From Myxococcota bacterium (GTDB taxonomy: Bacteria > Myxococcota > Kuafuiibacteriia > Kuafuiibacteriales > Kuafuiibacteriaceae): a stretch of DNA of 64,000 nt. Both the position numbers and the translations under genes were made by a program. The DNA lies in assembly GCA_039024635.1 (NCBI GenBank), contig JBCCQA010000021.1, positions 16,942 to 80,941 of the forward strand. The letters are read 5' to 3'. Shown here piece after piece: positions 1 through 64,000 of this stretch. The notes beneath the pieces were generated by a model. The model was not told where the DNA came from. It ran no database searches and saw only the letters and a program-made list of their open reading frames with translations. Positions within the stretch are counted from its first letter, which is position 1; every line of letters starts with the position of its first letter.

Positions 1-729
1 GAGACCTCGGCCAAGAAGAAGGCGGAAGGAAAGCCAGTGGAGATCGGCGACGTCTGCTTCAAGCGTGGCGGCGTTTTTGCCATGGAGCTCGGTGGCCCCG
101 AAGTGGGTCGAGGCTGCGGGGGGCGCGGCATCATCCATGGCTTCGAGACCTTGGAGAAGCTGGGCTTCAACGACTGGGACTTCGACTTCGTACTCCTCGA
201 CTTCCTGGGCGACGTGGTGTGCGGCGGCTTCGGTCTGCCTATCGCACGGGACATGTGCCAGAAGGTCATCGTCGTCGGCAGCAACGACCTTCAGTCGCTG
301 TACGTGGCCAACAACGTTTGTTCGGCCACACAGTACTTCCGCAAGCTGGGAGGCCACGTCGGCGTGGCGGGCATGGTCGTGAACAAGGACGACGGCACTG
401 GTGAGGCCAAGGCCTTTGCCGAGTCGGTGGGTATCCCGGTCCTAGCGGCCATTCCGGCTGACGAGGACATCCGTCGAAAGAGCGCCAACTACCAAATCGT
501 GGGCGAGCCCGGAGGCAAGTGGGGTCCGCTATTCGAACAGTTGGCGACCAACATTGCCGGCTCTCAGCCGCTTCATCCCAACCCCCTCGATCAGGACGGC
601 CTTCTTGGCCTCTTCGACGGCGACCAAGTCGGACGGGACGTCGTCCTGGAGCCTGCCACCATCGAGGATCTTCAAGGACCCCAAGCCAAAAAACGACGCT
701 CTCTCGAGGTCATCTACGACGACGTATGA
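1..729 (+). CDS. bchX: Chlorophyllide a reductase iron protein subunit X (NifH/BchL-like ATPase), 5'-partial (gene begins upstream of window)
   Basis: Open frame from nt 1. NifH/BchL/BchX-family hallmarks in translation (CGGFGLP, KVIVVGSNDLQSLYVANN). Called X rather than L because it is directly followed by bchY and bchZ and then the puf genes. Confidence 0.75.
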   Translation, partial: ETSAKKKAEGKPVEIGDVCFKRGGVFAMELGGPEVGRGCGGRGIIHGFETLEKLGFNDWDFDFVLLDFLGDVVCGGFGLPIARDMCQKVIVVGSNDLQSLYVANNVCSATQYFRKLGGHVGVAGMVVNKDDGTGEAKAFAESVGIPVLAAIPADEDIRRKSANYQIVGEPGGKWGPLFEQLATNIAGSQPLHPNPLDQDGLLGLFDGDQVGRDVVLEPATIEDLQGPQAKKRRSLEVIYDDV

Positions 730-2237
730 GTACCAAGACGCTACTTCCGATCGTTGAGGAGGGGGGCTGCCACGGCGGCCGGGAACGGCTGCAAGAGGCC
801 GCCAAGGCTGCGGGTCAAAGCGAGCTCTTGAAGCGCTTCGCCGAGGACTATCCGATGGGCCCACATGACCAGCCCCAGAGCATGTGCCCGGCCTTCGGCT
901 CCTTGCGGGTCGGCCTGCGCATGCGTCGGACGGCCACCATTCTCTCTGGCTCGGCCTGTTGCGTCTATGGCCTCACCTTCACCTCTCACTTCTACGGTGC
1001 GCGAAGGACAGTGGGCTACGTCCCCTTCGACTCCGAGACTTTGGTGACGGGGAAGCTGTATGAGGACATCCGCGAGGCCGTGTTCCAACTCGCCGACCCT
1101 GATCGCTACGACGCGATCGTCGTGACCAACCTGTGCGTGCCCACGGCCTCGGGTGTGCCCCTGCGACTGCTCCCGCGCGAGATCAACGGAGTCAGGATCG
1201 TCGGCATCGACGTGCCCGGTTTCGGGGTCCCGACCCACGCCGAAGCCAAGGACGTCCTGGCGGGCGCCATGCTGGCCTATGCTCGTAGTGAAGCCGAAGA
1301 GGGTCCGGTCGCGACACCGAGGGAAGGCATTCAGGAGACGCCCAGCGTCGCTCTGTTGGGGGAGATGTTTCCCGTCGATCCCGTGACCATCGGGCGACTT
1401 GTCGAGCCCCTCGGGCTGGCGGCCGGCCCGGTCGTTCCCACGCGAGAGTGGCGAGAGCAATACGCGGCGCTCGATTGCGTGGTGGCGGCCGCGATCCATC
1501 CCTTCTACCAGGCCACGGTTCGAGAGTTCCGTGCCGCGGGTCGTCCTGTCTTCGGATCGGCCCCGGTGGGGCGCGAAGGTACCGCTGAATGGTTGCGCGC
1601 CTTGGCCGAGCAGGTCGGCGCGCCCGCCACCCAACTGGCAAAAGCTCATGATTCGGCCCTTCCGGCCGTGGAGGGCGCCTTGGCCGCAGCTCCGATCAAG
1701 GGTCGGATGACCTTGTCGGGTTACGAAGGCTCGGAGCTCATCGTGGCCCGGCTGCTGGTGGAGAGCGGCGCGGACCTCCGTTACGTCGGGACCGCGTGTC
1801 CGCGGACCGAGTGGTCGGACGGGGATCGCCAATGGCTCGAGAGCAAGGGCGTTCGGGTGCAGTATCGGGCCTCGCTCGAGCAGGACCTGGCGGCGATGGC
1901 GGAGTTCGAGCCAGAGCTCGTGGTGGGGACCACGCCCGTCGTCCAGAAGGCCAAGGAGCAGGGAACGCCGGCGCTGTACTTCACCAACCTCATTTCCGCC
2001 CGACCCCTGATGGGTGCAGCCGGCGCCGGCTCGGTGGCCAGCGTTCTCGCCGCTGCGCTCTCGAACCGGAGTCGGATGGCCCACATGAAGGCTTTCTTCG
2101 AAGGCGTCGGGACCGAGCATGCGGCGGGCGTTTGGGAGTCGGTTCCCGAAGACCGACCCTCCTTCCGAAAGCGACATCTGGCGAAGGTCGCCAAGTCCAA
2201 CGGGGCCAAGGTGAAGGAGGCGACCAAATGCTCGTGA
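726..2237 (+). CDS. bchY: Chlorophyllide a reductase subunit Y
   Basis: Track ORF 519..2237. Proposed start is ATG at 726 ([14 protein letters not shown]...), which overlaps the bchX stop in an ATGA arrangement and gives ~503 aa. NifD/K-like fold ([12 protein letters not shown]). Sits between bchX and bchZ. Confidence 0.75.
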
Positions 2238-3673
2238 TGGATCACGACCGCGCTGGCGGCTACTGGGGCGCCGTCTACGTGTTCTCAGCCGTCAAAGGCC
2301 TGCAGGTCATCATCGATGGGCCGGTCGGGTGTGAGAACCTGCCGGTCACTTCGGTTCTGCACTACACGGACGGGCTTCCTCCCCACGAGCTGCCAGTCGT
2401 CGTCACTGGCCTCGCTGAAGAGGAGCTGGGCCAGAAAGGGACCGAGGACGCCATGCGACGGGCCCACGAGGTGTTGGATCCCTCTCTACCCAGCGTGGTG
2501 GTCACGGGCTCGATCGCGGAAATGATCGGAGGCGGGGTGACGCCGGAAGGCACCGGCATCCATCGTTTTCTGCCTCGCACCATCGACGAAGATCAGTGGC
2601 AGAGCGCGGACCGGGCTCTGTTCTGGTTGTGGACCCAGTACGGCGCCAAGAACGGGAAGATGCCCAAGGCGAAGAAGGGACCCGAAGGAGCCAAGCCCCG
2701 CGTCAACATCATCGGGCCGGCCTACGGCTACTTCAACACTTGGTCCGACTTGGCCGAGATCCGCAGGCTGGTGGAGGGGCTCGGAGCCGAGGTCAACATG
2801 GTGTTCCCGTTGGGCACCCATCTCGAGGACGTGCCTCGGCTGGTGGACGCCGACGCCAACGTTTGCATGTACCGGGAGTATGGACGGCTCCTATGCGAAG
2901 AGCTGGACCGACCGTACTTTCAAGCGCCGATCGGTCTGCACAGCACGACAGCCTTCCTCGAGTCCCTGGGCGACGCCCTGGGCTTGGAATCGGCCCCCTT
3001 CATCGAGAAGGAGAAGCACACCACCATAAAGCCGGTTTGGGATCTCTGGCGTTCGGTCACCCAGGACTTCTTTGGAACGGCTAGCTTCGGGGTGTCGGCC
3101 AACGAGACCTACACTCGTGGGCTACGCTACTTCTTGGAGGAGGAACTCGGGCTACCCTGCCATTTCGCCTTCGGCCGTAGCGCAGGTGTGAAGCCCGACA
3201 ACGCCACCATTCGAGAGGCCATCCAGAGCAAGCCTCCGCTGATCATCTTCGGGTCTTACAACGAGCGCATGTACATGGCGGAGACCGGCGCCCGTTCGGT
3301 CTACATACCGGCTTCCTTTCCAGGCACGGCCATCCGTCGCCATACCGGTACGCCGTTCATGGGCTATGCGGGCGCGACCTACCTACTGCAGGAGGTGTGC
3401 AATGCGCTGTTCGACGCCCTCTTCCACATCCTTCCTCTTTCCACCGATCTCGACCGGATCGAAGCGACGCCAACCCGCGCCTCTTTGCCCTGGGACGAGG
3501 ACGCGAGATCTGCCCTCGATCGCCTGCTGGAGCAGGTCCCCATATTGACTCGCATCTCGGCTGCCAAGGGTTGGCGAGATGCCATCGAACAAGAGGCCCG
3601 TCGGCGTGGTGACGCCCGAGTCTCGAACGAAGTCCTCGAGGTGGTTCGCGCCACCCGGGAAAGGGTCGCCTAG
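2228..3673 (+). CDS. bchZ: Chlorophyllide a reductase subunit Z
   Basis: Internal start [19 protein letters not shown] at 2228 within track ORF 1796..3673, overlapping the bchY stop by 10 nt; ~481 aa. NifK/BchB-like N-terminus (PVGCENLPV). Position is typical of bchXYZ. Confidence 0.75.
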
Positions 3674-3694
3674 GCCCGTCATGGAGAAATTGCG

Positions 3695-3907
3695 ATGTAC
3701 GAAACGAGTGTAGCGACGACACGAACGAGGAGGATCTCGGAGGAGCGCCAGTACCGCTTGTACTACGCGTTGGGATTCATCACGGCTTTGCCTGTGGTCG
3801 CGCTCTCACGCCTCGTCCCCCGTCGGCGCGGGACGGCGAGGTCGACCGTTCTCGAAGAGACCCATGCCCATGTCCACAACGTCCTGGCCTTCGTCTTCAT
3901 GGCGTGA
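3695..3907 (+). CDS. pufQ: PufQ-like small membrane protein (70 aa)
   Basis: Sits exactly in the bchZ-pufB gap where pufQ lies in Rhodobacter. GGAGA 8 nt upstream of the ATG. One hydrophobic helix followed by RRRG (EexYRLYYALGFITALPVVALSRLVPRRR), which resembles the PufQ core as I remember it (E-x-ALYFSLILIVAVPFALVGWV-x-RERR). Confidence 0.45.
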   Translation: MYETSVATTRTRRISEERQYRLYYALGFITALPVVALSRLVPRRRGTARSTVLEETHAHVHNVLAFVFMA

Positions 3908-3942
3908 GGCAGGAGTCCGACTTCTGTCGGATCCAGGAAAAC

Positions 3943-3964
3943 GTCGTGGGCAGGGGCCCACGAC
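3943..3964 (+). promoter_or_regulatory. Stable GC hairpin (9-bp stem GTCGTGGGC/GCCCACGAC, 4-nt loop) in the pufQ-pufB spacer, ~50 nt upstream of the pufB start
   Basis: A perfect inverted repeat can be read directly in the sequence. Position is analogous to the 5'-UTR stability and processing structures of puf mRNA. Confidence 0.35.
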
Positions 3965-4012
3965 ATCATCCCGCATCGAGAGGTGCGGGGCGCCGAGAGG
4001 TTGAGAATAACA

Positions 4013-4228
4013 ATGAGTGAGAAAGGACTGTTTGCCCAATCGGGTATGACGGAGGCGGAAGCCAAGGAGCTCCACGGGTATTTTACGACGTGGTTTGGCG
4101 TCTATCTGGCGTTCGCCATCATCGCCCACGCGCTGATGTACTTTTGGCGTCCGTGGATCCGACCGACTGAGCGAGCGATGTTGGAAGGGGCCGAGGTCGT
4201 ATCCTCGGTCGTCAACATCCTGACCTAG
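4013..4228 (+). CDS. pufB: Light-harvesting complex 1 beta polypeptide
   Basis: Start at internal ATG 4013 (MSEKGLFAQSGMTEAEAKELHGYF...) of track ORF 3983..4228, with GAGG upstream. Single TM helix containing the conserved His (AIIAHALMYFWRPWI), the classic LH1-beta C-terminus. Confidence 0.85.
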   Translation: MSEKGLFAQSGMTEAEAKELHGYFTTWFGVYLAFAIIAHALMYFWRPWIRPTERAMLEGAEVVSSVVNILT

Positions 4229-4241
4229 GAGACTGCATACC

Positions 4242-4439
4242 ATGTGGAAAGTTTGGATGGTTTTCGATCCGCGCCAGGCCATTGTTGGCTTGTTCACCTT
4301 TTTGGGGATCCTGGCGTTTTCGATTCATTTCCTGCTGCTCAGTACGGACCGGTACAACTGGCTCGACCAGCCGCCGGGAACTGACACGGGCGCGACGGCG
4401 GCAAATCACAACAGTGGCTTGCCGACGGGTTACCGCTGA
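4242..4439 (+). CDS. pufA: Light-harvesting complex 1 alpha polypeptide
   Basis: MWKVWMVFDPRQAIVGLFTFLGILAFSIHFLLLSTDRYNWL matches the LH1-alpha consensus (MWRIWQLFDPRQ...LIHFILLST.RFNWL). GGAG RBS. Lies 13 nt after pufB. Confidence 0.85.
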   Translation: MWKVWMVFDPRQAIVGLFTFLGILAFSIHFLLLSTDRYNWLDQPPGTDTGATAANHNSGLPTGYR

Positions 4440-4448
4440 AAGGCGAGA

Positions 4449-4479
4449 GGTGACGGACGCCTTTCGGGCGTCCGTCGCC
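4449..4479 (+). promoter_or_regulatory. pufA-pufL intercistronic stem-loop (core GACGGACGCC-tttcg-GGCGTCCGTC)
   Basis: Perfect 10-bp GC-rich inverted repeat 10 nt after the pufA stop and before the pufL RBS (GAGGAG). Classic position of the mRNA-stabilising hairpin that sets the LH1:RC transcript ratio in purple bacteria. Confidence 0.5.
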
Positions 4480-4504
4480 TCGTTATGACGAGGAGACTCC
4501 GGTC

Positions 4505-5329
4505 ATGGCTTTGCTGAGCTTCGAAAAAAAATATCGCGTCCGCGGAGGCACGCTGATTGGCGGCGACCTGTTCGACTTTTGGGTTGGCCCCTTTTACGTC
4601 GGCTTCTTTGGCGTAACGACAATCTTCTTCACCGTCCTCGGCACGGCCTTGATCATTTGGGATGGTTCGATGGGACCGACTTGGAATCCCTGGATTCTGA
4701 ACATCGAGCCACCGCCCCTGAAATACGGCTTGGGATTCGCGCCGTTGGAGGAAGGGGGCATCTGGCAATTGGTGACCATCTGCGCGACGGGCGCCTTTAC
4801 GTCTTGGGCCCTTCGGCAGGCCGAGATCGCGCGCAAGTTGGGGATGGGCTACCACATCTCCATCGCCTACGGCACGGCCGTCTTTGCCTACGTCACGCTG
4901 GTCATCTTCAGACCACTACTCTTGGGCGCTTGGGGCCACGGCTTTCCGTACGGTGTGTTTCCGCACTTGGACTGGGTGTCGAACGTCGGCTACCAGTACC
5001 TGCACTTCCACTACAACCCAGCCCACATGATCGCGGTCAGCTTCTTCTTCACGACCACTTTCGCGTTGGCCCTTCACGGTGGCTTGATTCTGTCCACGGT
5101 CAACCCGATGGCAGGCGAGCCGGTTCGTTGCGCCGAGCACGAAGACAACTTCTTCCGTGACTTCATCGGCTACTCCATCGGCGCCGTCGGCATTCATCGC
5201 CTTGGGTTGTTCCTCGCCTTGAGCGCGGGGGTCTGGAGCGCAATCTGCATCATCATCAGCGGTCCGCTTTGGACCCGAGGTTGGCCCGAGTGGTGGGTCT
5301 GGTGGCTCGAGCTGCCGATTTGGAGTTGA
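4505..5329 (+). CDS. pufL: Photosynthetic reaction centre L subunit
   Basis: 274 aa. [37 protein letters not shown]-terminus with five TM helices and conserved His ligands, typical PufL. Confidence 0.9.
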
Positions 5330-5333
5330 GACA

Positions 5334-6308
5334 ATGATGAGGGAGTATCAAAACATCTTCACCCAGATTCAGGTGAAGGGTCCGTCGGATATCGTTCCGA
5401 TCGAAGAGGGCATCTATCCGCGCTTCGACAAGAAGATGGTGATCCACTTGCTGGGGCGGATCGGCAGCGCGCAGATTGGTCAGGTATATCTCGGCTGGTT
5501 CGGCATCACCTCCGGGCTGTGCTTCTTGATCGCCTTCGAGATCATCGGCCTCAACATGTGGGCCTCGGTGAACTGGGACCCCATCGAGTTTGTGCGACAG
5601 CTTCCATGGCTAGCGCTCGAACCCCCACCGCCCTCGAACGGTCTCAAATTCCCGCCCATGAATGCCGGAGGTTGGTGGCTCATGGCCGGCTTCTTCCTGA
5701 CCGCTTCTCTCATCCTCTGGTGGTTCCGCACCTATCGACGGGCGAGGGCGCTCGGGATGGGCACCGACGTCGCTTGGGCCTTCCTGGCAGCCATTTGGCT
5801 CTACTTGGTCTTGGGCTTCTTTCGACCCATCGCGATGGGAACCTGGGGCGAGGCCGTGCCTTTCGGGCTGTTCCCTCATCTGGATTGGACGGCGGCCTTT
5901 TCGCTCCGCTACGGCAACCTGTTCTACAATCCCTTCCACGCGCTCTCCATCGTGTTCCTCTACGGCTCGACACTGTTGTTCGCGATGCATGGCGCAACGG
6001 TGCTTGCGCTTGGACACCTAGGCGGTGAGCGGGAGATCGGTCAGATTACGGACCCTGGAACGGCTGCCGAACGCTCGGCTTTGTTCTGGCGCTGGTGCAT
6101 GGGCTTCAACGCGACCTTCGAGTCCATTCATCGCTGGGCTTGGTGGTTTGCCGTCTTGTGCTCAGTGACCGGGGGTATAGGAATTCTGTTGACGGGGACG
6201 GTGGTCGACAACTGGTACCTTTGGGCCGTCAAGCACGGTTTCGCCATTGAGTATCCGACCGTCTATCCAGTCCTCCCCGACCCGGGTCTGACCGAGGTGA
6301 CGCAATGA
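5334..6308 (+). CDS. pufM: Photosynthetic reaction centre M subunit
   Basis: 324 aa. [16 protein letters not shown] N-terminus, typical PufM. It is a separate gene from pufL, i.e. the proteobacterial-type arrangement rather than the fused L-M gene. Confidence 0.9.
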
Positions 6309-7477
6309 AGCCACTGAAGATCTCGATGAAGGAATTCTACATCCTGCTCGGCGGGGCCCTCTCCGTGGTGGTGACGGTCCTGATCTGGAACTTCTCTGCA
6401 CCACCGATCAGCGTGGTGCAGGTCGGTCCTGACGGCGCGGCGATGGAGATCGTCATCAACGAGGAGACCTTGGCGGAAATTGAGAGGGTCAACAACGAGT
6501 ACCCGCCGTCCATCCCGCCGGCGAGTCCGGACGGACCGAGGGCCTCGGAGGTGTATCAGAACGTCCAAGTCCTCGGTGACCTGTCGACGGGTCAGTTCAC
6601 CCGTTTGATGCTCGCCATTACCCAGTGGGTGGCGCCCAAGGAAGGACCGGAGAGCCAGGTCGGGTGCAACTACTGCCACAACGCCGCCAACATGGCTTCG
6701 GATGAAAAGTACGCGAAGCATGTTGCACGGCGGATGATTCAGATGACCCAGCACATCAACGCGGAATGGAAGTCCCACGTTGGGAACGTGGGCGCGACCT
6801 GCTACACTTGCCACCGCGGTCAGCCGGTGCCGTCCTACGTTTGGTACAAAGAGCCGCCTCACGCGCAGGAGGCTCGAGGAGCTGGCGGCCGAGCGCAGCA
6901 GAATCGGGCCAGCGCGGCGGTGGGTCTCGCTTCGCTTCCAGGCAACGTGTTCGAGACGTATCTGCTGGAGGACAACAACATCCGGGTGATCGGCCACACA
7001 CCGCTACCGACCGGCAACAGCTCTTCCATCAAGCAGACGGAGTGGACCTACGGGCTGATGATGCACTTCTCGAACGCGCTCGGCGTAAACTGCACCTACT
7101 GTCACAACAGTCGAGCGATGGCGATGTGGAACCAAAGCCCTCCGGCTCGGGCCAAGGCTTGGTACGCGATCCGGATGTTGCGTAGCGTGAACGGCGAGTA
7201 CACGGCGCCGTTGGTGGATCGCTATCCGGATTACCGCCTGGGTCCGACGGGGGACGCGCCCAAGGCCAACTGCTATACCTGTCACCAGGGGGCGTATCAG
7301 CCGATGCTGGGCTACAAGATGTTGGAGGACTACCCGTCGCTCTCGGCCCCCGACTACTACGCCGAGTACGCCAACGAGTACCGGAAGAAGGAGAAGGCCA
7401 AAGCGGAGGCGGCGGCCGCGCTAGAGGCGCAGGAAGAGGCGGGCGAGGACGGCGAGGCAGCGCCGGTGGCCAACTGA
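6305..7477 (+). CDS. pufC: Reaction-centre tetrahaem cytochrome c subunit
   Basis: ATGA overlap with the pufM stop. Four CxxCH motifs (CNYCH, CYTCH, CTYCH, CYTCH). N-terminal hydrophobic anchor. Unusual ~45-aa acidic Ala/Glu/Lys-rich C-terminal tail. Confidence 0.85.
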
Positions 7478-7502
7478 GTCTGGGCGGGCGACCGGGTGAC
7501 AA

Positions 7503-7535
7503 GGGCGGAGTCTTTCGACTCCGCCCTTTTTTTTT
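7503..7535 (+). terminator. Rho-independent terminator (GGGCGGAGTC-tttc-GACTCCGCCC followed by T9)
   Basis: Perfect 10-bp GC stem plus a run of nine T residues, 26 nt after the pufC stop. Confidence 0.75.
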
Positions 7536-7769
7536 GCCTCGGGTGGCCGATGAATGACCTGGTCGGATGTGGCCGATTTGGGGCCGAATTCGTGGTCCGG
7601 TTCGGGTTCGAGTGCCGAAGTTCGAATCGTGCCTCTACGCCGGGGAATGCGGCATTTTGTGCGAAATTTCCTTAGTGCTGATGCGCTTGCAGGCCCCAAT
7701 GGCCGGTGCTAGCTTCCGCGACGCTTTGGGCGGATCCCTGGGCTCCACTCAAGCGAGAAGGGTCGAATC

Positions 7770-8426
7770 GTGAGTCATACCTTCCCTCGTTGGACGAATA
7801 AGATTCCAACCATCGTCGCCCTGGCGGTTCCGGTCATCGGAGTCGGGGTCGTCTTCGGCATGCTGTACTGGTTTTCCCCGTACTTTACCGACGTGGGGTA
7901 CATGCCGACGCAGCCCGTGCCGTACAGCCACAAGCTTCACGCGGGCAAGTTGGGCATCGATTGCCGTTACTGTCACAACACGGTCGAGAAGGCGGCCTAC
8001 GCCGCAGTTCCGCCCGCTGAAACGTGCATGAACTGCCATGCTTATGTGAAGAAGAACAGCGAGAAGCTGGCGCTGGTTCGACAATCCTACGAGACCGGCG
8101 AATCCATACCGTGGATCAAGGTTCACCAGCTCCCTGACTATTCCTACTTCGCCCATGACGTCCATGTGACGGCGGGCGTCGGTTGTGAGACCTGTCACGG
8201 GCGGATCGACCAGATGGAGAAGGTCGCCCTGCATTCGCCTCTCTCCATGGGTTGGTGTCTGCGCTGCCACCGCAACCCGGAGCCCAACCTTCGTCCCATC
8301 TCGGAGATCACGACTATGGGTTGGGAGGACTCGCCCGAGGCTGCCGAATACGACTGGGCCTCCGATCCCCACCGAATCCGCAACAACTTGCAGCCTCCTC
8401 AAAACTGCTCGGGGTGCCACCGATGA
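7770..8426 (+). CDS. actA: Alternative complex III subunit ActA (membrane-anchored pentahaem cytochrome c)
   Basis: GTG start at 7770. N-terminal TM helix. Five CxxCH motifs (CRYCH, CMNCH, CETCH, CLRCH, CSGCH). First gene of the six-gene act operon. Confidence 0.8.
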   Translation: MSHTFPRWTNKIPTIVALAVPVIGVGVVFGMLYWFSPYFTDVGYMPTQPVPYSHKLHAGKLGIDCRYCHNTVEKAAYAAVPPAETCMNCHAYVKKNSEKLALVRQSYETGESIPWIKVHQLPDYSYFAHDVHVTAGVGCETCHGRIDQMEKVALHSPLSMGWCLRCHRNPEPNLRPISEITTMGWEDSPEAAEYDWASDPHRIRNNLQPPQNCSGCHR

Positions 8427-11281
8427 CCACTGAGAACGAGACTCTGAACAAGCCGGACATCCCGAGCCGCAGGACCTTCCTTTCGGCCATGGGTGCGACC
8501 GTGGCGTCACTCAACACCGCGGCGTGCATCCGTAAGCCCTACGAGAAGATTCTGCCCTTCGGGCAGCGCCCAGAGGACCGGGTCCCCGGTCGGCCCGAGT
8601 ATTACGCTACGGCGGCGTCCGTCGGCGCTAGCGTGGTGGGCCTTCGCGTCCGGTCCAACGACGGCCGCCCGACCTTCATCGGTTCCAACAAGCAGCACCC
8701 GACCAGCAAGGGCGGGACGCCGGCTTGGGCCCAAGCTACGGTCCTCGAGCTCTACGATCCGGACCGAAGCCGAACCGCTCTGATGGACGGTGCATCCGTC
8801 GACCCCGCAGGCGCTGCCGGCGCCATCCGAGCCATGGGCAAGGCGATTCGCGACGCCGCAGGCCGAGGCCTTGCGATCCTGACCGACGAGACGCCCTCGC
8901 CGACGCTGTTCCGGTTGATGAAGACGCTCAAGGAGCAGTTCCCCGAGGCTCAGCAGTTTCGTCATGACGAGATGGGTGAGGCCAACGGCCAAGCCGGTGC
9001 AGCCATGGCCGGCATTCCGAACGCCAGCTTCTCGCTCAACGAGACGCCCGCCGTCATCGCCATTTTCGATGCCGATCCCATGGGAACCGAGGGTGACACC
9101 TGCGCCTTCGACCATGCCTTTGCTTCGGGTCGGGACCCCGATGCACCCCGTAAGAACCGCCTCTACGTCGTCGAACCGTACGTTTCGTTGACCGGCTCGA
9201 ACGCCGACCACCGCAAGGCGGTAAAGCCGAGCGAGGTCCCCGCGGTGCTGGCGGCTTTGGCTTCCGAGCTCAACAGCCATGGCTACGAGCTGCCAAAGCT
9301 TGCGGGGGCCGACGCCGCCTCAGACAAGTTCGTCAAGGCTCTCGCCAAGGACATGGCCAAGAACCAAGGCGTCTCGATGGTCATGGTCGGCGAGCGACAG
9401 CCCCCGCAGGTCCATGCTCTCGCCCACATGGTGAATGCGGCCTTGGGTGCCTACACCAAGCTCGGGGCCTGGACCCAGAGCGACGCTCCTGAGTTTCAGA
9501 CTGCGGACGAGCTGGTGGCGGGCATGAAGGCCGGTACCTTCAAGTATGTCGTCTCGCTGAGCGGGAACCCCGCCCACTCCATCCCTGGCTTCGCTGATGC
9601 GGCCGAAAAGGCCCAGGTGCTGCACCTAGGGAGCTACCTCGACGAGACCGCTCGGATCGCCAAACTGCACGTCCCGAAGAGCCACTACCTGGAAGCGTGG
9701 GGTGACCTCGTGGGGCGTGATGGCTCCGTGGCCATCCAGCAGCCGCTCATCGCGCCACTCCACGAATCCAAGTCAGCCATCGAGGTGCTGGCCACCATTC
9801 TCGGTTCCAAAGAGAGCGGCTACGAGCAGGTGCGAGACACCCACCGAAGCCACGTGGCGTCCGGTGATTTCGAGAAGTCCTGGCAGGTCTGGCTGCACGA
9901 TGGCGTCGTCCAGAGTCACCCGGTTCAGCGCGTCGAGCCGGCCATTCAGGCGGCCCAGATCGAGGGCTATCCAAAGGCCGGTTCGAGCGATCTCGAGGCC
10001 GCTTTCATTCGAGACCTGACGGTCTTGGACGGGCGCTTCGCCAACAGCCCCTGGCTCCAGGAGCTCCCTGACCCCGTCACCAAGTTGTCTTGGGACAACG
10101 CTCTGCTCTTGAGCCCCGACACGGCCGAGAAGCTCGGCCTCAAGAATGAGGACATGGCGACGGTCACCTTGAACGGAGCGTCTCTCGACCTTCCCGTTTG
10201 GATCCAGCCGGGCACCGCGGACGACGTGGCCGTCCTTCCCTTGGGCTACGGCCGCGAAGGGGTAGGGCAGTACGCCAGCAGCGGCTTCGATGTGTCGGGG
10301 CTCCGACCTGTCGACGGCACATGGTCGGCGAGCGGCGTCCAGATCAAGAAGACCCCGGGAAGCTATCGCCTCGCGTGTCAGCAGCTCGAGAGCGACCAGT
10401 ACGGACGGCCCATCGTTCGTGAGGCTTCCCAGACGGACTTCACGGCCGACGAGAACTTCGTCGCGAAATTCGAGGTCATGAAACCGGAGCACATCGACTC
10501 TCTCTTGTGGGAGGAGCCTGTGCTTCCCTGGGCCAAGGGCGAGCAGCATCAGTGGGCTGTTTCGATCGACCTCAACAAATGCTCGGGATGCTCCGCCTGT
10601 GTCGTGGCCTGCCAGGCTGAGAACAATATTCCGTGGGTTGGCAAGAGCGAGGTCCTGAAGGGCCGCGAAATGCACTGGATGAAGATCGACCGATACTTCA
10701 AGGACAACAACGGACAGTTCGAGGTGAAGTATCAGCCCATGGGCTGTGCTCAGTGTGAAACCGCTCCGTGCGAGAACGTTTGTCCCGTAGGTGCATCGGC
10801 TCACAGCCCGGAGGGCCTCAACGACATGGCCTACAACCGGTGCATTGGAACGCGCTACTGCGCCAACAACTGCCCGTACAAGGTCCGTAGGTTCAACTTC
10901 TTTCACTACACCGTGCGAAACGACGGCGAGTACGGGATGGGCATCACCATGCAGCGCAACCCGGACGTCACGGTTCGCTACCGCGGGGTCATGGAGAAGT
11001 GCACCTACTGTGTGCAGCGGATCCAGCGAGCCAAGATCTACCAGAAGGTGAATGGAGGCGGCGACACGAAGGTTAAAGATGGCGCCATCGTGACTGCCTG
11101 CGAGGAGGCTTGCGGGACGGGGGCCATGGTCTTCGGCAACATGGCCGACCCCGAGTCTCGGGTCGCCAAGATGAAGAACAATCCGAGGAACTATGCCGTA
11201 CTGGCCGAAATCAACATCCGGCCCCGGACGACGTATCTCGCCAAGCTGACGAACCCCAACCCTGAGTTGGCGGAAGGGTGA
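8423..11281 (+). CDS. actB: Alternative complex III subunit ActB (molybdopterin-oxidoreductase-like domain fused to a 4x[4Fe-4S] ferredoxin domain)
   Basis: Start at ATG 8423 (ATGA overlap with the actA stop), MTTENETLNKPDIPSRRTFLSAMGA twin-arginine signal, ~952 aa. C-terminal Cys clusters CSGCSACVVAC, CAQCETAPCENVCP, CIGTRYCANNCP, CTYCVQR...CEEACGTGA. The track ORF start at 8252 lies inside actA. Confidence 0.8.
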   Translation: MTTENETLNKPDIPSRRTFLSAMGATVASLNTAACIRKPYEKILPFGQRPEDRVPGRPEYYATAASVGASVVGLRVRSNDGRPTFIGSNKQHPTSKGGTPAWAQATVLELYDPDRSRTALMDGASVDPAGAAGAIRAMGKAIRDAAGRGLAILTDETPSPTLFRLMKTLKEQFPEAQQFRHDEMGEANGQAGAAMAGIPNASFSLNETPAVIAIFDADPMGTEGDTCAFDHAFASGRDPDAPRKNRLYVVEPYVSLTGSNADHRKAVKPSEVPAVLAALASELNSHGYELPKLAGADAASDKFVKALAKDMAKNQGVSMVMVGERQPPQVHALAHMVNAALGAYTKLGAWTQSDAPEFQTADELVAGMKAGTFKYVVSLSGNPAHSIPGFADAAEKAQVLHLGSYLDETARIAKLHVPKSHYLEAWGDLVGRDGSVAIQQPLIAPLHESKSAIEVLATILGSKESGYEQVRDTHRSHVASGDFEKSWQVWLHDGVVQSHPVQRVEPAIQAAQIEGYPKAGSSDLEAAFIRDLTVLDGRFANSPWLQELPDPVTKLSWDNALLLSPDTAEKLGLKNEDMATVTLNGASLDLPVWIQPGTADDVAVLPLGYGREGVGQYASSGFDVSGLRPVDGTWSASGVQIKKTPGSYRLACQQLESDQYGRPIVREASQTDFTADENFVAKFEVMKPEHIDSLLWEEPVLPWAKGEQHQWAVSIDLNKCSGCSACVVACQAENNIPWVGKSEVLKGREMHWMKIDRYFKDNNGQFEVKYQPMGCAQCETAPCENVCPVGASAHSPEGLNDMAYNRCIGTRYCANNCPYKVRRFNFFHYTVRNDGEYGMGITMQRNPDVTVRYRGVMEKCTYCVQRIQRAKIYQKVNGGGDTKVKDGAIVTACEEACGTGAMVFGNMADPESRVAKMKNNPRNYAVLAEINIRPRTTYLAKLTNPNPELAEG

Positions 11282-11287
11282 CCCATC

Positions 11288-12682
11288 ATGGATATGCGTT
11301 CGAACGTTGACCTCGTCGATCGGCGCCCTGCGCTCGTCGACCCCCACGAAGACTTCCAAGCGATCACGAAGCGTGTGGCGGCGCCCATCGAGTGGAAGAC
11401 GCCCATCGGTTGGTGGCTCTTCTTCATACCTTCGGTTCTCCTGGCCGCCAGCTACGGCGGGAGCGTCGCTTATCTGGTTTGGGAAGGAACCGGCATCTGG
11501 GGCATCAATAATCCCGTTTTCTGGGGTTGGGCCATCGTCAACTTTGTCTTCTGGGTCGGTATTGGCCACGCAGGCACGCTAATCTCGGCCGTTCTCTTCC
11601 TCTTTCGACAGAAGTGGCGCACCAGCATCAACCGCTTCTCAGAGGCCATGACGCTCTTCGCCGTGGCCTGCGCCCTTTCATTTCCAACCATTCACGTCGG
11701 TCGAATCTGGCTTCTGTACTGGGTCGCCCCAGTTCCGAACTCCATGTTGGCTTGGCCCAACTTCCGGAGTCCTCTCCTCTGGGATGTTTTCGCTGTGAGC
11801 ATCTACGGCTCGGTTTCGCTGTTGTTCTGGTACGTGGGCCTCATCCCCGACCTGGCCACGATGCGGGACCGCGTCACCTCCAAGCTCGGAAAGTTCGCTT
11901 ACGGTATCTTTGCTCTTGGCTGGCGAGGGTCTACCCGACACTGGCGCCACTACGAGGTGGCCTACATGCTGCTCGCCGGTCTCGCCACTCCCCTGGTGCT
12001 GTCGGTGCACTCTGTGGTGTCATTCGACTTCGCCGTGTCCCAGCTGCCTGGCTGGCACACCACCATCTTCCCACCCTACTTTGTTGCGGGTGCCATCTTC
12101 TCCGGCTTCGGCATGGTTCTGACGCTGATGCTCATCGCTCGCGTCATCTTCAAGATGGAGAACATCGTCACGATGCATCACATCGACAACATGGCGAAGG
12201 TCGTACTCTTGACCGGGTCCATCGTCGGCTACGCCTACGCGATGGAGTTCTTCGTGGCTTGGTACAGCGGTAGCCAGTACGAGCTCTTCGCCTTCATCAA
12301 TCGGGCGACCGGTCCTTACGCGGGCGCCTACTGGACGATGGTCACCTGCAACGTGGTCATTCCCCAGATTCTGTGGTTCCAGAAGATGCGTCACAACATC
12401 GTACTGCTCTTCATCATCTCGATTTTCGTGAACATCGGAATGTGGTTCGAGCGCTACGTTATCGTCATTACGCTTACCCGAGACTTTCTCCCCTCGAGCT
12501 GGGGCTACTACAGCCCGACTTTCTGGGACGTGTCATGCTTCCTGGGTAGCTTTGGCCTCTTCTTCACTCTGTTCTGCCTATTCGTCCGCTTCCTTCCCAT
12601 GATCGCCATGGCCGAAGTGAAGACGGTCGTGCCTGAAGCCGATCCTCACCCCGAAGAGGCGGCGACTGGAGGTGCCCATTGA
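11288..12682 (+). CDS. actC: Alternative complex III subunit ActC (NrfD/PsrC-like polytopic quinol-interacting membrane subunit)
   Basis: 464 aa, ~10 TM helices. Follows actB by 7 nt. Confidence 0.8.
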
Positions 12683-13212
12683 GCAACAAGACCTTCGGCG
12701 TCCTCGCCGAATTCGACACCCCCGCCTCCGTCTTTGAGGCCTGTGAGAAGGTCCGAGACGCCAAGTTCTCGAGGTGGGACTCCCACACGCCCTTCCCAGT
12801 GCATGGGCTGGAGTTTGCAATGGGCATGGGCCGCTCTCGGCTGCCCATCTTCGTGTTCGCTTGCGGCATCAGTGGGGCGTCTGGAGCGATGCTTCTCCAA
12901 TGGTGGACCTCTGCCGTCGACTACCCGATGATCATCGCCGCCAAGCCATTCTTCTCATGGCAGGCCTTCATCCCGGTCACCTTCGAGGCGATGGTTCTGT
13001 TCTCGGCGGTCTCTGCCGTGCTGGGGATGCTGTTTCTCAACCGTCTTCCTCGCTGGCACCATCCGTTGCTGACCTCTGAGCGTTTCAAGTCAGCCTCGGA
13101 TCACAAGTTCTTCATTTCGATCGAGGCGAGTGACCCGCAGTTCGACCCGGAGAAGACACCCGAGTTTCTCCATTCCCTGGGCGCGACCTACGTCGAGTTG
13201 GTGGAAGACTGA
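12679..13212 (+). CDS. actD: Alternative complex III subunit ActD
   Basis: 177 aa. Overlaps the actC stop. Small membrane protein in the canonical actD position. Confidence 0.6.
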
Positions 13213-13215
13213 ACG

Positions 13216-13845
13216 ATGAAGCACCTAAGTCTCATGATTGCGACGGGGGCGCTCGCCACGGCTTGCCAGGGCGGGACCTTTCCTCAGCCCCCGATTCACC
13301 TGAACCAGAACATGGACTTCCAGAAGAGGATCGAGCCCCAGGAAGAGAATCCGTACACGGGAACCATGGGCAATCGGAAGCCCGTCGAGGGTACGGTTCG
13401 GATGGGCGGACTTACCATCGACGACCACCTTCACCGAGGGAAGATCGATGGCGAGCTCGTGGAAGAACTCCCCGACGTCGACGAGAAAGGGATGCCCATA
13501 GAAATGAACGAGGCTTTCCTCGCTCGGGGTCAGGAGCGCTACAACGTCTATTGCCAGCCCTGCCACGCCCAGACGGGCTCAGGAAAAGGGCTTGTGTCGG
13601 TCAACTCGGGCGGCAACATACAGCCCCCCGCTCTTTACAATGAACGGCTGCTGACCATGCCCATCGGGCACTTCTACAACGTCATCACCAACGGGGTGAA
13701 CGGCAACATGCCCCCTTACCGCGCGCAGATCCCGGTCGGTGACCGGTGGGCCATTGCGGCTTACGTACGCGTTCTTCAGCGTGCGGCCTTTGCCGACGTT
13801 GGCGCCGTTCCGGGCGACGTCGCGAAAGAGAAAGGCTGGAACTGA
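13216..13845 (+). CDS. actE: Alternative complex III subunit ActE (monohaem cytochrome c lipoprotein)
   Basis: Signal peptide with lipobox (LATAC). Single CQPCH haem motif. 209 aa. Confidence 0.75.
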   Translation: MKHLSLMIATGALATACQGGTFPQPPIHLNQNMDFQKRIEPQEENPYTGTMGNRKPVEGTVRMGGLTIDDHLHRGKIDGELVEELPDVDEKGMPIEMNEAFLARGQERYNVYCQPCHAQTGSGKGLVSVNSGGNIQPPALYNERLLTMPIGHFYNVITNGVNGNMPPYRAQIPVGDRWAIAAYVRVLQRAAFADVGAVPGDVAKEKGWN

Positions 13846-13848
13846 GTC

Positions 13849-15285
13849 ATGGGTCATCATCGGCTGCGGGCCATCCCTCCGGACGTCAAGACACGCTTCG
13901 AAGGTAGCTCGCCTTGGCGAAAATACCCCTTCATCTTCTGGGGCGTTGGGGTCGTCTGTCTGATGGCTGCCTTTGCCTTTGGCCAGGGCGGCGCCGAGGA
14001 GCACGCCTCCATCGGCTTTGAATCTGTCGCCCTGGCCGACCATCACGACGACGGCGAAGCCCATGGCCACGAAGCCCATCACGGCGGCGACGCGCATGAC
14101 GGCGACAAGGCCCATCACGACCACGATGGCCACGGGGCGAAGGGAGCGCACGGGAGCGGTGGCGGTCATGGAGACGAAGACCACGGCGACGATGGAGGCC
14201 ACGGCCACCATCATGGTGAGCTGACCCGCTTTTCATTTAGCTACCTTACGGCGTTCATGTACGGACTGAGCCTGGCCCTCGGAGGCCTGTTCTTCGTACT
14301 TGTTCAGTTCCTCGCGCGTGCCGGATGGAGCGTAGTCGTGCGCCGCATCGCCGAGAACGTCATGGCCACGCTCCCACTCTTCGGCTTGCTCTTCATTCCT
14401 GTGTACCTAGGGCTGTCGAGTACCCACTTCCACTGGTGGCACTTCGAAGGGCACGACCCCCTGCTCGACCACAAGGCGCCCTACCTGGATGAGAACTTCT
14501 TTATCCTCCGAGCCATCTTCTACATTGTAGTCTGGGTCGGCCTTGCCTTCTTCTTCTGGCGAAACTCGACCGCTCAGGACAACTCCGGTGAGCATGACCT
14601 GACCCGACGCATGCAGAACCTATCCCCGCTCGGGATGATCCTCTTCGCCCTCACGACGACCTTTGCTGCCGTGGATTGGATGAAGTCCATGGACCCGCAC
14701 TGGTTCTCTACGATGTTCGGGGTCTACTACTTCGCGGGTTGCGTCGTGGGTATCTTTGCCACTTTGTCCGTATTGACCATCTGGTTGCAGTCCTCGGGCT
14801 ACGTCAAAACGATCATCAACGCTGAGCACTACCACGACATCGGTAAGCTCCTGTTCGGCTTCGTGGTCTTCTGGACCTACATCACGTTCAGCCAGTATTT
14901 CCTGATTTGGTACGCCAACATTCCAGAGGAGACGCTCTGGTACTACCACCGCACGACTCATGGGTGGGAGAACGTGGGTGTGGCCATCATGATCGGCCAC
15001 TTCTTCATTCCGTTCTTCTTCCTGTTGCCCCGCGGCATCAAGCGGAACCCGAAGACCTTGATCCTTGGCGCCCTTTGGCTACTCGGCATTCACTACCTGG
15101 ACCTCTACTACGTCGTGATGCCCATTCTGGACGAGAGCCCCCACTTCACCATCGTGGACCCTTTGTGCCTGGTTGGCATCGTGTGTTTGTTTTTGGGCAC
15201 GTTCGCATTCGTGGCCGGTCGGTCGGATCTCGTTCCGGTCAAGGACCCAAGGCTTCCGGAGTCACTAGCCTTCCAGAACCTCTGA
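13849..15285 (+). CDS. actF: Alternative complex III subunit ActF (second NrfD-like membrane subunit), carrying an unusual ~60-aa His/Asp/Gly-rich insert near the N-terminus
   Basis: 478 aa polytopic membrane protein paralogous to ActC. Residues ~65-125 read ADHHDDGEAHGHEAHHGGDAHDGDKAHHDHDGHGAKGAHGSGGGHGDEDHGDDGGHGHHHGE. Confidence 0.75.
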   Translation: MGHHRLRAIPPDVKTRFEGSSPWRKYPFIFWGVGVVCLMAAFAFGQGGAEEHASIGFESVALADHHDDGEAHGHEAHHGGDAHDGDKAHHDHDGHGAKGAHGSGGGHGDEDHGDDGGHGHHHGELTRFSFSYLTAFMYGLSLALGGLFFVLVQFLARAGWSVVVRRIAENVMATLPLFGLLFIPVYLGLSSTHFHWWHFEGHDPLLDHKAPYLDENFFILRAIFYIVVWVGLAFFFWRNSTAQDNSGEHDLTRRMQNLSPLGMILFALTTTFAAVDWMKSMDPHWFSTMFGVYYFAGCVVGIFATLSVLTIWLQSSGYVKTIINAEHYHDIGKLLFGFVVFWTYITFSQYFLIWYANIPEETLWYYHRTTHGWENVGVAIMIGHFFIPFFFLLPRGIKRNPKTLILGALWLLGIHYLDLYYVVMPILDESPHFTIVDPLCLVGIVCLFLGTFAFVAGRSDLVPVKDPRLPESLAFQNL

Positions 15286-15350
15286 GGTCGTTTGGTGCGT
15301 TTGAATTGCGAAACCCGCCAGCCAGGACAAGATCACGCAAAGGATTCGAC

Positions 15351-15917
15351 ATGAAGTTTTCGCCCCCACAAACTCTCGCCCTGGTCTCGCTCGCCGCCCT
15401 AGCGGCGTGCGGCATTCCGGACGTGAGCCTGTTTCCCATCGACCCTTGGCCGGAGAAGGACGCCTACCTGGAGAACCAAAAAACGGCGTTGACCGGTTAC
15501 GACAGGGTCGAGGAGACGAAGAAGTACCGCATTCCTGTGAAGGATGCCTTGGCCATGGTGGCCAAGGATGCGGATGGCCTGAAGCCTCTGGTGAGGCTCA
15601 AGACCGACTTCTCCGAGATGACCCAGGTGGAGCGTGGCGAGCGCCACTTCAATATCACCTACGCGTGTGCCGGCTGCCACGGTTTCAACGGTCAGCGTAA
15701 GGTGGGCCCGCACCTGAACAAGCGCTGGGGTGGCGAGGCTCCGCTCGAGGGTGGAACGGTCGTCGCCTTCAACGACGAGTACTTCAAAGAGTCGGTCCTG
15801 TACTCCACGAAGAAGATCGCTCGAGGCTATCCGGCTGCGATGCCCTACTTCGCCGAGCTCATGTCCGAAGAGGACTACGAAGACATCAAAGCCTACGTGA
15901 TGACCTACAACCAGTAG
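15351..15917 (+). CDS. Monohaem class I c-type cytochrome, lipoprotein (candidate periplasmic electron carrier)
   Basis: Start at internal ATG 15351 (MKFSPPQTLALVSLAALAACG lipobox). CAGCH haem motif plus distal Met (AAMPYF). The track ORF 14907..15917 upstream part overlaps actF and is read-through. Confidence 0.7.
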   Translation: MKFSPPQTLALVSLAALAACGIPDVSLFPIDPWPEKDAYLENQKTALTGYDRVEETKKYRIPVKDALAMVAKDADGLKPLVRLKTDFSEMTQVERGERHFNITYACAGCHGFNGQRKVGPHLNKRWGGEAPLEGGTVVAFNDEYFKESVLYSTKKIARGYPAAMPYFAELMSEEDYEDIKAYVMTYNQ

Positions 15918-15940
15918 GCGCTGGTATCGCGGAAACAGCG

Positions 15941-15976
15941 GAAGCCCGGAGGGACCCCCCTTCCGGGCTTCTTTTC
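15941..15976. terminator. Intrinsic terminator, probably bidirectional (GAAGCCCGGA ... TCCGGGCTTC + TTTTCTG)
   Basis: 10-bp GC stem, extendable through GGG/CCC, followed by a T-run 24 nt after the cytochrome c stop. The convergent minus-strand gene ends at 15985. Confidence 0.5.
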
Positions 15977-15984
15977 TGCCGCCC

Positions 15985-17391
15985 TCATGCCACGGGCGCT
16001 CGGGCAGTGCGCCGTGTCTGGACGGTCGGAGTGGCCCGAAAGTGGCGGGCCAGTCCAGCGAGGCCCCCGGCCATGAAGAATGGGATGTAGAAACTGAGCA
16101 GACCGTTCGGGATCATCTCCACGGACGAGAGGGCGACGTAGAATGACGCGCCCAGAATCGGATACTCTTCTTTGCCCAAACGATGGCGTTTGAGCTGCCG
16201 CATTAGGCTTATGACTGGGATGATGAGCAGTAGATAGGAGAAGGCCATACCGACGTAGCCCTGTTGGCCAAAACGGACGATCCACGCGCCGTCGGTGACC
16301 GCGATGTCCAGGCCCGTACGGGGGTGATAAACGCGGTTTCGCCCGAACGCCCCCCAACCGAACAGGAACTTCTCGTTCGCACGCTCGGCCAATAGGTCTT
16401 CGTTGTCGAATCGGAATTGCAGGGATGAGCCACGCTCAAAAGAGTAGCTTGCAATCGTCTCCGACAGCTCGTGTCGAGGAAGAGAATTCAAGGCCGTCGG
16501 GTAGTAGAGGCCAAAGACGGCAAGAGAAATGATCGTCCAGCGCTGCAGGCGCGCAGGAGCGAAGACAATGAGCGGAACGACCATGACAGCGTATGCGATG
16601 GCACCAGTCGCCTTTTCGAGTATGACGATCGCGCAGTAGGCGAAGAAGAACCACCGAGGACGCATACCGAAGATGCTCTTTCGGCTCCTGTACAGACCTG
16701 CGATCAGAAGCAGGACCGCGAGCAGAAACATGGCCAGGCCTAGCCCATGGGGAAAGAAGAGATTAGGCCGGTAGCCGCCCCATCGCATGGACTGAGAGAA
16801 ACTTTGAACCTGGGCTGCAAAGCCGTAGACCCACTTGTGGGTCTGGGGACTCAGTCGGAGCTCCAGTAGGACGAGGGGGACGTAGAGGATGCCGAGCGTT
16901 ATTGTGGAACGCGCGAACGAACGGAAGTCGTCGAGGTTGTGGACAGCAACCCGGCCGGCGCAAAAGGGCAAGATGTAGAACATGAGGTCGCTCATCGAGA
17001 GGTTCCAAGCATCTTGAATCTTGAGTCCTAGGAGGGATGGGGGTCCCAACCATCCCGGGAGGTAGATCGTGTTCCGGTTGGTCCACCAGGTGCAGAGGGC
17101 GCCCAGCGCCAGAGCGAGCCAGAGGCCCTCTAGTCCTTTGCCGAGCTGAGTGGCCCTCAAGCGTTGTCGGTCCCGAAAGTAGACCGCCATCAGGAAGGCC
17201 AGGGCCGGTATCGTGGCCTTGCTCAGGGCGGGTACGAGAGGGAAATCGTAGTTGGCCTGGTTGGGGAGAATGAGGGCGCCCCCGATCAGGGAGTAGGCGC
17301 AAGCCACTGGGAGTCGATAGGTCCTCACCAGCCAGAATGTGAATGGAAACCAGGCGACCAATGCCAGGCCTGGGATCAAGCCATGGCTCAT
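15985..17391 (-). CDS. Polytopic membrane protein, possible O-antigen ligase / Wzy-type polymerase family
   Basis: 468 aa, >=10 predicted TM helices with a large loop. Family assignment is by topology and context only (next to a GT2). GC noticeably lower (~55-58%) than flanking DNA. Confidence 0.3.
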   Translation of the reverse strand: MSHGLIPGLALVAWFPFTFWLVRTYRLPVACAYSLIGGALILPNQANYDFPLVPALSKATIPALAFLMAVYFRDRQRLRATQLGKGLEGLWLALALGALCTWWTNRNTIYLPGWLGPPSLLGLKIQDAWNLSMSDLMFYILPFCAGRVAVHNLDDFRSFARSTITLGILYVPLVLLELRLSPQTHKWVYGFAAQVQSFSQSMRWGGYRPNLFFPHGLGLAMFLLAVLLLIAGLYRSRKSIFGMRPRWFFFAYCAIVILEKATGAIAYAVMVVPLIVFAPARLQRWTIISLAVFGLYYPTALNSLPRHELSETIASYSFERGSSLQFRFDNEDLLAERANEKFLFGWGAFGRNRVYHPRTGLDIAVTDGAWIVRFGQQGYVGMAFSYLLLIIPVISLMRQLKRHRLGKEEYPILGASFYVALSSVEMIPNGLLSFYIPFFMAGGLAGLARHFRATPTVQTRRTARAPVA

Positions 17392-17451
17392 GCAAGAACG
17401 GGCCTACCAGCCAGGGCCCTCAAGGAGCAATATGCATCCTTCGGGTAGAGC

Positions 17452-17754
17452 TCAGGGCTCGGCCATGAGCTCGTCACAGTCTGCGCTGTCGCAGTCCTGA
17501 GAGCAATCGCTGCCCGTGCAGGAGTAGCGGCAGGTGGAGCCCGGTTCGCAGCTCTGGTCGCACCCGCCGCCGGAACAGGTGAAGGTGCAAAGCGCTTCCT
17601 CTTCGCAGAGCTGGAGGCAGCCCCCACCGTCGCAGGTGAAGCTGCATTCGTCTCCGATATCGCAGCGCTGTTCGCAGCTACCCTCGGTACAGTCTTCTTC
17701 GACTGTCCCGCAGCTACACAAGAGCAGTCCAAGGACGAGCGTCTTCCAGTTCAT
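17452..17754 (-). CDS. Small secreted Cys-rich repeat lipoprotein (100 aa, 22 Cys)
   Basis: Signal peptide with lipobox (LLCSCG). Repeated module C-(S/T)-F-T-C-x-G-G-G-C-x-Q-x-C appears twice, plus further CxxxC pairs. Acidic. Confidence 0.5.
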   Translation of the reverse strand: MNWKTLVLGLLLCSCGTVEEDCTEGSCEQRCDIGDECSFTCDGGGCLQLCEEEALCTFTCSGGGCDQSCEPGSTCRYSCTGSDCSQDCDSADCDELMAEP

Positions 17755-17853
17755 GTCTCGCTCCTAGCCCAGCATTGAGGTGGGTTCCAAGAGGACCGCG
17801 ATCACGCACGCGAGGGGTGTAGGGTCGTGTGTGGTCGCTCCTCTCCTTCGAGC

Positions 17854-18843
17854 CTACGCGCGTCGTCCGCCGCGTCCCCGAGGCAGCGTCCAGAAGAGGA
17901 ACTTCGCAGCTCCTACCAAACCCGCCCACTTTCCCACTACGACGGCGGCCGCCATGAGCTGAGCGTCTTCGGGCGAGCGACCCTTTTCGAGCTCCCCTTC
18001 TCTCACTTTCCGATAGAGGCGACGGTAGGCCAGCAGTGAGCTCATGCTGAGGCCCAAGGTGGGTAGGGCGGCCATGAACGCGAAGCTCGGAAGGGCCAAG
18101 CCGTACAGTCCGAGGGACGCCAACTGGCGGAGGTTCTCGGGGTCGCGATGGATCCATGCTCCTTGTGACCAGCTGTGTCCTAGTCGAACATTCCGGGTCC
18201 ACCACTGAGAGAAGGCGCTCATGTCGATGTCGTGAAACGCCATGTCGTCCGGGATGCGACGGGCCTTCCATCCCGCGCCCAGCGCGCGGCGATAGAACTC
18301 CTTCTCTTCTCCGGCCGGCATGTCTGGATTCTGACCGCCAGCGTCTCGCCAGGTCTCGACCCGCGCCATCATGTTGCCTCCTGATTCACGGATGTCTCCG
18401 ACGGGACCGTCCCACTCCATGTCCGCTAGTCGGTGATACGCGTTCCGCTCTCGCTCCCGCTCTCGAAGCCGTCCACATACGATCCCGTAGTCTGGATGCT
18501 GGGCGAGGAAGGTCTGGCCCGCGCGTAGCCAGTCGGGCGCAGGCTCGCAGTCTCCGTCGAGAAACATGACGTACTCCACTTCGGGGTGAGAGTCGGTCAG
18601 ATGCTCGAAGCCCGTGTTTCGACCGAGGGACGGCCCAAGAGGTCGGTCAGGACGGAGACGGACCACCTCGACGGCAGGATGGCGTTCCTCGACCAAGTCG
18701 GGGCTACCGTCGTGCGAAGCGCTGTCCACGTAGACGACTGGCACCTGCTCTTTGGAAAGTGCCTCCATCCCTCGGGCGAGCTGGGATCCCTCGTTTCGAC
18801 CGATCACCACCACGCCTACTTTGGGGAGCCCGGCGTCGATCAT
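17854..18843 (-). CDS. Family 2 glycosyltransferase (GT-A fold) with C-terminal membrane segment
   Basis: VVVIGRNEGSQL...YVDSASHDGS...FLDGDCEP DxD-type motifs. 329 aa. Confidence 0.65.
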   Translation of the reverse strand: MIDAGLPKVGVVVIGRNEGSQLARGMEALSKEQVPVVYVDSASHDGSPDLVEERHPAVEVVRLRPDRPLGPSLGRNTGFEHLTDSHPEVEYVMFLDGDCEPAPDWLRAGQTFLAQHPDYGIVCGRLRERERERNAYHRLADMEWDGPVGDIRESGGNMMARVETWRDAGGQNPDMPAGEEKEFYRRALGAGWKARRIPDDMAFHDIDMSAFSQWWTRNVRLGHSWSQGAWIHRDPENLRQLASLGLYGLALPSFAFMAALPTLGLSMSSLLAYRRLYRKVREGELEKGRSPEDAQLMAAAVVVGKWAGLVGAAKFLFWTLPRGRGGRRA

Positions 18844-19076
18844 GAGAGTGTGGGCAGAAATGCGAGCTCAGGGCCGCTGAAGGCTGGGTGGTGGGGAGTC
18901 ATCGACAGGCCTCCGCCAAGCGCTTCAGGCCACGTTTTAGCCCGTGCCCGGCAGGCTCTGAGCTTCGCCGTCCTGGAGGGTGTGGGGGGGGAGGACGCCA
19001 TCGGCGCCATCCATCATGGGCCAAAGGGCCATGCAAGTGGAAGCGCTAGACCGAGGTGTGGCTCTAGAGGAGCGCT

Positions 19077-19328
19077 TCAAGCTTCTCGGCTTTGAAGGGC
19101 TGAGCGAGGGTAAGGACTGCTGGAGGCTCGGTAGCTGCAAAGCCCCACATGCGAGTTGATGAGGAGGCCAGAAAACAGGTGCGAGAGGCGTTTGCTCAGG
19201 GTCCAGCCGTGCATGTCCGGCATCGAAGTCTCGACCAAGGTCACGTCGTGGGCGTCTGGTTGGGGGTGGAAGGCCTCCAGAGCATCGAGAGGGAACTCTA
19301 GGGCGGTCAAACTAGTGGCCGAGCAGAA
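19077..19328 (-). pseudogene. Fossil fragment of a response-regulator receiver domain (N-terminus missing, phospho-Asp position replaced)
   Basis: Translation ...ALEAFHPQPDAHDVTLVETSMPDMHGWTLSKRL resembles the receiver core (PDLVLLDxMMPGMDGxEL) but lacks the N-terminal DD pocket. An in-frame stop lies immediately upstream. Only a TTG start is available. Confidence 0.25.
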
Positions 19329-19592
19329 TCAGGAGTCGGCTGAGAAGCCATCGATCCCCAGCCTCGTCTTCCACCACCAGGACCCGAAGGGGTTTGCCGT
19401 TGGGATTCGCGTCGGGACCCGATGGCTGGGTCTATGTCGTACTGCCGACGCTCTGAAACAGGAGAGGAAGCCGGACATCGAAGCGCGTCCCCGAGCCTAT
19501 CTTGCCGTCACCTTCGATGACTCCTCCGTGCCTACGGCTGGTCAGCTGTGCCGCCTGGTGCGACGCCTTCCTGCCACACGGTCCGACCAGGC

Positions 19593-20477
19593 TCACTTGT
19601 TTGGGCGTCCGAACTCATCGGCGGACCGCAGGAGGTTGAGCGGCATTCGGAGCTGCCGGTGGCCTCGAGCGTCTTCTTTGGGCAGACGACCTGCATCGAT
19701 GTTCACTTGGACGCTTTGAAAGAGAAGTTTCGGAGCCGGCAGGCCGCTATCACGGCCTTGTCGCATGGCTACGAAACCTTCGGCCTCGGTCTCGGCTGTA
19801 AGCTGGATGTTCTTGGCCTTGGATTCTCCGATGGTGGTCTCGTAGGCCAGCGCCCTACCGTTTGGCTGATAATCGTGACCAACGAAGACACGCGTCGTGT
19901 CGGGAAGGGTGTAGAGCTTGTCCTGGATCGATCTGTAAAGGGCCTCGGCCGAACCTTTGGGAAAGTCGCAGCGACCCGTTCCGAAGTCCGGCATGAAGAG
20001 GGCGTCTCCCGTGAAGACTGCGTCGCCGATCACGTAGCTGACGCAGGCCGGCGTGTGCCCGGGGGTCTCCAAGACGCCGATGTCGAGCGAGCCGGCTTCG
20101 AGTCGGTCCCCCTCTTGCACCAGCCGGTCGAACTGAGACCCGTCGACCGGAAAGCTCTCCTCCAGGCTGAGCAGTTCCTTGAAGCCGGACTGGACCTCGG
20201 TGATCCGATGACAAATGACGATGGGGGCTTCGGTGACGCGACGTAAGAACTGCGAACCACTGAGATGATCGGCGTGCGCATGGGTTTCGAGAATGAAATG
20301 CGTGTCCAGGCTTCGGGCTTCCAGGAAGGCACGGACGGCCTCGACCGACGTCGTATCTGTATTTCCGGAATGAGGGTCGTAGTCGAGGACAGGGTCAATC
20401 ACGACCGCGTCCGAGCCATTGGACACGACATAGGTGATCGTGAAGGTAGGGGGATGGTAGAAGGCTTTGACGTCCAT
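19593..20477 (-). CDS. Persulfide dioxygenase-like metallo-beta-lactamase-fold protein (ETHE1/PDO family)
   Basis: HAHADH metal-binding motif plus downstream His/Asp ligands. 294 aa. Divergent from a FisR-like sigma54 activator and preceded by a -24/-12 promoter. Confidence 0.6.
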
Positions 20478-20491
20478 GCCGCTGTAGTGAG

Positions 20492-20506
20492 CAACGCCCG
20501 TGCCAT
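20492..20506 (-). promoter_or_regulatory. Sigma54 (-24/-12) promoter for the PDO gene: TGGCAC-gggcg-TTGCT on the minus strand
   Basis: Plus-strand text is GCAACGCCCGTGCCA. Reverse complement fits the TGGCAC-N5-TTGCW consensus. ~15 nt upstream of the PDO start. Confidence 0.5.
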
Positions 20507-20596
20507 GAGCGTCTTAGCGCCAATGGTCGGAAGAGACGGTTCTGGAAAGGCCCCGTCGGTTGCTCGGCTGCCATCCCTGGCAGTATCTTTTTCTCC

Positions 20597-21931
20597 GTGG
20601 TGGCAGTTGGACAGCTGGGTTTGGAGCAACTGCAAAGCATCGACGAGCCCGCCATCCTGATCTCCACCGACTATCGGGTTTTGGCGGCCAACGAGGCGTA
20701 TAGGGCTCGATTCCCGGGCATGATCGAGCCCGGCGTCTCTCGATGCCACGGCGTTTCCCACGGCTACGACAACCCCTGTGACCAACACGGCGAGTCCTGT
20801 CCGCTCAAGAAGGCGGGAGTCTCCAAGCGAACCGAGCGGGTCTTCCACGTGCACCATGGACCAGAGGGTTTGGAGCACGTCGACATCAAGTTGGAGCCGG
20901 TCTTCGATGCTCGCGGCGACCTTGCCGGCTTCATCGAGGTCATCAAGCCGATAGAGATCGCCCAGGCCGAGCCTGCCAGCGGCTTCGTCGGGCGATCGAC
21001 CGCTTTCAGCGAAATGCTGGGTTTGCTGCAGCGCGGTGCATCGAGCGAGGTACCCATTCTGCTCTTGGGTGAGTCGGGTTCAGGCAAGGAGCTGGCGGCT
21101 AGGGCCGTCCACGACTCGAGCCCTCGGGCCGAAGGTCCCTTCGTCCCAGTCGAGTGCTCGGGGCTCAACGACGCTCTCTTCGAGTCGGAACTCTTCGGGC
21201 ACGTTAGAGGCGCCTTCACTGGCGCGACGGCGCCCAAGCCGGGCTTGATTGAGGCGTCGGTCGGGGGGACTCTCTTTCTGGACGAGATAGGTGACGTACC
21301 GCTGAGCATGCAGGTCAAGTTGCTGCGCCTGTTGGAGTCCGGCACCTTTCGCCGAGTGGGGGACGTAGCGCCCCAGCGGGCAGACTTCCGGCTCGTTTGC
21401 GCGACCCATCGAGACTTGGATCGGTTGGTGCAGCAGGGTGCGTTTCGCCAAGATCTCTACTTTCGAATCAACGCCTTTCCAATCCCGATGCCGAGCCTCC
21501 GAGATCGTCCGGATGACCTCGACTTGCTGAGCGCTTCCCTTCTCGAGGGCTCGGGCAAGCGTCTCTCCAGCGGAGCCTTGGCTCGCTTGAAGGCCTATCC
21601 CTTTCCGGGCAACGTACGCGAACTCCGCAATATCCTCGAGCGGGCGACGCTCCTGGCCGACGGCGAGTTCCTGTTCGAGGAGCACCTCCCCGACCACGTC
21701 CGCGGGGCCATCCATACAGAGGGCTCGGCAGAAGCAGTCGGACCGCCGCCCGGATGGCCGACCGCAATCGTGCCCTTGGAAGAGGCCATCGCCCACTACT
21801 TGCGGTGGGCCGAGGGCCAGCATCGAGGTGACCGGGTGGCCTTGGCCAAGCGTCTGGGATTAAGCGAGCGGACACTGTACCGGCGGCTTCGTTCGGCTGC
21901 CATGGCTGACGATTCTGTCAGTGATGACTGA
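20597..21931 (+). CDS. fisR: Sigma54-dependent transcriptional activator, FisR-like (Cys-containing sensory N-domain + AAA+ sigma54-interaction domain + HTH)
   Basis: GTG start. N-domain has C50-x10-C61-x6-C68 ([22 protein letters not shown]). AAA+ motifs GESGSGKE and GAFTGA. C-terminal HTH. Flanked on both sides by sigma54 promoters in front of sulfide-oxidation genes. Confidence 0.65.
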
Positions 21932-21984
21932 CGTCCTCGGCGTGACGCCGCCCGTCATCTAGCGCCGGGGGGGACCCCGCAGCC

Positions 21985-22000
21985 TGGCCCATCGGTTGCA
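21985..22000 (+). promoter_or_regulatory. Sigma54 (-24/-12) promoter TGGCCC-atcgg-TTGCA upstream of the DUF1641-sqr operon
   Basis: Matches TGGCAC-N5-TTGCW with correct spacing. 13 nt upstream of ATG 22013. Confidence 0.55.
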
Positions 22001-22012
22001 GACGCACGGGTC

Positions 22013-22672
22013 ATGACCGCAGTGACTTCTCATCCCCCTTCGGGCCAAGAGGCGACGCTTGTCCGCATCGAAGCCCGGCTGGCCAGGATGGAGCGAGCTC
22101 TTCAACCCGTCGAGACCGTTGCCATCCAGGCTCCGCTTCTGATGGCCACCGTGACGGAGATGGCCGACGCCTTGGCTTCAAGGATGGGTGACGTCGACGC
22201 TCGGACCCAGTCCCTGGCCGACATTGCAGAGCGCCTGACCCGGCCTCAGACCATCGAGACGCTGAACCGGCTCCTGGAAATCGCCGAGGCGGCGCCCCAC
22301 TTGGTGGCCACGATGACCGATATGGCCGACGAAGCCATGGCTCAGTTGACCCAGCACGACATCCCGGTCGAGCACCTGGTCCAAATCGGTTCCGCCTTCG
22401 TCCAAGGGCTCGTCCGATTGGCCACGGCCCCAGAGGTTCGCCACTTGCTGGAGTCCGGCATGCTCAACCCGGAAGCTCTTGGCGCCTTGGGACGGGCCGC
22501 AGATGCCCTAGCCGAGGCTTCAAGCGCACCTCGGCGAAGAGTCGGCGCCTTCGGGGCCCTTCGGGCCCTCGGTCACGAAGATGTTCAATCTGCCCTCGGC
22601 TTCTTGCTCGAAGTCGCCCAGCGCTTTGGCGCCTCGAGGAACGACGACCGTGGCCTCCCCTCTGGAACCTGA
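22013..22672 (+). CDS. DUF1641-like protein (frequent companion of sqr)
   Basis: 219 aa, helical, Ala/Leu-rich. Position immediately upstream of the SQR gene in the same operon matches the conserved DUF1641-sqr pairing as I recall it. Confidence 0.4.
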   Translation: MTAVTSHPPSGQEATLVRIEARLARMERALQPVETVAIQAPLLMATVTEMADALASRMGDVDARTQSLADIAERLTRPQTIETLNRLLEIAEAAPHLVATMTDMADEAMAQLTQHDIPVEHLVQIGSAFVQGLVRLATAPEVRHLLESGMLNPEALGALGRAADALAEASSAPRRRVGAFGALRALGHEDVQSALGFLLEVAQRFGASRNDDRGLPSGT

Positions 22673-22686
22673 AAGGAAAGCTCAGA

Positions 22687-23871
22687 ATGTCTCATCACGA
22701 AATCCTCATCGTTGGCGGCGGAACCGCCGGAATCAGCGTCGCCTCGCGCATCATGGAAAGCTCTTCAACGAGCGATGTCGCCCTCGTCGAGCCGGCCGAA
22801 ATGCACTACTACCAACCTCTTTGGACACTCGTCGGGGGTGGGGTCTTCGATCGGGAGGACAGCGGCCGTCCCATGGCCGATGTCATGCCCAGCGGCGTGG
22901 ACTGGTATCGAAATAGGGTCTCCGGCTTCGAGCCCGCGTCGAATCAGGTTGAGCTCGATGATGGTCGTAAGCTCAGCTACGATATCCTGGTCGTAGCGGC
23001 AGGGATTCAGCTCGACTGGAACAAGATCGAGGGCCTCCCCGAGTCTCTCGGCACGAATGGGGTTTGTAGCAACTACTCCTACGACACCGTTCCATACACT
23101 TGGGAGCTCCTGAAGAACTTTACCGGTGGCGAGGCGCTCTTCACCTTTCCCAGCACACCCATCAAGTGCGCGGGTGCTCCACAGAAGATAATGTATCTGG
23201 CTGAGGAGACTTTCAGGCGCAACGGCGTCCGGAGCCGCACCCACGTCAACTACATGTGCGCGGCCGGTGCGATTTTCGGGATCCCGAAGTACCGAGCGGC
23301 GCTGGAGAGGATCGTGTCCAGTCGCGGGATCGACGCGGAGTTCAAGAAGGACCTCGTGGCCATCCGTGCTTCCGAGAAAGTGGCCGTGTTCAAAGACATG
23401 GACACCGGAGCCACCGAGGAACGGAACTTCGACATGATCCACGTGACGCCGCCTCAATCGGCGCCGGACTTCATCAAGCAGAGCTCGCTAGCCGGGACGA
23501 CGGGTTGGGTCGAAGTCGACAAGCATACGCTGCAGCACGAGCGATTCCCGAACGTCTTCTCCTTGGGAGACTGCAGCAACCTTCCTTGCTCGAAGACGGG
23601 GGCAGCCGTGCGAAAGCAAGCGCCGGTCCTCGTGGAGAACATTCTAGCCTATAGGACTGGAAGCGCGATGAGCGGGCACTACGATGGCTATGCCTCTTGT
23701 CCGCTGGTCACCGGCTACGGAAGGGTCATCCTGGCCGAGTTCGGCTACGAAGGGAAGGTCATGGAGACTTTTCCTTTCGACCAGGCGCAGGAGCGATACT
23801 CGATGTACGCGCTGAAGGCATACGGGCTACCTCAGATGTACTGGCACGGCATGCTGCGAGGCCGGCTTTGA
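22687..23871 (+). CDS. sqr: Type II sulfide:quinone oxidoreductase (SQRDL-like flavoprotein)
   Basis: N-terminal FAD fold IVGGGTAGISVA. Both SQR catalytic cysteines in their conserved contexts: PIKCAGAPQKIMYL and LGDCSNLPCSKTGAAV (compare the human SQOR Cys201/Cys379 motifs as I recall them). Confidence 0.75.
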   Translation: MSHHEILIVGGGTAGISVASRIMESSSTSDVALVEPAEMHYYQPLWTLVGGGVFDREDSGRPMADVMPSGVDWYRNRVSGFEPASNQVELDDGRKLSYDILVVAAGIQLDWNKIEGLPESLGTNGVCSNYSYDTVPYTWELLKNFTGGEALFTFPSTPIKCAGAPQKIMYLAEETFRRNGVRSRTHVNYMCAAGAIFGIPKYRAALERIVSSRGIDAEFKKDLVAIRASEKVAVFKDMDTGATEERNFDMIHVTPPQSAPDFIKQSSLAGTTGWVEVDKHTLQHERFPNVFSLGDCSNLPCSKTGAAVRKQAPVLVENILAYRTGSAMSGHYDGYASCPLVTGYGRVILAEFGYEGKVMETFPFDQAQERYSMYALKAYGLPQMYWHGMLRGRL

Positions 23872-23922
23872 AGAGCAGGGGGTGAAGATGTCGGGCTCGG
23901 CCGACCTCTTCTGGGCCCATGC

Positions 23923-24387
23923 TCAAGTCGTAGCGAGCTGGCGCTTGTTGCGATGGCAGATGGCGGAATAGGTCTCGGCGAAGTTTCGCGCCGCCTCGAC
24001 ATCCTGGGTCAGGCTGGGCGTCATGCACGCAATGTCGCTCAGTGAGATGACCCCGACTGGGCGTCCACCCGCGTCGACGACCGGCAAGCGACGTACCTTC
24101 TTGTCGGACATCATGTATTCCGCCGTTTCGATCTCGTCGTCCAAATGGCATGCAAAGACGGGCGTGGCCATCGCCGTTTCGACCACTAGCTCCAGGAGCG
24201 AGCGGCCTTGAGTGTAGGAGCCCATGCATATGTCGCGGTCGGTGATGATGCCGACCAAGAGGCCACGATCGTCGACCACCGGTAGAACGCCGCAGTCGTA
24301 GTCCCACATGAGCTGAGCCGCTCTATTCAGGGAGTCGGTCCGTCGACAGGTTCGGACCGGCTGGTTCATCAGTTGTTTCACGCGCAT
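23923..24387 (-). CDS. CBS-domain pair protein
   Basis: Two CBS repeats (VKQLMNQPVRTCRRTDSLNRAAQLM...GVLPVVDDRGLLVGIITDRDI and ...VRRLPVVDAGGRPVGVISLSDI). Start taken at internal Met MRVKQLM. Confidence 0.6.
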   Translation of the reverse strand: MRVKQLMNQPVRTCRRTDSLNRAAQLMWDYDCGVLPVVDDRGLLVGIITDRDICMGSYTQGRSLLELVVETAMATPVFACHLDDEIETAEYMMSDKKVRRLPVVDAGGRPVGVISLSDIACMTPSLTQDVEAARNFAETYSAICHRNKRQLATT

Positions 24388-25057
24388 GATTCTCGATTTC
24401 CTTTCAATGAAGCGTTGGTCCTCTGCCTCAGCAGAGCGCATGCCAAGTAGCCCGATTCGCCCATCGTTGATGATGACCGTGCGACGAAGCGCCGCCAGCT
24501 CTGGGGAGTCACCCGGAGGTTACGGCAGGAGACCTCGGCCGATGGTTCTGCGCAGAACGGCCCGCTTTGCATGAAGGACCTGCGTCCCATCAGTAGGGTC
24601 TTTCTGGTTGGTACGTCCATCTCGGGTGGGGTCAGCCGAGCGGCCGAGCATTCGATCACGTGGTTTTCGCAATCTATATTACGTAGCATTGGTCCATGTA
24701 TCTCTCGACGTCCAGACGAGTGCTCAAGACCAGGCCGAATGGGGTTGGCTTCGACGCTGCGGCCGCATCTGCTTAGATCCCAGCCCTGACGCCGACCATG
24801 GCTCAGCGCTCGCAATCAGCTACCATCTCCTCGCGATTCTACGGGCGGCCTTGGGCGTTCTGCCCTCCTCGTGCGCGGCGCTCGTCATGATGGCCAGCTC
24901 GGCCAGCGCGACCCTCAATGCGCTTCGTATCGGCACCGAGGCCGAGGCGACTTCCGGTCCCCGGGGCGGGGCTGGGGGCGCGGACGACGATTCGGATGCC
25001 GAGGTACGGCGGCTCGACGTGTAGCCGAATCATTCGGGCCGTGCGACGCTCGGCTCA

Positions 25058-26056
25058 ATGGGGGGAGAGGAGCTATTCGAGCGAGGACGAGCCGCCTGGA
25101 GATCGGGCCGCTTCTTCGAAGCCCACGAGCGATGGGAAGACGCGTGGCGGCAGGCTTCCGACCCCGCCTTCGTGGACGCTCTTCAAGGACTGATTCAGCT
25201 GGCGGCCAGCCTTCACAAGGCCAGCCGGAACGAAGAGAAGGGTCATGCGAAGCTCTGGGCCAAAGGGGCAGCCCGTCTCTCCAGAGCGGCACCCCGCCTG
25301 CCTGTACTTCATGACTTGGACGTGATGGCTCTGGCTTCTAGCTTGACGTCGGAACCACCGAGCCCAGACCAGCCTCCGAGTCTGGACGAAGCTCGTCCCG
25401 AGTTCGGAGTGGTGTATCTACATGGCTTCGGCAGCAGTCCCGACTCACCGAAGGCCCGGGCGATCCAGTCGGCCCTAAAGGACCATGGCATTCCGGTGGC
25501 GGCGCCAAGACTCGCTGAGCCCAACGAGTTCTTTGACTTCACCGTATCTCGGAGCCTGGGCCGGGCTCGCCATGCGCTCTTCTCTCGAACCCTCCTCGTG
25601 GGCTCCAGTCTGGGGGGTTGGACGGGGACTCTTCTGGCAACAACCGAGCCCAGGGTCCGGGAGCTCGTCCTCTTGTGTCCGGCCTTTTACTTCTCGGAGC
25701 GATGGCTAGAGCCGGCCAGACAGGTTGAGCTCGAAGCCTGGCGCCGAGAGGGTTGCCTCGACTTCGAGGTTGGGCACCCGGCGTCCAGGCAGGCCCTGGG
25801 CGTGGGCTTCCTCGAGGACGCGCTGGGCCACGAGGGCGGAGTCCAGCCTCCGGTGCCGACGATCGCGTTTCATGGTCGTCGTGACGAAGTGGTGCCGCTC
25901 TCGGACGTCGAAAGGGTTCTGGCCGGCGTCGACCTGGCCGAGCTGCGGGTCGTGAACGACGACCACGGTCTCCGGGACCATCTGGAGCAGATAGCCGCCT
26001 GCGTAGTCGAGCGAGCGCTGGCCCTCCAAGCCCAAGACGCCGAGTCAGGAAGCTAG
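25058..26056 (+). CDS. Fusion protein: N-terminal DUF309-like helical domain + YqiA/UPF0227-type alpha/beta-hydrolase (esterase)
   Basis: N-terminus ELFERGRAAWRSGRFFEAHERWEDAWR. C-terminal hydrolase motifs (VVYLHGFGSSPDS, GSSLGG nucleophile elbow). Confidence 0.45.
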   Translation: MGGEELFERGRAAWRSGRFFEAHERWEDAWRQASDPAFVDALQGLIQLAASLHKASRNEEKGHAKLWAKGAARLSRAAPRLPVLHDLDVMALASSLTSEPPSPDQPPSLDEARPEFGVVYLHGFGSSPDSPKARAIQSALKDHGIPVAAPRLAEPNEFFDFTVSRSLGRARHALFSRTLLVGSSLGGWTGTLLATTEPRVRELVLLCPAFYFSERWLEPARQVELEAWRREGCLDFEVGHPASRQALGVGFLEDALGHEGGVQPPVPTIAFHGRRDEVVPLSDVERVLAGVDLAELRVVNDDHGLRDHLEQIAACVVERALALQAQDAESGS

Positions 26057-26160
26057 TCGGGGCTGTCCGAGCCCGGGCGGGTTCGGCCCGGCGGGTTCAG
26101 AGCCCCGTAAACTCGGCTTCACTTGCCCATTCCCCCGCAAGAGCGTAGGCCCCGCCCCTC

Positions 26161-27651
26161 GTGGCCGAGCTAGACATCCATCCCTTCGGCGCAGTTCCGC
26201 CGCCTCTTCGCGCAGCGATGGAGCGTCGAGGCTTTAGGTCCTTGACTCCGGTCCAGCAGGCCGTGGTCCAGGAAGACATCGTCGGTCGAGACCTTCGCAT
26301 CTCGTCTCAGACCGGCTCGGGCAAGACGGTTGCGCTCGGGCTTGCCATCGCGCCCACCCTCCTCTCGGCGGAGGCTGCAGCAGGACCCAGGGTCCTGATC
26401 CTTGCCCCGACCCGGGAGCTGGCATCTCAAGTTGCCGATGAGCTCGGCGGCTTGTACGAAGAGCTTCGAGTCCAGGTGCAGGTCGTGACCGGCGGGACCG
26501 ACGCCTACCGAGAGCGTAGAAGCCTCCAGCGGGGCCCTGCCGTCCTGGTGGCGACTCCGGGACGATTGCTCGATCACCTTCGAGGCGGGGCAGTCGACTT
26601 GGCTTCGGTCGAACACGCGGTTCTGGACGAAGCTGACCAGATGCTCGACCTGGGATTTCGGGAAGAGCTGGACGCCATCTTGGAGCAGCTACCCACGGGG
26701 CGACGACTTCACATGGTCTCGGCGACCTTTGCCCGCCAGGTCCTCCGCTTCGCCGATGGATGTCAGCGAGAAGTCCTCCACTTGCAGGGTACTCGGCTCG
26801 GGGAGGCCAATACCGACATCGAGCACATCGGGCACTTGGTGCCGGCCACGGATCGACACCCGGCCTTGGTGAATCTGCTTTTGGCCGACGAGGCGAGCGG
26901 AGGGGGATCCTGGTTGGTCTTCGTCAGGACTCGAAACGACGCCACCCACCTGGCTGAGCTCTTGGTCGAGGATGGTTTTTCGGCCATGCCTTTCTCGGGC
27001 GAGCTATCCCAGCCCCAGCGAGAGCGGACCCTGAACGGCTTCAAGGCGGGGCTGGTCAAGGTCCTCGTGGCGACCGACGTTGCGGCTCGGGGCATCGACG
27101 TCCAGAACGTCTCCCGCGTGGTGCACTTCGAGCTTCCCCGGGACGTCGAGACCTTCACTCATCGCTCGGGTCGCACGGGAAGGGCCGGGCAGAAAGGGCG
27201 TTCCCTCCTCTTGGTTCCGCCCTCCCGGGAGCGAAGGGTCTGGGAGCTGGCCCGCAGGGCAAACATCGAGCTCGCCTGGCACCCTGTCCCCGACGCCAAG
27301 CGAATCGAGAAAGTTGCGATCAAGAAGACGCGGCGATCGCTCCAGAACCGACTTGCCAACGGTGAGGAGCTTTCGAGCAAGAAGATCGACTATGCGAGCA
27401 AGCTCCTGGGCGAGCATCCCCCTGAGACCCTGGTTGCGGTGCTGCTCGACATGATTCGGACGCCACTTCCGTGCGAGCCTTGGCCCATCAAGGCGATGGA
27501 GCCTCGAGGAAGCGGAGGTGCGGCCGAGCGAGCGGGCGAGGGCCGCAAACCGCGGAGCCGAGTGCGGCCTGGGCGAGGTCCAAAGCGTTTTGGTGCCCGA
27601 CCCCGAGCCGGTCGAAAAGGACCCCGCTCCGGGCGCCCCCGTCGCGGCTGA
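26161..27651 (+). CDS. DEAD-box ATP-dependent RNA helicase with Arg/Gly-rich C-terminal tail
   Basis: Motifs: GSGKT (Walker A), PTRELA, DEAD (LDEADQM), SAT, HRSGRTGRAG. Basic RG-rich C-terminus. Confidence 0.85.
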   Translation: MAELDIHPFGAVPPPLRAAMERRGFRSLTPVQQAVVQEDIVGRDLRISSQTGSGKTVALGLAIAPTLLSAEAAAGPRVLILAPTRELASQVADELGGLYEELRVQVQVVTGGTDAYRERRSLQRGPAVLVATPGRLLDHLRGGAVDLASVEHAVLDEADQMLDLGFREELDAILEQLPTGRRLHMVSATFARQVLRFADGCQREVLHLQGTRLGEANTDIEHIGHLVPATDRHPALVNLLLADEASGGGSWLVFVRTRNDATHLAELLVEDGFSAMPFSGELSQPQRERTLNGFKAGLVKVLVATDVAARGIDVQNVSRVVHFELPRDVETFTHRSGRTGRAGQKGRSLLLVPPSRERRVWELARRANIELAWHPVPDAKRIEKVAIKKTRRSLQNRLANGEELSSKKIDYASKLLGEHPPETLVAVLLDMIRTPLPCEPWPIKAMEPRGSGGAAERAGEGRKPRSRVRPGRGPKRFGARPRAGRKGPRSGRPRRG

Positions 27652-27662
27652 GTCCCTCCCGC

Positions 27663-28160
27663 TCAATCCAACAGGAGCTCGATACCCGCGATGGCCAAGT
27701 CGGCGCGAAAGGCCCGACCAACTCCGATGAGGCCCATGCGTCGCAGCGCGGCCCTTCGGAAGGGGCGGTCGGTGCGGTAGGCTTCGAAGTCCTGGTAATC
27801 AAGCTCGATCCGGTGCCATTTGGCCGGTGCCTGGAAAGACCGTCGATACGATTGCCAAGGCCGCGTCAGGTCTTCGGTCCGCAGGTGGCAGCCATAGACT
27901 TCATCGTTGCCGAAGACCTCGAGCCGAAGGCCCCGGGCGCTTCGAGCGCTCGAGGGGAGCTCACCCGCCATCTGGATGAAGCCTCCGTCGTTGTCGAGAC
28001 GAACGTCCCCGGTCATCCGCAGCGCGGGACGGCCCGCGACTTGCTCCAACTTGAGTCGGCCTTCGGAAAGGCCTCCCATCACCCGATCCGTCACCAGGTG
28101 AAGGTCGAGGCCGCCTGCGCAGGGATGCTCGGATGCGGCGTCGAACAAGAGCATGGGCAC
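27663..28160 (-). CDS. CIA30-family protein (complex I intermediate-associated protein 30-like)
   Basis: 165 aa. TDRVMGGLSEGRL and DNDGGFIQM resemble the CIA30 signature (DDxVMGGxS ... NGGFa). Confidence 0.45.
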   Translation of the reverse strand: MPMLLFDAASEHPCAGGLDLHLVTDRVMGGLSEGRLKLEQVAGRPALRMTGDVRLDNDGGFIQMAGELPSSARSARGLRLEVFGNDEVYGCHLRTEDLTRPWQSYRRSFQAPAKWHRIELDYQDFEAYRTDRPFRRAALRRMGLIGVGRAFRADLAIAGIELLLD

Positions 28161-28172
28161 CAGTCTACGGGA

Positions 28173-28496
28173 TCAGCGGGCGTCGACGAGTTCGACTTCG
28201 AACACCAAGGTGCTGTTGGGAGGAATGGCGCCGGGGAAGCCTCGTTCGCCGTAGGCGAGCTCGGGGGGGATGGTGAGCTTGCGCTTCCCGCCTACCTTCA
28301 TGCCTTCGACCCCTTGCTCCCAGCCCTTGATGACCATCCCTGAGCCGAGCTGAAAAGACAGGGGCTCTCCACGGTCGTGGCTGCTGTCGAACTTACTTCC
28401 GTCGGTCAGGGTGCCAGTATAGTGGACGGCCACGGTGTGCCCTGGCTTGGCCTCGGTGCCCGAGCCAGCTTGGAGCTCTTCGATGACGAGCGACAT
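28173..28496 (-). CDS. FKBP-type peptidyl-prolyl cis-trans isomerase
   Basis: 107 aa. [18 protein letters not shown]...[29 protein letters not shown]...TLVFEVELV is canonical FKBP. Confidence 0.85.
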
Positions 28497-28505
28497 GCGG
28501 AGCCT

Positions 28506-29093
28506 CTAGCCGTCCTGATCGGGATTGCGAAGCGAAACCGTCTGGAGCTGCTCGTGAAGAAGGGTCGCCAGGCGCTCGCGGTCGGCGCGGGGCCCGCTGG
28601 CGGTCGCGCTCCACATGTTGTCGTCCTCGCAGACGTAGAACTCGATGACGCACTCGTCCTGGTACTCGTCCTCCACCCAGACGCCATCTCGGCCGTCGTA
28701 GCTTCGGTCTTGAATGAGCTCGACCTCGCTCGCGGTCTCGACGTGGGCCAGTAGCTCTCGCCTCGTTTCGCAGAGGCCGTCGCGCTTGTTGCCCGTGAAG
28801 TAGAGCTGAGTACGCTCGCCGTTGTAGCGCAGCCTCATGAAGAAGACGGTGTCCTCTCGATCGCCCATTTCCCACGCCCTCAGGAGGAGATCGCGGTCGT
28901 CCTCGGACTTCCCTCGATCGTGCTGGCCTTCGACCATCTCCATGATGCCTTCGAGGGGAAGAAAACTCGGATCGATCTCACCTTTCCACCACTTGGTCTC
29001 GAAGCTCCGCATCAGATGCGCCGGTGGCTTTGGCTCTGGTGAGCCCCCGGCGCAGGCGCCCAGGGCCAGAGCCAGACTCAACGTCGACCGCAT
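28506..29093 (-). CDS. Lipoprotein of unknown function
   Basis: Signal peptide plus lipobox (LALGACAG). 195 aa. No recognisable domain. Confidence 0.4.
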   Translation of the reverse strand: MRSTLSLALALGACAGGSPEPKPPAHLMRSFETKWWKGEIDPSFLPLEGIMEMVEGQHDRGKSEDDRDLLLRAWEMGDREDTVFFMRLRYNGERTQLYFTGNKRDGLCETRRELLAHVETASEVELIQDRSYDGRDGVWVEDEYQDECVIEFYVCEDDNMWSATASGPRADRERLATLLHEQLQTVSLRNPDQDG

Positions 29094-29654
29094 TCATCCA
29101 GGCTAGCGCTGGGACGTGGGATTGTCAGCTGCGCGGTCGTCACCCTCGGCTCGTCCTACTTGGTCAAAGAGTCAGGGCACAGTCGGCTAGTCGACTCTCC
29201 ACGTCTTCGAGTGGGCGGAATAGCCGTTCAGGGGCCTCCAGCTCTCGCAGGCGACCGAGCTGTTGGGACGCTGGGACGTCGCCGAGCTCGTCCATTACGG
29301 GTGACACGTTGGCATGGAAGGGTGGACGCGGACGAACAGTGGAAGCACAGCTGAGCTTCATCGACTTCGGGTTCGTCCAGCGCCGGGTCGCTACCTCGAG
29401 GGACCTGTTTGAGGCCTGGCTGGATGGTCTGGTCCGCCAACCGAGTACCTACCTAGAGGAGCCCCTAGGCGAGACTGTCGCTTTGGAACCGAACGGCCTC
29501 TGGAGTGGGGTTGTAGGCTTGGGTCCGCCGCTCTCCTTCCTCCAGAGGGACGCCGATAAGAGCTATCGCAGACCGTGAACGAGAGTCTCAGGATGCATGA
29601 GGAAAACTCTGGGCTGCGGGTCCCGAACAGCCGTGCTACCCGCGCCCGTCGAAC

Positions 29655-30626
29655 ATGTCCGAAGCCGCCCTTCAGACCCTGCTCTCCCCGGTCGTGCTCT
29701 TTTTTGCCTTGGGCTTCGTGGCGGGGCTGGTCCGATCCAGCCTGAGCGTGCCCGAAGACCTGGCCAAGGGCCTGTCGCTCTACCTCATGCTCGCGATCGG
29801 CTTCAAGGGTGGGGTCGAACTGGCCCACGCAGGCTTCGACCTGGGGATGCTCGGGGCGGTGATCTCGGGCCTGGTCGCAGGCTTTGGGCTCCCGCTCATC
29901 GCCTTCGGCCTGCTCCGCGCCATGACCCGGGTGAGCCACGTCGACGCGGCCGCCATCGCCGCCCATTATGGCTCCATCAGCGTGGTCACTTTCGTCGCCG
30001 CCTCGGACTACATCGATGCGCTGGGGGTGGAGTACGAAGGCTACATGGTGGCGGTGGTCGCTATCATGGAGTCGCCCGCCATCATCGCCGGGCTGATCCT
30101 CGCCCAGCGCGACCCTGCCGCGAAACGGGCCCCCCGATGGGACGCTGACTTCCTTCGTGAGGTCTTCCTGAACGGAAGTGTCTTCTTGCTCTTGGGGGCT
30201 TTGGTCATCGGAATGGCGACGGGAGACAAGGGCTACGACACGGTGGCGCCCTTCATTGCCACGCCCTTCAAGGGGGTCTTGTGCCTCTTCCTGCTCGACA
30301 TGGGCATTGCTGCAGCCTCTCGGCTTCGGTCCGCTTCGGGCCTCGACCATCGCCTAGTCACCTTCGGCCTGATAATGCCGGTGATCGGCGCTACGGTCGG
30401 GCTTGGGCTGTCCTGGTTGGCGGGTCTGTCCGTCGGCAGCGGGGCGCTCCTGATCACGCTATGCGCCAGCGCCTCTTATATTGCCGTGCCGGCCGCCATG
30501 CGTGTGGCCCTACCTCAGGCCAACCCTGCCTACTCCCTCACGCTGTCCCTGGGCGTGACCTTCCCCTTCAACCTCGTCATCGGCATCCCGCTCTACCAGC
30601 GGGCCGCGGAAATCATTCTCGCTTGA
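29655..30626 (+). CDS. sbtA: SbtA-like sodium-dependent bicarbonate transporter family permease (DUF897)
   Basis: 323 aa, ~10 TM. Followed 12 nt later by a PII-like gene, the diagnostic SbtA/SbtB pairing. Confidence 0.55.
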   Translation: MSEAALQTLLSPVVLFFALGFVAGLVRSSLSVPEDLAKGLSLYLMLAIGFKGGVELAHAGFDLGMLGAVISGLVAGFGLPLIAFGLLRAMTRVSHVDAAAIAAHYGSISVVTFVAASDYIDALGVEYEGYMVAVVAIMESPAIIAGLILAQRDPAAKRAPRWDADFLREVFLNGSVFLLLGALVIGMATGDKGYDTVAPFIATPFKGVLCLFLLDMGIAAASRLRSASGLDHRLVTFGLIMPVIGATVGLGLSWLAGLSVGSGALLITLCASASYIAVPAAMRVALPQANPAYSLTLSLGVTFPFNLVIGIPLYQRAAEIILA

Positions 30627-30638
30627 AAGGAATCAAAT

Positions 30639-30953
30639 ATGACGATCGAAACCCACGCTCGGAAGAGACTCGAGATGATCATCGAGCAGCCTCACCTGCC
30701 GCAATTCATCAGGCTCTTCGAGCAGCAAGACGTACGCGGCTATACGGTCTTGGACTCCAAGTCGGGAAAAGGGAGCCGAGGCTTCTGGTCCCCAGCTCGC
30801 CTCAGCAGTGTGGATGACCGGGTGATGATCGTGGCGGTCGCCGACGAAGAGACGATTCAGCGGGTCCTGAGCGAGCTTCAGGCCTTGTTCGAGCAGCTTC
30901 CGGGCGTCGCCTTCGTGTCCGACGTCCAGGTCATCCGGCCGGATCGTTTCTGA
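30639..30953 (+). CDS. sbtB: PII-like signalling protein SbtB
   Basis: 104 aa PII/GlnB-like fold (MIIEQPHLPQFIRLFEQQDVRGYTVLDSKSGKGSRG...DDRVMIVAVADEE). Immediately downstream of the sbtA-like gene. Confidence 0.55.
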   Translation: MTIETHARKRLEMIIEQPHLPQFIRLFEQQDVRGYTVLDSKSGKGSRGFWSPARLSSVDDRVMIVAVADEETIQRVLSELQALFEQLPGVAFVSDVQVIRPDRF

Positions 30954-31187
30954 AGCCGGCTGAAACCGGCGAAGTCGCCCTAGAGCCCATCGGCATCGCT
31001 CGGCCTTCTAGACCGGCTCGTATGGATGAAGCCATCGCGCTCGTCCTTCACGGTTCCTCGCCAGGGAGTCTCCGCAGACCAATTCTTCCAATCTCCCTCG
31101 TCCATGATCTTGAAGACAAACACCACGTTCCATCCCTAGCCGAAAGGCTTCCTCGGGCGAAGCTCGGCTGCTAAGTGTACGCCGAGC

Positions 31188-31883
31188 ATGGGGCACGCTG
31201 GCGACCTCCATGCCCGCAAGCGTCTGACTCGCGGGGCTGCGATTCACTTCCAGAAGGATACGCTATTCGATCGACTGGCTCGGGTCGTCTGCCAGGCTGG
31301 GTGCCTGCCTCGAAAAGAGCTGTATGAGTCTTGGGAGGTCGCGCGCAGAGTTCAGCGCCGAATGAGGGGGGGCCGAGTCGTCGACCTGGCCTGCGGACAT
31401 GGTCTGTTGGGGGCCATCCTGCTGATCCTCGACCGAACGAGAACTCTCGGGGTCGGCGTCGACCGTCGGATTCCCCCTTGTACGGTTCGATTGCGGGCGG
31501 CTCTGGAGGAGGCGTGGCCCTTTCTGAGCGACCGCTGGCGTCTGATGGAAGGCGACCTTTCCACCTTCCCCCTTGGCGCCGATGACGTGGTGGTCTCGGC
31601 CCACGCCTGTGGAGGGCTGAGCGACCTCGTCCTCGAACGAGCTGCGGAGGTCCGGGCCCGAGTGGCCGTGATGCCCTGCTGTCATGCCGTGGGACGAGGT
31701 GATTTGGGCGGCCTGACCGGCTGGCTATCGCCTGCGATGGCCATGGATGTGAGCCGAGCGGCGGCGCTCCGGGCCAGAAGCTACCATGTTCATACCCAGA
31801 CCATTCCCGAGGCCATCACGCCTCAAAACCGACTTCTCTTCGGCGTTCCGGTCGGAGGCTCACCGGGCGTCAACCAGAGTTGA
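31188..31883 (+). CDS. Class I SAM-dependent methyltransferase-like protein
   Basis: VVDLACGHGLLG (motif I). 231 aa. Confidence 0.4.
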   Translation: MGHAGDLHARKRLTRGAAIHFQKDTLFDRLARVVCQAGCLPRKELYESWEVARRVQRRMRGGRVVDLACGHGLLGAILLILDRTRTLGVGVDRRIPPCTVRLRAALEEAWPFLSDRWRLMEGDLSTFPLGADDVVVSAHACGGLSDLVLERAAEVRARVAVMPCCHAVGRGDLGGLTGWLSPAMAMDVSRAAALRARSYHVHTQTIPEAITPQNRLLFGVPVGGSPGVNQS

Positions 31884-33814
31884 CGACGGCCCTCGACCTC
31901 GCCGATGGCCATGGGCCCACTCAATGAAGTACTGGGCAGCAGCTCGAATCCTTCTGGGAACTCGACGGGGGAGGCGCTGCAGTTCCTGGCGTCCAGCGTG
32001 CAGACACAGGGGGTCTGGTCCTCCCCATCCTGTACGAAGCCCCACACCGACTCCGCCCGGGCGTCGTCGAGGCGATGGGCGAAGCGAAGAAAGCTCGGGC
32101 CCAAGGCATCCTGGACCAGGTCGAGGCCTTCGACTCGGTGCGCTCGGGACGGTGAGCTCGTACCGAGCCAAAGTGCGCCTCGATGGTCGAGCCATGGTCC
32201 CTGGCTGCGTTCGTCTTGCATGATGGGCTGCAGTTCTTGGCCGTCGAATCGAGCCAGCGCTGTCGTACCCTGGTTGTCGACGAAGTAGCGCACGAGTAGT
32301 CCGTCGGCATCGGCGACCAAGACCTGCAGTGATCGGCCCCGAGCCAAGCGGGTGAGTGAGCGCCCATGGGACAAGTACAGACCTTGGCGGGACTCGTCTT
32401 CGGCCTGAAGCGCCAATAGCCCACCGCTAGTGAGCCAATGGGCGGAGCCGAGCGCCAGTCCTTCGAAAGCGACCGGCTCCTCACCGTTCTCCAGCACGTG
32501 CAGGCTGGCCTTTCCTTGGAATGCATGAGTGACCCATAGGCGACCCTGGGGGCTGAGGCTGGAGTTCAAGAGCGTGCCTTCGAAAGTCTGGACCAGTGGG
32601 ACCTCACCGTCTCGATCCAGCAAGAGGGTAGACTGGCCCGTGTTCAGGTTTCCAAAGCTCTCGGGAACGGCGGCCCGCGCGCCGTCGACTTCGTGGATTC
32701 TGAACCCAAGGGACCTCTGGCCGACGAAGGCCGCCTCACCGGTGGGACTCAAGGTATAAAGGTGCATGTCGTTGGTGGGCCGGGTCAGCATGAGCCAACC
32801 CGAGGAAGCTCGAGTCAGGGAGACCACGAAGCCTCTCGTCGTGAGGAGTTCGGGGCCCTCCAAGCGGTGAAGCCGATCTCCTTGGTTTAGTTCGTGAGCG
32901 AACCACAGTCCTTCACCGGGCGCGTGGAGGAGACTGGTTCTGCAGTCGCCGGAGGCCGGCTCCAAGCGGTCCAGAACGCCTTGAAGGGGGTCGATGAGCT
33001 GAAGCTCTGCGCCGTCCGCTTCGGGCACACAAAACCAGCGCTGGTGATCCTCCAAGGCCAGCCCTTCTCGCGTCACTCGAGCGTTCAAGAGTCGTAGCCC
33101 ATCAGCTGTGATCAGGGTCCGGGCGCCGAGGCGGCCATCGACCGCGCCGCGCTCGATCCATATCAGCTCGTCGGTCGAGAAGTCGGTGCCGAAGGCGTAC
33201 AGGCCTTTGGATGTGGCCAGCGTCTGCATCACGCGGGTTCTGTCCGGGACGAGCTGCTGGAGCTCCCCGTCGGCCCAGACCAACACGCCGAACTCGCTCT
33301 CGATGTGGACGACGCCTGCCATCGGCTGAGTCATCCTGGAGCTGCGCGCATCCAGGTCGAACTCGTGAACGAGACCCCCGTCGAAGATCCGGAAGTGGTT
33401 TTCGTCTTGAAGGACCACGCTGCCATCTTCGGCGATGACGACGGCTGTGTGAGGACGGGCCTCTGTCACGACCAACCCGGGGAGAAACTGGGCCACGGAA
33501 CCCCGTTGAACGATGACGAAGCCCGTCTCGCATCCCGGGGGTGCCGCCTCGCCATCACAGAAGATGGGGACCACAGCGGTCTGGTCCGTACTCTGTACGG
33601 TAGCCGCCAGCCGGCGACTGATCTGGTGGTGCCCGGCGGGAAGAGTCAGAAGATTTGCCCCCTCCAGGTCGACGGCAGTATCGCGACCGAGTTCGAGCTG
33701 ACGAAGAGGCGGGGCGGAGCATTCGGCTGCCGGGATCTCGCTTTGCAGACCGTCAGGCGCATCCTCGCAGCCGCAGAGCAGAATAATCGAAAGCGCAGGA
33801 TAGAAAGTCTTCAT
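31823..33814 (-). CDS. Large secreted lipoprotein, repeat-rich (beta-propeller-like), unknown function
   Basis: Start taken at internal Met MKTFYPALSIILLCGCEDAP (lipobox). The 76 upstream codons of the track ORF are Arg/Ser-rich and unlikely to be coding. ~660 aa. Confidence 0.35.
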   Translation of the reverse strand: MKTFYPALSIILLCGCEDAPDGLQSEIPAAECSAPPLRQLELGRDTAVDLEGANLLTLPAGHHQISRRLAATVQSTDQTAVVPIFCDGEAAPPGCETGFVIVQRGSVAQFLPGLVVTEARPHTAVVIAEDGSVVLQDENHFRIFDGGLVHEFDLDARSSRMTQPMAGVVHIESEFGVLVWADGELQQLVPDRTRVMQTLATSKGLYAFGTDFSTDELIWIERGAVDGRLGARTLITADGLRLLNARVTREGLALEDHQRWFCVPEADGAELQLIDPLQGVLDRLEPASGDCRTSLLHAPGEGLWFAHELNQGDRLHRLEGPELLTTRGFVVSLTRASSGWLMLTRPTNDMHLYTLSPTGEAAFVGQRSLGFRIHEVDGARAAVPESFGNLNTGQSTLLLDRDGEVPLVQTFEGTLLNSSLSPQGRLWVTHAFQGKASLHVLENGEEPVAFEGLALGSAHWLTSGGLLALQAEDESRQGLYLSHGRSLTRLARGRSLQVLVADADGLLVRYFVDNQGTTALARFDGQELQPIMQDERSQGPWLDHRGALWLGTSSPSRAHRVEGLDLVQDALGPSFLRFAHRLDDARAESVWGFVQDGEDQTPCVCTLDARNCSASPVEFPEGFELLPSTSLSGPMAIGEVEGRRQLWLTPGEPPTGTPKRSRF

Positions 33815-33899
33815 GCACGGGCTCCCGATTCCCTCATGTGTCGGGTGAGCTCGACTGATCAAGTGCTGCCACGAGCCTCGCTCATCGAGGCCGGGCGGC

Positions 33900-35192
33900 C
33901 TACGGGCAGTTGCTGCCCCGGCTGTCGAATAGGCTCTCCTCGAAGAAGGTATGTCCGAGCTCGCCGATTTCCAGGCCGAAGAAGCTAGCGGTTGCGTTGC
34001 CGCGAAGACTGTGTTGCCCGCCGACCTCCACGCAGAGCCCACTCAGCACCGTACCCAACAGGCTGCCCGCAGCGGTATAAATGTTGTCGAAGCGGACACT
34101 CGCGCTGTCCCCCAGCGCGTTGAAGATGATTCGGGGCGCGGCGAGGGCAAAGGTGAAACCAACCCCTCCCATCGAGCCGGCTGTGTTGGGCTCAGATACT
34201 TCGACGTCCGGGGTGCCACTGCCCTCGTCGGGGCTCAGGCCGGAAGCGTCACCCGAGAATCCCGAGCTTGCTCCGCCCACTCGGAAGCGGCCCTCAAAGG
34301 TCGTGGAGGCCGACAGCAAGGAGGGAAGCTGGACGTCGGCCAGCAGGTTGAAGGTGATGGCGACGTTGAGGCCGAGAGGCAAGGCGGTGGGAATGGGCAC
34401 GACGATCCGGAAGGGGCCTGGCAGAACGAGGGTGGTGCTGGCCGTTTCGGCATTGGCGCCTGCGACCAACACCTCGATGTCGAAGCCAAGCCGTTCGACC
34501 GAACTCGCGAACTGGACCACGTCGCCTCCCTGGACCTCGTAGTTCAAGCCGTGTCGGAAGTAGCCGACGGTACCCTGGGCGACGGCACGAAACTCGCCTC
34601 CCGAGGTCGTCCGGCTGACCACGATCTCGACCTCCAATTGCCGGATGCCTGAGTCGGGGCGAACTTGAACCGAGACCGAGAAGCCGTCGACCTCGGTGCT
34701 GTACATGACCTGATCGGCCAGGCCGTCTTTTCGTTCCAACTCCAGGTCGCCCAAAAAGACCTTAGCCTCCATCTCTGGCGTTCCGTCCAGGGCGAGGTCC
34801 CAGGTCAGCTGACCGTCGGTCACGAGCTCGTTCAGCGTGGCGTCGCGACCGGTAACTACGAGTTCGCTTCCATTGACGGTCGTCTCCTCTACTCGGATCA
34901 AAGCGAGCTCTCCGACCAGCAAGACGTCGTCGACTTCGATGTCCACTCCGGCCGCTTCCAGCTCCGAAAGGTCCCAGACGTAGCGATCGGCCTGAAGGTC
35001 CGACTCCAGCAAGGCCGTGTCTCGGAGCCCGACATCGACCACCACGGACGACTCTGTCAGCTGAAGGTCCTCGGTCAGCGTATTGGGTCCGTCATCGAGG
35101 TTTGGACCGGGGCCCATGGCTGCGTCCTCGCTTCCACAGGACAGGTTCGATCCGAGCAGGGCGAGGAGGGCCAGCGTCCAAGGCGTTCTCAT
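33900..35192 (-). CDS. Secreted lipoprotein, unknown function
   Basis: MRTPWTLALLALLGSNLSCG lipobox signal. 430 aa, Gly/Ser/Thr-rich, beta-rich. Confidence 0.35.
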   Translation of the reverse strand: MRTPWTLALLALLGSNLSCGSEDAAMGPGPNLDDGPNTLTEDLQLTESSVVVDVGLRDTALLESDLQADRYVWDLSELEAAGVDIEVDDVLLVGELALIRVEETTVNGSELVVTGRDATLNELVTDGQLTWDLALDGTPEMEAKVFLGDLELERKDGLADQVMYSTEVDGFSVSVQVRPDSGIRQLEVEIVVSRTTSGGEFRAVAQGTVGYFRHGLNYEVQGGDVVQFASSVERLGFDIEVLVAGANAETASTTLVLPGPFRIVVPIPTALPLGLNVAITFNLLADVQLPSLLSASTTFEGRFRVGGASSGFSGDASGLSPDEGSGTPDVEVSEPNTAGSMGGVGFTFALAAPRIIFNALGDSASVRFDNIYTAAGSLLGTVLSGLCVEVGGQHSLRGNATASFFGLEIGELGHTFFEESLFDSRGSNCP

Positions 35193-35273
35193 GGCGTCAA
35201 TCTAGCCAGCACAGGGCGCTACGAGAAGGCAGGCGCCTGACCTAGGGGCCAGCCCGCAGCGTCTGCGCTTCTC

Positions 35274-35753
35274 ATGGGCTTGGGCTCGTGGCATCCGGCC
35301 GTCGTGACGCAAGAAGCCAGTGGGCGGCCCCCCTCGATCACCGACTACCCCGTTCATACTCGGGACAAGATCCGGTACGGCGATACCGATCGCCAGGGCC
35401 ACGTCAACAACGCGATCTTCGCAAGCTTCTTGGAAACGGGACGCGTTGAAGTCTTGCTCCGTCCCGAGTCTCCCATGACGGACGATGGCTGCGCCTTCGT
35501 CATTGCTCGGCTGAGCCTGGATTTCAAAGCCGAGCTCAAGTGGCCAGGAGAGGTCATCATCGGAACTCGGGTTGCACGCATTGGTCGAAGCAGTATCGGT
35601 CTCGAGCAATCCATCTTTCAGGATGAGGTCTGGGCCGCTTCGGCCGAGACTGTGATCGTCCAGGTCGAAGGCGAGAGCGGACGATCGAGTGCTCTTTCCC
35701 AGGCGACGATCCTTCGTCTCAAAGCCTTACTTGGTCCGGGCGACGGCGCGTGA
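35274..35753 (+). CDS. Hotdog-fold acyl-CoA thioesterase (YbgC/4HBT family)
   Basis: YGDTDRQGHVNNAIF catalytic motif. 159 aa. Confidence 0.65.
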   Translation: MGLGSWHPAVVTQEASGRPPSITDYPVHTRDKIRYGDTDRQGHVNNAIFASFLETGRVEVLLRPESPMTDDGCAFVIARLSLDFKAELKWPGEVIIGTRVARIGRSSIGLEQSIFQDEVWAASAETVIVQVEGESGRSSALSQATILRLKALLGPGDGA

Positions 35754-35811
35754 AAGTGCGAATGGACTTTGGTCCCGACCTTGGGCATGGCTCCTCTCTC
35801 GACGGAAGGAG

Positions 35812-36675
35812 ATGGGCGCCGAGATCACGTCAGGGCTGACCCCTCACTTTCGCAGTTGGTTGGGACGTTCGGCCTTTGGGGCGGACGGCTTCGATCGCCC
35901 GGAGCTCCAAGGGGGGAGCTTCGGTGGTCGGTTCGTACCCGAGCAGCCGGTCAAGGGCCCACCGTTCGTCTTCATCCACGGCAACGGAGACGCGGCCCTG
36001 GGTTCGGGCGGCCCCCTCTTCAACGGCTGGACCGAGGTATTGGGGTCCTTCTTGGCCGCTGGCTATGGCTTCGAGCGGCTGTACGGGACGACATGGGGCC
36101 CTGCCGATCCTCGACTCGTGCGGCGACAGTCTCACGACCGACATCGAGTGGGTCGGGTCCGTCGCTTCATCGAAGCGGTCCTGGCCTATACCGGCCAGCC
36201 CCGGGCGAACGTCGTCGCTCACTCGATGGGTGTGACCTTGGCCCGCAAGGCCATCCAGGGTGGTCGCCTTCTGGATGAGCGGGGATGGACTGAGCTCGGG
36301 CCTCCCTTGGCCTCCCGGATCGGTACCTTCATCGGAATTGCCGGAGCCAACCAGGGCTTGAGGGCTGCACTGCGTAATCCTCTGGTTCGCGCTTGGAATC
36401 CGATCAACGGTTTCTTTCCAGGTCTGCCATCGCCGCTTGGCTTCGTGGGCCAGAGTCTCTTCTTGAAGGATGTCAATCGTAGGCCGCGAGCTGCCGCACG
36501 CGTCTACTCGATCTGGTCTCGGGGCGACGGAATCGTTGATGTCTCTCTCGGGGGACGGCCTTCCGCGCGAATTCCCATGCAGGACGATGAGGTGGTCTTC
36601 GAAGACTTGAACCACTTCGAAGTGAAGGACCGCGCGGGTCCGACGCTGATCGAACTTTGCGAAGCGCCGGACTGA
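35812..36675 (+). CDS. Lipase-class-2-like alpha/beta hydrolase
   Basis: Internal Met (MGAEITSG) avoids the overlap with the thioesterase gene. FVFIHGNGD oxyanion region and AHSMG nucleophile elbow. Confidence 0.5.
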   Translation: MGAEITSGLTPHFRSWLGRSAFGADGFDRPELQGGSFGGRFVPEQPVKGPPFVFIHGNGDAALGSGGPLFNGWTEVLGSFLAAGYGFERLYGTTWGPADPRLVRRQSHDRHRVGRVRRFIEAVLAYTGQPRANVVAHSMGVTLARKAIQGGRLLDERGWTELGPPLASRIGTFIGIAGANQGLRAALRNPLVRAWNPINGFFPGLPSPLGFVGQSLFLKDVNRRPRAAARVYSIWSRGDGIVDVSLGGRPSARIPMQDDEVVFEDLNHFEVKDRAGPTLIELCEAPD

Positions 36676-36691
36676 GGCATCCGCCGATGGC

Positions 36692-37606
36692 TTGGTGCGT
36701 CTACGACGCAGTGCGTATAAGGCCCTGAACCCGCATTTGATACGCAGTTTGACAGAAAAGGTCGCAAGTCGTAGCGGTCTGCGGGCGGTGGCTTCGGTGG
36801 CAGAAACGGTGGGCGCCATGGTGGCGGCCTTCGCCCCACGGGCCGTCAAGACGGCCGAACTGGAGCTGGCCGCCGCCCAGTTGGGCATCGACGCGAGCCA
36901 GGTTCGCGTGGCCCTCAGTCGGCTGCGGCGCCAGGGAAAGGTAGAGCCCGAGAACCGAGGCCTCTACCGCTTGTCCTCGAAGGTTCAGCTTCAGCAGACC
37001 GCCCTCGGTCGCTGGTGGGAGCGCTTGGATGGGCTCGAGACCAAGTGGACCAAGCGCTTTTACGTCGCGCTCACGAGCTGGGTACCGAAGAGCGACCGAA
37101 AGGCCGCCCGAAGTCGAGGTCGCGCTCTGACCCGCCTCGGGTTCCGGGAGCACCGGCCCGGCATGTCCCTCCGACCGGCCAACCTGCGGCTCGGCTTGGA
37201 GCAAATGAAGGACCTGCTACAGAAGCTCGGCTTTGACCAACAGGGTGACCTCCTGGTCGCGAGCGGCCTGAGCTTCGACGCGAGGCCTTACTGGAGCGAG
37301 CCCGTCGACTACCGCGCCCGCGCGACCGCGCTTCGGGGTGGCCTGGCTGCTCTGAAACGGGACGGCACGGTGGAGGCGGCGATGACCTCCTTCACCGTGG
37401 CCAACGAGATGATCCGGGAGGCGGTGCGAGATCCGTTGCTGCCTCACGAATGGGTGGACTCGAATGCGCGCGCCGATTTCTGGCGCGCCCTCGTCGACTA
37501 CGACGCCTACGGGCGCACCCTTTGGAAGAAGAACGTGTGGGACCGCGTCGCGACCCATTCGAGAGGCCCGAATCGGGCCGGGAAGAGGACCGCTAAGAGC
37601 GGATGA
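36692..37606 (+). CDS. Putative transcriptional regulator (PaaX-like?), weak
   Basis: 304 aa, basic, helical. Resemblance to the PaaX family is by gestalt only. Confidence 0.25.
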   Translation: MVRLRRSAYKALNPHLIRSLTEKVASRSGLRAVASVAETVGAMVAAFAPRAVKTAELELAAAQLGIDASQVRVALSRLRRQGKVEPENRGLYRLSSKVQLQQTALGRWWERLDGLETKWTKRFYVALTSWVPKSDRKAARSRGRALTRLGFREHRPGMSLRPANLRLGLEQMKDLLQKLGFDQQGDLLVASGLSFDARPYWSEPVDYRARATALRGGLAALKRDGTVEAAMTSFTVANEMIREAVRDPLLPHEWVDSNARADFWRALVDYDAYGRTLWKKNVWDRVATHSRGPNRAGKRTAKSG

Positions 37607-39018
37607 GGAGAGAAACGATGACTCGACTGATCAAGATGAGCTGGGCGCTCGCGGGCGCCGTCGCCGTGACGGCGTGCAGCGAAGACGATAACAACGGAGG
37701 CGGAAGCAACGGCAACGGAAGTGCCGTCGTCGACATGGGAGGCGGCGGTCCGGACGTGGGCGAGGGCTCGGACATGGGTGGGGGACCCTTGAACCCTGCC
37801 TGTACCGCGGCCATCCGCCAGCGTGAGACCGAGGTCGCTGCCATGCTGCCAGCCCCCTTCACCGATCCTGTGGAGATGGTTGGTCCCGTGGAGGGGGATG
37901 TGGCCTTGGAGGCCGATTTCGCCGGTCGCTACAGAGACGACCTGGCCAACCACGTGGGCTGTGAGCCGGTGGTTGCGTACGGAAACAACGTCGAGTTCTT
38001 GGTGCAAACCAACGAGGCTATGGTGCCTCCGGGCACGCCTGCCAGCATTCCAGGCTACGACTGCGCCGCCAAGGCCTACGAGACGACCAACGTCGACATG
38101 AGCAAGCCGATCGTTATCCTCGTTCACGGAAACTCGTCATCGGTCACCAGCTTCGAAGAGTACTTCAACGCGGGGATCGCTGGGACGGAGGTCACAACCT
38201 TCTCTCAGTTTAGTTTCAACGTCGAGACCACCGTCCGGGAGCAGCTTGCAACCAAGCTTCTCAATGACGGCTTCGAAGTCATCGCCTTCGATGCCCGGAC
38301 CGACCTCGTCAATCAGCTCACCGACTACGACGTCATGGCTAACGCCAACCGGAACATCGACCACGGCTGGTCGGTCCCGATGCTGCAGTCCTTGGTGAAC
38401 GCCGTCATGACCAACAATCCCGGCCGTCGGATCTCTCTGATTGGTCACTCCTTGGGGACCACCATGATCCGGGACGCGCTCCGCCGCATGTACGTGGCCT
38501 GGACCGACTCTGAGGCTGGCGCCTTGAATCCCTTTCCTCAGTTGGCCGACGTCATCCTCGCCTCAGGCGCCAACCATGGCGTCTCAACCGGCGGTCTTTG
38601 CGACCCCATGGTCCGCAACATGTCCATCGCCGTGACCTGCGAGATGGGAGACCGGGGTGCCTTTCTGCCCACCTACTTCTCCGGGGTGAACAATGGACCC
38701 AATGACCTATATACCGCCCCCTGCGCCGACGGGTCCTACGCCTTCGGCTCCGAGGATCAGTGTGGCAACAACGTCGTAGACTACACGACCATCACCATGG
38801 AGGACGTGCCGGACGGTAGCTTCCAGGATGAGTTCGTGAGCGAGTCCTCGGCGCGCCTCGACCTCGAGCCCTGCGTCGACAACGAGCTAGTCTCCCTGGC
38901 GGACTTCGACGCGTCCGGCTACTTCTTCGATGCGCTGCCCGGATTCCTTGCCAACCACTTCGGCTCCATTCGTTCGGATGCGGGCATGGCCATCATCTTG
39001 GACAAGCTCAACGACTGA
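37603..39018 (+). CDS. Secreted lipoprotein alpha/beta-hydrolase (lipase-like) with Gly-rich linker
   Basis: Lipobox (AVAVTACS). Gly/Asn-rich linker. ILVHGNSSS and IGHSLG nucleophile elbow. 471 aa. Confidence 0.5.
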   Translation: MRRETMTRLIKMSWALAGAVAVTACSEDDNNGGGSNGNGSAVVDMGGGGPDVGEGSDMGGGPLNPACTAAIRQRETEVAAMLPAPFTDPVEMVGPVEGDVALEADFAGRYRDDLANHVGCEPVVAYGNNVEFLVQTNEAMVPPGTPASIPGYDCAAKAYETTNVDMSKPIVILVHGNSSSVTSFEEYFNAGIAGTEVTTFSQFSFNVETTVREQLATKLLNDGFEVIAFDARTDLVNQLTDYDVMANANRNIDHGWSVPMLQSLVNAVMTNNPGRRISLIGHSLGTTMIRDALRRMYVAWTDSEAGALNPFPQLADVILASGANHGVSTGGLCDPMVRNMSIAVTCEMGDRGAFLPTYFSGVNNGPNDLYTAPCADGSYAFGSEDQCGNNVVDYTTITMEDVPDGSFQDEFVSESSARLDLEPCVDNELVSLADFDASGYFFDALPGFLANHFGSIRSDAGMAIILDKLND

Positions 39019-39083
39019 AGGGCTTTGGGCGGTCTCGGGCTGAGTCCGAGGCCGTCCTTGCTCGTCCACCGGAGGACCTGTTC

Positions 39084-40490
39084 ATGAAACGACTGTTTAG
39101 CTTGGCGCTGCTATCGAGCGTGATTCTTCCCGTATTCGCTCAGGCCCAAAGCGAGAGTGAGGTCGAACAGAGCGAGGGCCGAAAGGGAAGCCGGGCCGAC
39201 CGGGTCCTCGCCACCGCCGACCAGGGGATCGCCCGCGACTTCGTCATTTGGAGCGACGAAAAGCTGGACGGCTTCATCAAGCCCATCATCCAGCTGTCCT
39301 CTTCGGTCGTGGGCTATCTGCCCGAGGCCGATGTGCAGAATCGGGAATTCGACGAGCGGGTCAGCACCCTGCTCCTGTCGAGAATCGGCTTCGAGGGGGA
39401 GCTGTTCGGCTTTCTGTCCTTCCGCACGCTCTTCGAGCGCAACGTCGGCTTCAACCTGGCACGCAATGGTCCCGTGGGGACCTCCATATGGGAAGGCACG
39501 GCTTCCTGGCAAGCTCGAGAAAACTACATACGGCTTTCCAAGTGGGGCCTAGAGCTGTCGGCCGGCATCTTGCCCGACCCGGCGAGTGTCGACTACATCT
39601 CCAAGAACATCCTCGATACCTTTGGCATGGATCCCTACGTCCGAGACCCGCTACTTGTAAGCGGATTCAACCAGGGTCAGAGCGTGCTCTTTCGGGCCAA
39701 GCTCGGCGAGCTGACAGGCTGGTCGCCCATCGAGGGGCTGATCGCCGGCGTAAGCTTCACCGGCGGCAACCCGCTGGTCTCCTCCCTGTCCTTCGGCTTT
39801 GGCGGCCAAGTGCGGCAAACTGTGACCTTGTTTTCGGCGCCGCTGCGGGCTCTTTCCAACGGCCTTCCGGGCTCGGACATCCATATGTCGGTCGTGACCC
39901 CGAGTCTGACCTACGACAGCCGCTGGTTTGCCGCGAAGGCGGCGGGTCAGCTTTACTGGGTCGACAATGACGTGACCCAGTCCGAGGACGCGACTCTGAC
40001 CGGCCACAACCTTCGAGCCACCGTCCAGCTGGAGAAGGTCAGCCAGTACGTGTTCCCATTCCTCCTGCTTTTCGACCTGAAAGACGACTTTCTGAAGCTG
40101 TACGGCACGGCCGCCTACCGAGAGAATGACACCGTGGCCCTCCCGGACATCACAATGACAAGAGAGGAGCGCTTCGTTGGCATCTTGGCGGCGGGTGGTT
40201 TTGACATCGACCTCTCGGGCTTTGACATCCCGGTGATTCGAAACTTTGGCTTGGGCGGCAATTACTACTACATCGATCAGCAATTCTCGGCCGAGGCCGC
40301 GGATGGACGTCCGGACGATCGGGTCCTGCAGTACATCAATCTCGGACTCACCTATTGGCTGTGGCAGGACGTGGCCTCGGCCGGTTTCCGCTGGGCACGG
40401 AATCAGGAAGAGTCTACCCAGGAGACTACGAGGCCCACGATCCTCGACGCCACCGACAGCTTCATCCTCTCGCTTCGGCTGCTGATCTGA
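39084..40490 (+). CDS. Outer-membrane beta-barrel protein (FadL/porin-like?)
   Basis: Sec signal (MKRLFSLALLSSVILPVFAQAQ). 468 aa with alternating amphipathic beta pattern. FadL-like role suggested only by the lipid-handling context. Confidence 0.35.
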   Translation: MKRLFSLALLSSVILPVFAQAQSESEVEQSEGRKGSRADRVLATADQGIARDFVIWSDEKLDGFIKPIIQLSSSVVGYLPEADVQNREFDERVSTLLLSRIGFEGELFGFLSFRTLFERNVGFNLARNGPVGTSIWEGTASWQARENYIRLSKWGLELSAGILPDPASVDYISKNILDTFGMDPYVRDPLLVSGFNQGQSVLFRAKLGELTGWSPIEGLIAGVSFTGGNPLVSSLSFGFGGQVRQTVTLFSAPLRALSNGLPGSDIHMSVVTPSLTYDSRWFAAKAAGQLYWVDNDVTQSEDATLTGHNLRATVQLEKVSQYVFPFLLLFDLKDDFLKLYGTAAYRENDTVALPDITMTREERFVGILAAGGFDIDLSGFDIPVIRNFGLGGNYYYIDQQFSAEAADGRPDDRVLQYINLGLTYWLWQDVASAGFRWARNQEESTQETTRPTILDATDSFILSLRLLI

Positions 40491-40504
40491 CCCCGGAGAC
40501 CGTC

Positions 40505-42043
40505 GTGTACGACTTCGTCCGAAGCTGGGCCAAACTCGCACCGGACCGGCTGGCCATCGAAGAGATACGTTCGGGACGGGTCTGGACCTATGCCCAGCTC
40601 GACGCCCGAGCGGAGGCCATCGGTCGAGCCCTGAAGCAGGAACTCGGTTCAGCCGAAGCTCATCGGGTCGCCCTCCTTTGCAAGGGCCGAGGCGAGGTTT
40701 TCGAAGCTCTCTTTGCAGCGGCCAAGGCCAAGCTGACCCTCGTTCCGTTGAACTGGCGTCTGGCAGCGCGGGAGCTGGAAGGCATCTTGAAGGACTCGGG
40801 GGTGACACTCCTCGCGTACGACGGTGCGCACGCAGACATGGCGGAGGCCCTGCTGGAGTCGGTGCCCATGAAGGCCATCGCCCTCGATGAACACGGACAT
40901 GCTGGGCATCCGGTGTGGGAGAGGCTGGCTGAGGGCACGTCGGGTGCTGGAGCTCTTCTCGGGCCGGCCATGGAGGATGTTCCTCTCGTTCTCTACACCA
41001 GCGGTACGACGGGAGGTCCCAAGGGGGTCATGGTGCCGTGGCGCCAGATCGTCTTCAACGCCATCAATACGGTCTTGGCCGCTGATCTCACGCCCGAAGA
41101 CGCCACCCTGGCTTGTTTGCCTCTCTTTCATACGGGCGGGCTTCACGCCTTGGCGACGCCCACGCTGTACCGAGGGGGACGGGTGCTCTTGGCGCCCAGC
41201 TTCGACCCGACGGAGGCAACGGCGCTGCTCCGAAGCGGCCGGGTCAGCACCACCATCGCTGTGCCCACCATGTACGAGATGATGGCGGGAACAGGCCTAT
41301 TGGAGCCGGGTCCAGCCGCGATACCTCGTATCCTCCTTTGCGGGGGCGCGCCGGTCACGACGCAGACCCTGGAGCTCTTCCATGGAGCCGGTATGCCCCT
41401 CCGACAGGGCTATGGCCTCACCGAGGTGGGCCCCAACTGTTTCACTCTCTCTCCTTTGGAGGGGCCGGATCGAATCGGGACGGTAGGCTTTCCGGCTTTC
41501 CATGGTGAGGCTCGGCTCGTGGATCAGGACGGTCACGAGGTCGGAGTCGCTACCCCGGGCGAGCTTCAGCTTCGGGGACCCCACGTCTCGATGGGCTACC
41601 TGAATCGGCCTGAGGCGACCCAGGTCGTGCTCAGCGAGGACGGCTGGTTCAGCACCGGTGACGTTTTGGTTCGAAATGAGCGCGGGGCCTACGCCGTGGT
41701 CGGTCGAATGAAAGATATGTTCATCTCCGGCGGAGAGAACGTCTATCCGGTCGAGGTGGAGAATGCGCTCGTCGAGCATCCGGAGGTCCAAGCGGCGGCC
41801 GTCCTCGGCGTCCAAGACTCCAAGTGGGGTCAGGTTGGCTATGGCGTGCTGATTCCGGAGTCGATGGATGCACCGCCCAATGCTCTGGACCTGCAGGAAT
41901 GGCTGAAGCACCGGATCGCGCGCTACAAGGTCCCCAAGCACTGGCGCTTCGTCGAGCGCTTTCCCCTCAACGCTTCAGGCAAGGTCGAGAAGGCTCGGCT
42001 TCTCGAAGTGGTTCGAGCTGAGCTCGAGAAAGCCGGGTCATGA
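40505..42043 (+). CDS. AMP-dependent synthetase/ligase (acyl-CoA synthetase family)
   Basis: LVLYTSGTTGGPKGVMV AMP-binding motif. Proposed GTG start at ~40505 (VYDFVRSWAKLAPDRLAIEE) rather than the track ATG 40355, which overlaps the preceding gene by 136 nt. Confidence 0.75.
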   Translation: MYDFVRSWAKLAPDRLAIEEIRSGRVWTYAQLDARAEAIGRALKQELGSAEAHRVALLCKGRGEVFEALFAAAKAKLTLVPLNWRLAARELEGILKDSGVTLLAYDGAHADMAEALLESVPMKAIALDEHGHAGHPVWERLAEGTSGAGALLGPAMEDVPLVLYTSGTTGGPKGVMVPWRQIVFNAINTVLAADLTPEDATLACLPLFHTGGLHALATPTLYRGGRVLLAPSFDPTEATALLRSGRVSTTIAVPTMYEMMAGTGLLEPGPAAIPRILLCGGAPVTTQTLELFHGAGMPLRQGYGLTEVGPNCFTLSPLEGPDRIGTVGFPAFHGEARLVDQDGHEVGVATPGELQLRGPHVSMGYLNRPEATQVVLSEDGWFSTGDVLVRNERGAYAVVGRMKDMFISGGENVYPVEVENALVEHPEVQAAAVLGVQDSKWGQVGYGVLIPESMDAPPNALDLQEWLKHRIARYKVPKHWRFVERFPLNASGKVEKARLLEVVRAELEKAGS

Positions 42044-43053
42044 CCGCTTTCGCCGAACTCCTTACCACCGGCATCTACGTGCCCGAGCGCGAGGTTTCCA
42101 ACGACGAGCTGCGAGCCCGCTTTGCCAAGACCGCGCCCGACTTTGTCGACAAGGTCGAGGCGGCGTCGGGAATCAAGACGCGTTGGTATGCGCCCGACGA
42201 TTGGTCGACGTCGGACCTGGCGCTGCGCGCGGCTCGGGACGCTCTCAATCGAGCTTCATTGACGCCCGAAGACCTGGACTTGATCGTCCTCGGGACCGAC
42301 ACCCCAGACTACATCACACCAGCCACCTCGGTCGTTCTCCAGGTGAAGCTGGGGGCTCATCGCGCAGGGACCTTCGACGTGGGTTGTGCCTGCGCGTCAT
42401 TTCCGACCGGATTGATGACCGCCGCGGGCCTCATCGCCAGCCAGCCCGGAATCCAGACGGTGCTCGTGGTGGGCGCGTACATGATGCATCGCCTGGCCGA
42501 TCCTTCCGACCCCATGGTCTTCTTCTATGGAGACGGGGCGGGTGCCGCCATCCTGCAGGGCGCCGAGGCGCCAGGCCTCATGAAGGGGGCCTTCCTGGCC
42601 GATGGGCAGTACGCTCGTCACTGGGGCATCTTCAGTGGAGGAACGGTCGAACCCGCGAGCGCGGCCTCGGTGGCGGAGGGACGGACCCAAGTTCGACTGA
42701 CCGAAAAGTACCCCTCTGAGATCAACGACGAGGGATGGCCCAAGTTGATGCGAAGCATCACCGAGCAGAATGAGCTTCAGATGGAGGACGTCGACCTCGC
42801 CATCTTCACTCAGGTGCGTCGCAGCACCATCTTGAAGGTGGGCGCAGAGCTTGGGATTCCGGAGCCGAGGCTGCCTATGGTCATGGGGAAGTGGGGCTAC
42901 ACGGGTTCGGCCTGTATCGGCATGGCCCTTCACGATGCGATCGTCCAAGGCCGGGCCAAACCCGGTCATCTGGTGACCCTGGTGGGCTCAGGTGTCGGCT
43001 ACAACCAGGCCGGAGTGGCGCTGAGACTCACGGAGGCTTTGAAAGGAGGATGA
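42040..43053 (+). CDS. KAS III (FabH)-family condensing enzyme
   Basis: ATGA coupling to the ligase gene. 337 aa thiolase fold with active-site Cys region (DVGCACASF). Operon context with ligase and ketoreductase. Confidence 0.65.
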   Translation: MTAFAELLTTGIYVPEREVSNDELRARFAKTAPDFVDKVEAASGIKTRWYAPDDWSTSDLALRAARDALNRASLTPEDLDLIVLGTDTPDYITPATSVVLQVKLGAHRAGTFDVGCACASFPTGLMTAAGLIASQPGIQTVLVVGAYMMHRLADPSDPMVFFYGDGAGAAILQGAEAPGLMKGAFLADGQYARHWGIFSGGTVEPASAASVAEGRTQVRLTEKYPSEINDEGWPKLMRSITEQNELQMEDVDLAIFTQVRRSTILKVGAELGIPEPRLPMVMGKWGYTGSACIGMALHDAIVQGRAKPGHLVTLVGSGVGYNQAGVALRLTEALKGG

Positions 43054-43054
43054 G

Positions 43055-43804
43055 GTGAAACTCGAGGAGATGAAGGTCATCGTGACTGGCGGGGCCAAAG
43101 GGATGGGCGCCTACTTCGTAGAGCGGCTGGTAGAGGCCGGGGCTCGAGTGGCGGCCGGTGACGTTTCGGAGGAGGGCCTGGCCAAGCTACCCGACGCCGT
43201 CCATCGAAGGCGTCTGGACGTAACCGATTCGAAAGACTGCCGGAGATTCGTTGCTTGGGCTCACGACGTGATGGATGGGCTCGACGGTTTGGTCAACAAC
43301 GCCGGAATCATCCGGGATGGTCTCCTCGTCCGAAAGGATCGGAACACGGGGGCCATTCAGACCATGTCCGATGAGCAATGGCAGGCTGTCCTCGACGTCA
43401 ACCTGAGCGGGGCGACGTACATGGTTCGAGAGTTTGCAGCACTATTGGCAGGACGGGCTCCGCCGGGTCCAGCTGCCATCGTCAACATGTCCTCCGTCGC
43501 CCGACACGGGAATCGAGGTCAGAGCAACTACGTGGCAACGAAGGCCGCCTTGGCCGCCAACACTGTGACCTGGGCCCGAGAGTTTGCCCGCTTCGGCATC
43601 AGGGTGGGGGCCATCGCGCCCGGCATGATCGAGACACCCATGACCGAAGGAATGAACCAAAAGGCCCGGGATGCACTCGTGGCCATGGTGCCGGTGGGGC
43701 GCATCGGCAGGCCGGAAGACATCTGGTTGGCCGTGAAGTTCATCTTCGAGTGTGACTACTTCAATGGGCGTTGTCTAGACGTAGACGGCGGCCTGGTCAT
43801 GTGA
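43055..43804 (+). CDS. Short-chain dehydrogenase/reductase (FabG-like 3-oxoacyl reductase)
   Basis: VTGGAKGMG Rossmann motif. YVATKAA (YxxxK) catalytic motif. Confidence 0.8.
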   Translation: MKLEEMKVIVTGGAKGMGAYFVERLVEAGARVAAGDVSEEGLAKLPDAVHRRRLDVTDSKDCRRFVAWAHDVMDGLDGLVNNAGIIRDGLLVRKDRNTGAIQTMSDEQWQAVLDVNLSGATYMVREFAALLAGRAPPGPAAIVNMSSVARHGNRGQSNYVATKAALAANTVTWAREFARFGIRVGAIAPGMIETPMTEGMNQKARDALVAMVPVGRIGRPEDIWLAVKFIFECDYFNGRCLDVDGGLVM

Positions 43805-43805
43805 C

Positions 43806-45287
43806 GTGAGTTCGAACGCTTTCGCCTGGGTCGTATTCGGCGTCTACATCGTCGCCACGACCCTCCTCGCCTTGCGAGGAATGCGCAAGACCCAGGATCT
43901 GGCCGGCTTCGCCATTGGTGGAGGAAACATGGGGCCCATCTTGGTGGGGGTGACCTTGGCTGCCGCCGTGAGCAGCACGGCGACCTTCGTCATCAACCCT
44001 GGCTTCGTCTTCAAGGATGGACTCGCGGCGCTCCTTCATTTTGGTGTAGCGGGCTACGGCGGCGTCATCGCCGGCCTACTTGTCCTCTCGAAGGGCTTCC
44101 GTCGGATTGGCTCGAAGGTTCGCGCGCTCACGCTGCCCCACTGGGTAGGCGCTCGCTACGAGAGCCCCGGCCTTCGAACCTACTTCGCCCTCCTCAACCT
44201 CGTGTTGGCAGTGACCTTCTGCGTACTCATCGTCAAAGGCTCCGCCCTGGTCATGCAGCACACCCTCGGTCTCGGCTACGGGACCGCTGTCTTTATCATC
44301 GTGGGCTTCGTGTTTACCTACATCCTGCTGGGCGGGACGTACGCTCACGCCTATACGAACGCGTTACAGGGCTCGATCATGGCAGTCGTTGCTCTGCTGA
44401 TTTTTGGCAGCGGTCTCGGCCTCCTCTTCGATGAGCCGGGTCTTTGGTCCGTCCTCGCGGAACAGGATCCCAACTTGGTCAAGGTCGTGAACCCGAGCAG
44501 CGCACTTTTCAGCTCAGCGTGGCAGATCTTCGTGTGCGGGTTCGTAGTGTCTTTTGGGTTGGTCTGCCAGCCTCACATCTTGACCAAGAGCCTCTACTTA
44601 CGCCGAGACGAGGACCACACCGCCTACCTCGTCGTGGCCGGCATCGTAGGCACCAGCTTCACCCTGATGCTGGTCGTTGGGTTGTGGGCCCGGGCTCGCT
44701 TCCCCGAGATTCCGAGCCAGGACGCGGTCATCGCGGTCTACATCGCCAAGAGCTTTACGCCCTACGTCGGTGCTTTCGTATCGGTCGCGCTCTTGGCTGC
44801 AGGGATGAGCACCATGGATGGGCTCCTGGTCAGCGCATCCACGATCGCGGGCAACGACATCTTTTTGGGCTTCTTGGGGGAACGCTTGATGCCGGGCGCG
44901 AGCATGGCCGAGCGAGAGAAGGCTGCTCTGCGAGCAAGCCAGGGGATCATCGCTTTCATGGGCGTGAGCGCCTTCTTTCTTGCCCTGGATCCGCCCCAAC
45001 TCGTCGGCCTCTTCGCTCAGATGGGCGTGTATGGCGTGGTCTGTGCGTCCATCGTTCCCATGACGGCCGGAATTCTTCTGGACCGACCGAGTCGAAGTGG
45101 CGTCAAGGCGGCCGCTGTCGCCGGGCCTCTCGTCCACTTCACGCACTACGGTTCGGTCTTCTACGGCTATGGCCAGCCCATCAACCCGGCGTTGACAGCC
45201 ACCGAAGGCGTGATTGCCTCGGTCGCGATCTACGTCCTCATCTCGCTGCTCAAACCGGGGCAGAAAGACTCTTCGGCGTCCCTCTAG
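43806..45287 (+). CDS. Sodium:solute symporter family (SSS) transporter
   Basis: GTG start 2 nt after the SDR stop. 493 aa, ~13 TM, SSS-type N-terminus. Confidence 0.7.
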   Translation: MSSNAFAWVVFGVYIVATTLLALRGMRKTQDLAGFAIGGGNMGPILVGVTLAAAVSSTATFVINPGFVFKDGLAALLHFGVAGYGGVIAGLLVLSKGFRRIGSKVRALTLPHWVGARYESPGLRTYFALLNLVLAVTFCVLIVKGSALVMQHTLGLGYGTAVFIIVGFVFTYILLGGTYAHAYTNALQGSIMAVVALLIFGSGLGLLFDEPGLWSVLAEQDPNLVKVVNPSSALFSSAWQIFVCGFVVSFGLVCQPHILTKSLYLRRDEDHTAYLVVAGIVGTSFTLMLVVGLWARARFPEIPSQDAVIAVYIAKSFTPYVGAFVSVALLAAGMSTMDGLLVSASTIAGNDIFLGFLGERLMPGASMAEREKAALRASQGIIAFMGVSAFFLALDPPQLVGLFAQMGVYGVVCASIVPMTAGILLDRPSRSGVKAAAVAGPLVHFTHYGSVFYGYGQPINPALTATEGVIASVAIYVLISLLKPGQKDSSASL

Positions 45288-46228
45288 GGCAATGGGGCTC
45301 GAAACTGGGCCCGCACACCCTGAACCGAGAAGCCTTGGCCGCTGGCGGATCGACCACGGCCCGAGAAGTTGAGCTGGCCTGACAGTATGCCTCCTTCCGT
45401 CGACGCGATGTCGATGGAGCCGCCGCCGTCATCGACATACTGGGTTGGACCTCGGTCTCGTAGCAGTTCGCCCCGCACGTCCACACCCGCGCCGCCGTAG
45501 GTGCCGACGGGAAGCGCGCCGTTCAGTTTGGGAACCCGTCCGTCGATGAAACTCCCCGAGGCTTGGTCCTCGACGATGACTCGGAAGTTGGCGCCCTCGT
45601 CCTCGATCCTCGCGGCTCCGTCCAGGTTGATGCTCTCGCTGAAGCGCGCTCTTCCCTGGCCGTTGTCCAGGCCGTCGATATCGGGCTGGACGTAGCGGGC
45701 GTCGAAGCGGGCCTCCAGCGCGTGGGATGGCGTCGAGGCGCCCGTTCGTTGAATTCGGGCCCTGAGGCGCCCTCGGAGGCGCTGGTTTTCGTGGAGCTCG
45801 ACGCTGAGCGTACCTTCAGCGCGGTTTACGTAGTACTCCCTGCCGTCAAAGAAGGCGCTCAGGTCGCTGCTGCCCTGGCCGCCTTCACTGGTCGCCCCGA
45901 CGCCGAAGACTTCGTAGTCGCCTGGAAGGAGATACTGGCCGAAGGCGGACTCGTCGCGAATCGTGAGCGAGATGCGGTCTTCGCCGTCGGCCAAGCGGAT
46001 GATTACCACGCGTCGCTGCGCATCGTAGCCGTAGTCAAGTTCAGCCGTGGCACCTGATGCCTCGGCTATCCTTTGTCCGTCGGACAGTGCGGTCAGGCTG
46101 AAACTGCCAGTTACGATGCTTGGGCTTCCGCCTCCTCCGCCTCCGCCTGAGGGATCAGGTCCCAGTTCGGTCGAGCTGCCGCCACAGGCCAAGATGAGGG
46201 GAAGAACACAGGGGCTGGTTCGCTTCAT
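45284..46228 (-). CDS. Secreted lipoprotein with poly-Gly linker, unknown function
   Basis: MKRTSPCVLPLILACGG lipobox. GGGGGGG linker. 314 aa. Confidence 0.35.
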   Translation of the reverse strand: MKRTSPCVLPLILACGGSSTELGPDPSGGGGGGGSPSIVTGSFSLTALSDGQRIAEASGATAELDYGYDAQRRVVIIRLADGEDRISLTIRDESAFGQYLLPGDYEVFGVGATSEGGQGSSDLSAFFDGREYYVNRAEGTLSVELHENQRLRGRLRARIQRTGASTPSHALEARFDARYVQPDIDGLDNGQGRARFSESINLDGAARIEDEGANFRVIVEDQASGSFIDGRVPKLNGALPVGTYGGAGVDVRGELLRDRGPTQYVDDGGGSIDIASTEGGILSGQLNFSGRGRSASGQGFSVQGVRAQFRAPLP

Positions 46229-46288
46229 GTCCCCCCGTTTCCGTTCCGTCCGATCTTGCGCGGACCAATTCGGTTTCGTCTCCGGGCG

Positions 46289-47119
46289 TCAGGGGTCTTG
46301 GATGTCTACCGTATGGCAGTCCTTCACCGCTGCGGGTGGCCAGTCTGCACCCGCTTCCAGCGATACATCGACGGTCTGAATGTCGAGGGCGCCATCGGTG
46401 AACAGGCCGCAGATCGCCATCATGCCCGGCGCTGGATCGACCTTCACCAGTTCGCCGAGTTCGACGTCGGCCCGCCCGGCCTCCACGGGGAGGCTCTGGG
46501 GGCGGTCATCGAGGTCCGTGTAGGCCGGGTGGAACCAGTGGATGCGACCTTCAGCGTCCCGGCCTACGATGGCCAGAAAGCCTGGGGCCTGGGCCAGGGT
46601 GGTGAATGCAAAGGCGAAGGCCCGGTCGCTGCGGGCCGTAGCTTTGACCTGCGAAAGCTGAGCCTCGGGACCCGAAGCTTGGAAAATGGAGATCCAGGCC
46701 TGGCGCCCTTCGGCGGAGCCCGAGCGAGCCTGAACGTCGGTTTTCGGGGTCCTGACGACCATCAGCGCCACCGCGGCGGCCGTCAGCGCCCCGAAGGAGC
46801 CTGCGAGCCACCAGCCGCTTCTCCGCCGGATGGGAAGGATCTTGGCATCCGCCCCGCCACCGCTCTCGGTGAGGAGAGCTTTCTCTAGCCCGACGGAAGC
46901 GGGCGCCGGAGTGCCCCTGGCCAAGAGGCGATCGATCTGAGCTTGGGGCACGTCCCGACCCTCCAGCCCTCGCTCGAGCTCCACCCATCGGGCGTAGCTT
47001 CGGCGCAGCGCTTCGGAAGACTCCAACAAGGTCTGCAGCTCTTGGTCCTCCTCGGGGGACAAAGTGCCCTCCTCGAACTGGCGCTGGAGCAGCTCTTCAC
47101 CACGATTCACGGCAACCAT
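46289..47119 (-). CDS. Anti-sigma factor (single-pass membrane, periplasmic C-domain)
   Basis: Start at internal Met MVAVNRGEELLQRQ, overlapping the sigma-factor stop. One TM helix (WWLAGSFGALTAAAVALMVV). Confidence 0.5.
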   Translation of the reverse strand: MVAVNRGEELLQRQFEEGTLSPEEDQELQTLLESSEALRRSYARWVELERGLEGRDVPQAQIDRLLARGTPAPASVGLEKALLTESGGGADAKILPIRRRSGWWLAGSFGALTAAAVALMVVRTPKTDVQARSGSAEGRQAWISIFQASGPEAQLSQVKATARSDRAFAFAFTTLAQAPGFLAIVGRDAEGRIHWFHPAYTDLDDRPQSLPVEAGRADVELGELVKVDPAPGMMAICGLFTDGALDIQTVDVSLEAGADWPPAAVKDCHTVDIQDP

Positions 47120-47685
47120 CCCTTCTCGCGAAAGAACACCGTCGCCCGTTTGCGGAGGCTGACGAGGCTTCGATAGACCTGATCCCGAGACAGCCCCAAG
47201 CGCTCTCCCATCGCTGCTTGAGAGCGGAGTTCTTCCGTCCCTAGGCACTCCAAAAGCGCCTTCTCCCTCTCAGGCAGGCCCTCCCGGAAGCTCCGCATCA
47301 AGTCCTTGAGCTCCAGGTCCTCGACCGAGCTCGGGGGTAGGTTCGCGGGTTCGGGGCCTTGGTCCAAGGGGACCTCTCGAGCCCTACGACCCGCTCGACG
47401 TAGGGCGAGATTGGTGGCGATGCGCCGAAGGTACGGGGTTGGCGGTCGACCGCGCTCGAAGTTTCCATTCTCGACCTGGTGAAAGAAGGCAGCGAAGGTC
47501 TCCTGGGTCAGATCCTCGGCTTCGGTCGGGTCCGACACACGGTGAAAGCCCAGCTTGCCGTCCCGTGCCTGCACCCGAAAGCCTCGCGTGAGCACCGCCA
47601 GCACGTAGGGGAGGTGGCTTCGATAAAAGCCGTCCCGATCGTCGATGTCGACGTCCGCTCGAGACTCCTTTTCCCCATCGGCCAG
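47107..47685 (-). CDS. ECF-type RNA polymerase sigma-70 factor
   Basis: Region 2 (FYRSHLPYVLAVLTRGF...DLTQETF) and region 4 (LPEREKALLECLGTEELRSQAAMGERLGLSRDQVYRSL). The N-terminal 156 codons of track ORF 47107..48153 are Arg/Pro-rich non-coding read-through. True start is probably a non-ATG codon near 47685. Confidence 0.65.
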   Translation of the reverse strand: MADGEKESRADVDIDDRDGFYRSHLPYVLAVLTRGFRVQARDGKLGFHRVSDPTEAEDLTQETFAAFFHQVENGNFERGRPPTPYLRRIATNLALRRAGRRAREVPLDQGPEPANLPPSSVEDLELKDLMRSFREGLPEREKALLECLGTEELRSQAAMGERLGLSRDQVYRSLVSLRKRATVFFREKGWLP

Positions 47686-47846
47686 GGCTGCGCGCTCGGA
47701 GCTCCCCACCTGGACCGAAGCTAGAGAAGAAGGGGAGCCGAGGGCAACTCCCGAGCTGGGCGCTCGAGGTCCCCTGTGGTGCCCGGGGCTGAGGGACGCC
47801 GTCCTCACGTTGTCAGGGGCCTGTTGGCATCGTAGCTCAGCCAAAG

Positions 47847-49334
47847 ATGAGTTCGAGATGGGGGACCCTGGCCGTCTGCCTCGCCACAGGGGCGGGGGCC
47901 GTCCCAGCTGCGGCCGAGTCGGTCTCTGCCCCCGCCGAGGCCAAGGCAGCCCCTGGTCGGACCCGCCTGGCGATCGTGGTCGGCCATAACGGCAGCCAGA
48001 CCCCTGGTCGAGCCGAGCTCCGCTTTGCCGACGACGACGCGGCTCGCTACTTCGAACTCCTCGCTCCGGCCATGGATCGGGCTTGGCTGCTGACGGGCTT
48101 CGATGACCTGAGCCAAGAAGTATTCGCAGAGCTGGTCCCCATCGCGCGGACACCGACCCGTATCGCTTTGGAGGCCGTTCTGCTGGAGGCCGAAGTCGTT
48201 CTGAAGGCGGCCCGCGAACGCGGAGACCGCACCGAGCTGATATTCGTGTACGCCGGTCACGGCGACGTCTCGGACGGGATGGGCTTCGTCAATCTAGAAG
48301 AGGGCCGCCTGACCCGGGTCGATTTCGAGGACCTTGTCCTGGACGGTCTGCCGACGGACCGAAAGCACGTCATCATCGACGCCTGTCGCTCCTACTTCCT
48401 CGTGTCCTCCCGAGGGCCCGGCGGGACTCGGCAAGTTGCGCCCCAGTCCTACGCCGGCCCTCGTCGTCGGGCCGGCGTGGGCTTCGTCCTCTCGACGTCG
48501 AGCGACGCTGAATCCCATGAGTGGGCCTCTTTTCAAGGTGGCGTGTTCTCCCATGAGATCCGTTCGGCCCTGAGCGGAGGTGCAGACCTCGACCTCGATG
48601 GAGCGGTCGACTACCAAGAGCTCGCCGCCTTCGTCGCGGTGGCCAACGAAGGCATTCCTCAAGCTCGCTATCGGCCGCGCTTCTTCATCCAACCTCCGAG
48701 CGAAGACAAGGCGGTGCCGGTTTTTGCGCCCGCCGACACCGGCGTGCGATGGTTGGAGCTTCCCGAGAGAGTCGAGGGACGGGTTCGGGTGACCGATCAT
48801 CGCGGCGTGCCGTACGCCGACCTCAACAAGGCTGCAGGCGACGTGCTGCGTATCGCCCTCGTCGGCGTGGGGGATCATACGGTGGCTTGGGGAGATCGCC
48901 GTTGGCGGATGGACGGCGCCCTTCCTCGGGCGGAGCTGACCAGTCTGCCCGAGGCGCCGGGGGAGGTCGCTGCTCGGACGCAGCCCCACGAGGCCTTTCG
49001 ACACCTATTCTCGACGCCGATGAGTGCCGAGGTCCTCCGAGGTTGGCGCCTGGGTGCCCGACTGACGAAGTCGGCCCCGGAGCCGCCGCCGCGCAGGCTG
49101 CGTTGGCTCCCCCCAACCATGGTGGGCATGGGGCTCGCGCTTGCCGGAGGGGGAGCAGCCATGCTGGTGGCCGGGGCCCAGAGTCGGTCCGACTTGGCCG
49201 ACTCGAGTCTGTCTCAAGCGGACCTGGCCTCCAGGGCCGACGAGGGCGACACCCTGGTGGCGGCCGGAATCGTCACCGCGGCAACGGGCCTCGTCCTGGG
49301 GACGATCGGCGGTCTGATCTGGAAGCGCTACTAG
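47847..49334 (+). CDS. Secreted, C-terminally membrane-anchored caspase-like peptidase (C14 family)
   Basis: Signal peptide. His/Cys dyad contexts YAGHGDV and IIDACRS. Two C-terminal TM helices. Divergent from the ECF sigma/anti-sigma pair. Confidence 0.6.
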   Translation: MSSRWGTLAVCLATGAGAVPAAAESVSAPAEAKAAPGRTRLAIVVGHNGSQTPGRAELRFADDDAARYFELLAPAMDRAWLLTGFDDLSQEVFAELVPIARTPTRIALEAVLLEAEVVLKAARERGDRTELIFVYAGHGDVSDGMGFVNLEEGRLTRVDFEDLVLDGLPTDRKHVIIDACRSYFLVSSRGPGGTRQVAPQSYAGPRRRAGVGFVLSTSSDAESHEWASFQGGVFSHEIRSALSGGADLDLDGAVDYQELAAFVAVANEGIPQARYRPRFFIQPPSEDKAVPVFAPADTGVRWLELPERVEGRVRVTDHRGVPYADLNKAAGDVLRIALVGVGDHTVAWGDRRWRMDGALPRAELTSLPEAPGEVAARTQPHEAFRHLFSTPMSAEVLRGWRLGARLTKSAPEPPPRRLRWLPPTMVGMGLALAGGGAAMLVAGAQSRSDLADSSLSQADLASRADEGDTLVAAGIVTAATGLVLGTIGGLIWKRY

Positions 49335-49559
49335 CCTCCGAGCCCTCGAGAAGGGGGCCAGCCTCCTGGCCCGGTCGCCCCACGGAGTCTCCGCTCAGTT
49401 CGGGGGGCCCTGGTGTCGGTCGTTGGCCAATCGCGTCCCAGAATGGCCATCTCAGAGGACTGTGCCGATCCGGTCAGTAGCCCCGCATCCAGCCAGGAGG
49501 AATCTCTCCACTTTGGAACAGCGAGTCCGGGACAGGCTGTCCAGCAGTGTCCGACCTGT

Positions 49560-49575
49560 TGGCCCGGTCCTTGCG
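49560..49575 (+). promoter_or_regulatory. Sigma54 (-24/-12) promoter TGGCCC-ggtcc-TTGCG
   Basis: Consensus spacing is correct. 13 nt upstream of ATG 49589. Confidence 0.5.
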
Positions 49576-49588
49576 AGGTTGAGGGGTC

Positions 49589-50647
49589 ATGAAGCCAACA
49601 GCGGCGACCCGACCGACCGTCTTGCTCGTGAGCCCTCCCGCGCCGGGGATGCCCTTGATCCAGCGGGCGATTGAGAAGAAGGGATGGCGAAGTGTCTGTC
49701 GGACGGCTCCGGAGGCCTTCCAAGAAAGCAAGGGCCTGGAGTTGGCCGTCATCGACGTTCAGCACGCCGGTCCATCGACCGCTCTTCTCGCGGCAGCCCT
49801 GCGGAGTCACGCGCCACAGCTTCGTATCGTCTTGATGGCGAAGGAGCCGTGCTTCGAGCACGCCATGCTAGCCCTCGAGCTCGAGGCCGAGACCCTCATC
49901 CATGGCCCCGCACCCTGGGGTCAGCTCGAACGCGTCCTCAATCGGTCAGTCCCTAAGCAGCTGGCCCGCAAGATGCGAACCGTCCTGGCCATCGGCGCCC
50001 ACCCTGACGACGTCGAGATCGGTCTGGCCGGGACCCTGGCCAAGCATCGAGAAGCCCAGGACCGCATCGTCGTTCTCACCTTGAGCGGAGGGGGGTCGGG
50101 AGGGGATTCGAAGATGCGCCGCCGTGAGGCTCTGGAGGCCGCCCGGAGAATGGGAGCTGAGCTCGTCCATCTCGACTTCGAGGACACGCGGATTCCAGAA
50201 GATGAGCCGGTCATCACCGCGATCGAAGACCTCATCCGACGGATCCGCCCTGACGTCGTCTACACCCACTCGCTGAACGACAACCACCAGGACCACCGTG
50301 CCGTTCATCGGGCAAGCTTGGTCGCTGCTCGAGGTGTTCCCACCGTCCTGGCCTACCAGAGTCCGTCGGCCAACGTCGACTTCCGACCGACGAGGTTCGT
50401 GGCCATCGATCGACACTTCGACGCCAAGCTATGGGCCGTCGATGCCTATGCCTCTCAGGTCGGCATCCGACCGTATCTGGACCCCAACCTCCTCGAGAGC
50501 AACGCCAAGTACTGGGGCCGCTTTCGCCAGTACCGTCTTGTCGAACCCTTCGAGGTGATCCGCGACGCTGCCTTTGACATCGCCACGGCCGACCTTGGTG
50601 CTGCCCTTCGCACCGGGTTGTCTGTGGCCCAGACCAACGGAAAATGA
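49589..50647 (+). CDS. Fusion: N-terminal receiver-like (pseudo-receiver) domain + PIG-L/LmbE-family N-acetylglucosaminyl deacetylase
   Basis: C-domain motifs AHPDDVEIG and HQDHRAVH are typical of the LmbE/MshB/BshB zinc deacetylases. The N-terminal ~120 aa has a CheY-like alpha/beta pattern without a clear acidic pocket. Confidence 0.6.
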   Translation: MKPTAATRPTVLLVSPPAPGMPLIQRAIEKKGWRSVCRTAPEAFQESKGLELAVIDVQHAGPSTALLAAALRSHAPQLRIVLMAKEPCFEHAMLALELEAETLIHGPAPWGQLERVLNRSVPKQLARKMRTVLAIGAHPDDVEIGLAGTLAKHREAQDRIVVLTLSGGGSGGDSKMRRREALEAARRMGAELVHLDFEDTRIPEDEPVITAIEDLIRRIRPDVVYTHSLNDNHQDHRAVHRASLVAARGVPTVLAYQSPSANVDFRPTRFVAIDRHFDAKLWAVDAYASQVGIRPYLDPNLLESNAKYWGRFRQYRLVEPFEVIRDAAFDIATADLGAALRTGLSVAQTNGK

Positions 50648-51654
50648 GGACTGACTTGAAGAAGAGAATCTTGATTACCGGCACCGGAGGGCCAGCTGGC
50701 ATCGGAGCCTTGCGCGCACTAGCCGATTCCGGCCACGAGCTCGTGGCTGCCGACATGAGCGAGATGGCATCGGGACTGTTTCTCGTGCCGAGAGAACGGA
50801 GAGTGCTCCTCCGCCCTGGGGCTCATCCTCAGTTCGTTCCTCAACTGATGCTTGCTTGCGCCGAGCTGGGCATCGACACGGTGCTTCCAACTGTTGATGC
50901 GGAGCTTCTACCTTTGGCGGAAGCGAGCAGAGATCTTCGGAGCCGAGGCATCGAGCTTGTGGCGCCCGGAACGAAGGCCCTTCGGACCTGTTTAGACAAG
51001 TTCCAGCTGTTCGTTCTGGCCTGCGGCCACGTTCCTTGTCCGAGGACTGCTCTATTCGGAAGGTCCTTCGATCCAAACGGTTGGCGCTTCCCGCTCATCG
51101 TCAAGCCGCGTCGAGGAAGTGGAAGCAGAGGTGTCATTCAAGTTCAGTCGGAGAGAGAGCTTCGCCAGCTCGAAAGGTCGCCGGACCTCATCGTCCAACA
51201 GTTTCTACCGGGCATGGAGTACTCTGTCGACGTCCTGGCCCAAGGCAACGGGGAAATGCTCGTCGCTGTCCCCAGGAGTCGTCTTGCGACGGACAGCGGT
51301 GTATCAGTTTGTAGTCAGACGCACTTTGATCCAGAGCTCATCGAGCTAGCACGCCGGGCCTGCGAGATCGTAGGTCTTCGCTTCGTTGCCAACGTTCAGT
51401 TTAAGCGAGACGCGTCTGGTCGGCCCAAGCTGATGGAGATCAATCCTCGCATTCCCGGGACGATCGGGCTGACGGTAGCGGCGGGAACGAACCTGCCCGC
51501 GCTGTCCTTGGACGTCTTGGATGGGCACGTCATTCCCAAGGAGGCACTGAAGTTCCGAGAATTGGCGGTGGTTCGGATGCTCACGGAGGTCTTTGTCGAC
51601 CCCTTAGAGTTCCAGCAGTGTACTCGGCCTGAGCCCCTACAGGCTTCAGCGTAG
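50644..51654 (+). CDS. ATP-grasp family ligase
   Basis: ATGA coupling to the deacetylase gene. ATP-grasp fold signatures (PLIVKPRRGSGSRGV...EINPRIPG). Confidence 0.6.
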   Translation: MRTDLKKRILITGTGGPAGIGALRALADSGHELVAADMSEMASGLFLVPRERRVLLRPGAHPQFVPQLMLACAELGIDTVLPTVDAELLPLAEASRDLRSRGIELVAPGTKALRTCLDKFQLFVLACGHVPCPRTALFGRSFDPNGWRFPLIVKPRRGSGSRGVIQVQSERELRQLERSPDLIVQQFLPGMEYSVDVLAQGNGEMLVAVPRSRLATDSGVSVCSQTHFDPELIELARRACEIVGLRFVANVQFKRDASGRPKLMEINPRIPGTIGLTVAAGTNLPALSLDVLDGHVIPKEALKFRELAVVRMLTEVFVDPLEFQQCTRPEPLQASA

Positions 51655-53040
51655 TCCGTACTTCTTGAGCTTCCGGTAAAGAGTGGTCCGGCCGATACCA
51701 AGCAGCCGGACGACTTCCGAGATGTTCCCTCCCGTGTCTTCCATGGCGTTGACAATGGCCTGCCTCTCGAGCGCTTCCATACGGCTCTCGCCTCGTTCCG
51801 GGGTCACACCAGTCGCGGAAACGGAGTCGATCGTCGACTGGCCCGAATCTGCGCCCATGGCCTGGGCCACGTCGGCGGGCAAGTCTTCAAGGCGAATGAG
51901 GTCTCCTGTGGCCATCACCGACGCTCGCTGGATTGCATTCTGCAGCTCGCGGACGTTCCCCGGCCACTCGTACTCGGCGAGAGCCCGTAGAGCTGCGTCT
52001 GAGATTCGCTTGGGTGCCTCTGTCGTGAAGTCTCGCACGAATCTTTCTGCTAGCAGCGGGATGTCGCTCGATCGATCTCTGAGAGGAGGTACCTCGACTT
52101 GGAAGACGGCCAGACGATAGTAGAGGTCGGCCCGGAAACGACCTTCCTCCACCATCTCTCGAAGGTCACGGTGACTAGCGGACAAGAGGCGGAAATCGGA
52201 CCGGATGGTCCTGGTACCACCCACTCGGCTGAACTCTCGCTCTTGCAGAACTCGGAGGAGCTTTGCTTGCAGCCCGGGGCTGAGCTCTGCAACCTCGTCC
52301 AGGAAGAGGGTCCCGCCGTGGGCTGCCTCGAAGCGTCCGATGCGACGGTCGATCGCGCCCGTGAAAGCGCCCTTCTCGTGGCCGAAGAGCTCACTCTCCT
52401 GCAAAGTCTCGGGTACAGCAGCACAGTTCAGAGCGACGAAGCTGCCTTCGCTTCGAGGGCTTCGTAGGTGAATGGAGCGGGCGACCAGTTCCTTGCCCGA
52501 TCCACTCTCTCCCCGGATCAAGACAGTGATGTTCTTCCCGGCGACCCTATCCAGCTGGCGAAGCAGCATCCTCATGGTTTGGGCCTCGCCAAGAAGATCA
52601 AGGCCACGGTCTGTCCTCTCCAGTTGGCCGACCCTCTCCCGCAGGCGCCGCTTTTCGATAGCTCGACTCAGTACGAGCTCGAGGCGCGGAAAGTCGAGAG
52701 GCTTGGTCAAGTAGTCGTAGGCCCCGAGCTGGATGGCCTCGACGATGGAACCAGTGCCATCATCGACCGAAACGAAGACAATCGGAACATCGGGGAAGCG
52801 TCTTCGGAGCTGTGGCATGGCCTCCGGCCCCGTCTGATTCGGCATGATACGGTCCAGGAAGATCACGTCGAAGTCAGACCGATCGCTAGCTGCCAACAGC
52901 TCTGTGATATCTTCGAAGGACTCAACTTCGTGGCTTCGCTGCTCCAACCAACGACTCAAGACTATGGTGTGAGATCGGTCATCGTCGACGATCGCCACCG
53001 AAGCCGGTGCTCCTGACATGTTGGCCACGGTTTCACTCAT
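51646..53040 (-). CDS. Sigma54-dependent response regulator (NtrC family: receiver + AAA+ + HTH)
   Basis: Receiver (VAIVDDD...FDVIFLD). GESGSGKE Walker A and GAFTGA sigma54-contact motif. C-terminal HTH. Alternative start MSGAPAS at 53019. Confidence 0.8.
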   Translation of the reverse strand: MSETVANMSGAPASVAIVDDDRSHTIVLSRWLEQRSHEVESFEDITELLAASDRSDFDVIFLDRIMPNQTGPEAMPQLRRRFPDVPIVFVSVDDGTGSIVEAIQLGAYDYLTKPLDFPRLELVLSRAIEKRRLRERVGQLERTDRGLDLLGEAQTMRMLLRQLDRVAGKNITVLIRGESGSGKELVARSIHLRSPRSEGSFVALNCAAVPETLQESELFGHEKGAFTGAIDRRIGRFEAAHGGTLFLDEVAELSPGLQAKLLRVLQEREFSRVGGTRTIRSDFRLLSASHRDLREMVEEGRFRADLYYRLAVFQVEVPPLRDRSSDIPLLAERFVRDFTTEAPKRISDAALRALAEYEWPGNVRELQNAIQRASVMATGDLIRLEDLPADVAQAMGADSGQSTIDSVSATGVTPERGESRMEALERQAIVNAMEDTGGNISEVVRLLGIGRTTLYRKLKKYGLR

Positions 53041-54484
53041 CTTGGAGCTCTTCTGTATTCTGGCCGTGTGTTCGGGGATGCTCCCGGTCGTTGCTGGCCT
53101 GTATCAGTTCCTTCTTGTGGGATTGTCGCCATTTGGGGGTAGGACGCAAGACGTCGGGTTGGCGCTACCTCGAGTCGCCATCCTGATTCCGGCCTGGAAT
53201 GAGGGTGCAGTGATCGCGACGACCATTCGACGCCTCATGAAGCTCGACTATCCGACGGATCGACTTCGGGTCTTCGTGATCGATGACGCTTCAACGGATG
53301 AGACCCCATGGGCCTGCATCGAGATGTCTCGGCTCTTCCCCAGGCGAGTGGTGCATGTACGCCGAGTAGCAGGCGGCGAAGGGAAGGCTCACACGCTCAA
53401 CTACGGGCTAGATATCCTGTGGGCTGATGAATGGACGGAAGCTGTCCTCATCATGGATGCCGACGTCATCTACACTCGAGACGCCCTCAAGCGTATGGCC
53501 CGCCATCTTTCGAATCCCGGAATCGGTGCTATCACCGCCTACATAAAGGAGGGGAGCAAGCGTCCCAATCCGGTGCAGCGTTTCATTACCTTTGAGTACA
53601 TCACTGCGACAGGCGCATCTCGTCGGGCGCAAAACGTCCTTGGGTTCCTTGCCTGCTTGTCGGGGGGCGCTCAGCTTCACTCTCGAGAGAATCTGATGGC
53701 CATCGGCGGCAAGATCTTCAGCCATACCCTTGCAGAGGATACCTTCACGACTTTCCGGACCCAGTTGAGGGGCCGCTCCGCGATCTTTGAGCCTCATGCC
53801 GTCGTCTACGCAGAAGAGCCTGATTCCATCGTCGGTCTGTGGAAGCAGAGGGTGCGGTGGGGTCGGGGCAACGTACAGATTACGAGGGTCTTTAGGCGAC
53901 TCTGGTTCAGACCTTCAGTCCATCCCACACTTGGTTCCTGGTCGATGGGCCTGCTTTGGTTTTCGATCTTCTTGATGCCGGCCTTTCAGATTGCGGCCGC
54001 GACCGGACTGGTCATTCTGTTCTTCCTGGATGCAGAGTCGGCCTGGCAACTTTTCCGACTGTTCTGGATTACGGCTGCACTGGTCTACCTCGTGGTCACC
54101 TTCGTGTCCTTCGTCGTCGACTGGGAGTCGGCACGCAAGTCCTGGTTCGAGGGGCTGACATTTCCAGGGTTCATTTCTTTGGGCGTAATCGGCTACGCCC
54201 TGTTTCCAGGGTTCGTGGAGGCTCTGTGGCCGTGGCCATTGGCCCCTGGTATCGCCGTCAGCCTCACGCTCTTCCTCTACGCTTGGACAGCCCTGTCCAT
54301 GTGCGCTGCCTACCTTTGCAAATCGGTTGAGACTCGAGGGTTTCCGGGCACGGCGTCCTTCCTTCTGTACTTCGCCGGGTACGGACCCTTCCTATGCGCC
54401 GTGACCTTTGCTTCCTATGTCAAGGAGCTCACCGGAGCGAGCATGAAGTGGGACAAGACGGTCAAGACGGGGAAGGTGAGCTGA
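53018..54484 (+). CDS. Processive family-2 glycosyltransferase (PgaC/BcsA/HAS-like polysaccharide synthase)
   Basis: LIPAWNE, DDASTD, DADV (DxD) and QRVRWGRG (QxxRW) motifs. TM helices at both ends. True start is probably the internal Met at 53078 to avoid overlapping the divergent regulator. Confidence 0.7.
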   Translation: MLATVSLILELFCILAVCSGMLPVVAGLYQFLLVGLSPFGGRTQDVGLALPRVAILIPAWNEGAVIATTIRRLMKLDYPTDRLRVFVIDDASTDETPWACIEMSRLFPRRVVHVRRVAGGEGKAHTLNYGLDILWADEWTEAVLIMDADVIYTRDALKRMARHLSNPGIGAITAYIKEGSKRPNPVQRFITFEYITATGASRRAQNVLGFLACLSGGAQLHSRENLMAIGGKIFSHTLAEDTFTTFRTQLRGRSAIFEPHAVVYAEEPDSIVGLWKQRVRWGRGNVQITRVFRRLWFRPSVHPTLGSWSMGLLWFSIFLMPAFQIAAATGLVILFFLDAESAWQLFRLFWITAALVYLVVTFVSFVVDWESARKSWFEGLTFPGFISLGVIGYALFPGFVEALWPWPLAPGIAVSLTLFLYAWTALSMCAAYLCKSVETRGFPGTASFLLYFAGYGPFLCAVTFASYVKELTGASMKWDKTVKTGKVS

Positions 54485-54830
54485 GTCCTTTGGTTCGCAC
54501 GAAGAAGGACAGTCCAAGCCCGCTTCGCGGCTCAACAGAGAACTTGAACTCGATTCGGTCGGGCCAGACTTTCCACGAGTCCAAAGGAAAGGGCGTGAAA
54601 GAGAGGCCGCCCCACGCCTCGAGGCTGAGCATGTATCGATGGGGCTGGTCGCCGTAGTGCAGAGTCTCCAAGACAAGGTGTCGATCTGACCCAAGACGGA
54701 GAGAAAACCGTGTGATCTCCTCGAGGCTACTGCCGGGCTCGTCCACGCCGACCGAAGTGGACTCGCACTCGAAGCCTGCTTCTCTAAGAGCCTGAGCGGC
54801 CACTTCCAGGTAGGCCGGGGTCATTTCCAT
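54462..54830 (-). CDS. Hypothetical protein (122 aa)
   Basis: ORF only. No recognisable motifs. Overlaps the GT2 stop by 22 nt. Confidence 0.2.
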   Translation of the reverse strand: MEMTPAYLEVAAQALREAGFECESTSVGVDEPGSSLEEITRFSLRLGSDRHLVLETLHYGDQPHRYMLSLEAWGGLSFTPFPLDSWKVWPDRIEFKFSVEPRSGLGLSFFVRTKGLSSPSPS

Positions 54831-54833
54831 GGT

Positions 54834-55079
54834 CTAGTTGATCCATAGCTCTCGGAGCATGAGTAGTCCCCCCAGAACGGAGAGTACGAGCCCGACACGG
54901 TACATCAGCAGTCGCTCTCGCTCGAGGTCCAGTAGCACCTGCAGACGAAAGAGATGTTGATGCGCTTCACGAGGCGGCAGTGCCTCTTCCTTGAGTGGGG
55001 ATGAAGGGGGTGGCCTCTCCCCATTCCCAGGGAAGCTCAGGATATTGTCTTCATGTTCCATGTCACTAATTCGATCCAC
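54834..55079 (-). CDS. Small membrane protein (81 aa), hypothetical
   Basis: One C-terminal TM helix. A further ~59-aa TM ORF lies at ~55045..55220 (-) with ATGA coupling to the upstream gene. Confidence 0.2.
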   Translation of the reverse strand: MDRISDMEHEDNILSFPGNGERPPPSSPLKEEALPPREAHQHLFRLQVLLDLERERLLMYRVGLVLSVLGGLLMLRELWIN

Positions 55080-55212
55080 TCAGATGCCATCAAGAGACTC
55101 AATACGACGTCGCCCAGCATGAATAGGAGGAAGAGCCTCCGAAACCAGCGAGTGCGTTGCTTCGTTAGCCGAAGACATCTCTGAACCGACAGCGTCTCTT
55201 CCTCGATGCTCA

Positions 55213-57126
55213 TCATGATTCACTCTTCTCCAGTATCTCGATGTCGTCTGCAGAGCCTTCCCGAAGCCGAGCCGAGCGAGCTTCCAGCATCAGGAGAGCG
55301 ACGAGGCCGGCGAGAGCGATGAGGCTTGCTGCCAGCCATCCTCCGTTGAATGCTCTGGTCTTCGTCACCTCGTCGCTCGGGACGTTGTCCGCATGATCCG
55401 AGCGCGCTATCTTCTGGCTGCTGAGCAGTGAGGCTTCGCCCAGGCCGGTCCATCCCCGTTCCGAAAGGGCAACGCTTGCATGGTCAAGGTTCGACGCCAG
55501 CGGAGCCGATAGTCGCTTGGACAGAGGCTGGTCCCACAATGCGACCTCGATATGGGGGGGCATGGCGTGGGCGAGGGCGAGGGCTCGAGGTCGGTCGAGG
55601 ACGGGCACCGGGAGATTCGTACTAGGGGCGGGGACCAGCCCGACATCAGTCACGAGTAGCTCGCGGCTTTCCAGACTCTGAGGCGCCGCTATCCAGAGAT
55701 CTGCTTGCTCTCGTGCTTCCGTCCAGACCCAAGGACCTCGTATCCGGTCAGGGTCGCGAAGAGCCTGCATGAGAAGGGCGAGTGTTCGCAGCTGCGTCGA
55801 CCTGCGCGGAAATTCGCCTCCAAGTCGAAGCGGGGTTTGGGCCGAGCCGAGGATACCAAGAACCGTAGCGCGGCGGTTTTCCAGTCTCTCCACTTCAATT
55901 CCACTCTCGGCCCCAAGCCTGAACCAGACGGATCCGTCTGGAAGAGCTGCACACCGTCGATCCTCTGCCGGTTCAGCGATGATGAGAACCTCGAGGCTCT
56001 TAGCTCCCTCATCGCCTCCGGGGATGGGGGCATCAAGACGGTGATCTCCGTCTCGAAGTCGTCTGATTGCCCAAGAAGCCGTCGTGACGCCATCGACCTT
56101 GATGATGATGGCACTGGCGTCGAGATCCAGAAGGTCCCTCCCACCAAGGGAGAAGTCCAATACCCAGCGGGGTTGGCCTTCCAGGATGTGATGGGTCGAG
56201 GACGCCCAAGTCGTGACGAACCGATGGGACCCGATTCCCTTGGCTTCCCAGCCTCGTGCCAAGCCCATGTTCTTCAAGCGAGAGGTTCGTAGCGTGGGTT
56301 GGGCTGGAGATGTCTCGAGTGAGCTCGGAGTTGCTTCTCGTGAGCTCGTGGCCACGCGGCAGCTCGTAGGGCCGCAGCGCTCGCGGAATGAGGGGCGAGA
56401 GAGCAGCTCGACAGTCCTCAGGAGGCAGCTTCCATCCCGAGCTGCAATATGAAGGTTAGGCCCAGCAGCCTTGATTTCGGCACATAGCAGCTTGTGGAGC
56501 TTGGGGTCGAGGGCCATGCGCAGACGATGAACGGATGAGGACTCTTCCGGATTGTGAGGTGACCAATCTTGGCTGAGGAGGTGGGCGCGAAGGAGAGCTA
56601 GGCGGGTTCCGGTACTCGTGTCGGTTCCTTTGAACTCGACCGATAGGAAGCTCCGAAGACCCCTAGGGAGTTCGTCGATGTTGAGGACGCTTCGCTCCCG
56701 TCGATGACGTCGTACGACCTGCATGTCGATTCGCAGCCATGCGCCCTCCAGGTACTCTTGGAGACAAGGCTCCCCATCTACTCTGAGGTCGGCCGTCAGA
56801 GAGAGGGTATGAAAGCCCCTGGACCGACCGGGCAGTTTGACCAGCAGCGTCCTTGCTTCATCGAGTCTGAGTGAGCGTAGGGGTTGGCCATCAAGGCGAA
56901 CGGTCAGAGTCGAGCGGTCGAGGGCTACCAGCGCGGATGGCGCTAGTCGGAGAAGGACGGCCATGGGGCGCGTAGCTTCGTCCCATGTCAGAGGGACATC
57001 GTGAGATGTCCGGCGCCCGTCGAGGACGATCCCGTCCCGGGGCTCGGCTTTGGTCGAGGTCCGAACGCCTAGCTCGGAGGGAAGGACGAGGCTGACGCCG
57101 AGGCAGGCGATGCAACTCGCCATCAT
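55213..57126 (-). CDS. Large periplasmic protein with signal peptide and C-terminal TM anchor (BcsB-like polysaccharide synthase partner?)
   Basis: 637 aa. N-terminal signal. Single C-terminal TM helix (GWLAASLIALAGLVALLML) then a short acidic tail. Topology is the same as cellulose synthase subunit BcsB. No sequence motif confirms it. Confidence 0.3.
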   Translation of the reverse strand: MMASCIACLGVSLVLPSELGVRTSTKAEPRDGIVLDGRRTSHDVPLTWDEATRPMAVLLRLAPSALVALDRSTLTVRLDGQPLRSLRLDEARTLLVKLPGRSRGFHTLSLTADLRVDGEPCLQEYLEGAWLRIDMQVVRRHRRERSVLNIDELPRGLRSFLSVEFKGTDTSTGTRLALLRAHLLSQDWSPHNPEESSSVHRLRMALDPKLHKLLCAEIKAAGPNLHIAARDGSCLLRTVELLSRPSFRERCGPTSCRVATSSREATPSSLETSPAQPTLRTSRLKNMGLARGWEAKGIGSHRFVTTWASSTHHILEGQPRWVLDFSLGGRDLLDLDASAIIIKVDGVTTASWAIRRLRDGDHRLDAPIPGGDEGAKSLEVLIIAEPAEDRRCAALPDGSVWFRLGAESGIEVERLENRRATVLGILGSAQTPLRLGGEFPRRSTQLRTLALLMQALRDPDRIRGPWVWTEAREQADLWIAAPQSLESRELLVTDVGLVPAPSTNLPVPVLDRPRALALAHAMPPHIEVALWDQPLSKRLSAPLASNLDHASVALSERGWTGLGEASLLSSQKIARSDHADNVPSDEVTKTRAFNGGWLAASLIALAGLVALLMLEARSARLREGSADDIEILEKSES

Positions 57127-58262
57127 GGCGACACCTCGAAGCCGACCGTCAGGGACTGGCTACCGAAGGCGCCGTCAATCCTGTCGTAGCGAACTAGGGT
57201 CCCCCAGGCGTGATGGAGCGTGGCGCCTATCTCGACGTTGGTGCTCAACAAGTTGCGGTCGGCGTTCAAGGCTGCTCCGGCGGAGGCCTTGGCTCTCTCG
57301 AGCTCGAATCCAAGCCTCAGGCTAGGAACGACACTCGTCCTGGCGTCGAAGTCGTGGATGACTCCGAGGCCCAGGCCCGTTCGGAGTGGACCAGGACTCC
57401 AGGCTAGGCCGGCGTTGCCTCCCGTAGAGAGGCGGCCGTCTTCTCGTGCGGAGCCTTGAACGCGTCCAATCAGACTCCACGCGGACGAGAGGCTTCGGCT
57501 GACCGAGAGACCTAGTTCACCGCCGGAGAGAGGCGGATTTCGAAACATGGTCGCCGAGCCAGCCCAGGTCGTCTTCTGGCTTCTATGGCTGGCCCAAAGG
57601 GTCCCGCGCTGGCCCAGCTCCGAGGCCGATGTCGCATTGCTCTCAGGTCCAAGAACCCGCGCCGAATAGACTCCGCCCAGGGTCCACTTGGCACCCGCGG
57701 CGTAGCGGAGGCTCAGTTCGCCTCCAAAGGACTCCCTTCCAGGCAGCCAAGTAGGACCTCCGGCGGCTGTTAGGCTCAGTCGATGCGCGCTTTGGGCCCG
57801 AGCGTAGCCCTGAATGGCTTCGTGGAAGGTGGGATCGACCGCCAAAGCGGATGCGTAGAGGGCGTTGGCTTCGCTAGGACGTCGTCTCTGCAGCGCGAGC
57901 GCGCCCGCTCCCGACCAAAAGTCGACTCGGTTCGGTTCTGCTTCGAGCAGTTCGTTCCAGAGTTCCTCGGCAGCGGCGGTCTGGCCAAGCCAGCCCAACA
58001 CTCGAGCCTTCATCGCTTGGAAGCTCAACTCCGTGGGTTCGAGCCGGACGGCCCTCTCGAGAGCGTCCAGGGAGCCCGCAAGATCTCCTCTCCAGGCCCT
58101 TGTTACGCCGAGTTCGAACCAGAGCGAGCCTCGATCGGGATGGACCCGGCATAGGGACTCGAAACCCCTCTCCGCTTCCTCCAGCTTGCCAGCAGAACGG
58201 AGTTCGACGACATCGGCTACGCCTTGTGCGGCCAGGCTGGCGAGAAGAACCAAAGCCGTCAT
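57123..58262 (-). CDS. TPR-repeat protein with C-terminal beta-barrel-like domain (PgaA/BcsC/PelB-like export component, short form)
   Basis: N-terminal TPR repeats (e.g. ...AWRGDLAGSLDALERAVRLEP...). C-terminal half with alternating-residue beta strands. ATGA-coupled to the BcsB-like gene. Confidence 0.45.
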   Translation of the reverse strand: MTALVLLASLAAQGVADVVELRSAGKLEEAERGFESLCRVHPDRGSLWFELGVTRAWRGDLAGSLDALERAVRLEPTELSFQAMKARVLGWLGQTAAAEELWNELLEAEPNRVDFWSGAGALALQRRRPSEANALYASALAVDPTFHEAIQGYARAQSAHRLSLTAAGGPTWLPGRESFGGELSLRYAAGAKWTLGGVYSARVLGPESNATSASELGQRGTLWASHRSQKTTWAGSATMFRNPPLSGGELGLSVSRSLSSAWSLIGRVQGSAREDGRLSTGGNAGLAWSPGPLRTGLGLGVIHDFDARTSVVPSLRLGFELERAKASAGAALNADRNLLSTNVEIGATLHHAWGTLVRYDRIDGAFGSQSLTVGFEVSP

Positions 58263-58981
58263 CGGACAGTCTCCGACCCTCGTTGAGCGAAGGAGAGAGA
58301 GGATAAGTAGCGCCAGAGACCAATCTTGTAGGAGACATGAGCGTCACTGCTGGCCTTCAGGCAGACCCCTCGTGACCAGAGGCCTTCGGCAACGCGCGGG
58401 CCGGGAGCACGCCAGCGCTCGTCGACCTCAAACCAGCACCCGGTCTGGTGAGATACTTCGGCAAGGCGGTCGAGATGCCTCTCCTCGACCATCGTCTCGT
58501 CAAGTCTCAGCTTGGGAAGGACGCTGAAGAGGTGGGCGATGGCCACGCGCCGGTCCGACTGCATGGCCCGACAGCTGGATCGCACAAGTGCGTCGATGAC
58601 CTGCTCGGCTCGGAGGCTGCCATCCTCTAGCCCGGCTCGAACCTGCTTGGGATCGTGGCATTGCGAGCCGAGAGGGACCCTGTGGTCGGCCGCGAAGATG
58701 ACGTCGACCCCTGGTGTCGCCTCAGGTATATCCAGCCGGCCTTCCTCGTCGAGCAGCTTCGCTTCTACGCCGCAAAGGAGGGTGACGGGCGTTTCTCGGC
58801 TGAGCAATCGGACAGCCTCGACGAAGCCTGGGAGCCAGCATGAATCTCGACGGACGTGGTCGACGCATCCAAGGACCTTCAGGCCCATCTCCTCAGCCCT
58901 TCGTGTGTTCTCGCGCAGGGTGTGCTTTCCGTCGGAGAAGGTGGAGTGGACGTGGTGGTCTTCGTCGAGTCGCATGGCCAT
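58259..58981 (-). CDS. PHP-domain phosphoesterase (CpsB/YwqE-like Mn-dependent protein-tyrosine phosphatase?)
   Basis: N-terminal HHVHSTFSDG PHP motif. 240 aa. Exopolysaccharide locus context. Confidence 0.55.
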   Translation of the reverse strand: MAMRLDEDHHVHSTFSDGKHTLRENTRRAEEMGLKVLGCVDHVRRDSCWLPGFVEAVRLLSRETPVTLLCGVEAKLLDEEGRLDIPEATPGVDVIFAADHRVPLGSQCHDPKQVRAGLEDGSLRAEQVIDALVRSSCRAMQSDRRVAIAHLFSVLPKLRLDETMVEERHLDRLAEVSHQTGCWFEVDERWRAPGPRVAEGLWSRGVCLKASSDAHVSYKIGLWRYLSSLSFAQRGSETVR

Positions 58982-59092
58982 AGCTAGAGCAACTGCCGTG
59001 CCGAAAGCTGGTCCGGTTTCCCGGGCGGATGAGGTGGGGAGGGTGTTCCGTTTCGGTCAGAGCGGGCCGAAACGGAACGAATAGCCCGCCTG

Positions 59093-62074
59093 TCAGCAGC
59101 GACGGCGTCGGAGACACAGGGCGAGCAGCCCCAGCAGCAGTCCAATGACCGTGGGCTGGTCTGTCGAGCTGCAATTGAAACCCGCGTCGGCCTCCTGGAT
59201 GAAGAACTCAGGATCCTCGACGGTCTCTTGGTCAAAGCGAAGCTCGCTCACTTCGAGAATCTCGGCATCCTTCGAGTAGACCGTCAGCAGGTCGGCCTGC
59301 TCCAGTCCTCGAAGAACTCCAGAGAGTCGAAGCTCTCCGTCCCAGGCAGAGACGGTCCGACACCGTCGTCGACCGCTTTCCGTGTCCTCCAGACAAACCT
59401 CGCTCGGAGCACTGGACTCCAGGTGAAGCCCGAGGTGTCCGTAGGCGCCGAGTTGGACGGGTCGAACGAAGTGGCGCGCAACCCCAAGTGGACCCTCATC
59501 AGGTCGGTCCGCTCGGCCGCAACCGGCGAAAGCCAAGGAGGCATCGACGGAGACGCCCTCGAAGAGGCAGCGTTCTGTCGAGAACCGGGATGCGTCGTCG
59601 GTCCAAAGTCCCTGGTCGTAGGGCGCCCACCAGCCATCGGATAGCCACAGGCGGTCCAGGCGCTGGTCGCCCGCCCAAAGCTCGAGCGTAGCTTCTTTCA
59701 TGAATCCCTCGAACACCTGCAGCTGGTCGGTTCCCTCCGAGATTCGGAGCCATCTGCGCTCGGTTCCGTCGCCTTGGGGCGCCTTCGTTTCGAGCAAGAC
59801 CCGGAGCTCGGGAGTAGCCCCACGCCGGGCCAAGGTTGCTTGGAGCGTCTGGCCCCAGGCTCCGCCCCTCCTGAAATAGGCCCCTGGGAGTGGACTTGTG
59901 GGCGGCAAACGGACGACGGGATTGGGCACTTCCTCGTCCACCAATCGGGGCTCTGCAGGGGCCACGGTGTTCATGAGCTGACCGACCAGGCTGTTCGCGG
60001 TGTGGTCTTCTCGGGCCCAGATTTGAACGTTGAGGACGTTCTGACCTTCCTCCACGAGCGGGTAGTCCTCGCTGAGCCAACGGGAATGGACGGACCAGTC
60101 TTCGCCTTCTTGATAGAGCTTGAAGAGTCGGGCTTGGTCCAGGCCGCCGGAACCTCGGAAGAGGCCGCCCACGATCTCGACGTCGTCGTGCCATCGGCTG
60201 TTGAGCTGAATGAGCTCGGCTCCGTGCGCGCGGTCGCACAGTGGCTTGGAATGCTCGTAGACTGCCCCCACGGTTTCGATGAGGAGAATCGAAGCCTGGC
60301 GCAGACCGTTCTTGCCGAGGAAGTCCAGTCCGACAACGTCAAGCGCGTTCGTGATACTTGGCAGATCGGACGGCGTGACCTCGACGGTCTCGAGGTCTTC
60401 CAGAGCCAAGGAGTCGACCAAGGAAGAAAGGGAAGAGCTGGCCTTCAGTCTCTGAAAGAAGGGCGTCATATGACCCCTTCTGATGGCCCTCGTGGCCATC
60501 TGAGTGGCTCGTCCTCCGTTCGATTCCAGACCACCGACACCGCTGGAGGACACGCCGAGCGCGTATTGGGCGCCATCCAGAACGCCGTTTCCATCCGTGT
60601 CGGCGTCGTCGGGGTCCGTCCCGTAGTAGCAGGATTCCTCGAAGTTGCTGAGACCGTCTCCATCGTCGTCATCGGCCCCGTTGGTGGCGACGACTTCAAT
60701 CGTGGTCGAGGTCGACGTTTCGAGGAAGGTGTAGGTGTCCAGCAAGGAGAGGTTCCCCTTTCCAGAGGAGTTGAAGTTACCCCAGCTCCGGGCGTTCACA
60801 TTGGCTGTCGCAGCCGTTCCGTAGGGCGCGGACAGAATCCCGCTCGCCCCCGATGTTTCCAGTCCTTTGACGCCATTCGGCATGCTCTGAGCTCGGCTCT
60901 GAACGGCGGAGTCGTTCCAGTACATCTCGAGTGGAACTCGTGTTCCGGAGGCTTCGACTTCGTACAGCATGAAACCGGGGTAGCTCGTCTCGATATCGGT
61001 CCCGACATAGTGAAACTCGCCCACGTTGACGCGAACTCGACAGTCGTAGGCGCCCTCTGCGATCGGTGTTCCTTGGTGAATTGCGTTCCAATTGATCGTG
61101 TTCAGACCGATGCTGGTCCGTCCCATGAGCAGAAGGTCGTCGTTGTTCGTGGATTCGAAGACTCCGTCGTCGTCCAGGTCGCACTGAAGGTGGAAGGTGC
61201 CTTCCGCATTCGTATTGAACTGAAACAGGCCGAAGGACACTCCTGGAACGACCTGGTTGCAGGGCGAGATGGTGCTCCCAAGTACTGATTCACTGACGCC
61301 ACCAATGTACTCGAGACCGTACACGCCGGGGGCCGTCCGGCCGTAGCCCGCGACACTCGGAGGCTGCAGGTAGATGGGAAACTCCGGAAAGACCTGATTC
61401 CCGTACTGAGCAACAGAGCGTCCGCCCTGCAGGAGAGGGCCGACGCGGTTCGCATTGATGTTGTAGACGTAGCCGGACAGGCCCTGAAGAGCGAGCTCGA
61501 TGACAGCATCGGTCCCGGTTGCTCCTCCAGGGAGCACGGCATAGAAAGAGCCTTGGGTGGCTCGGGCTTGGGCAAAGGAACCCGCGTTGAAGGCCCAATC
61601 CTGGCTGAACAGTCGCCCTCCGCCATCGATGGGGTTGAGGACAGAGACATCCCAGCGGGAGCCCGGAATCTGGAAGGAGTTGACGAGGACGCCGTAGGCT
61701 CCGTTCGGCTCGTTCGCTAAGGGGATGGATGCTCCAGAGGATAGGTTCGAGAGACCGGAACCGTCGGGACGGGTGATGCTGACGTTTCCCCTTCCTGTCC
61801 ACTGAATCGACTCAACGGAGCTATCGAGGATGTCCACATAGAGTTGGGTGCCAGATCGCAAGGCTTGATAGGTGTTGAGTTGATCGGTGCCTTCCGCCCG
61901 CGCGTGGTTGCTCAGCAGAAGGGCAGCAAACACATTCAGGCATCGAAGGCGTGAGCGGTCTCGTCTCATGACGAGGGCCTCTGCAGCTCCTATTCCAACT
62001 TGCATTGCGACGTGGACACTCACCGCCCGGCCGATTTGGGACGAGTCTGTTCCGCTCCGGTACAGCGAGGTCAT
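59093..62074 (-). CDS. Large secreted surface protein with TSP3-like Ca-binding Asp-rich repeats and a MYXO-CTERM-type C-terminal sorting tail
   Basis: GTG start. Signal peptide. DDDDGDGLSNFEESCYYGTDPDDADTDGNGVLDG repeats. C-terminus ...NCSSTDQPTVIGLLLGLLALCLRRRRC (Cys, Gly-Leu-rich TM, Arg cluster). Confidence 0.55.
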   Translation of the reverse strand: MTSLYRSGTDSSQIGRAVSVHVAMQVGIGAAEALVMRRDRSRLRCLNVFAALLLSNHARAEGTDQLNTYQALRSGTQLYVDILDSSVESIQWTGRGNVSITRPDGSGLSNLSSGASIPLANEPNGAYGVLVNSFQIPGSRWDVSVLNPIDGGGRLFSQDWAFNAGSFAQARATQGSFYAVLPGGATGTDAVIELALQGLSGYVYNINANRVGPLLQGGRSVAQYGNQVFPEFPIYLQPPSVAGYGRTAPGVYGLEYIGGVSESVLGSTISPCNQVVPGVSFGLFQFNTNAEGTFHLQCDLDDDGVFESTNNDDLLLMGRTSIGLNTINWNAIHQGTPIAEGAYDCRVRVNVGEFHYVGTDIETSYPGFMLYEVEASGTRVPLEMYWNDSAVQSRAQSMPNGVKGLETSGASGILSAPYGTAATANVNARSWGNFNSSGKGNLSLLDTYTFLETSTSTTIEVVATNGADDDDGDGLSNFEESCYYGTDPDDADTDGNGVLDGAQYALGVSSSGVGGLESNGGRATQMATRAIRRGHMTPFFQRLKASSSLSSLVDSLALEDLETVEVTPSDLPSITNALDVVGLDFLGKNGLRQASILLIETVGAVYEHSKPLCDRAHGAELIQLNSRWHDDVEIVGGLFRGSGGLDQARLFKLYQEGEDWSVHSRWLSEDYPLVEEGQNVLNVQIWAREDHTANSLVGQLMNTVAPAEPRLVDEEVPNPVVRLPPTSPLPGAYFRRGGAWGQTLQATLARRGATPELRVLLETKAPQGDGTERRWLRISEGTDQLQVFEGFMKEATLELWAGDQRLDRLWLSDGWWAPYDQGLWTDDASRFSTERCLFEGVSVDASLAFAGCGRADRPDEGPLGVARHFVRPVQLGAYGHLGLHLESSAPSEVCLEDTESGRRRCRTVSAWDGELRLSGVLRGLEQADLLTVYSKDAEILEVSELRFDQETVEDPEFFIQEADAGFNCSSTDQPTVIGLLLGLLALCLRRRRC

Positions 62075-62089
62075 CGCTCATCTACTCAG

Positions 62090-62420
62090 ATTCACCGGGC
62101 GCTGGCCGACGAGGAGATGCTCGTCTCTTGGGCCAGCCAGATGGTCGAGGCTATCAGCGCTCTGTTCATCGGTCGCGGAGCAGGGCACTCGCTGGCGCTG
62201 GAAGGAGCACTCAAGCTGAAGGAGGTGAGCTACATCCATGCCGAGGGCTTTTCGGCTGCTGAGCTCAAGGATGGGCCTATTGCCCTCGTCGAGCCCTCCG
62301 TCCCGGTCGTGGCGCTGGTGCTCCCCGACGCCCCGAAGGTTGCAGCCGGCCTGGCCGAAGTTCGTGCGAGAGGCGGCAGAGTATTTCAGGTCGGTGGAGT
62401 AGCGGAGCAGGCCAAGCTCT
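62090..62420 (+). pseudogene. glmS: Fossil C-terminal fragment of glucosamine-6-phosphate synthase (GlmS SIS domain), truncated and non-functional
   Basis: [52 protein letters not shown]...VRARGG aligns with the GlmS C-terminal SIS domain ([43 protein letters not shown]...VRARGG as I remember it). No N-terminal 500 aa. The C-terminal ~70 aa is degraded. Confidence 0.6.
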
Positions 62421-62608
62421 TCAAGCGAAAGGGCGAGGCCTGGAGCTCACCTCGGCCGTACGACTCACCCTCGACTATGCCGAATCGATCTTCACCCTTG
62501 AGACGCGCTCCTCGAGTCGCTCGATGAAGATGAGGAGAAGACCCGGCGAACCCTGCGAGTGGGGGCGCTCGCCCCCGGCATGCGATCCACCCGCTGCTGG
62601 ACGAGCTC

Positions 62609-63274
62609 CTAGCCAGCCTTCCGCCGGGCGATGAGAAGACCCTCGCGCAGAGGGACCGCCGCGGCATCGAATTCTGGGTCTCGTGCGAGGGCCAGGTTCA
62701 GCTCATGAGCGCCGGCGCGGTACGGGTTGGCTTCGTCATCGATCCACCAATGGCCGCTCCCGAGCGCATTGTCGGCGATCAGTAGTCCTCCGGGCGCGAC
62801 GAGCGGCCGCGCGACGCGAAAGTACTCGGGATACTCCCGCTTGTCGGCGTCGAAGAAGAGGACGTCCACCGACCTGGGCTCGAGCTGGTCGACCAGAGAG
62901 GTCAAGACCTCGACGCCTCGCCCGATCTTCATCTCTATGCGGTCGCCTAGACCTGCCGCTTTGAACTGCTCCTTGGCAAAAGCCGCGTGCCCGCCATCAG
63001 ACTCGATGGTGATCAATCGACCGGTGGGGGCCAGCCCCCGGGCGATCCAGATTCCGCTGTATCCGGCCAGGGTCCCCACCTCGACGGCTAGGTCACCCCG
63101 AGTCATGGAGCTCAAGAGACCGAGAAGGCGACCGACGTCGGGGGAGACCGCAATGTCGGGCAGCCCGGCCTCGACGGCCGCCTTCATCAGACCAGCCAGG
63201 TGATCGTCCTGGGCGCCGAAGACTTCCTTCAGATAGCGCTGTGTGTACCGCCAGCGCTCATCGTTCATTTCCAT
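62609..63274 (-). CDS. Class I SAM-dependent O-methyltransferase (caffeoyl-CoA OMT-like, family 3)
   Basis: VEVGTLAGYSGIWIA (SAM motif), FFDADKREYPEY, GGLLIADNAL typical of cation-dependent OMTs. Confidence 0.7.
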   Translation of the reverse strand: MEMNDERWRYTQRYLKEVFGAQDDHLAGLMKAAVEAGLPDIAVSPDVGRLLGLLSSMTRGDLAVEVGTLAGYSGIWIARGLAPTGRLITIESDGGHAAFAKEQFKAAGLGDRIEMKIGRGVEVLTSLVDQLEPRSVDVLFFDADKREYPEYFRVARPLVAPGGLLIADNALGSGHWWIDDEANPYRAGAHELNLALARDPEFDAAAVPLREGLLIARRKAG

Positions 63275-63399
63275 GGTTTGCGCGCTAGCTCGACCCGCGT
63301 CGAGGGGCGACCCAATCCGGCTCAGCCATTCCGACCAGGACTGGAAGTCATGTGGGGGAGGGGCTCGACGACCTAGGGCCGTCTTGCGAGCTTGGCTTC

Positions 63400-64000
63400 A
63401 TGTCCAAGTACAAGCCGATCGCCCTCGTCACGGGTGCCTCTCGGGGTTTTGGCCGGGCCATCGCCCTCGAGCTGGGCGGCGCCGGATTTCGGGTTGCTCT
63501 CGTCGCCCGTTCGCGAAGTGGTCTGGAGGAGACGGCTCGGCAGGCGGAGCAAAGGGGTGTCGAGACCCTTCGTCTGCCCGCCGACCTGTCAGTGGCGGCC
63601 GAGACGTCCTCTCTGGCGGAAGCGCTGCGGGCCTGGGGCGGGGAGCTAGAGGTCCTCGTAAACAATGCTGGCGTCATCGCGCCGCTCGGCTCCTTTCTAG
63701 AGGTCAGGTTCGAGGACTGGGCCGCGAGTCTTCGAACCAACGTCGAAGGGACGGCGAGGCTCACCCACGCCGTTCTTCCGTTGTTGAGCCAGGCACGACG
63801 GGCCAGCATCATCACCATTTCTTCGGGGGCGGCCGTGAGCGACATCCCAGGCTGGTCCGCCTACTGCACGGCCAAGGCGGCCCTCGATCGCTGGGCGCTC
63901 GTCTTAGACGCCGAACTCAAAGAGACGGGCATCCGAAGTTACAGCTTTGCGCCAGGGACCATTGAGACCGAGATGCAGAAGTCCATTCGAAGCTCGGGGG
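63400..64000 (+). CDS. Short-chain dehydrogenase/reductase, 3'-partial (runs off the window)
   Basis: MSKYKPIALVTGASRGFGRAIA Rossmann motif, NNAG, S...YCTAKAA catalytic triad. No stop before nt 64000, so absent from the ORF track. Confidence 0.7.
   Translation, partial: MSKYKPIALVTGASRGFGRAIALELGGAGFRVALVARSRSGLEETARQAEQRGVETLRLPADLSVAAETSSLAEALRAWGGELEVLVNNAGVIAPLGSFLEVRFEDWAASLRTNVEGTARLTHAVLPLLSQARRASIITISSGAAVSDIPGWSAYCTAKAALDRWALVLDAELKETGIRSYSFAPGTIETEMQKSIRSSG

Follow-up and report, generated by a model that had tools for sequence, protein, structure and literature searches.

A photosynthesis gene cluster (PGC) followed by an operon for alternative complex III (ACIII) occupies the first 15.9 kb of the 64-kb stretch of DNA analysed here (the window; Table 1). 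The bchL-bchN-bchB genes (1..3673) encode the light-independent protochlorophyllide reductase and are 73–92% identical to the bchLNB genes of other Myxococcota loci. They are followed by the antenna genes pufB and pufA, the type-II reaction-centre genes pufL and pufM, and pufC. PufL, PufM and PufC each score above their own NCBIfam equivalog cut-off. The called start of pufM is one codon after the first ATG. To the left of the window the cluster continues with genes whose Pfam content fits crtE and crtF, and with an alcohol-dehydrogenase-like gene at the position expected for bchC. The pufLM, antenna and bacteriochlorophyll genes all lie within this single cluster. The source organism has a full set of photosynthesis genes of the purple-bacterium type, and its phototrophy is a genomic potential.

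The gap between pufC and actA holds a terminator-like hairpin, beyond which the genes actA to actF were assigned by Pfam content and gene order. The operon is followed by a gene for a lipoprotein c-type cytochrome. Pfam assignments for the bch, puf and act genes were read from identical genes on NCBI MAG contigs. NCBIfam holds no ACIII equivalog model, and its related QrcC, QrcB and DsrO models matched the ACIII genes below cut-off. Homologues of ActB are named "quinol:cytochrome c oxidoreductase" or "TAT-variant-translocated molybdopterin oxidoreductase". The puf/ACIII locus that a preliminary description of this DNA had placed at 0–16 kb is thus present.

Table 1. Positions of the features discussed in the text
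Feature	Position	Strand	Basis
bchL, truncated by window start	1-729	+	Pfam Fer4_NifH (identical gene, NCBI MAG contigs)
bchN	726-2237	+	Pfam Oxidored_nitro (identical gene, NCBI MAG contigs)
bchB	2228-3673	+	Pfam Oxidored_nitro, PCP_red (identical gene, NCBI MAG contigs)
pufB, LH1 antenna	4013-4228	+	Pfam LHC
pufA, LH1 antenna	4242-4439	+	Pfam LHC
pufL, type-II reaction centre	4505-5329	+	NCBIfam pufL 418.7 bits; Pfam Photo_RC
pufM, type-II reaction centre	5337-6308	+	NCBIfam pufM 503.1 bits; Pfam Photo_RC
pufC, tetrahaem cytochrome	6305-7477	+	NCBIfam PufC 443.7 bits; Pfam CytoC_RC
Terminator-like hairpin, 12-bp stem with 8 G-C pairs, T7 tail	7501..7535	+	Consensus match only
actA, multihaem (pentahaem) cytochrome	7770-8426	+	Pfam and gene order
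actB, Fe-S/molybdopterin-like	8423-11281	+	Pfam and gene order
actC, NrfD-type	11288-12682	+	Pfam and gene order
actD	12679-13212	+	Pfam ActD and gene order
actE, monohaem, Cytochrome_CBB3	13216-13845	+	Pfam and gene order
actF, NrfD-like	13849-15285	+	Pfam and gene order
Lipoprotein c-type cytochrome, 188 aa, 3' of actF	15351-15917	+	Pfam cytochrome c
Sigma-54-dependent activator with PAS domain, 444 aa	20597..21931	+	Pfam; NCBIfam sigma-54 activator families
DEAD-box RNA helicase, housekeeping-type gene	26161..27651	+	Best-hit taxonomy
Putative anti-sigma factor, 273 aa	46289-47110	-	Position and membrane segment
ECF sigma factor	47107-47709	-	Sigma70_r2; TIGR02937 55.4 bits (cut-off 42.9)
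NtrC-type response regulator/sigma-54 activator, 464 aa	51646..53040	-	Response_reg, Sigma54_activat, HTH_8
993-aa ORF	59093..62074	-	ORF translation
MYXO-CTERM sorting signal, residues 967-993 (Cys968, hydrophobic helix, RRRR)	59096..59176	-	TIGR03901 and homologues
Thrombospondin type 3-like Asp-rich calcium-binding repeat, between N- and C-terminal halves	60578..60679	-	Sequence similarity
Predicted Sec signal peptide, residues 36-60	61895..61969	-	Sequence inspection

Several other features had been put forward as hallmarks of Myxococcota. Both of the claimed sigma-54 activators are present. Of the several ECF sigma/anti-sigma pairs described, a single one was found (46289..47709); the 273-aa partner overlaps the ECF sigma gene on its downstream side, matched no family and is a putative anti-sigma factor on account of its position and membrane segment. 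Lipobox proteins number about six clear and two possible cases among the roughly 58 genes of the window. The GC content, said to be about 67%, was measured as 62.5% overall (59–67% in 2-kb windows). Sigma-54 activators, ECF pairs, lipoproteins and high GC are common to many high-GC Gram-negative genomes, and as features that are not phylum-diagnostic they were rejected as evidence for the phylum.

The 993-residue protein and its C-terminal tail

The 993-aa ORF ends in ...GFNCSSTDQPTVIGLLLGLLALCLRRRRC, and the position, length and Cys-containing tail pattern of MYXO-CTERM attributed to it earlier were all reproduced. Its true start is probably M36 (61969), near which the alignments of homologues begin. 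Residues 36–60 (MRRDRSRLRCLNVFAALLLSNHARA) form a probable Sec signal peptide, with A-x-A before EG. In an alignment of 57 sequences, the consensus of the homologues starts at the signal peptide and retains A-x-A-EG, and the AlphaFold2 model of the protein has an N-terminal helix at this place.

About 80 full-length homologues were found, at 36–53% identity. Searches against Pfam and NCBIfam gave no domain outside the tail. With the AlphaFold2 model (pLDDT 86.7) as query, Foldseek returned from the PDB only generic FN3, CBM and macroglobulin-like beta-sandwich folds, with TM-scores of 0.05–0.12 relative to the query. The Asp-rich repeat in the middle of the protein weakly matches the TSP3 region of MtsC, and residues D434, D436, D438 and D465 (counted from M36) show no variation across the 57-homologue alignment. 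Moreover, PF18884 is annotated on several homologues, some of which NCBI names "thrombospondin type 3 repeat-containing". The product is therefore best described as a predicted secreted, multi-domain beta-sandwich surface protein with a MYXO-CTERM tail.

The NCBIfam model of the MYXO-CTERM signal, TIGR03901, matches residues 967–992 of 993, at the extreme C-terminus. The whole protein scores 17.4 bits (E 0.0044), under the curated cut-off of 20 bits, and the isolated 41-aa tail scores 23.6 bits; no rival sorting-signal model outscored TIGR03901 on this tail. Homology is stronger evidence for the match than the borderline HMM score. Cys968 (C933 counted from M36) is invariant in the 57 aligned homologues, and conservation of one Arg in the basic cluster exceeds 90%. 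Most of the approximately 80 homologue tails have a Cys-containing motif (typically G-C), then a hydrophobic segment and several consecutive Arg residues. Two homologues carry the name of the signal in their annotation: [quoted passage not shown] at NCBI and "MYXO-CTERM domain-containing protein" at JGI. In the protein itself the hydrophobic VIGLLLGLLALCL precedes RRRR, and AlphaFold2 places a disordered linker (pLDDT below 50) before a terminal helix, 942–955. This is the only MYXO-CTERM-like tail within the window.

The tripartite C-terminal arrangement of invariant-Cys motif, membrane helix and Arg cluster is that of the MrtX clients, of which TraA of Myxococcus xanthus is the prototype. 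The disordered linker before the tail is a further point of likeness, and the predicted N-terminal signal peptide would be another. TraA/MrtX processing has been established in M. xanthus (Guo, Haft & Wall 2025, mBio; PMC11980579). By analogy with TraA, the 993-aa protein would leave the cytoplasm by the Sec route and stay anchored in the inner membrane through its C-terminal helix, whereupon the invariant Cys would be lipidated and the myxosortase MrtX would cleave the protein. Neither a myxosortase gene nor a CPBP-family protease was found in the window and its flanks of up to 10 kb. The protein differs from the known pattern in having F-N-C-S-S in place of the generic G-C-G-C motif, in terminating RRRRC and in its whole-protein score just short of the TIGR03901 cut-off, and its passenger domains are unrelated to those of TraA.

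Host and history of the photosynthesis genes

It is highly probable that the window represents genuine, unbroken chromosomal DNA of an uncultured myxococcotal bacterium with a long-resident PGC of the purple-bacterium type, and that the 993-aa protein is secreted and MYXO-CTERM-tailed. The implied novelty of a phototrophic member of this phylum was overstated in the preliminary description. Cardona described phototrophic Myxococcota in 2019 (as cited in PMC13043013); 32 MAGs in six families followed (Li et al. 2023, Nat Commun 14:6450; PMC10576062), and in 2026 Ca. Photomyxococcus marinus (PMC13043013). The window is one further example, a confirmation rather than a discovery. As in the MAGs of Li et al., a single cluster in a genome classified as Myxococcota comprises pufLM, pufBA, pufC and bch genes, and the PufLM of the window falls together with PufLM from those MAGs, LLY-WYZ-14_1 among them. 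It differs in GC content, 62.5% being below the range of 0.66–0.74 given for 15 of the 32 MAGs (PMC10576062), and the nearest PufLM among the GTDB-representative matches listed is only about 77% identical. The species was not among the accessions found in the literature, and no paper turned up under its run and assembly accessions. The window adds a well-assembled lineage, with contigs of up to 263 kb, from several samples.

A neighbour-joining tree was calculated from 78 PufL+PufM sequences (574 columns, 100 bootstraps). The window fell into an eight-member, Myxococcota-only clade supported by 100/100 bootstraps, and within it into a group with the loci L008, L009 and L012 (86/100). One locus in the clade is labelled "uncultured Bdellovibrionales", and the PufLM of one Myxococcota MAG (L084) lies outside the clade and groups with Proteobacteria; the history of the PGC in Myxococcota is therefore not purely vertical.

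The proposed comparison of 1–16 kb with the remainder of the window gave near-equal GC (61.5% versus 62–63%) and a slightly lower tetranucleotide correlation with the rest (0.89, versus 0.93–0.97 for the other 16-kb blocks). The RSCU correlation between the PGC and ACIII genes and the rest of the window is r = 0.968, a low value when set against random gene partitions: 0.8% of them gave an equal or smaller one. GC3 is higher in the photosynthesis-side genes (0.79 versus 0.75); together with membrane-protein composition this could explain the lower tetranucleotide and RSCU similarity.

Recent lateral acquisition, whereby a myxobacterial host would have newly received the cluster from a phototrophic proteobacterium, had been named alongside a phototrophic member of the phylum as a reading of the window. 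PGCs are known to be transferred as whole units (PMC10576062 and PMC13043013 discuss this), the grouping of L084 with Proteobacteria implies that transfers occur in Myxococcota, and the codon usage of the cluster is slightly but measurably unlike that of its surroundings. Nevertheless, the deep Myxococcota-only PufLM clade and the matching codon usage argue against recent transfer, as do the equal GC and the distance to the nearest relatives in the GTDB representatives. (The PufM search of these matched at least 600 stretches, and the second species described below was not among the matches listed.) Moreover, that second species shares the cluster along with its right-hand junction, and the adjacent ACIII is of the Myxococcota type and linked to puf in six lineages. 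A recent arrival is thus very unlikely, and the phototrophic member is favoured.

The assignment to Myxococcota itself rests on the labels given to MAGs by their submitters and on the best hits of a few genes, as neither the window nor the examined flanks contain a universal marker gene (rRNA or ribosomal protein). Four NCBI MAGs carry the locus, each under the label "Myxococcota bacterium", and the DEAD-box helicase is found in four as an identical protein named "MAG: DEAD/DEAH box helicase [Myxococcota bacterium]". This gene had been suggested for a taxonomic check, which pointed to the expected phylum: 15 of its best 120 matches are organism-named, comprising 13 Myxococcota, one legacy "Deltaproteobacteria" and one Acidobacteriota. 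The top organism-named matches of ActB are likewise Myxococcota, and the named full-length matches of the 993-aa family are from Kofleriaceae, Nannocystaceae, Nannocystales, Polyangiaceae, Myxococcota and legacy Deltaproteobacteria. Judged only by the named taxa that hold homologues, the class is probably Polyangia. Ten uncharacterised window proteins compared with NCBIfam matched no Myxococcota-specific family. The earlier attribution of the puf/ACIII locus to a myxobacterium-like organism is supported by the four MAG labels, the best hits of non-photosynthetic genes and the collinear assemblies described below.

It is extremely unlikely that the host belongs to another phylum of the former Deltaproteobacteria or to an undescribed one, with a Cys-helix-Arg tail that merely looks like MYXO-CTERM. 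The signal is curated as restricted to Myxococcota, and in Haft's curation of TIGR03901 singleton matches outside the phylum are false positives. Such known false positives, the existence of other Cys-containing C-terminal signals and the whole-protein score below cut-off would suit a look-alike, and the related PufLM locus labelled Bdellovibrionales and a GC content under that of the 15 phototrophic MAGs would suit another phylum. Against this stand the four MAG labels, the overwhelmingly Myxococcota affiliation of named homologues of three unrelated genes, the MYXO-CTERM annotation of homologues by both NCBI (Kofleriaceae) and JGI, and the failure of any competing sorting-signal model to outscore TIGR03901.

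Five independent assemblies are collinear with the window from 7.45 to 27.75 kb at 99.8–99.97% identity. Two of them are NCBI MAG assemblies, with contigs of 263 kb and 117 kb; the other three are Logan assemblies, each from a different run. Further contigs span 49–64 kb of the window and beyond. In addition, a second species (locus L093; PufL 96% and PufM 91% identical) has the same PGC-ACIII-orf468-MBL junction, with 58% identity for orf468 and 84% for MBL in the right-hand flank. Since the five assemblies cross the 16-kb boundary and the second species keeps it, the contig is not chimeric, and the possibility of a misassembly there, raised in the preliminary description, was not borne out. 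A photosynthesis island from Proteobacteria or Gemmatimonadota that was fused to myxobacterial DNA near 16 kb through an artefact of assembly or binning is close to refuted and scarcely credible: it would fit the lower tetranucleotide correlation and a PufM only 70–78% identical to the GTDB-representative matches listed, Proteobacteria included, but not the unbroken assemblies, the junction in a different species, the continuity of GC and codon usage or the Myxococcota best matches of ActB on the photosynthesis side. The contiguity of the PGC with ordinary myxobacterial genes answers the usual worry that phototrophy in a MAG reflects mis-binning.

ACIII beside the puf genes

The linkage of puf, ACIII and cytochrome c genes is a less expected point than phototrophy itself. 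In six Myxococcota lineages, that of the window and five others, ACIII and the lipoprotein cytochrome c lie directly 3' of pufC. Among the 80 nearest PufM loci (the best 80 of the GTDB-representative matches listed), one has the puf-ACIII linkage, and it also belongs to Myxococcota.

ACIII is photosynthetic in Chloroflexus and Roseiflexus and respiratory, beside a caa3 oxidase, in many bacteria. The operon in the window shows the six-gene actABCDEF architecture, with the domains to be expected in each gene. Unlike the Chloroflexus/Roseiflexus or the caa3-linked forms, it directly follows the pufC of a purple-type reaction centre, and after it comes its own lipoprotein cytochrome c. To our knowledge, ACIII paired with a photosynthetic reaction centre is otherwise known only from Chloroflexota, where the reaction centre and the electron carrier differ.

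We tentatively propose that in one clade of phototrophic Myxococcota the PGC includes its own ACIII and a dedicated cytochrome c, and that ACIII, rather than cytochrome bc1, may oxidise the quinol again and feed the electrons back to the purple-type reaction centre. A description of the puf-ACIII-cytochrome c linkage was not found in the literature; the main text of Li et al. 2023 mentions neither ACIII nor bc1, and its supplement has actB as a raw annotation only (PMC10576062). The conserved linkage offers a testable hypothesis on how cyclic electron flow is closed in uncultured phototrophs.

Among the six puf-ACIII lineages ActB is at least 54% identical, and the more distant Myxococcota actB genes (48–51% identical) sit elsewhere, away from puf. 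The 48%-identical gene adjoins SCO1 and COX1/2/3, which is the usual respiratory arrangement with a caa3 oxidase.

Photosynthesis genes linked to alternative complex III

Phototrophy in the Myxococcota is established at the genomic level by earlier work. Li et al. (2023) reported photosynthesis gene clusters (PGCs) in 32 Myxococcota MAGs from six families and three classes, showed from metatranscriptomes that the PGCs are expressed, and used myxococcotal bchYZ and crtI to complement Rhodobacter mutants (PMC10576062). A 2026 study added Ca. Photomyxococcus marinus and credited a 2019 report by Cardona (PMC13043013). The novelty implied when phototrophy was called untypical of the lineage had thus been overtaken by publication. 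No mention of the window's species was found in the searchable literature; it is a further phototrophic Myxococcota lineage, the phenomenon itself being known.

Gene order was taken from gene calls and Pfam matches on identical genes in public contigs. PufL, PufM and PufC scored 418.7, 503.1 and 443.7 bits against NCBIfam equivalog models, all over the cut-off, and actA–actF were recognized by Pfam content, confirming the puf/ACIII (alternative complex III) locus. The cluster extends to the left of the window, where genes look by their Pfam content like crtE (polyprenyl synthase) and crtF (O-methyltransferase); the expected bchC place is taken in related loci by an alcohol-dehydrogenase-like gene. 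The 70-aa ORF has no family match in the precomputed Pfam data. In L093, a related locus from another genome, its counterpart is 81% identical, and in four others (L008, L012, L094 and L095) 39–43% identical. In purple bacteria, pufQ occupies the same place.

Features of the window and their positions
Feature	Position	Strand	Basis or context
bchL (truncated by window start), bchN, bchB	left end of window	+	Pfam on identical genes
70-aa ORF	3695–3907	+	between bchB and pufB
pufB, pufA, pufL, pufM, pufC, in that order	after 70-aa ORF	+	Pfam on identical genes
Terminator-like hairpin	7501–7535	+	pufC–actA gap
actA to actF	after pufC; operon and cytochrome span 7770–15917	+	Pfam on identical genes
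ActB	8423–11281	+	
188-aa lipoprotein c-type cytochrome	end at 15917	+	after actF
100-aa Cys-rich lipoprotein, GT2 glycosyltransferase	17452–18843	−	between orf468 and MBL gene
Possible sulfide-oxidation module	19593–23871		beside photosynthesis and ACIII genes
Sigma-54 activators	20597–21931; 51646–53040		
SbtA-type transporter	29655–30953	+	Pfam Sbt_1, E 5e-117
495-aa peptidase C14 protein	47847–49334	+	adjoins ECF sigma/anti-sigma pair
993-aa protein	59093–62074	−	TIGR03901 tail
136-aa SIS-domain ORF	62117–62527	+	just upstream of 993-aa gene

A complete ACIII operon with its cytochrome c directly follows pufC, the pufC–actA gap being 292 bp. Within the gap lies a strong terminator-like hairpin matching the consensus (12-bp stem, 8 G–C pairs, T7 tail), 24 nt past the stop codon of pufC and 235 nt short of actA. 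Given this hairpin, transcription of puf and act may be separate or attenuated, even though their adjacency is conserved.

With PufM as query, at least 80 loci were retrieved from GTDB representative genomes; among the best 80, ACIII followed pufC in one (L012), also from Myxococcota. Loci with ActB at 68% (L093), 58% (L094/L095), 57% (L096) and 54% (L097) identity are all arranged bchLNB-pufBALMC-actABCDEF-cytochrome c. Together with L012 they represent five other Myxococcota lineages with the puf–ACIII–cytochrome c arrangement, ActB being at least 54% identical. At 51% identity ActB is not puf-adjacent, and at 48% its neighbours are SCO1 and a caa3 oxidase, as is usual in a respiratory setting. 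The gene order suggests that the clade with puf-linked ACIII may close cyclic electron flow through ACIII. Neither ACIII nor bc1 comes up in the main text of Li et al., and the supplement lists actB as a raw annotation only (PMC10576062). No description of puf-linked ACIII outside the Chloroflexota was found in the searchable literature, and this linkage is the part of the finding most worth following up.

Host identity and residency of the cluster

Four NCBI MAGs, all named 'Myxococcota bacterium', hold identical DEAD helicase, sigma-54 activator, oxidoreductase, MBL hydrolase, ActC and ActB. For the DEAD helicase, 13 of the 15 organism-named matches among the top 120 came from Myxococcota taxa (Myxococcales bacterium, up to 62% identity, Nannocystaceae, Enhygromyxa salina, Polyangiaceae and Myxococcota), the others being one legacy label Deltaproteobacteria and one Acidobacteriota. 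The first eight organism-named matches of ActB after the query were Myxococcota or legacy Deltaproteobacteria, other phyla appearing only at about 45% identity or below. Named full-length matches of the 993-aa family were from Kofleriaceae, Nannocystaceae, Nannocystales, Polyangiaceae, Myxococcota and legacy Deltaproteobacteria; the heavily sequenced Myxococcia were absent among them, which hints at Polyangia as the host class. These labels and matches agree with the myxobacterium-like host proposed in the preliminary description. No universal marker gene occurs in the window or its retrieved flanks, and the case for Myxococcota as host phylum is strong but indirect.

Other traits cited for this placement were given no weight because none is Myxococcota-specific. 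Two sigma-54 activators are present, the ECF sigma/anti-sigma genes amount to just one sigma factor, whose 273-aa partner downstream lacks a family match, and about six clear and two possible lipobox proteins were counted among ~58 genes. Divergent from the ECF pair is the gene for the 495-aa protein, whose caspase-like peptidase C14 domain is accompanied by a signal peptide and a C-terminal membrane segment.

The preliminary description allowed either a phototrophic member of the phylum or a recent lateral acquisition. In a neighbour-joining tree of concatenated PufL and PufM (78 sequences, 574 columns), the window fell in a clade (100/100 bootstraps) of loci labelled Myxococcota, Polyangia, Polyangiaceae (LLY-WYZ-14_1 of Li et al.), Sandaracinaceae and Nannocystaceae, with one labelled 'uncultured Bdellovibrionales'. 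Its branch is deep, since identity to clade relatives among the GTDB-representative matches listed is only ~77%. A closer relative, L093 (GCA_964477875.1), was found via the ActB search, with identities of 96% for PufL, 91% for PufM, 93% for ActC and 84% for the MBL hydrolase. Both loci have the same right-hand junction, in which ACIII and cytochrome c are followed by orf468 and the MBL gene. As a separate observation, ActB (10001–12937 in L093) is far less alike between the two than its neighbours ActC, PufL and ActA (94%).

In one Myxococcota MAG (L084) PufLM groups with Proteobacteria, which shows that transfer did take place elsewhere in the phylum. In the window, GC is 62.5% (59% to 67% in 2-kb windows) and not the ~67% first quoted, and lies under the 0.66–0.74 tabulated for 15 of the 32 MAGs of Li et al. 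(PMC10576062). Base composition is continuous: GC is 61.5% in 1–16 kb vs 62–63% elsewhere, and the tetranucleotide-usage correlation of 1–16 kb is 0.89 vs 0.93–0.97 for other 16-kb blocks. Synonymous codon usage of the photosynthesis and ACIII genes correlates with the rest at 0.968 (random gene partitions, 0.982 ± 0.005), and their GC3 is higher (0.79 vs 0.75). Such small deviations are as expected from conserved, membrane-rich, probably well-expressed genes. Because position and flank are kept across species, codon usage is host-like and the clade is phylum-specific, recent acquisition of the PGC is very unlikely, and a phototrophic member is favoured. The original observation is confirmed with corrections, and its interpretation is supported.

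The contig is not chimeric at ~16 kb: exact-protein look-ups recovered the region in GCA_039186575.1 (263-kb contig) and GCA_038746945.1 (117-kb contig), Logan assemblies of three sequencing runs also contain it, and all five are collinear with window 7.45–27.75 kb at 99.8–99.97% identity, unbroken across the boundary. Further contigs running past the window end cover 49–64 kb.

The 100-aa lipoprotein, which has repeated C-x-x-x-C motifs and no family match, and the GT2 glycosyltransferase are both absent from the corresponding place in L093, indicating a small between-species indel right beside the photosynthesis region.

The 993-residue protein and its tail

The 993-residue ORF is real and ends in ...GFNCSSTDQPTVIGLLLGLLALCLRRRRC. 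NCBIfam TIGR03901 (MYXO-CTERM) matched residues 967–992, with 17.4 bits for the whole protein, slightly under the curated cut-off of 20 bits, and 23.6 bits for the isolated last 41 residues; no rival sorting-signal model outscores it on this tail. A search of 5.8 billion proteins gave ~80 full-length homologues (roughly 980 aa, 36–53% identity), most of which carry at their C-terminus a motif with Cys (typically G-C), then a hydrophobic stretch and an Arg run. Across an alignment of 57 sequences the tail Cys never varies, and one Arg in the basic cluster is >90% conserved. As read from these sequences, the tail is conserved by descent, and the MYXO-CTERM claim stands with a borderline score. 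The signal is curated as Myxococcota-restricted, singleton matches outside the phylum being judged false positives (NCBIfam curation). Experiments on TraA and the myxosortase MrtX of Myxococcus xanthus established the tripartite tail and how it is handled (PMC11980579), and the 993-aa protein would take the same sorting route via a myxosortase. Neither the window nor the flanks retrieved contained a myxosortase gene.

Homologues start near Met36 in the alignment, and this residue, the probable real start, plausibly opens a signal peptide MRRDRSRLRCLNVFAALLLSNHARA|EG. No Pfam domains were found in the protein. A confident AlphaFold2 model built on the alignment (mean pLDDT 86.7, pTM 0.77) predicts beta-sandwich domains almost throughout, an Asp-rich thrombospondin-type-3-like repeat mid-protein and a low-confidence linker before the terminal helix. 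The matches that Foldseek gave in the PDB were all generic (FN3, CBM and macroglobulin-like) and offer no basis for assigning an enzymatic function. The neighbouring 136-aa ORF is free-standing, consists of a SIS domain alone and looks like a fragment or small paralogue of a sugar-isomerase/GlmS-type protein.

Neighbouring sulfide and carbon genes

In the possible sulfide-oxidation module, one MBL-fold protein matches the dioxygenase half of Blh at 322 bits, and a flavoprotein resembles type III sulfide:quinone reductase at 233 bits, under the cut-off; a divergently transcribed PAS/sigma-54 activator and a 219-aa ORF complete the module. Its layout may resemble that of FisR-regulated pdo-sqr operons. 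Farther along, a small PII-like protein is encoded after the SbtA-type Na+-dependent bicarbonate transporter. The two resemble the cyanobacterial SbtA/SbtB inorganic-carbon uptake pair, a noteworthy feature for a putative phototroph.
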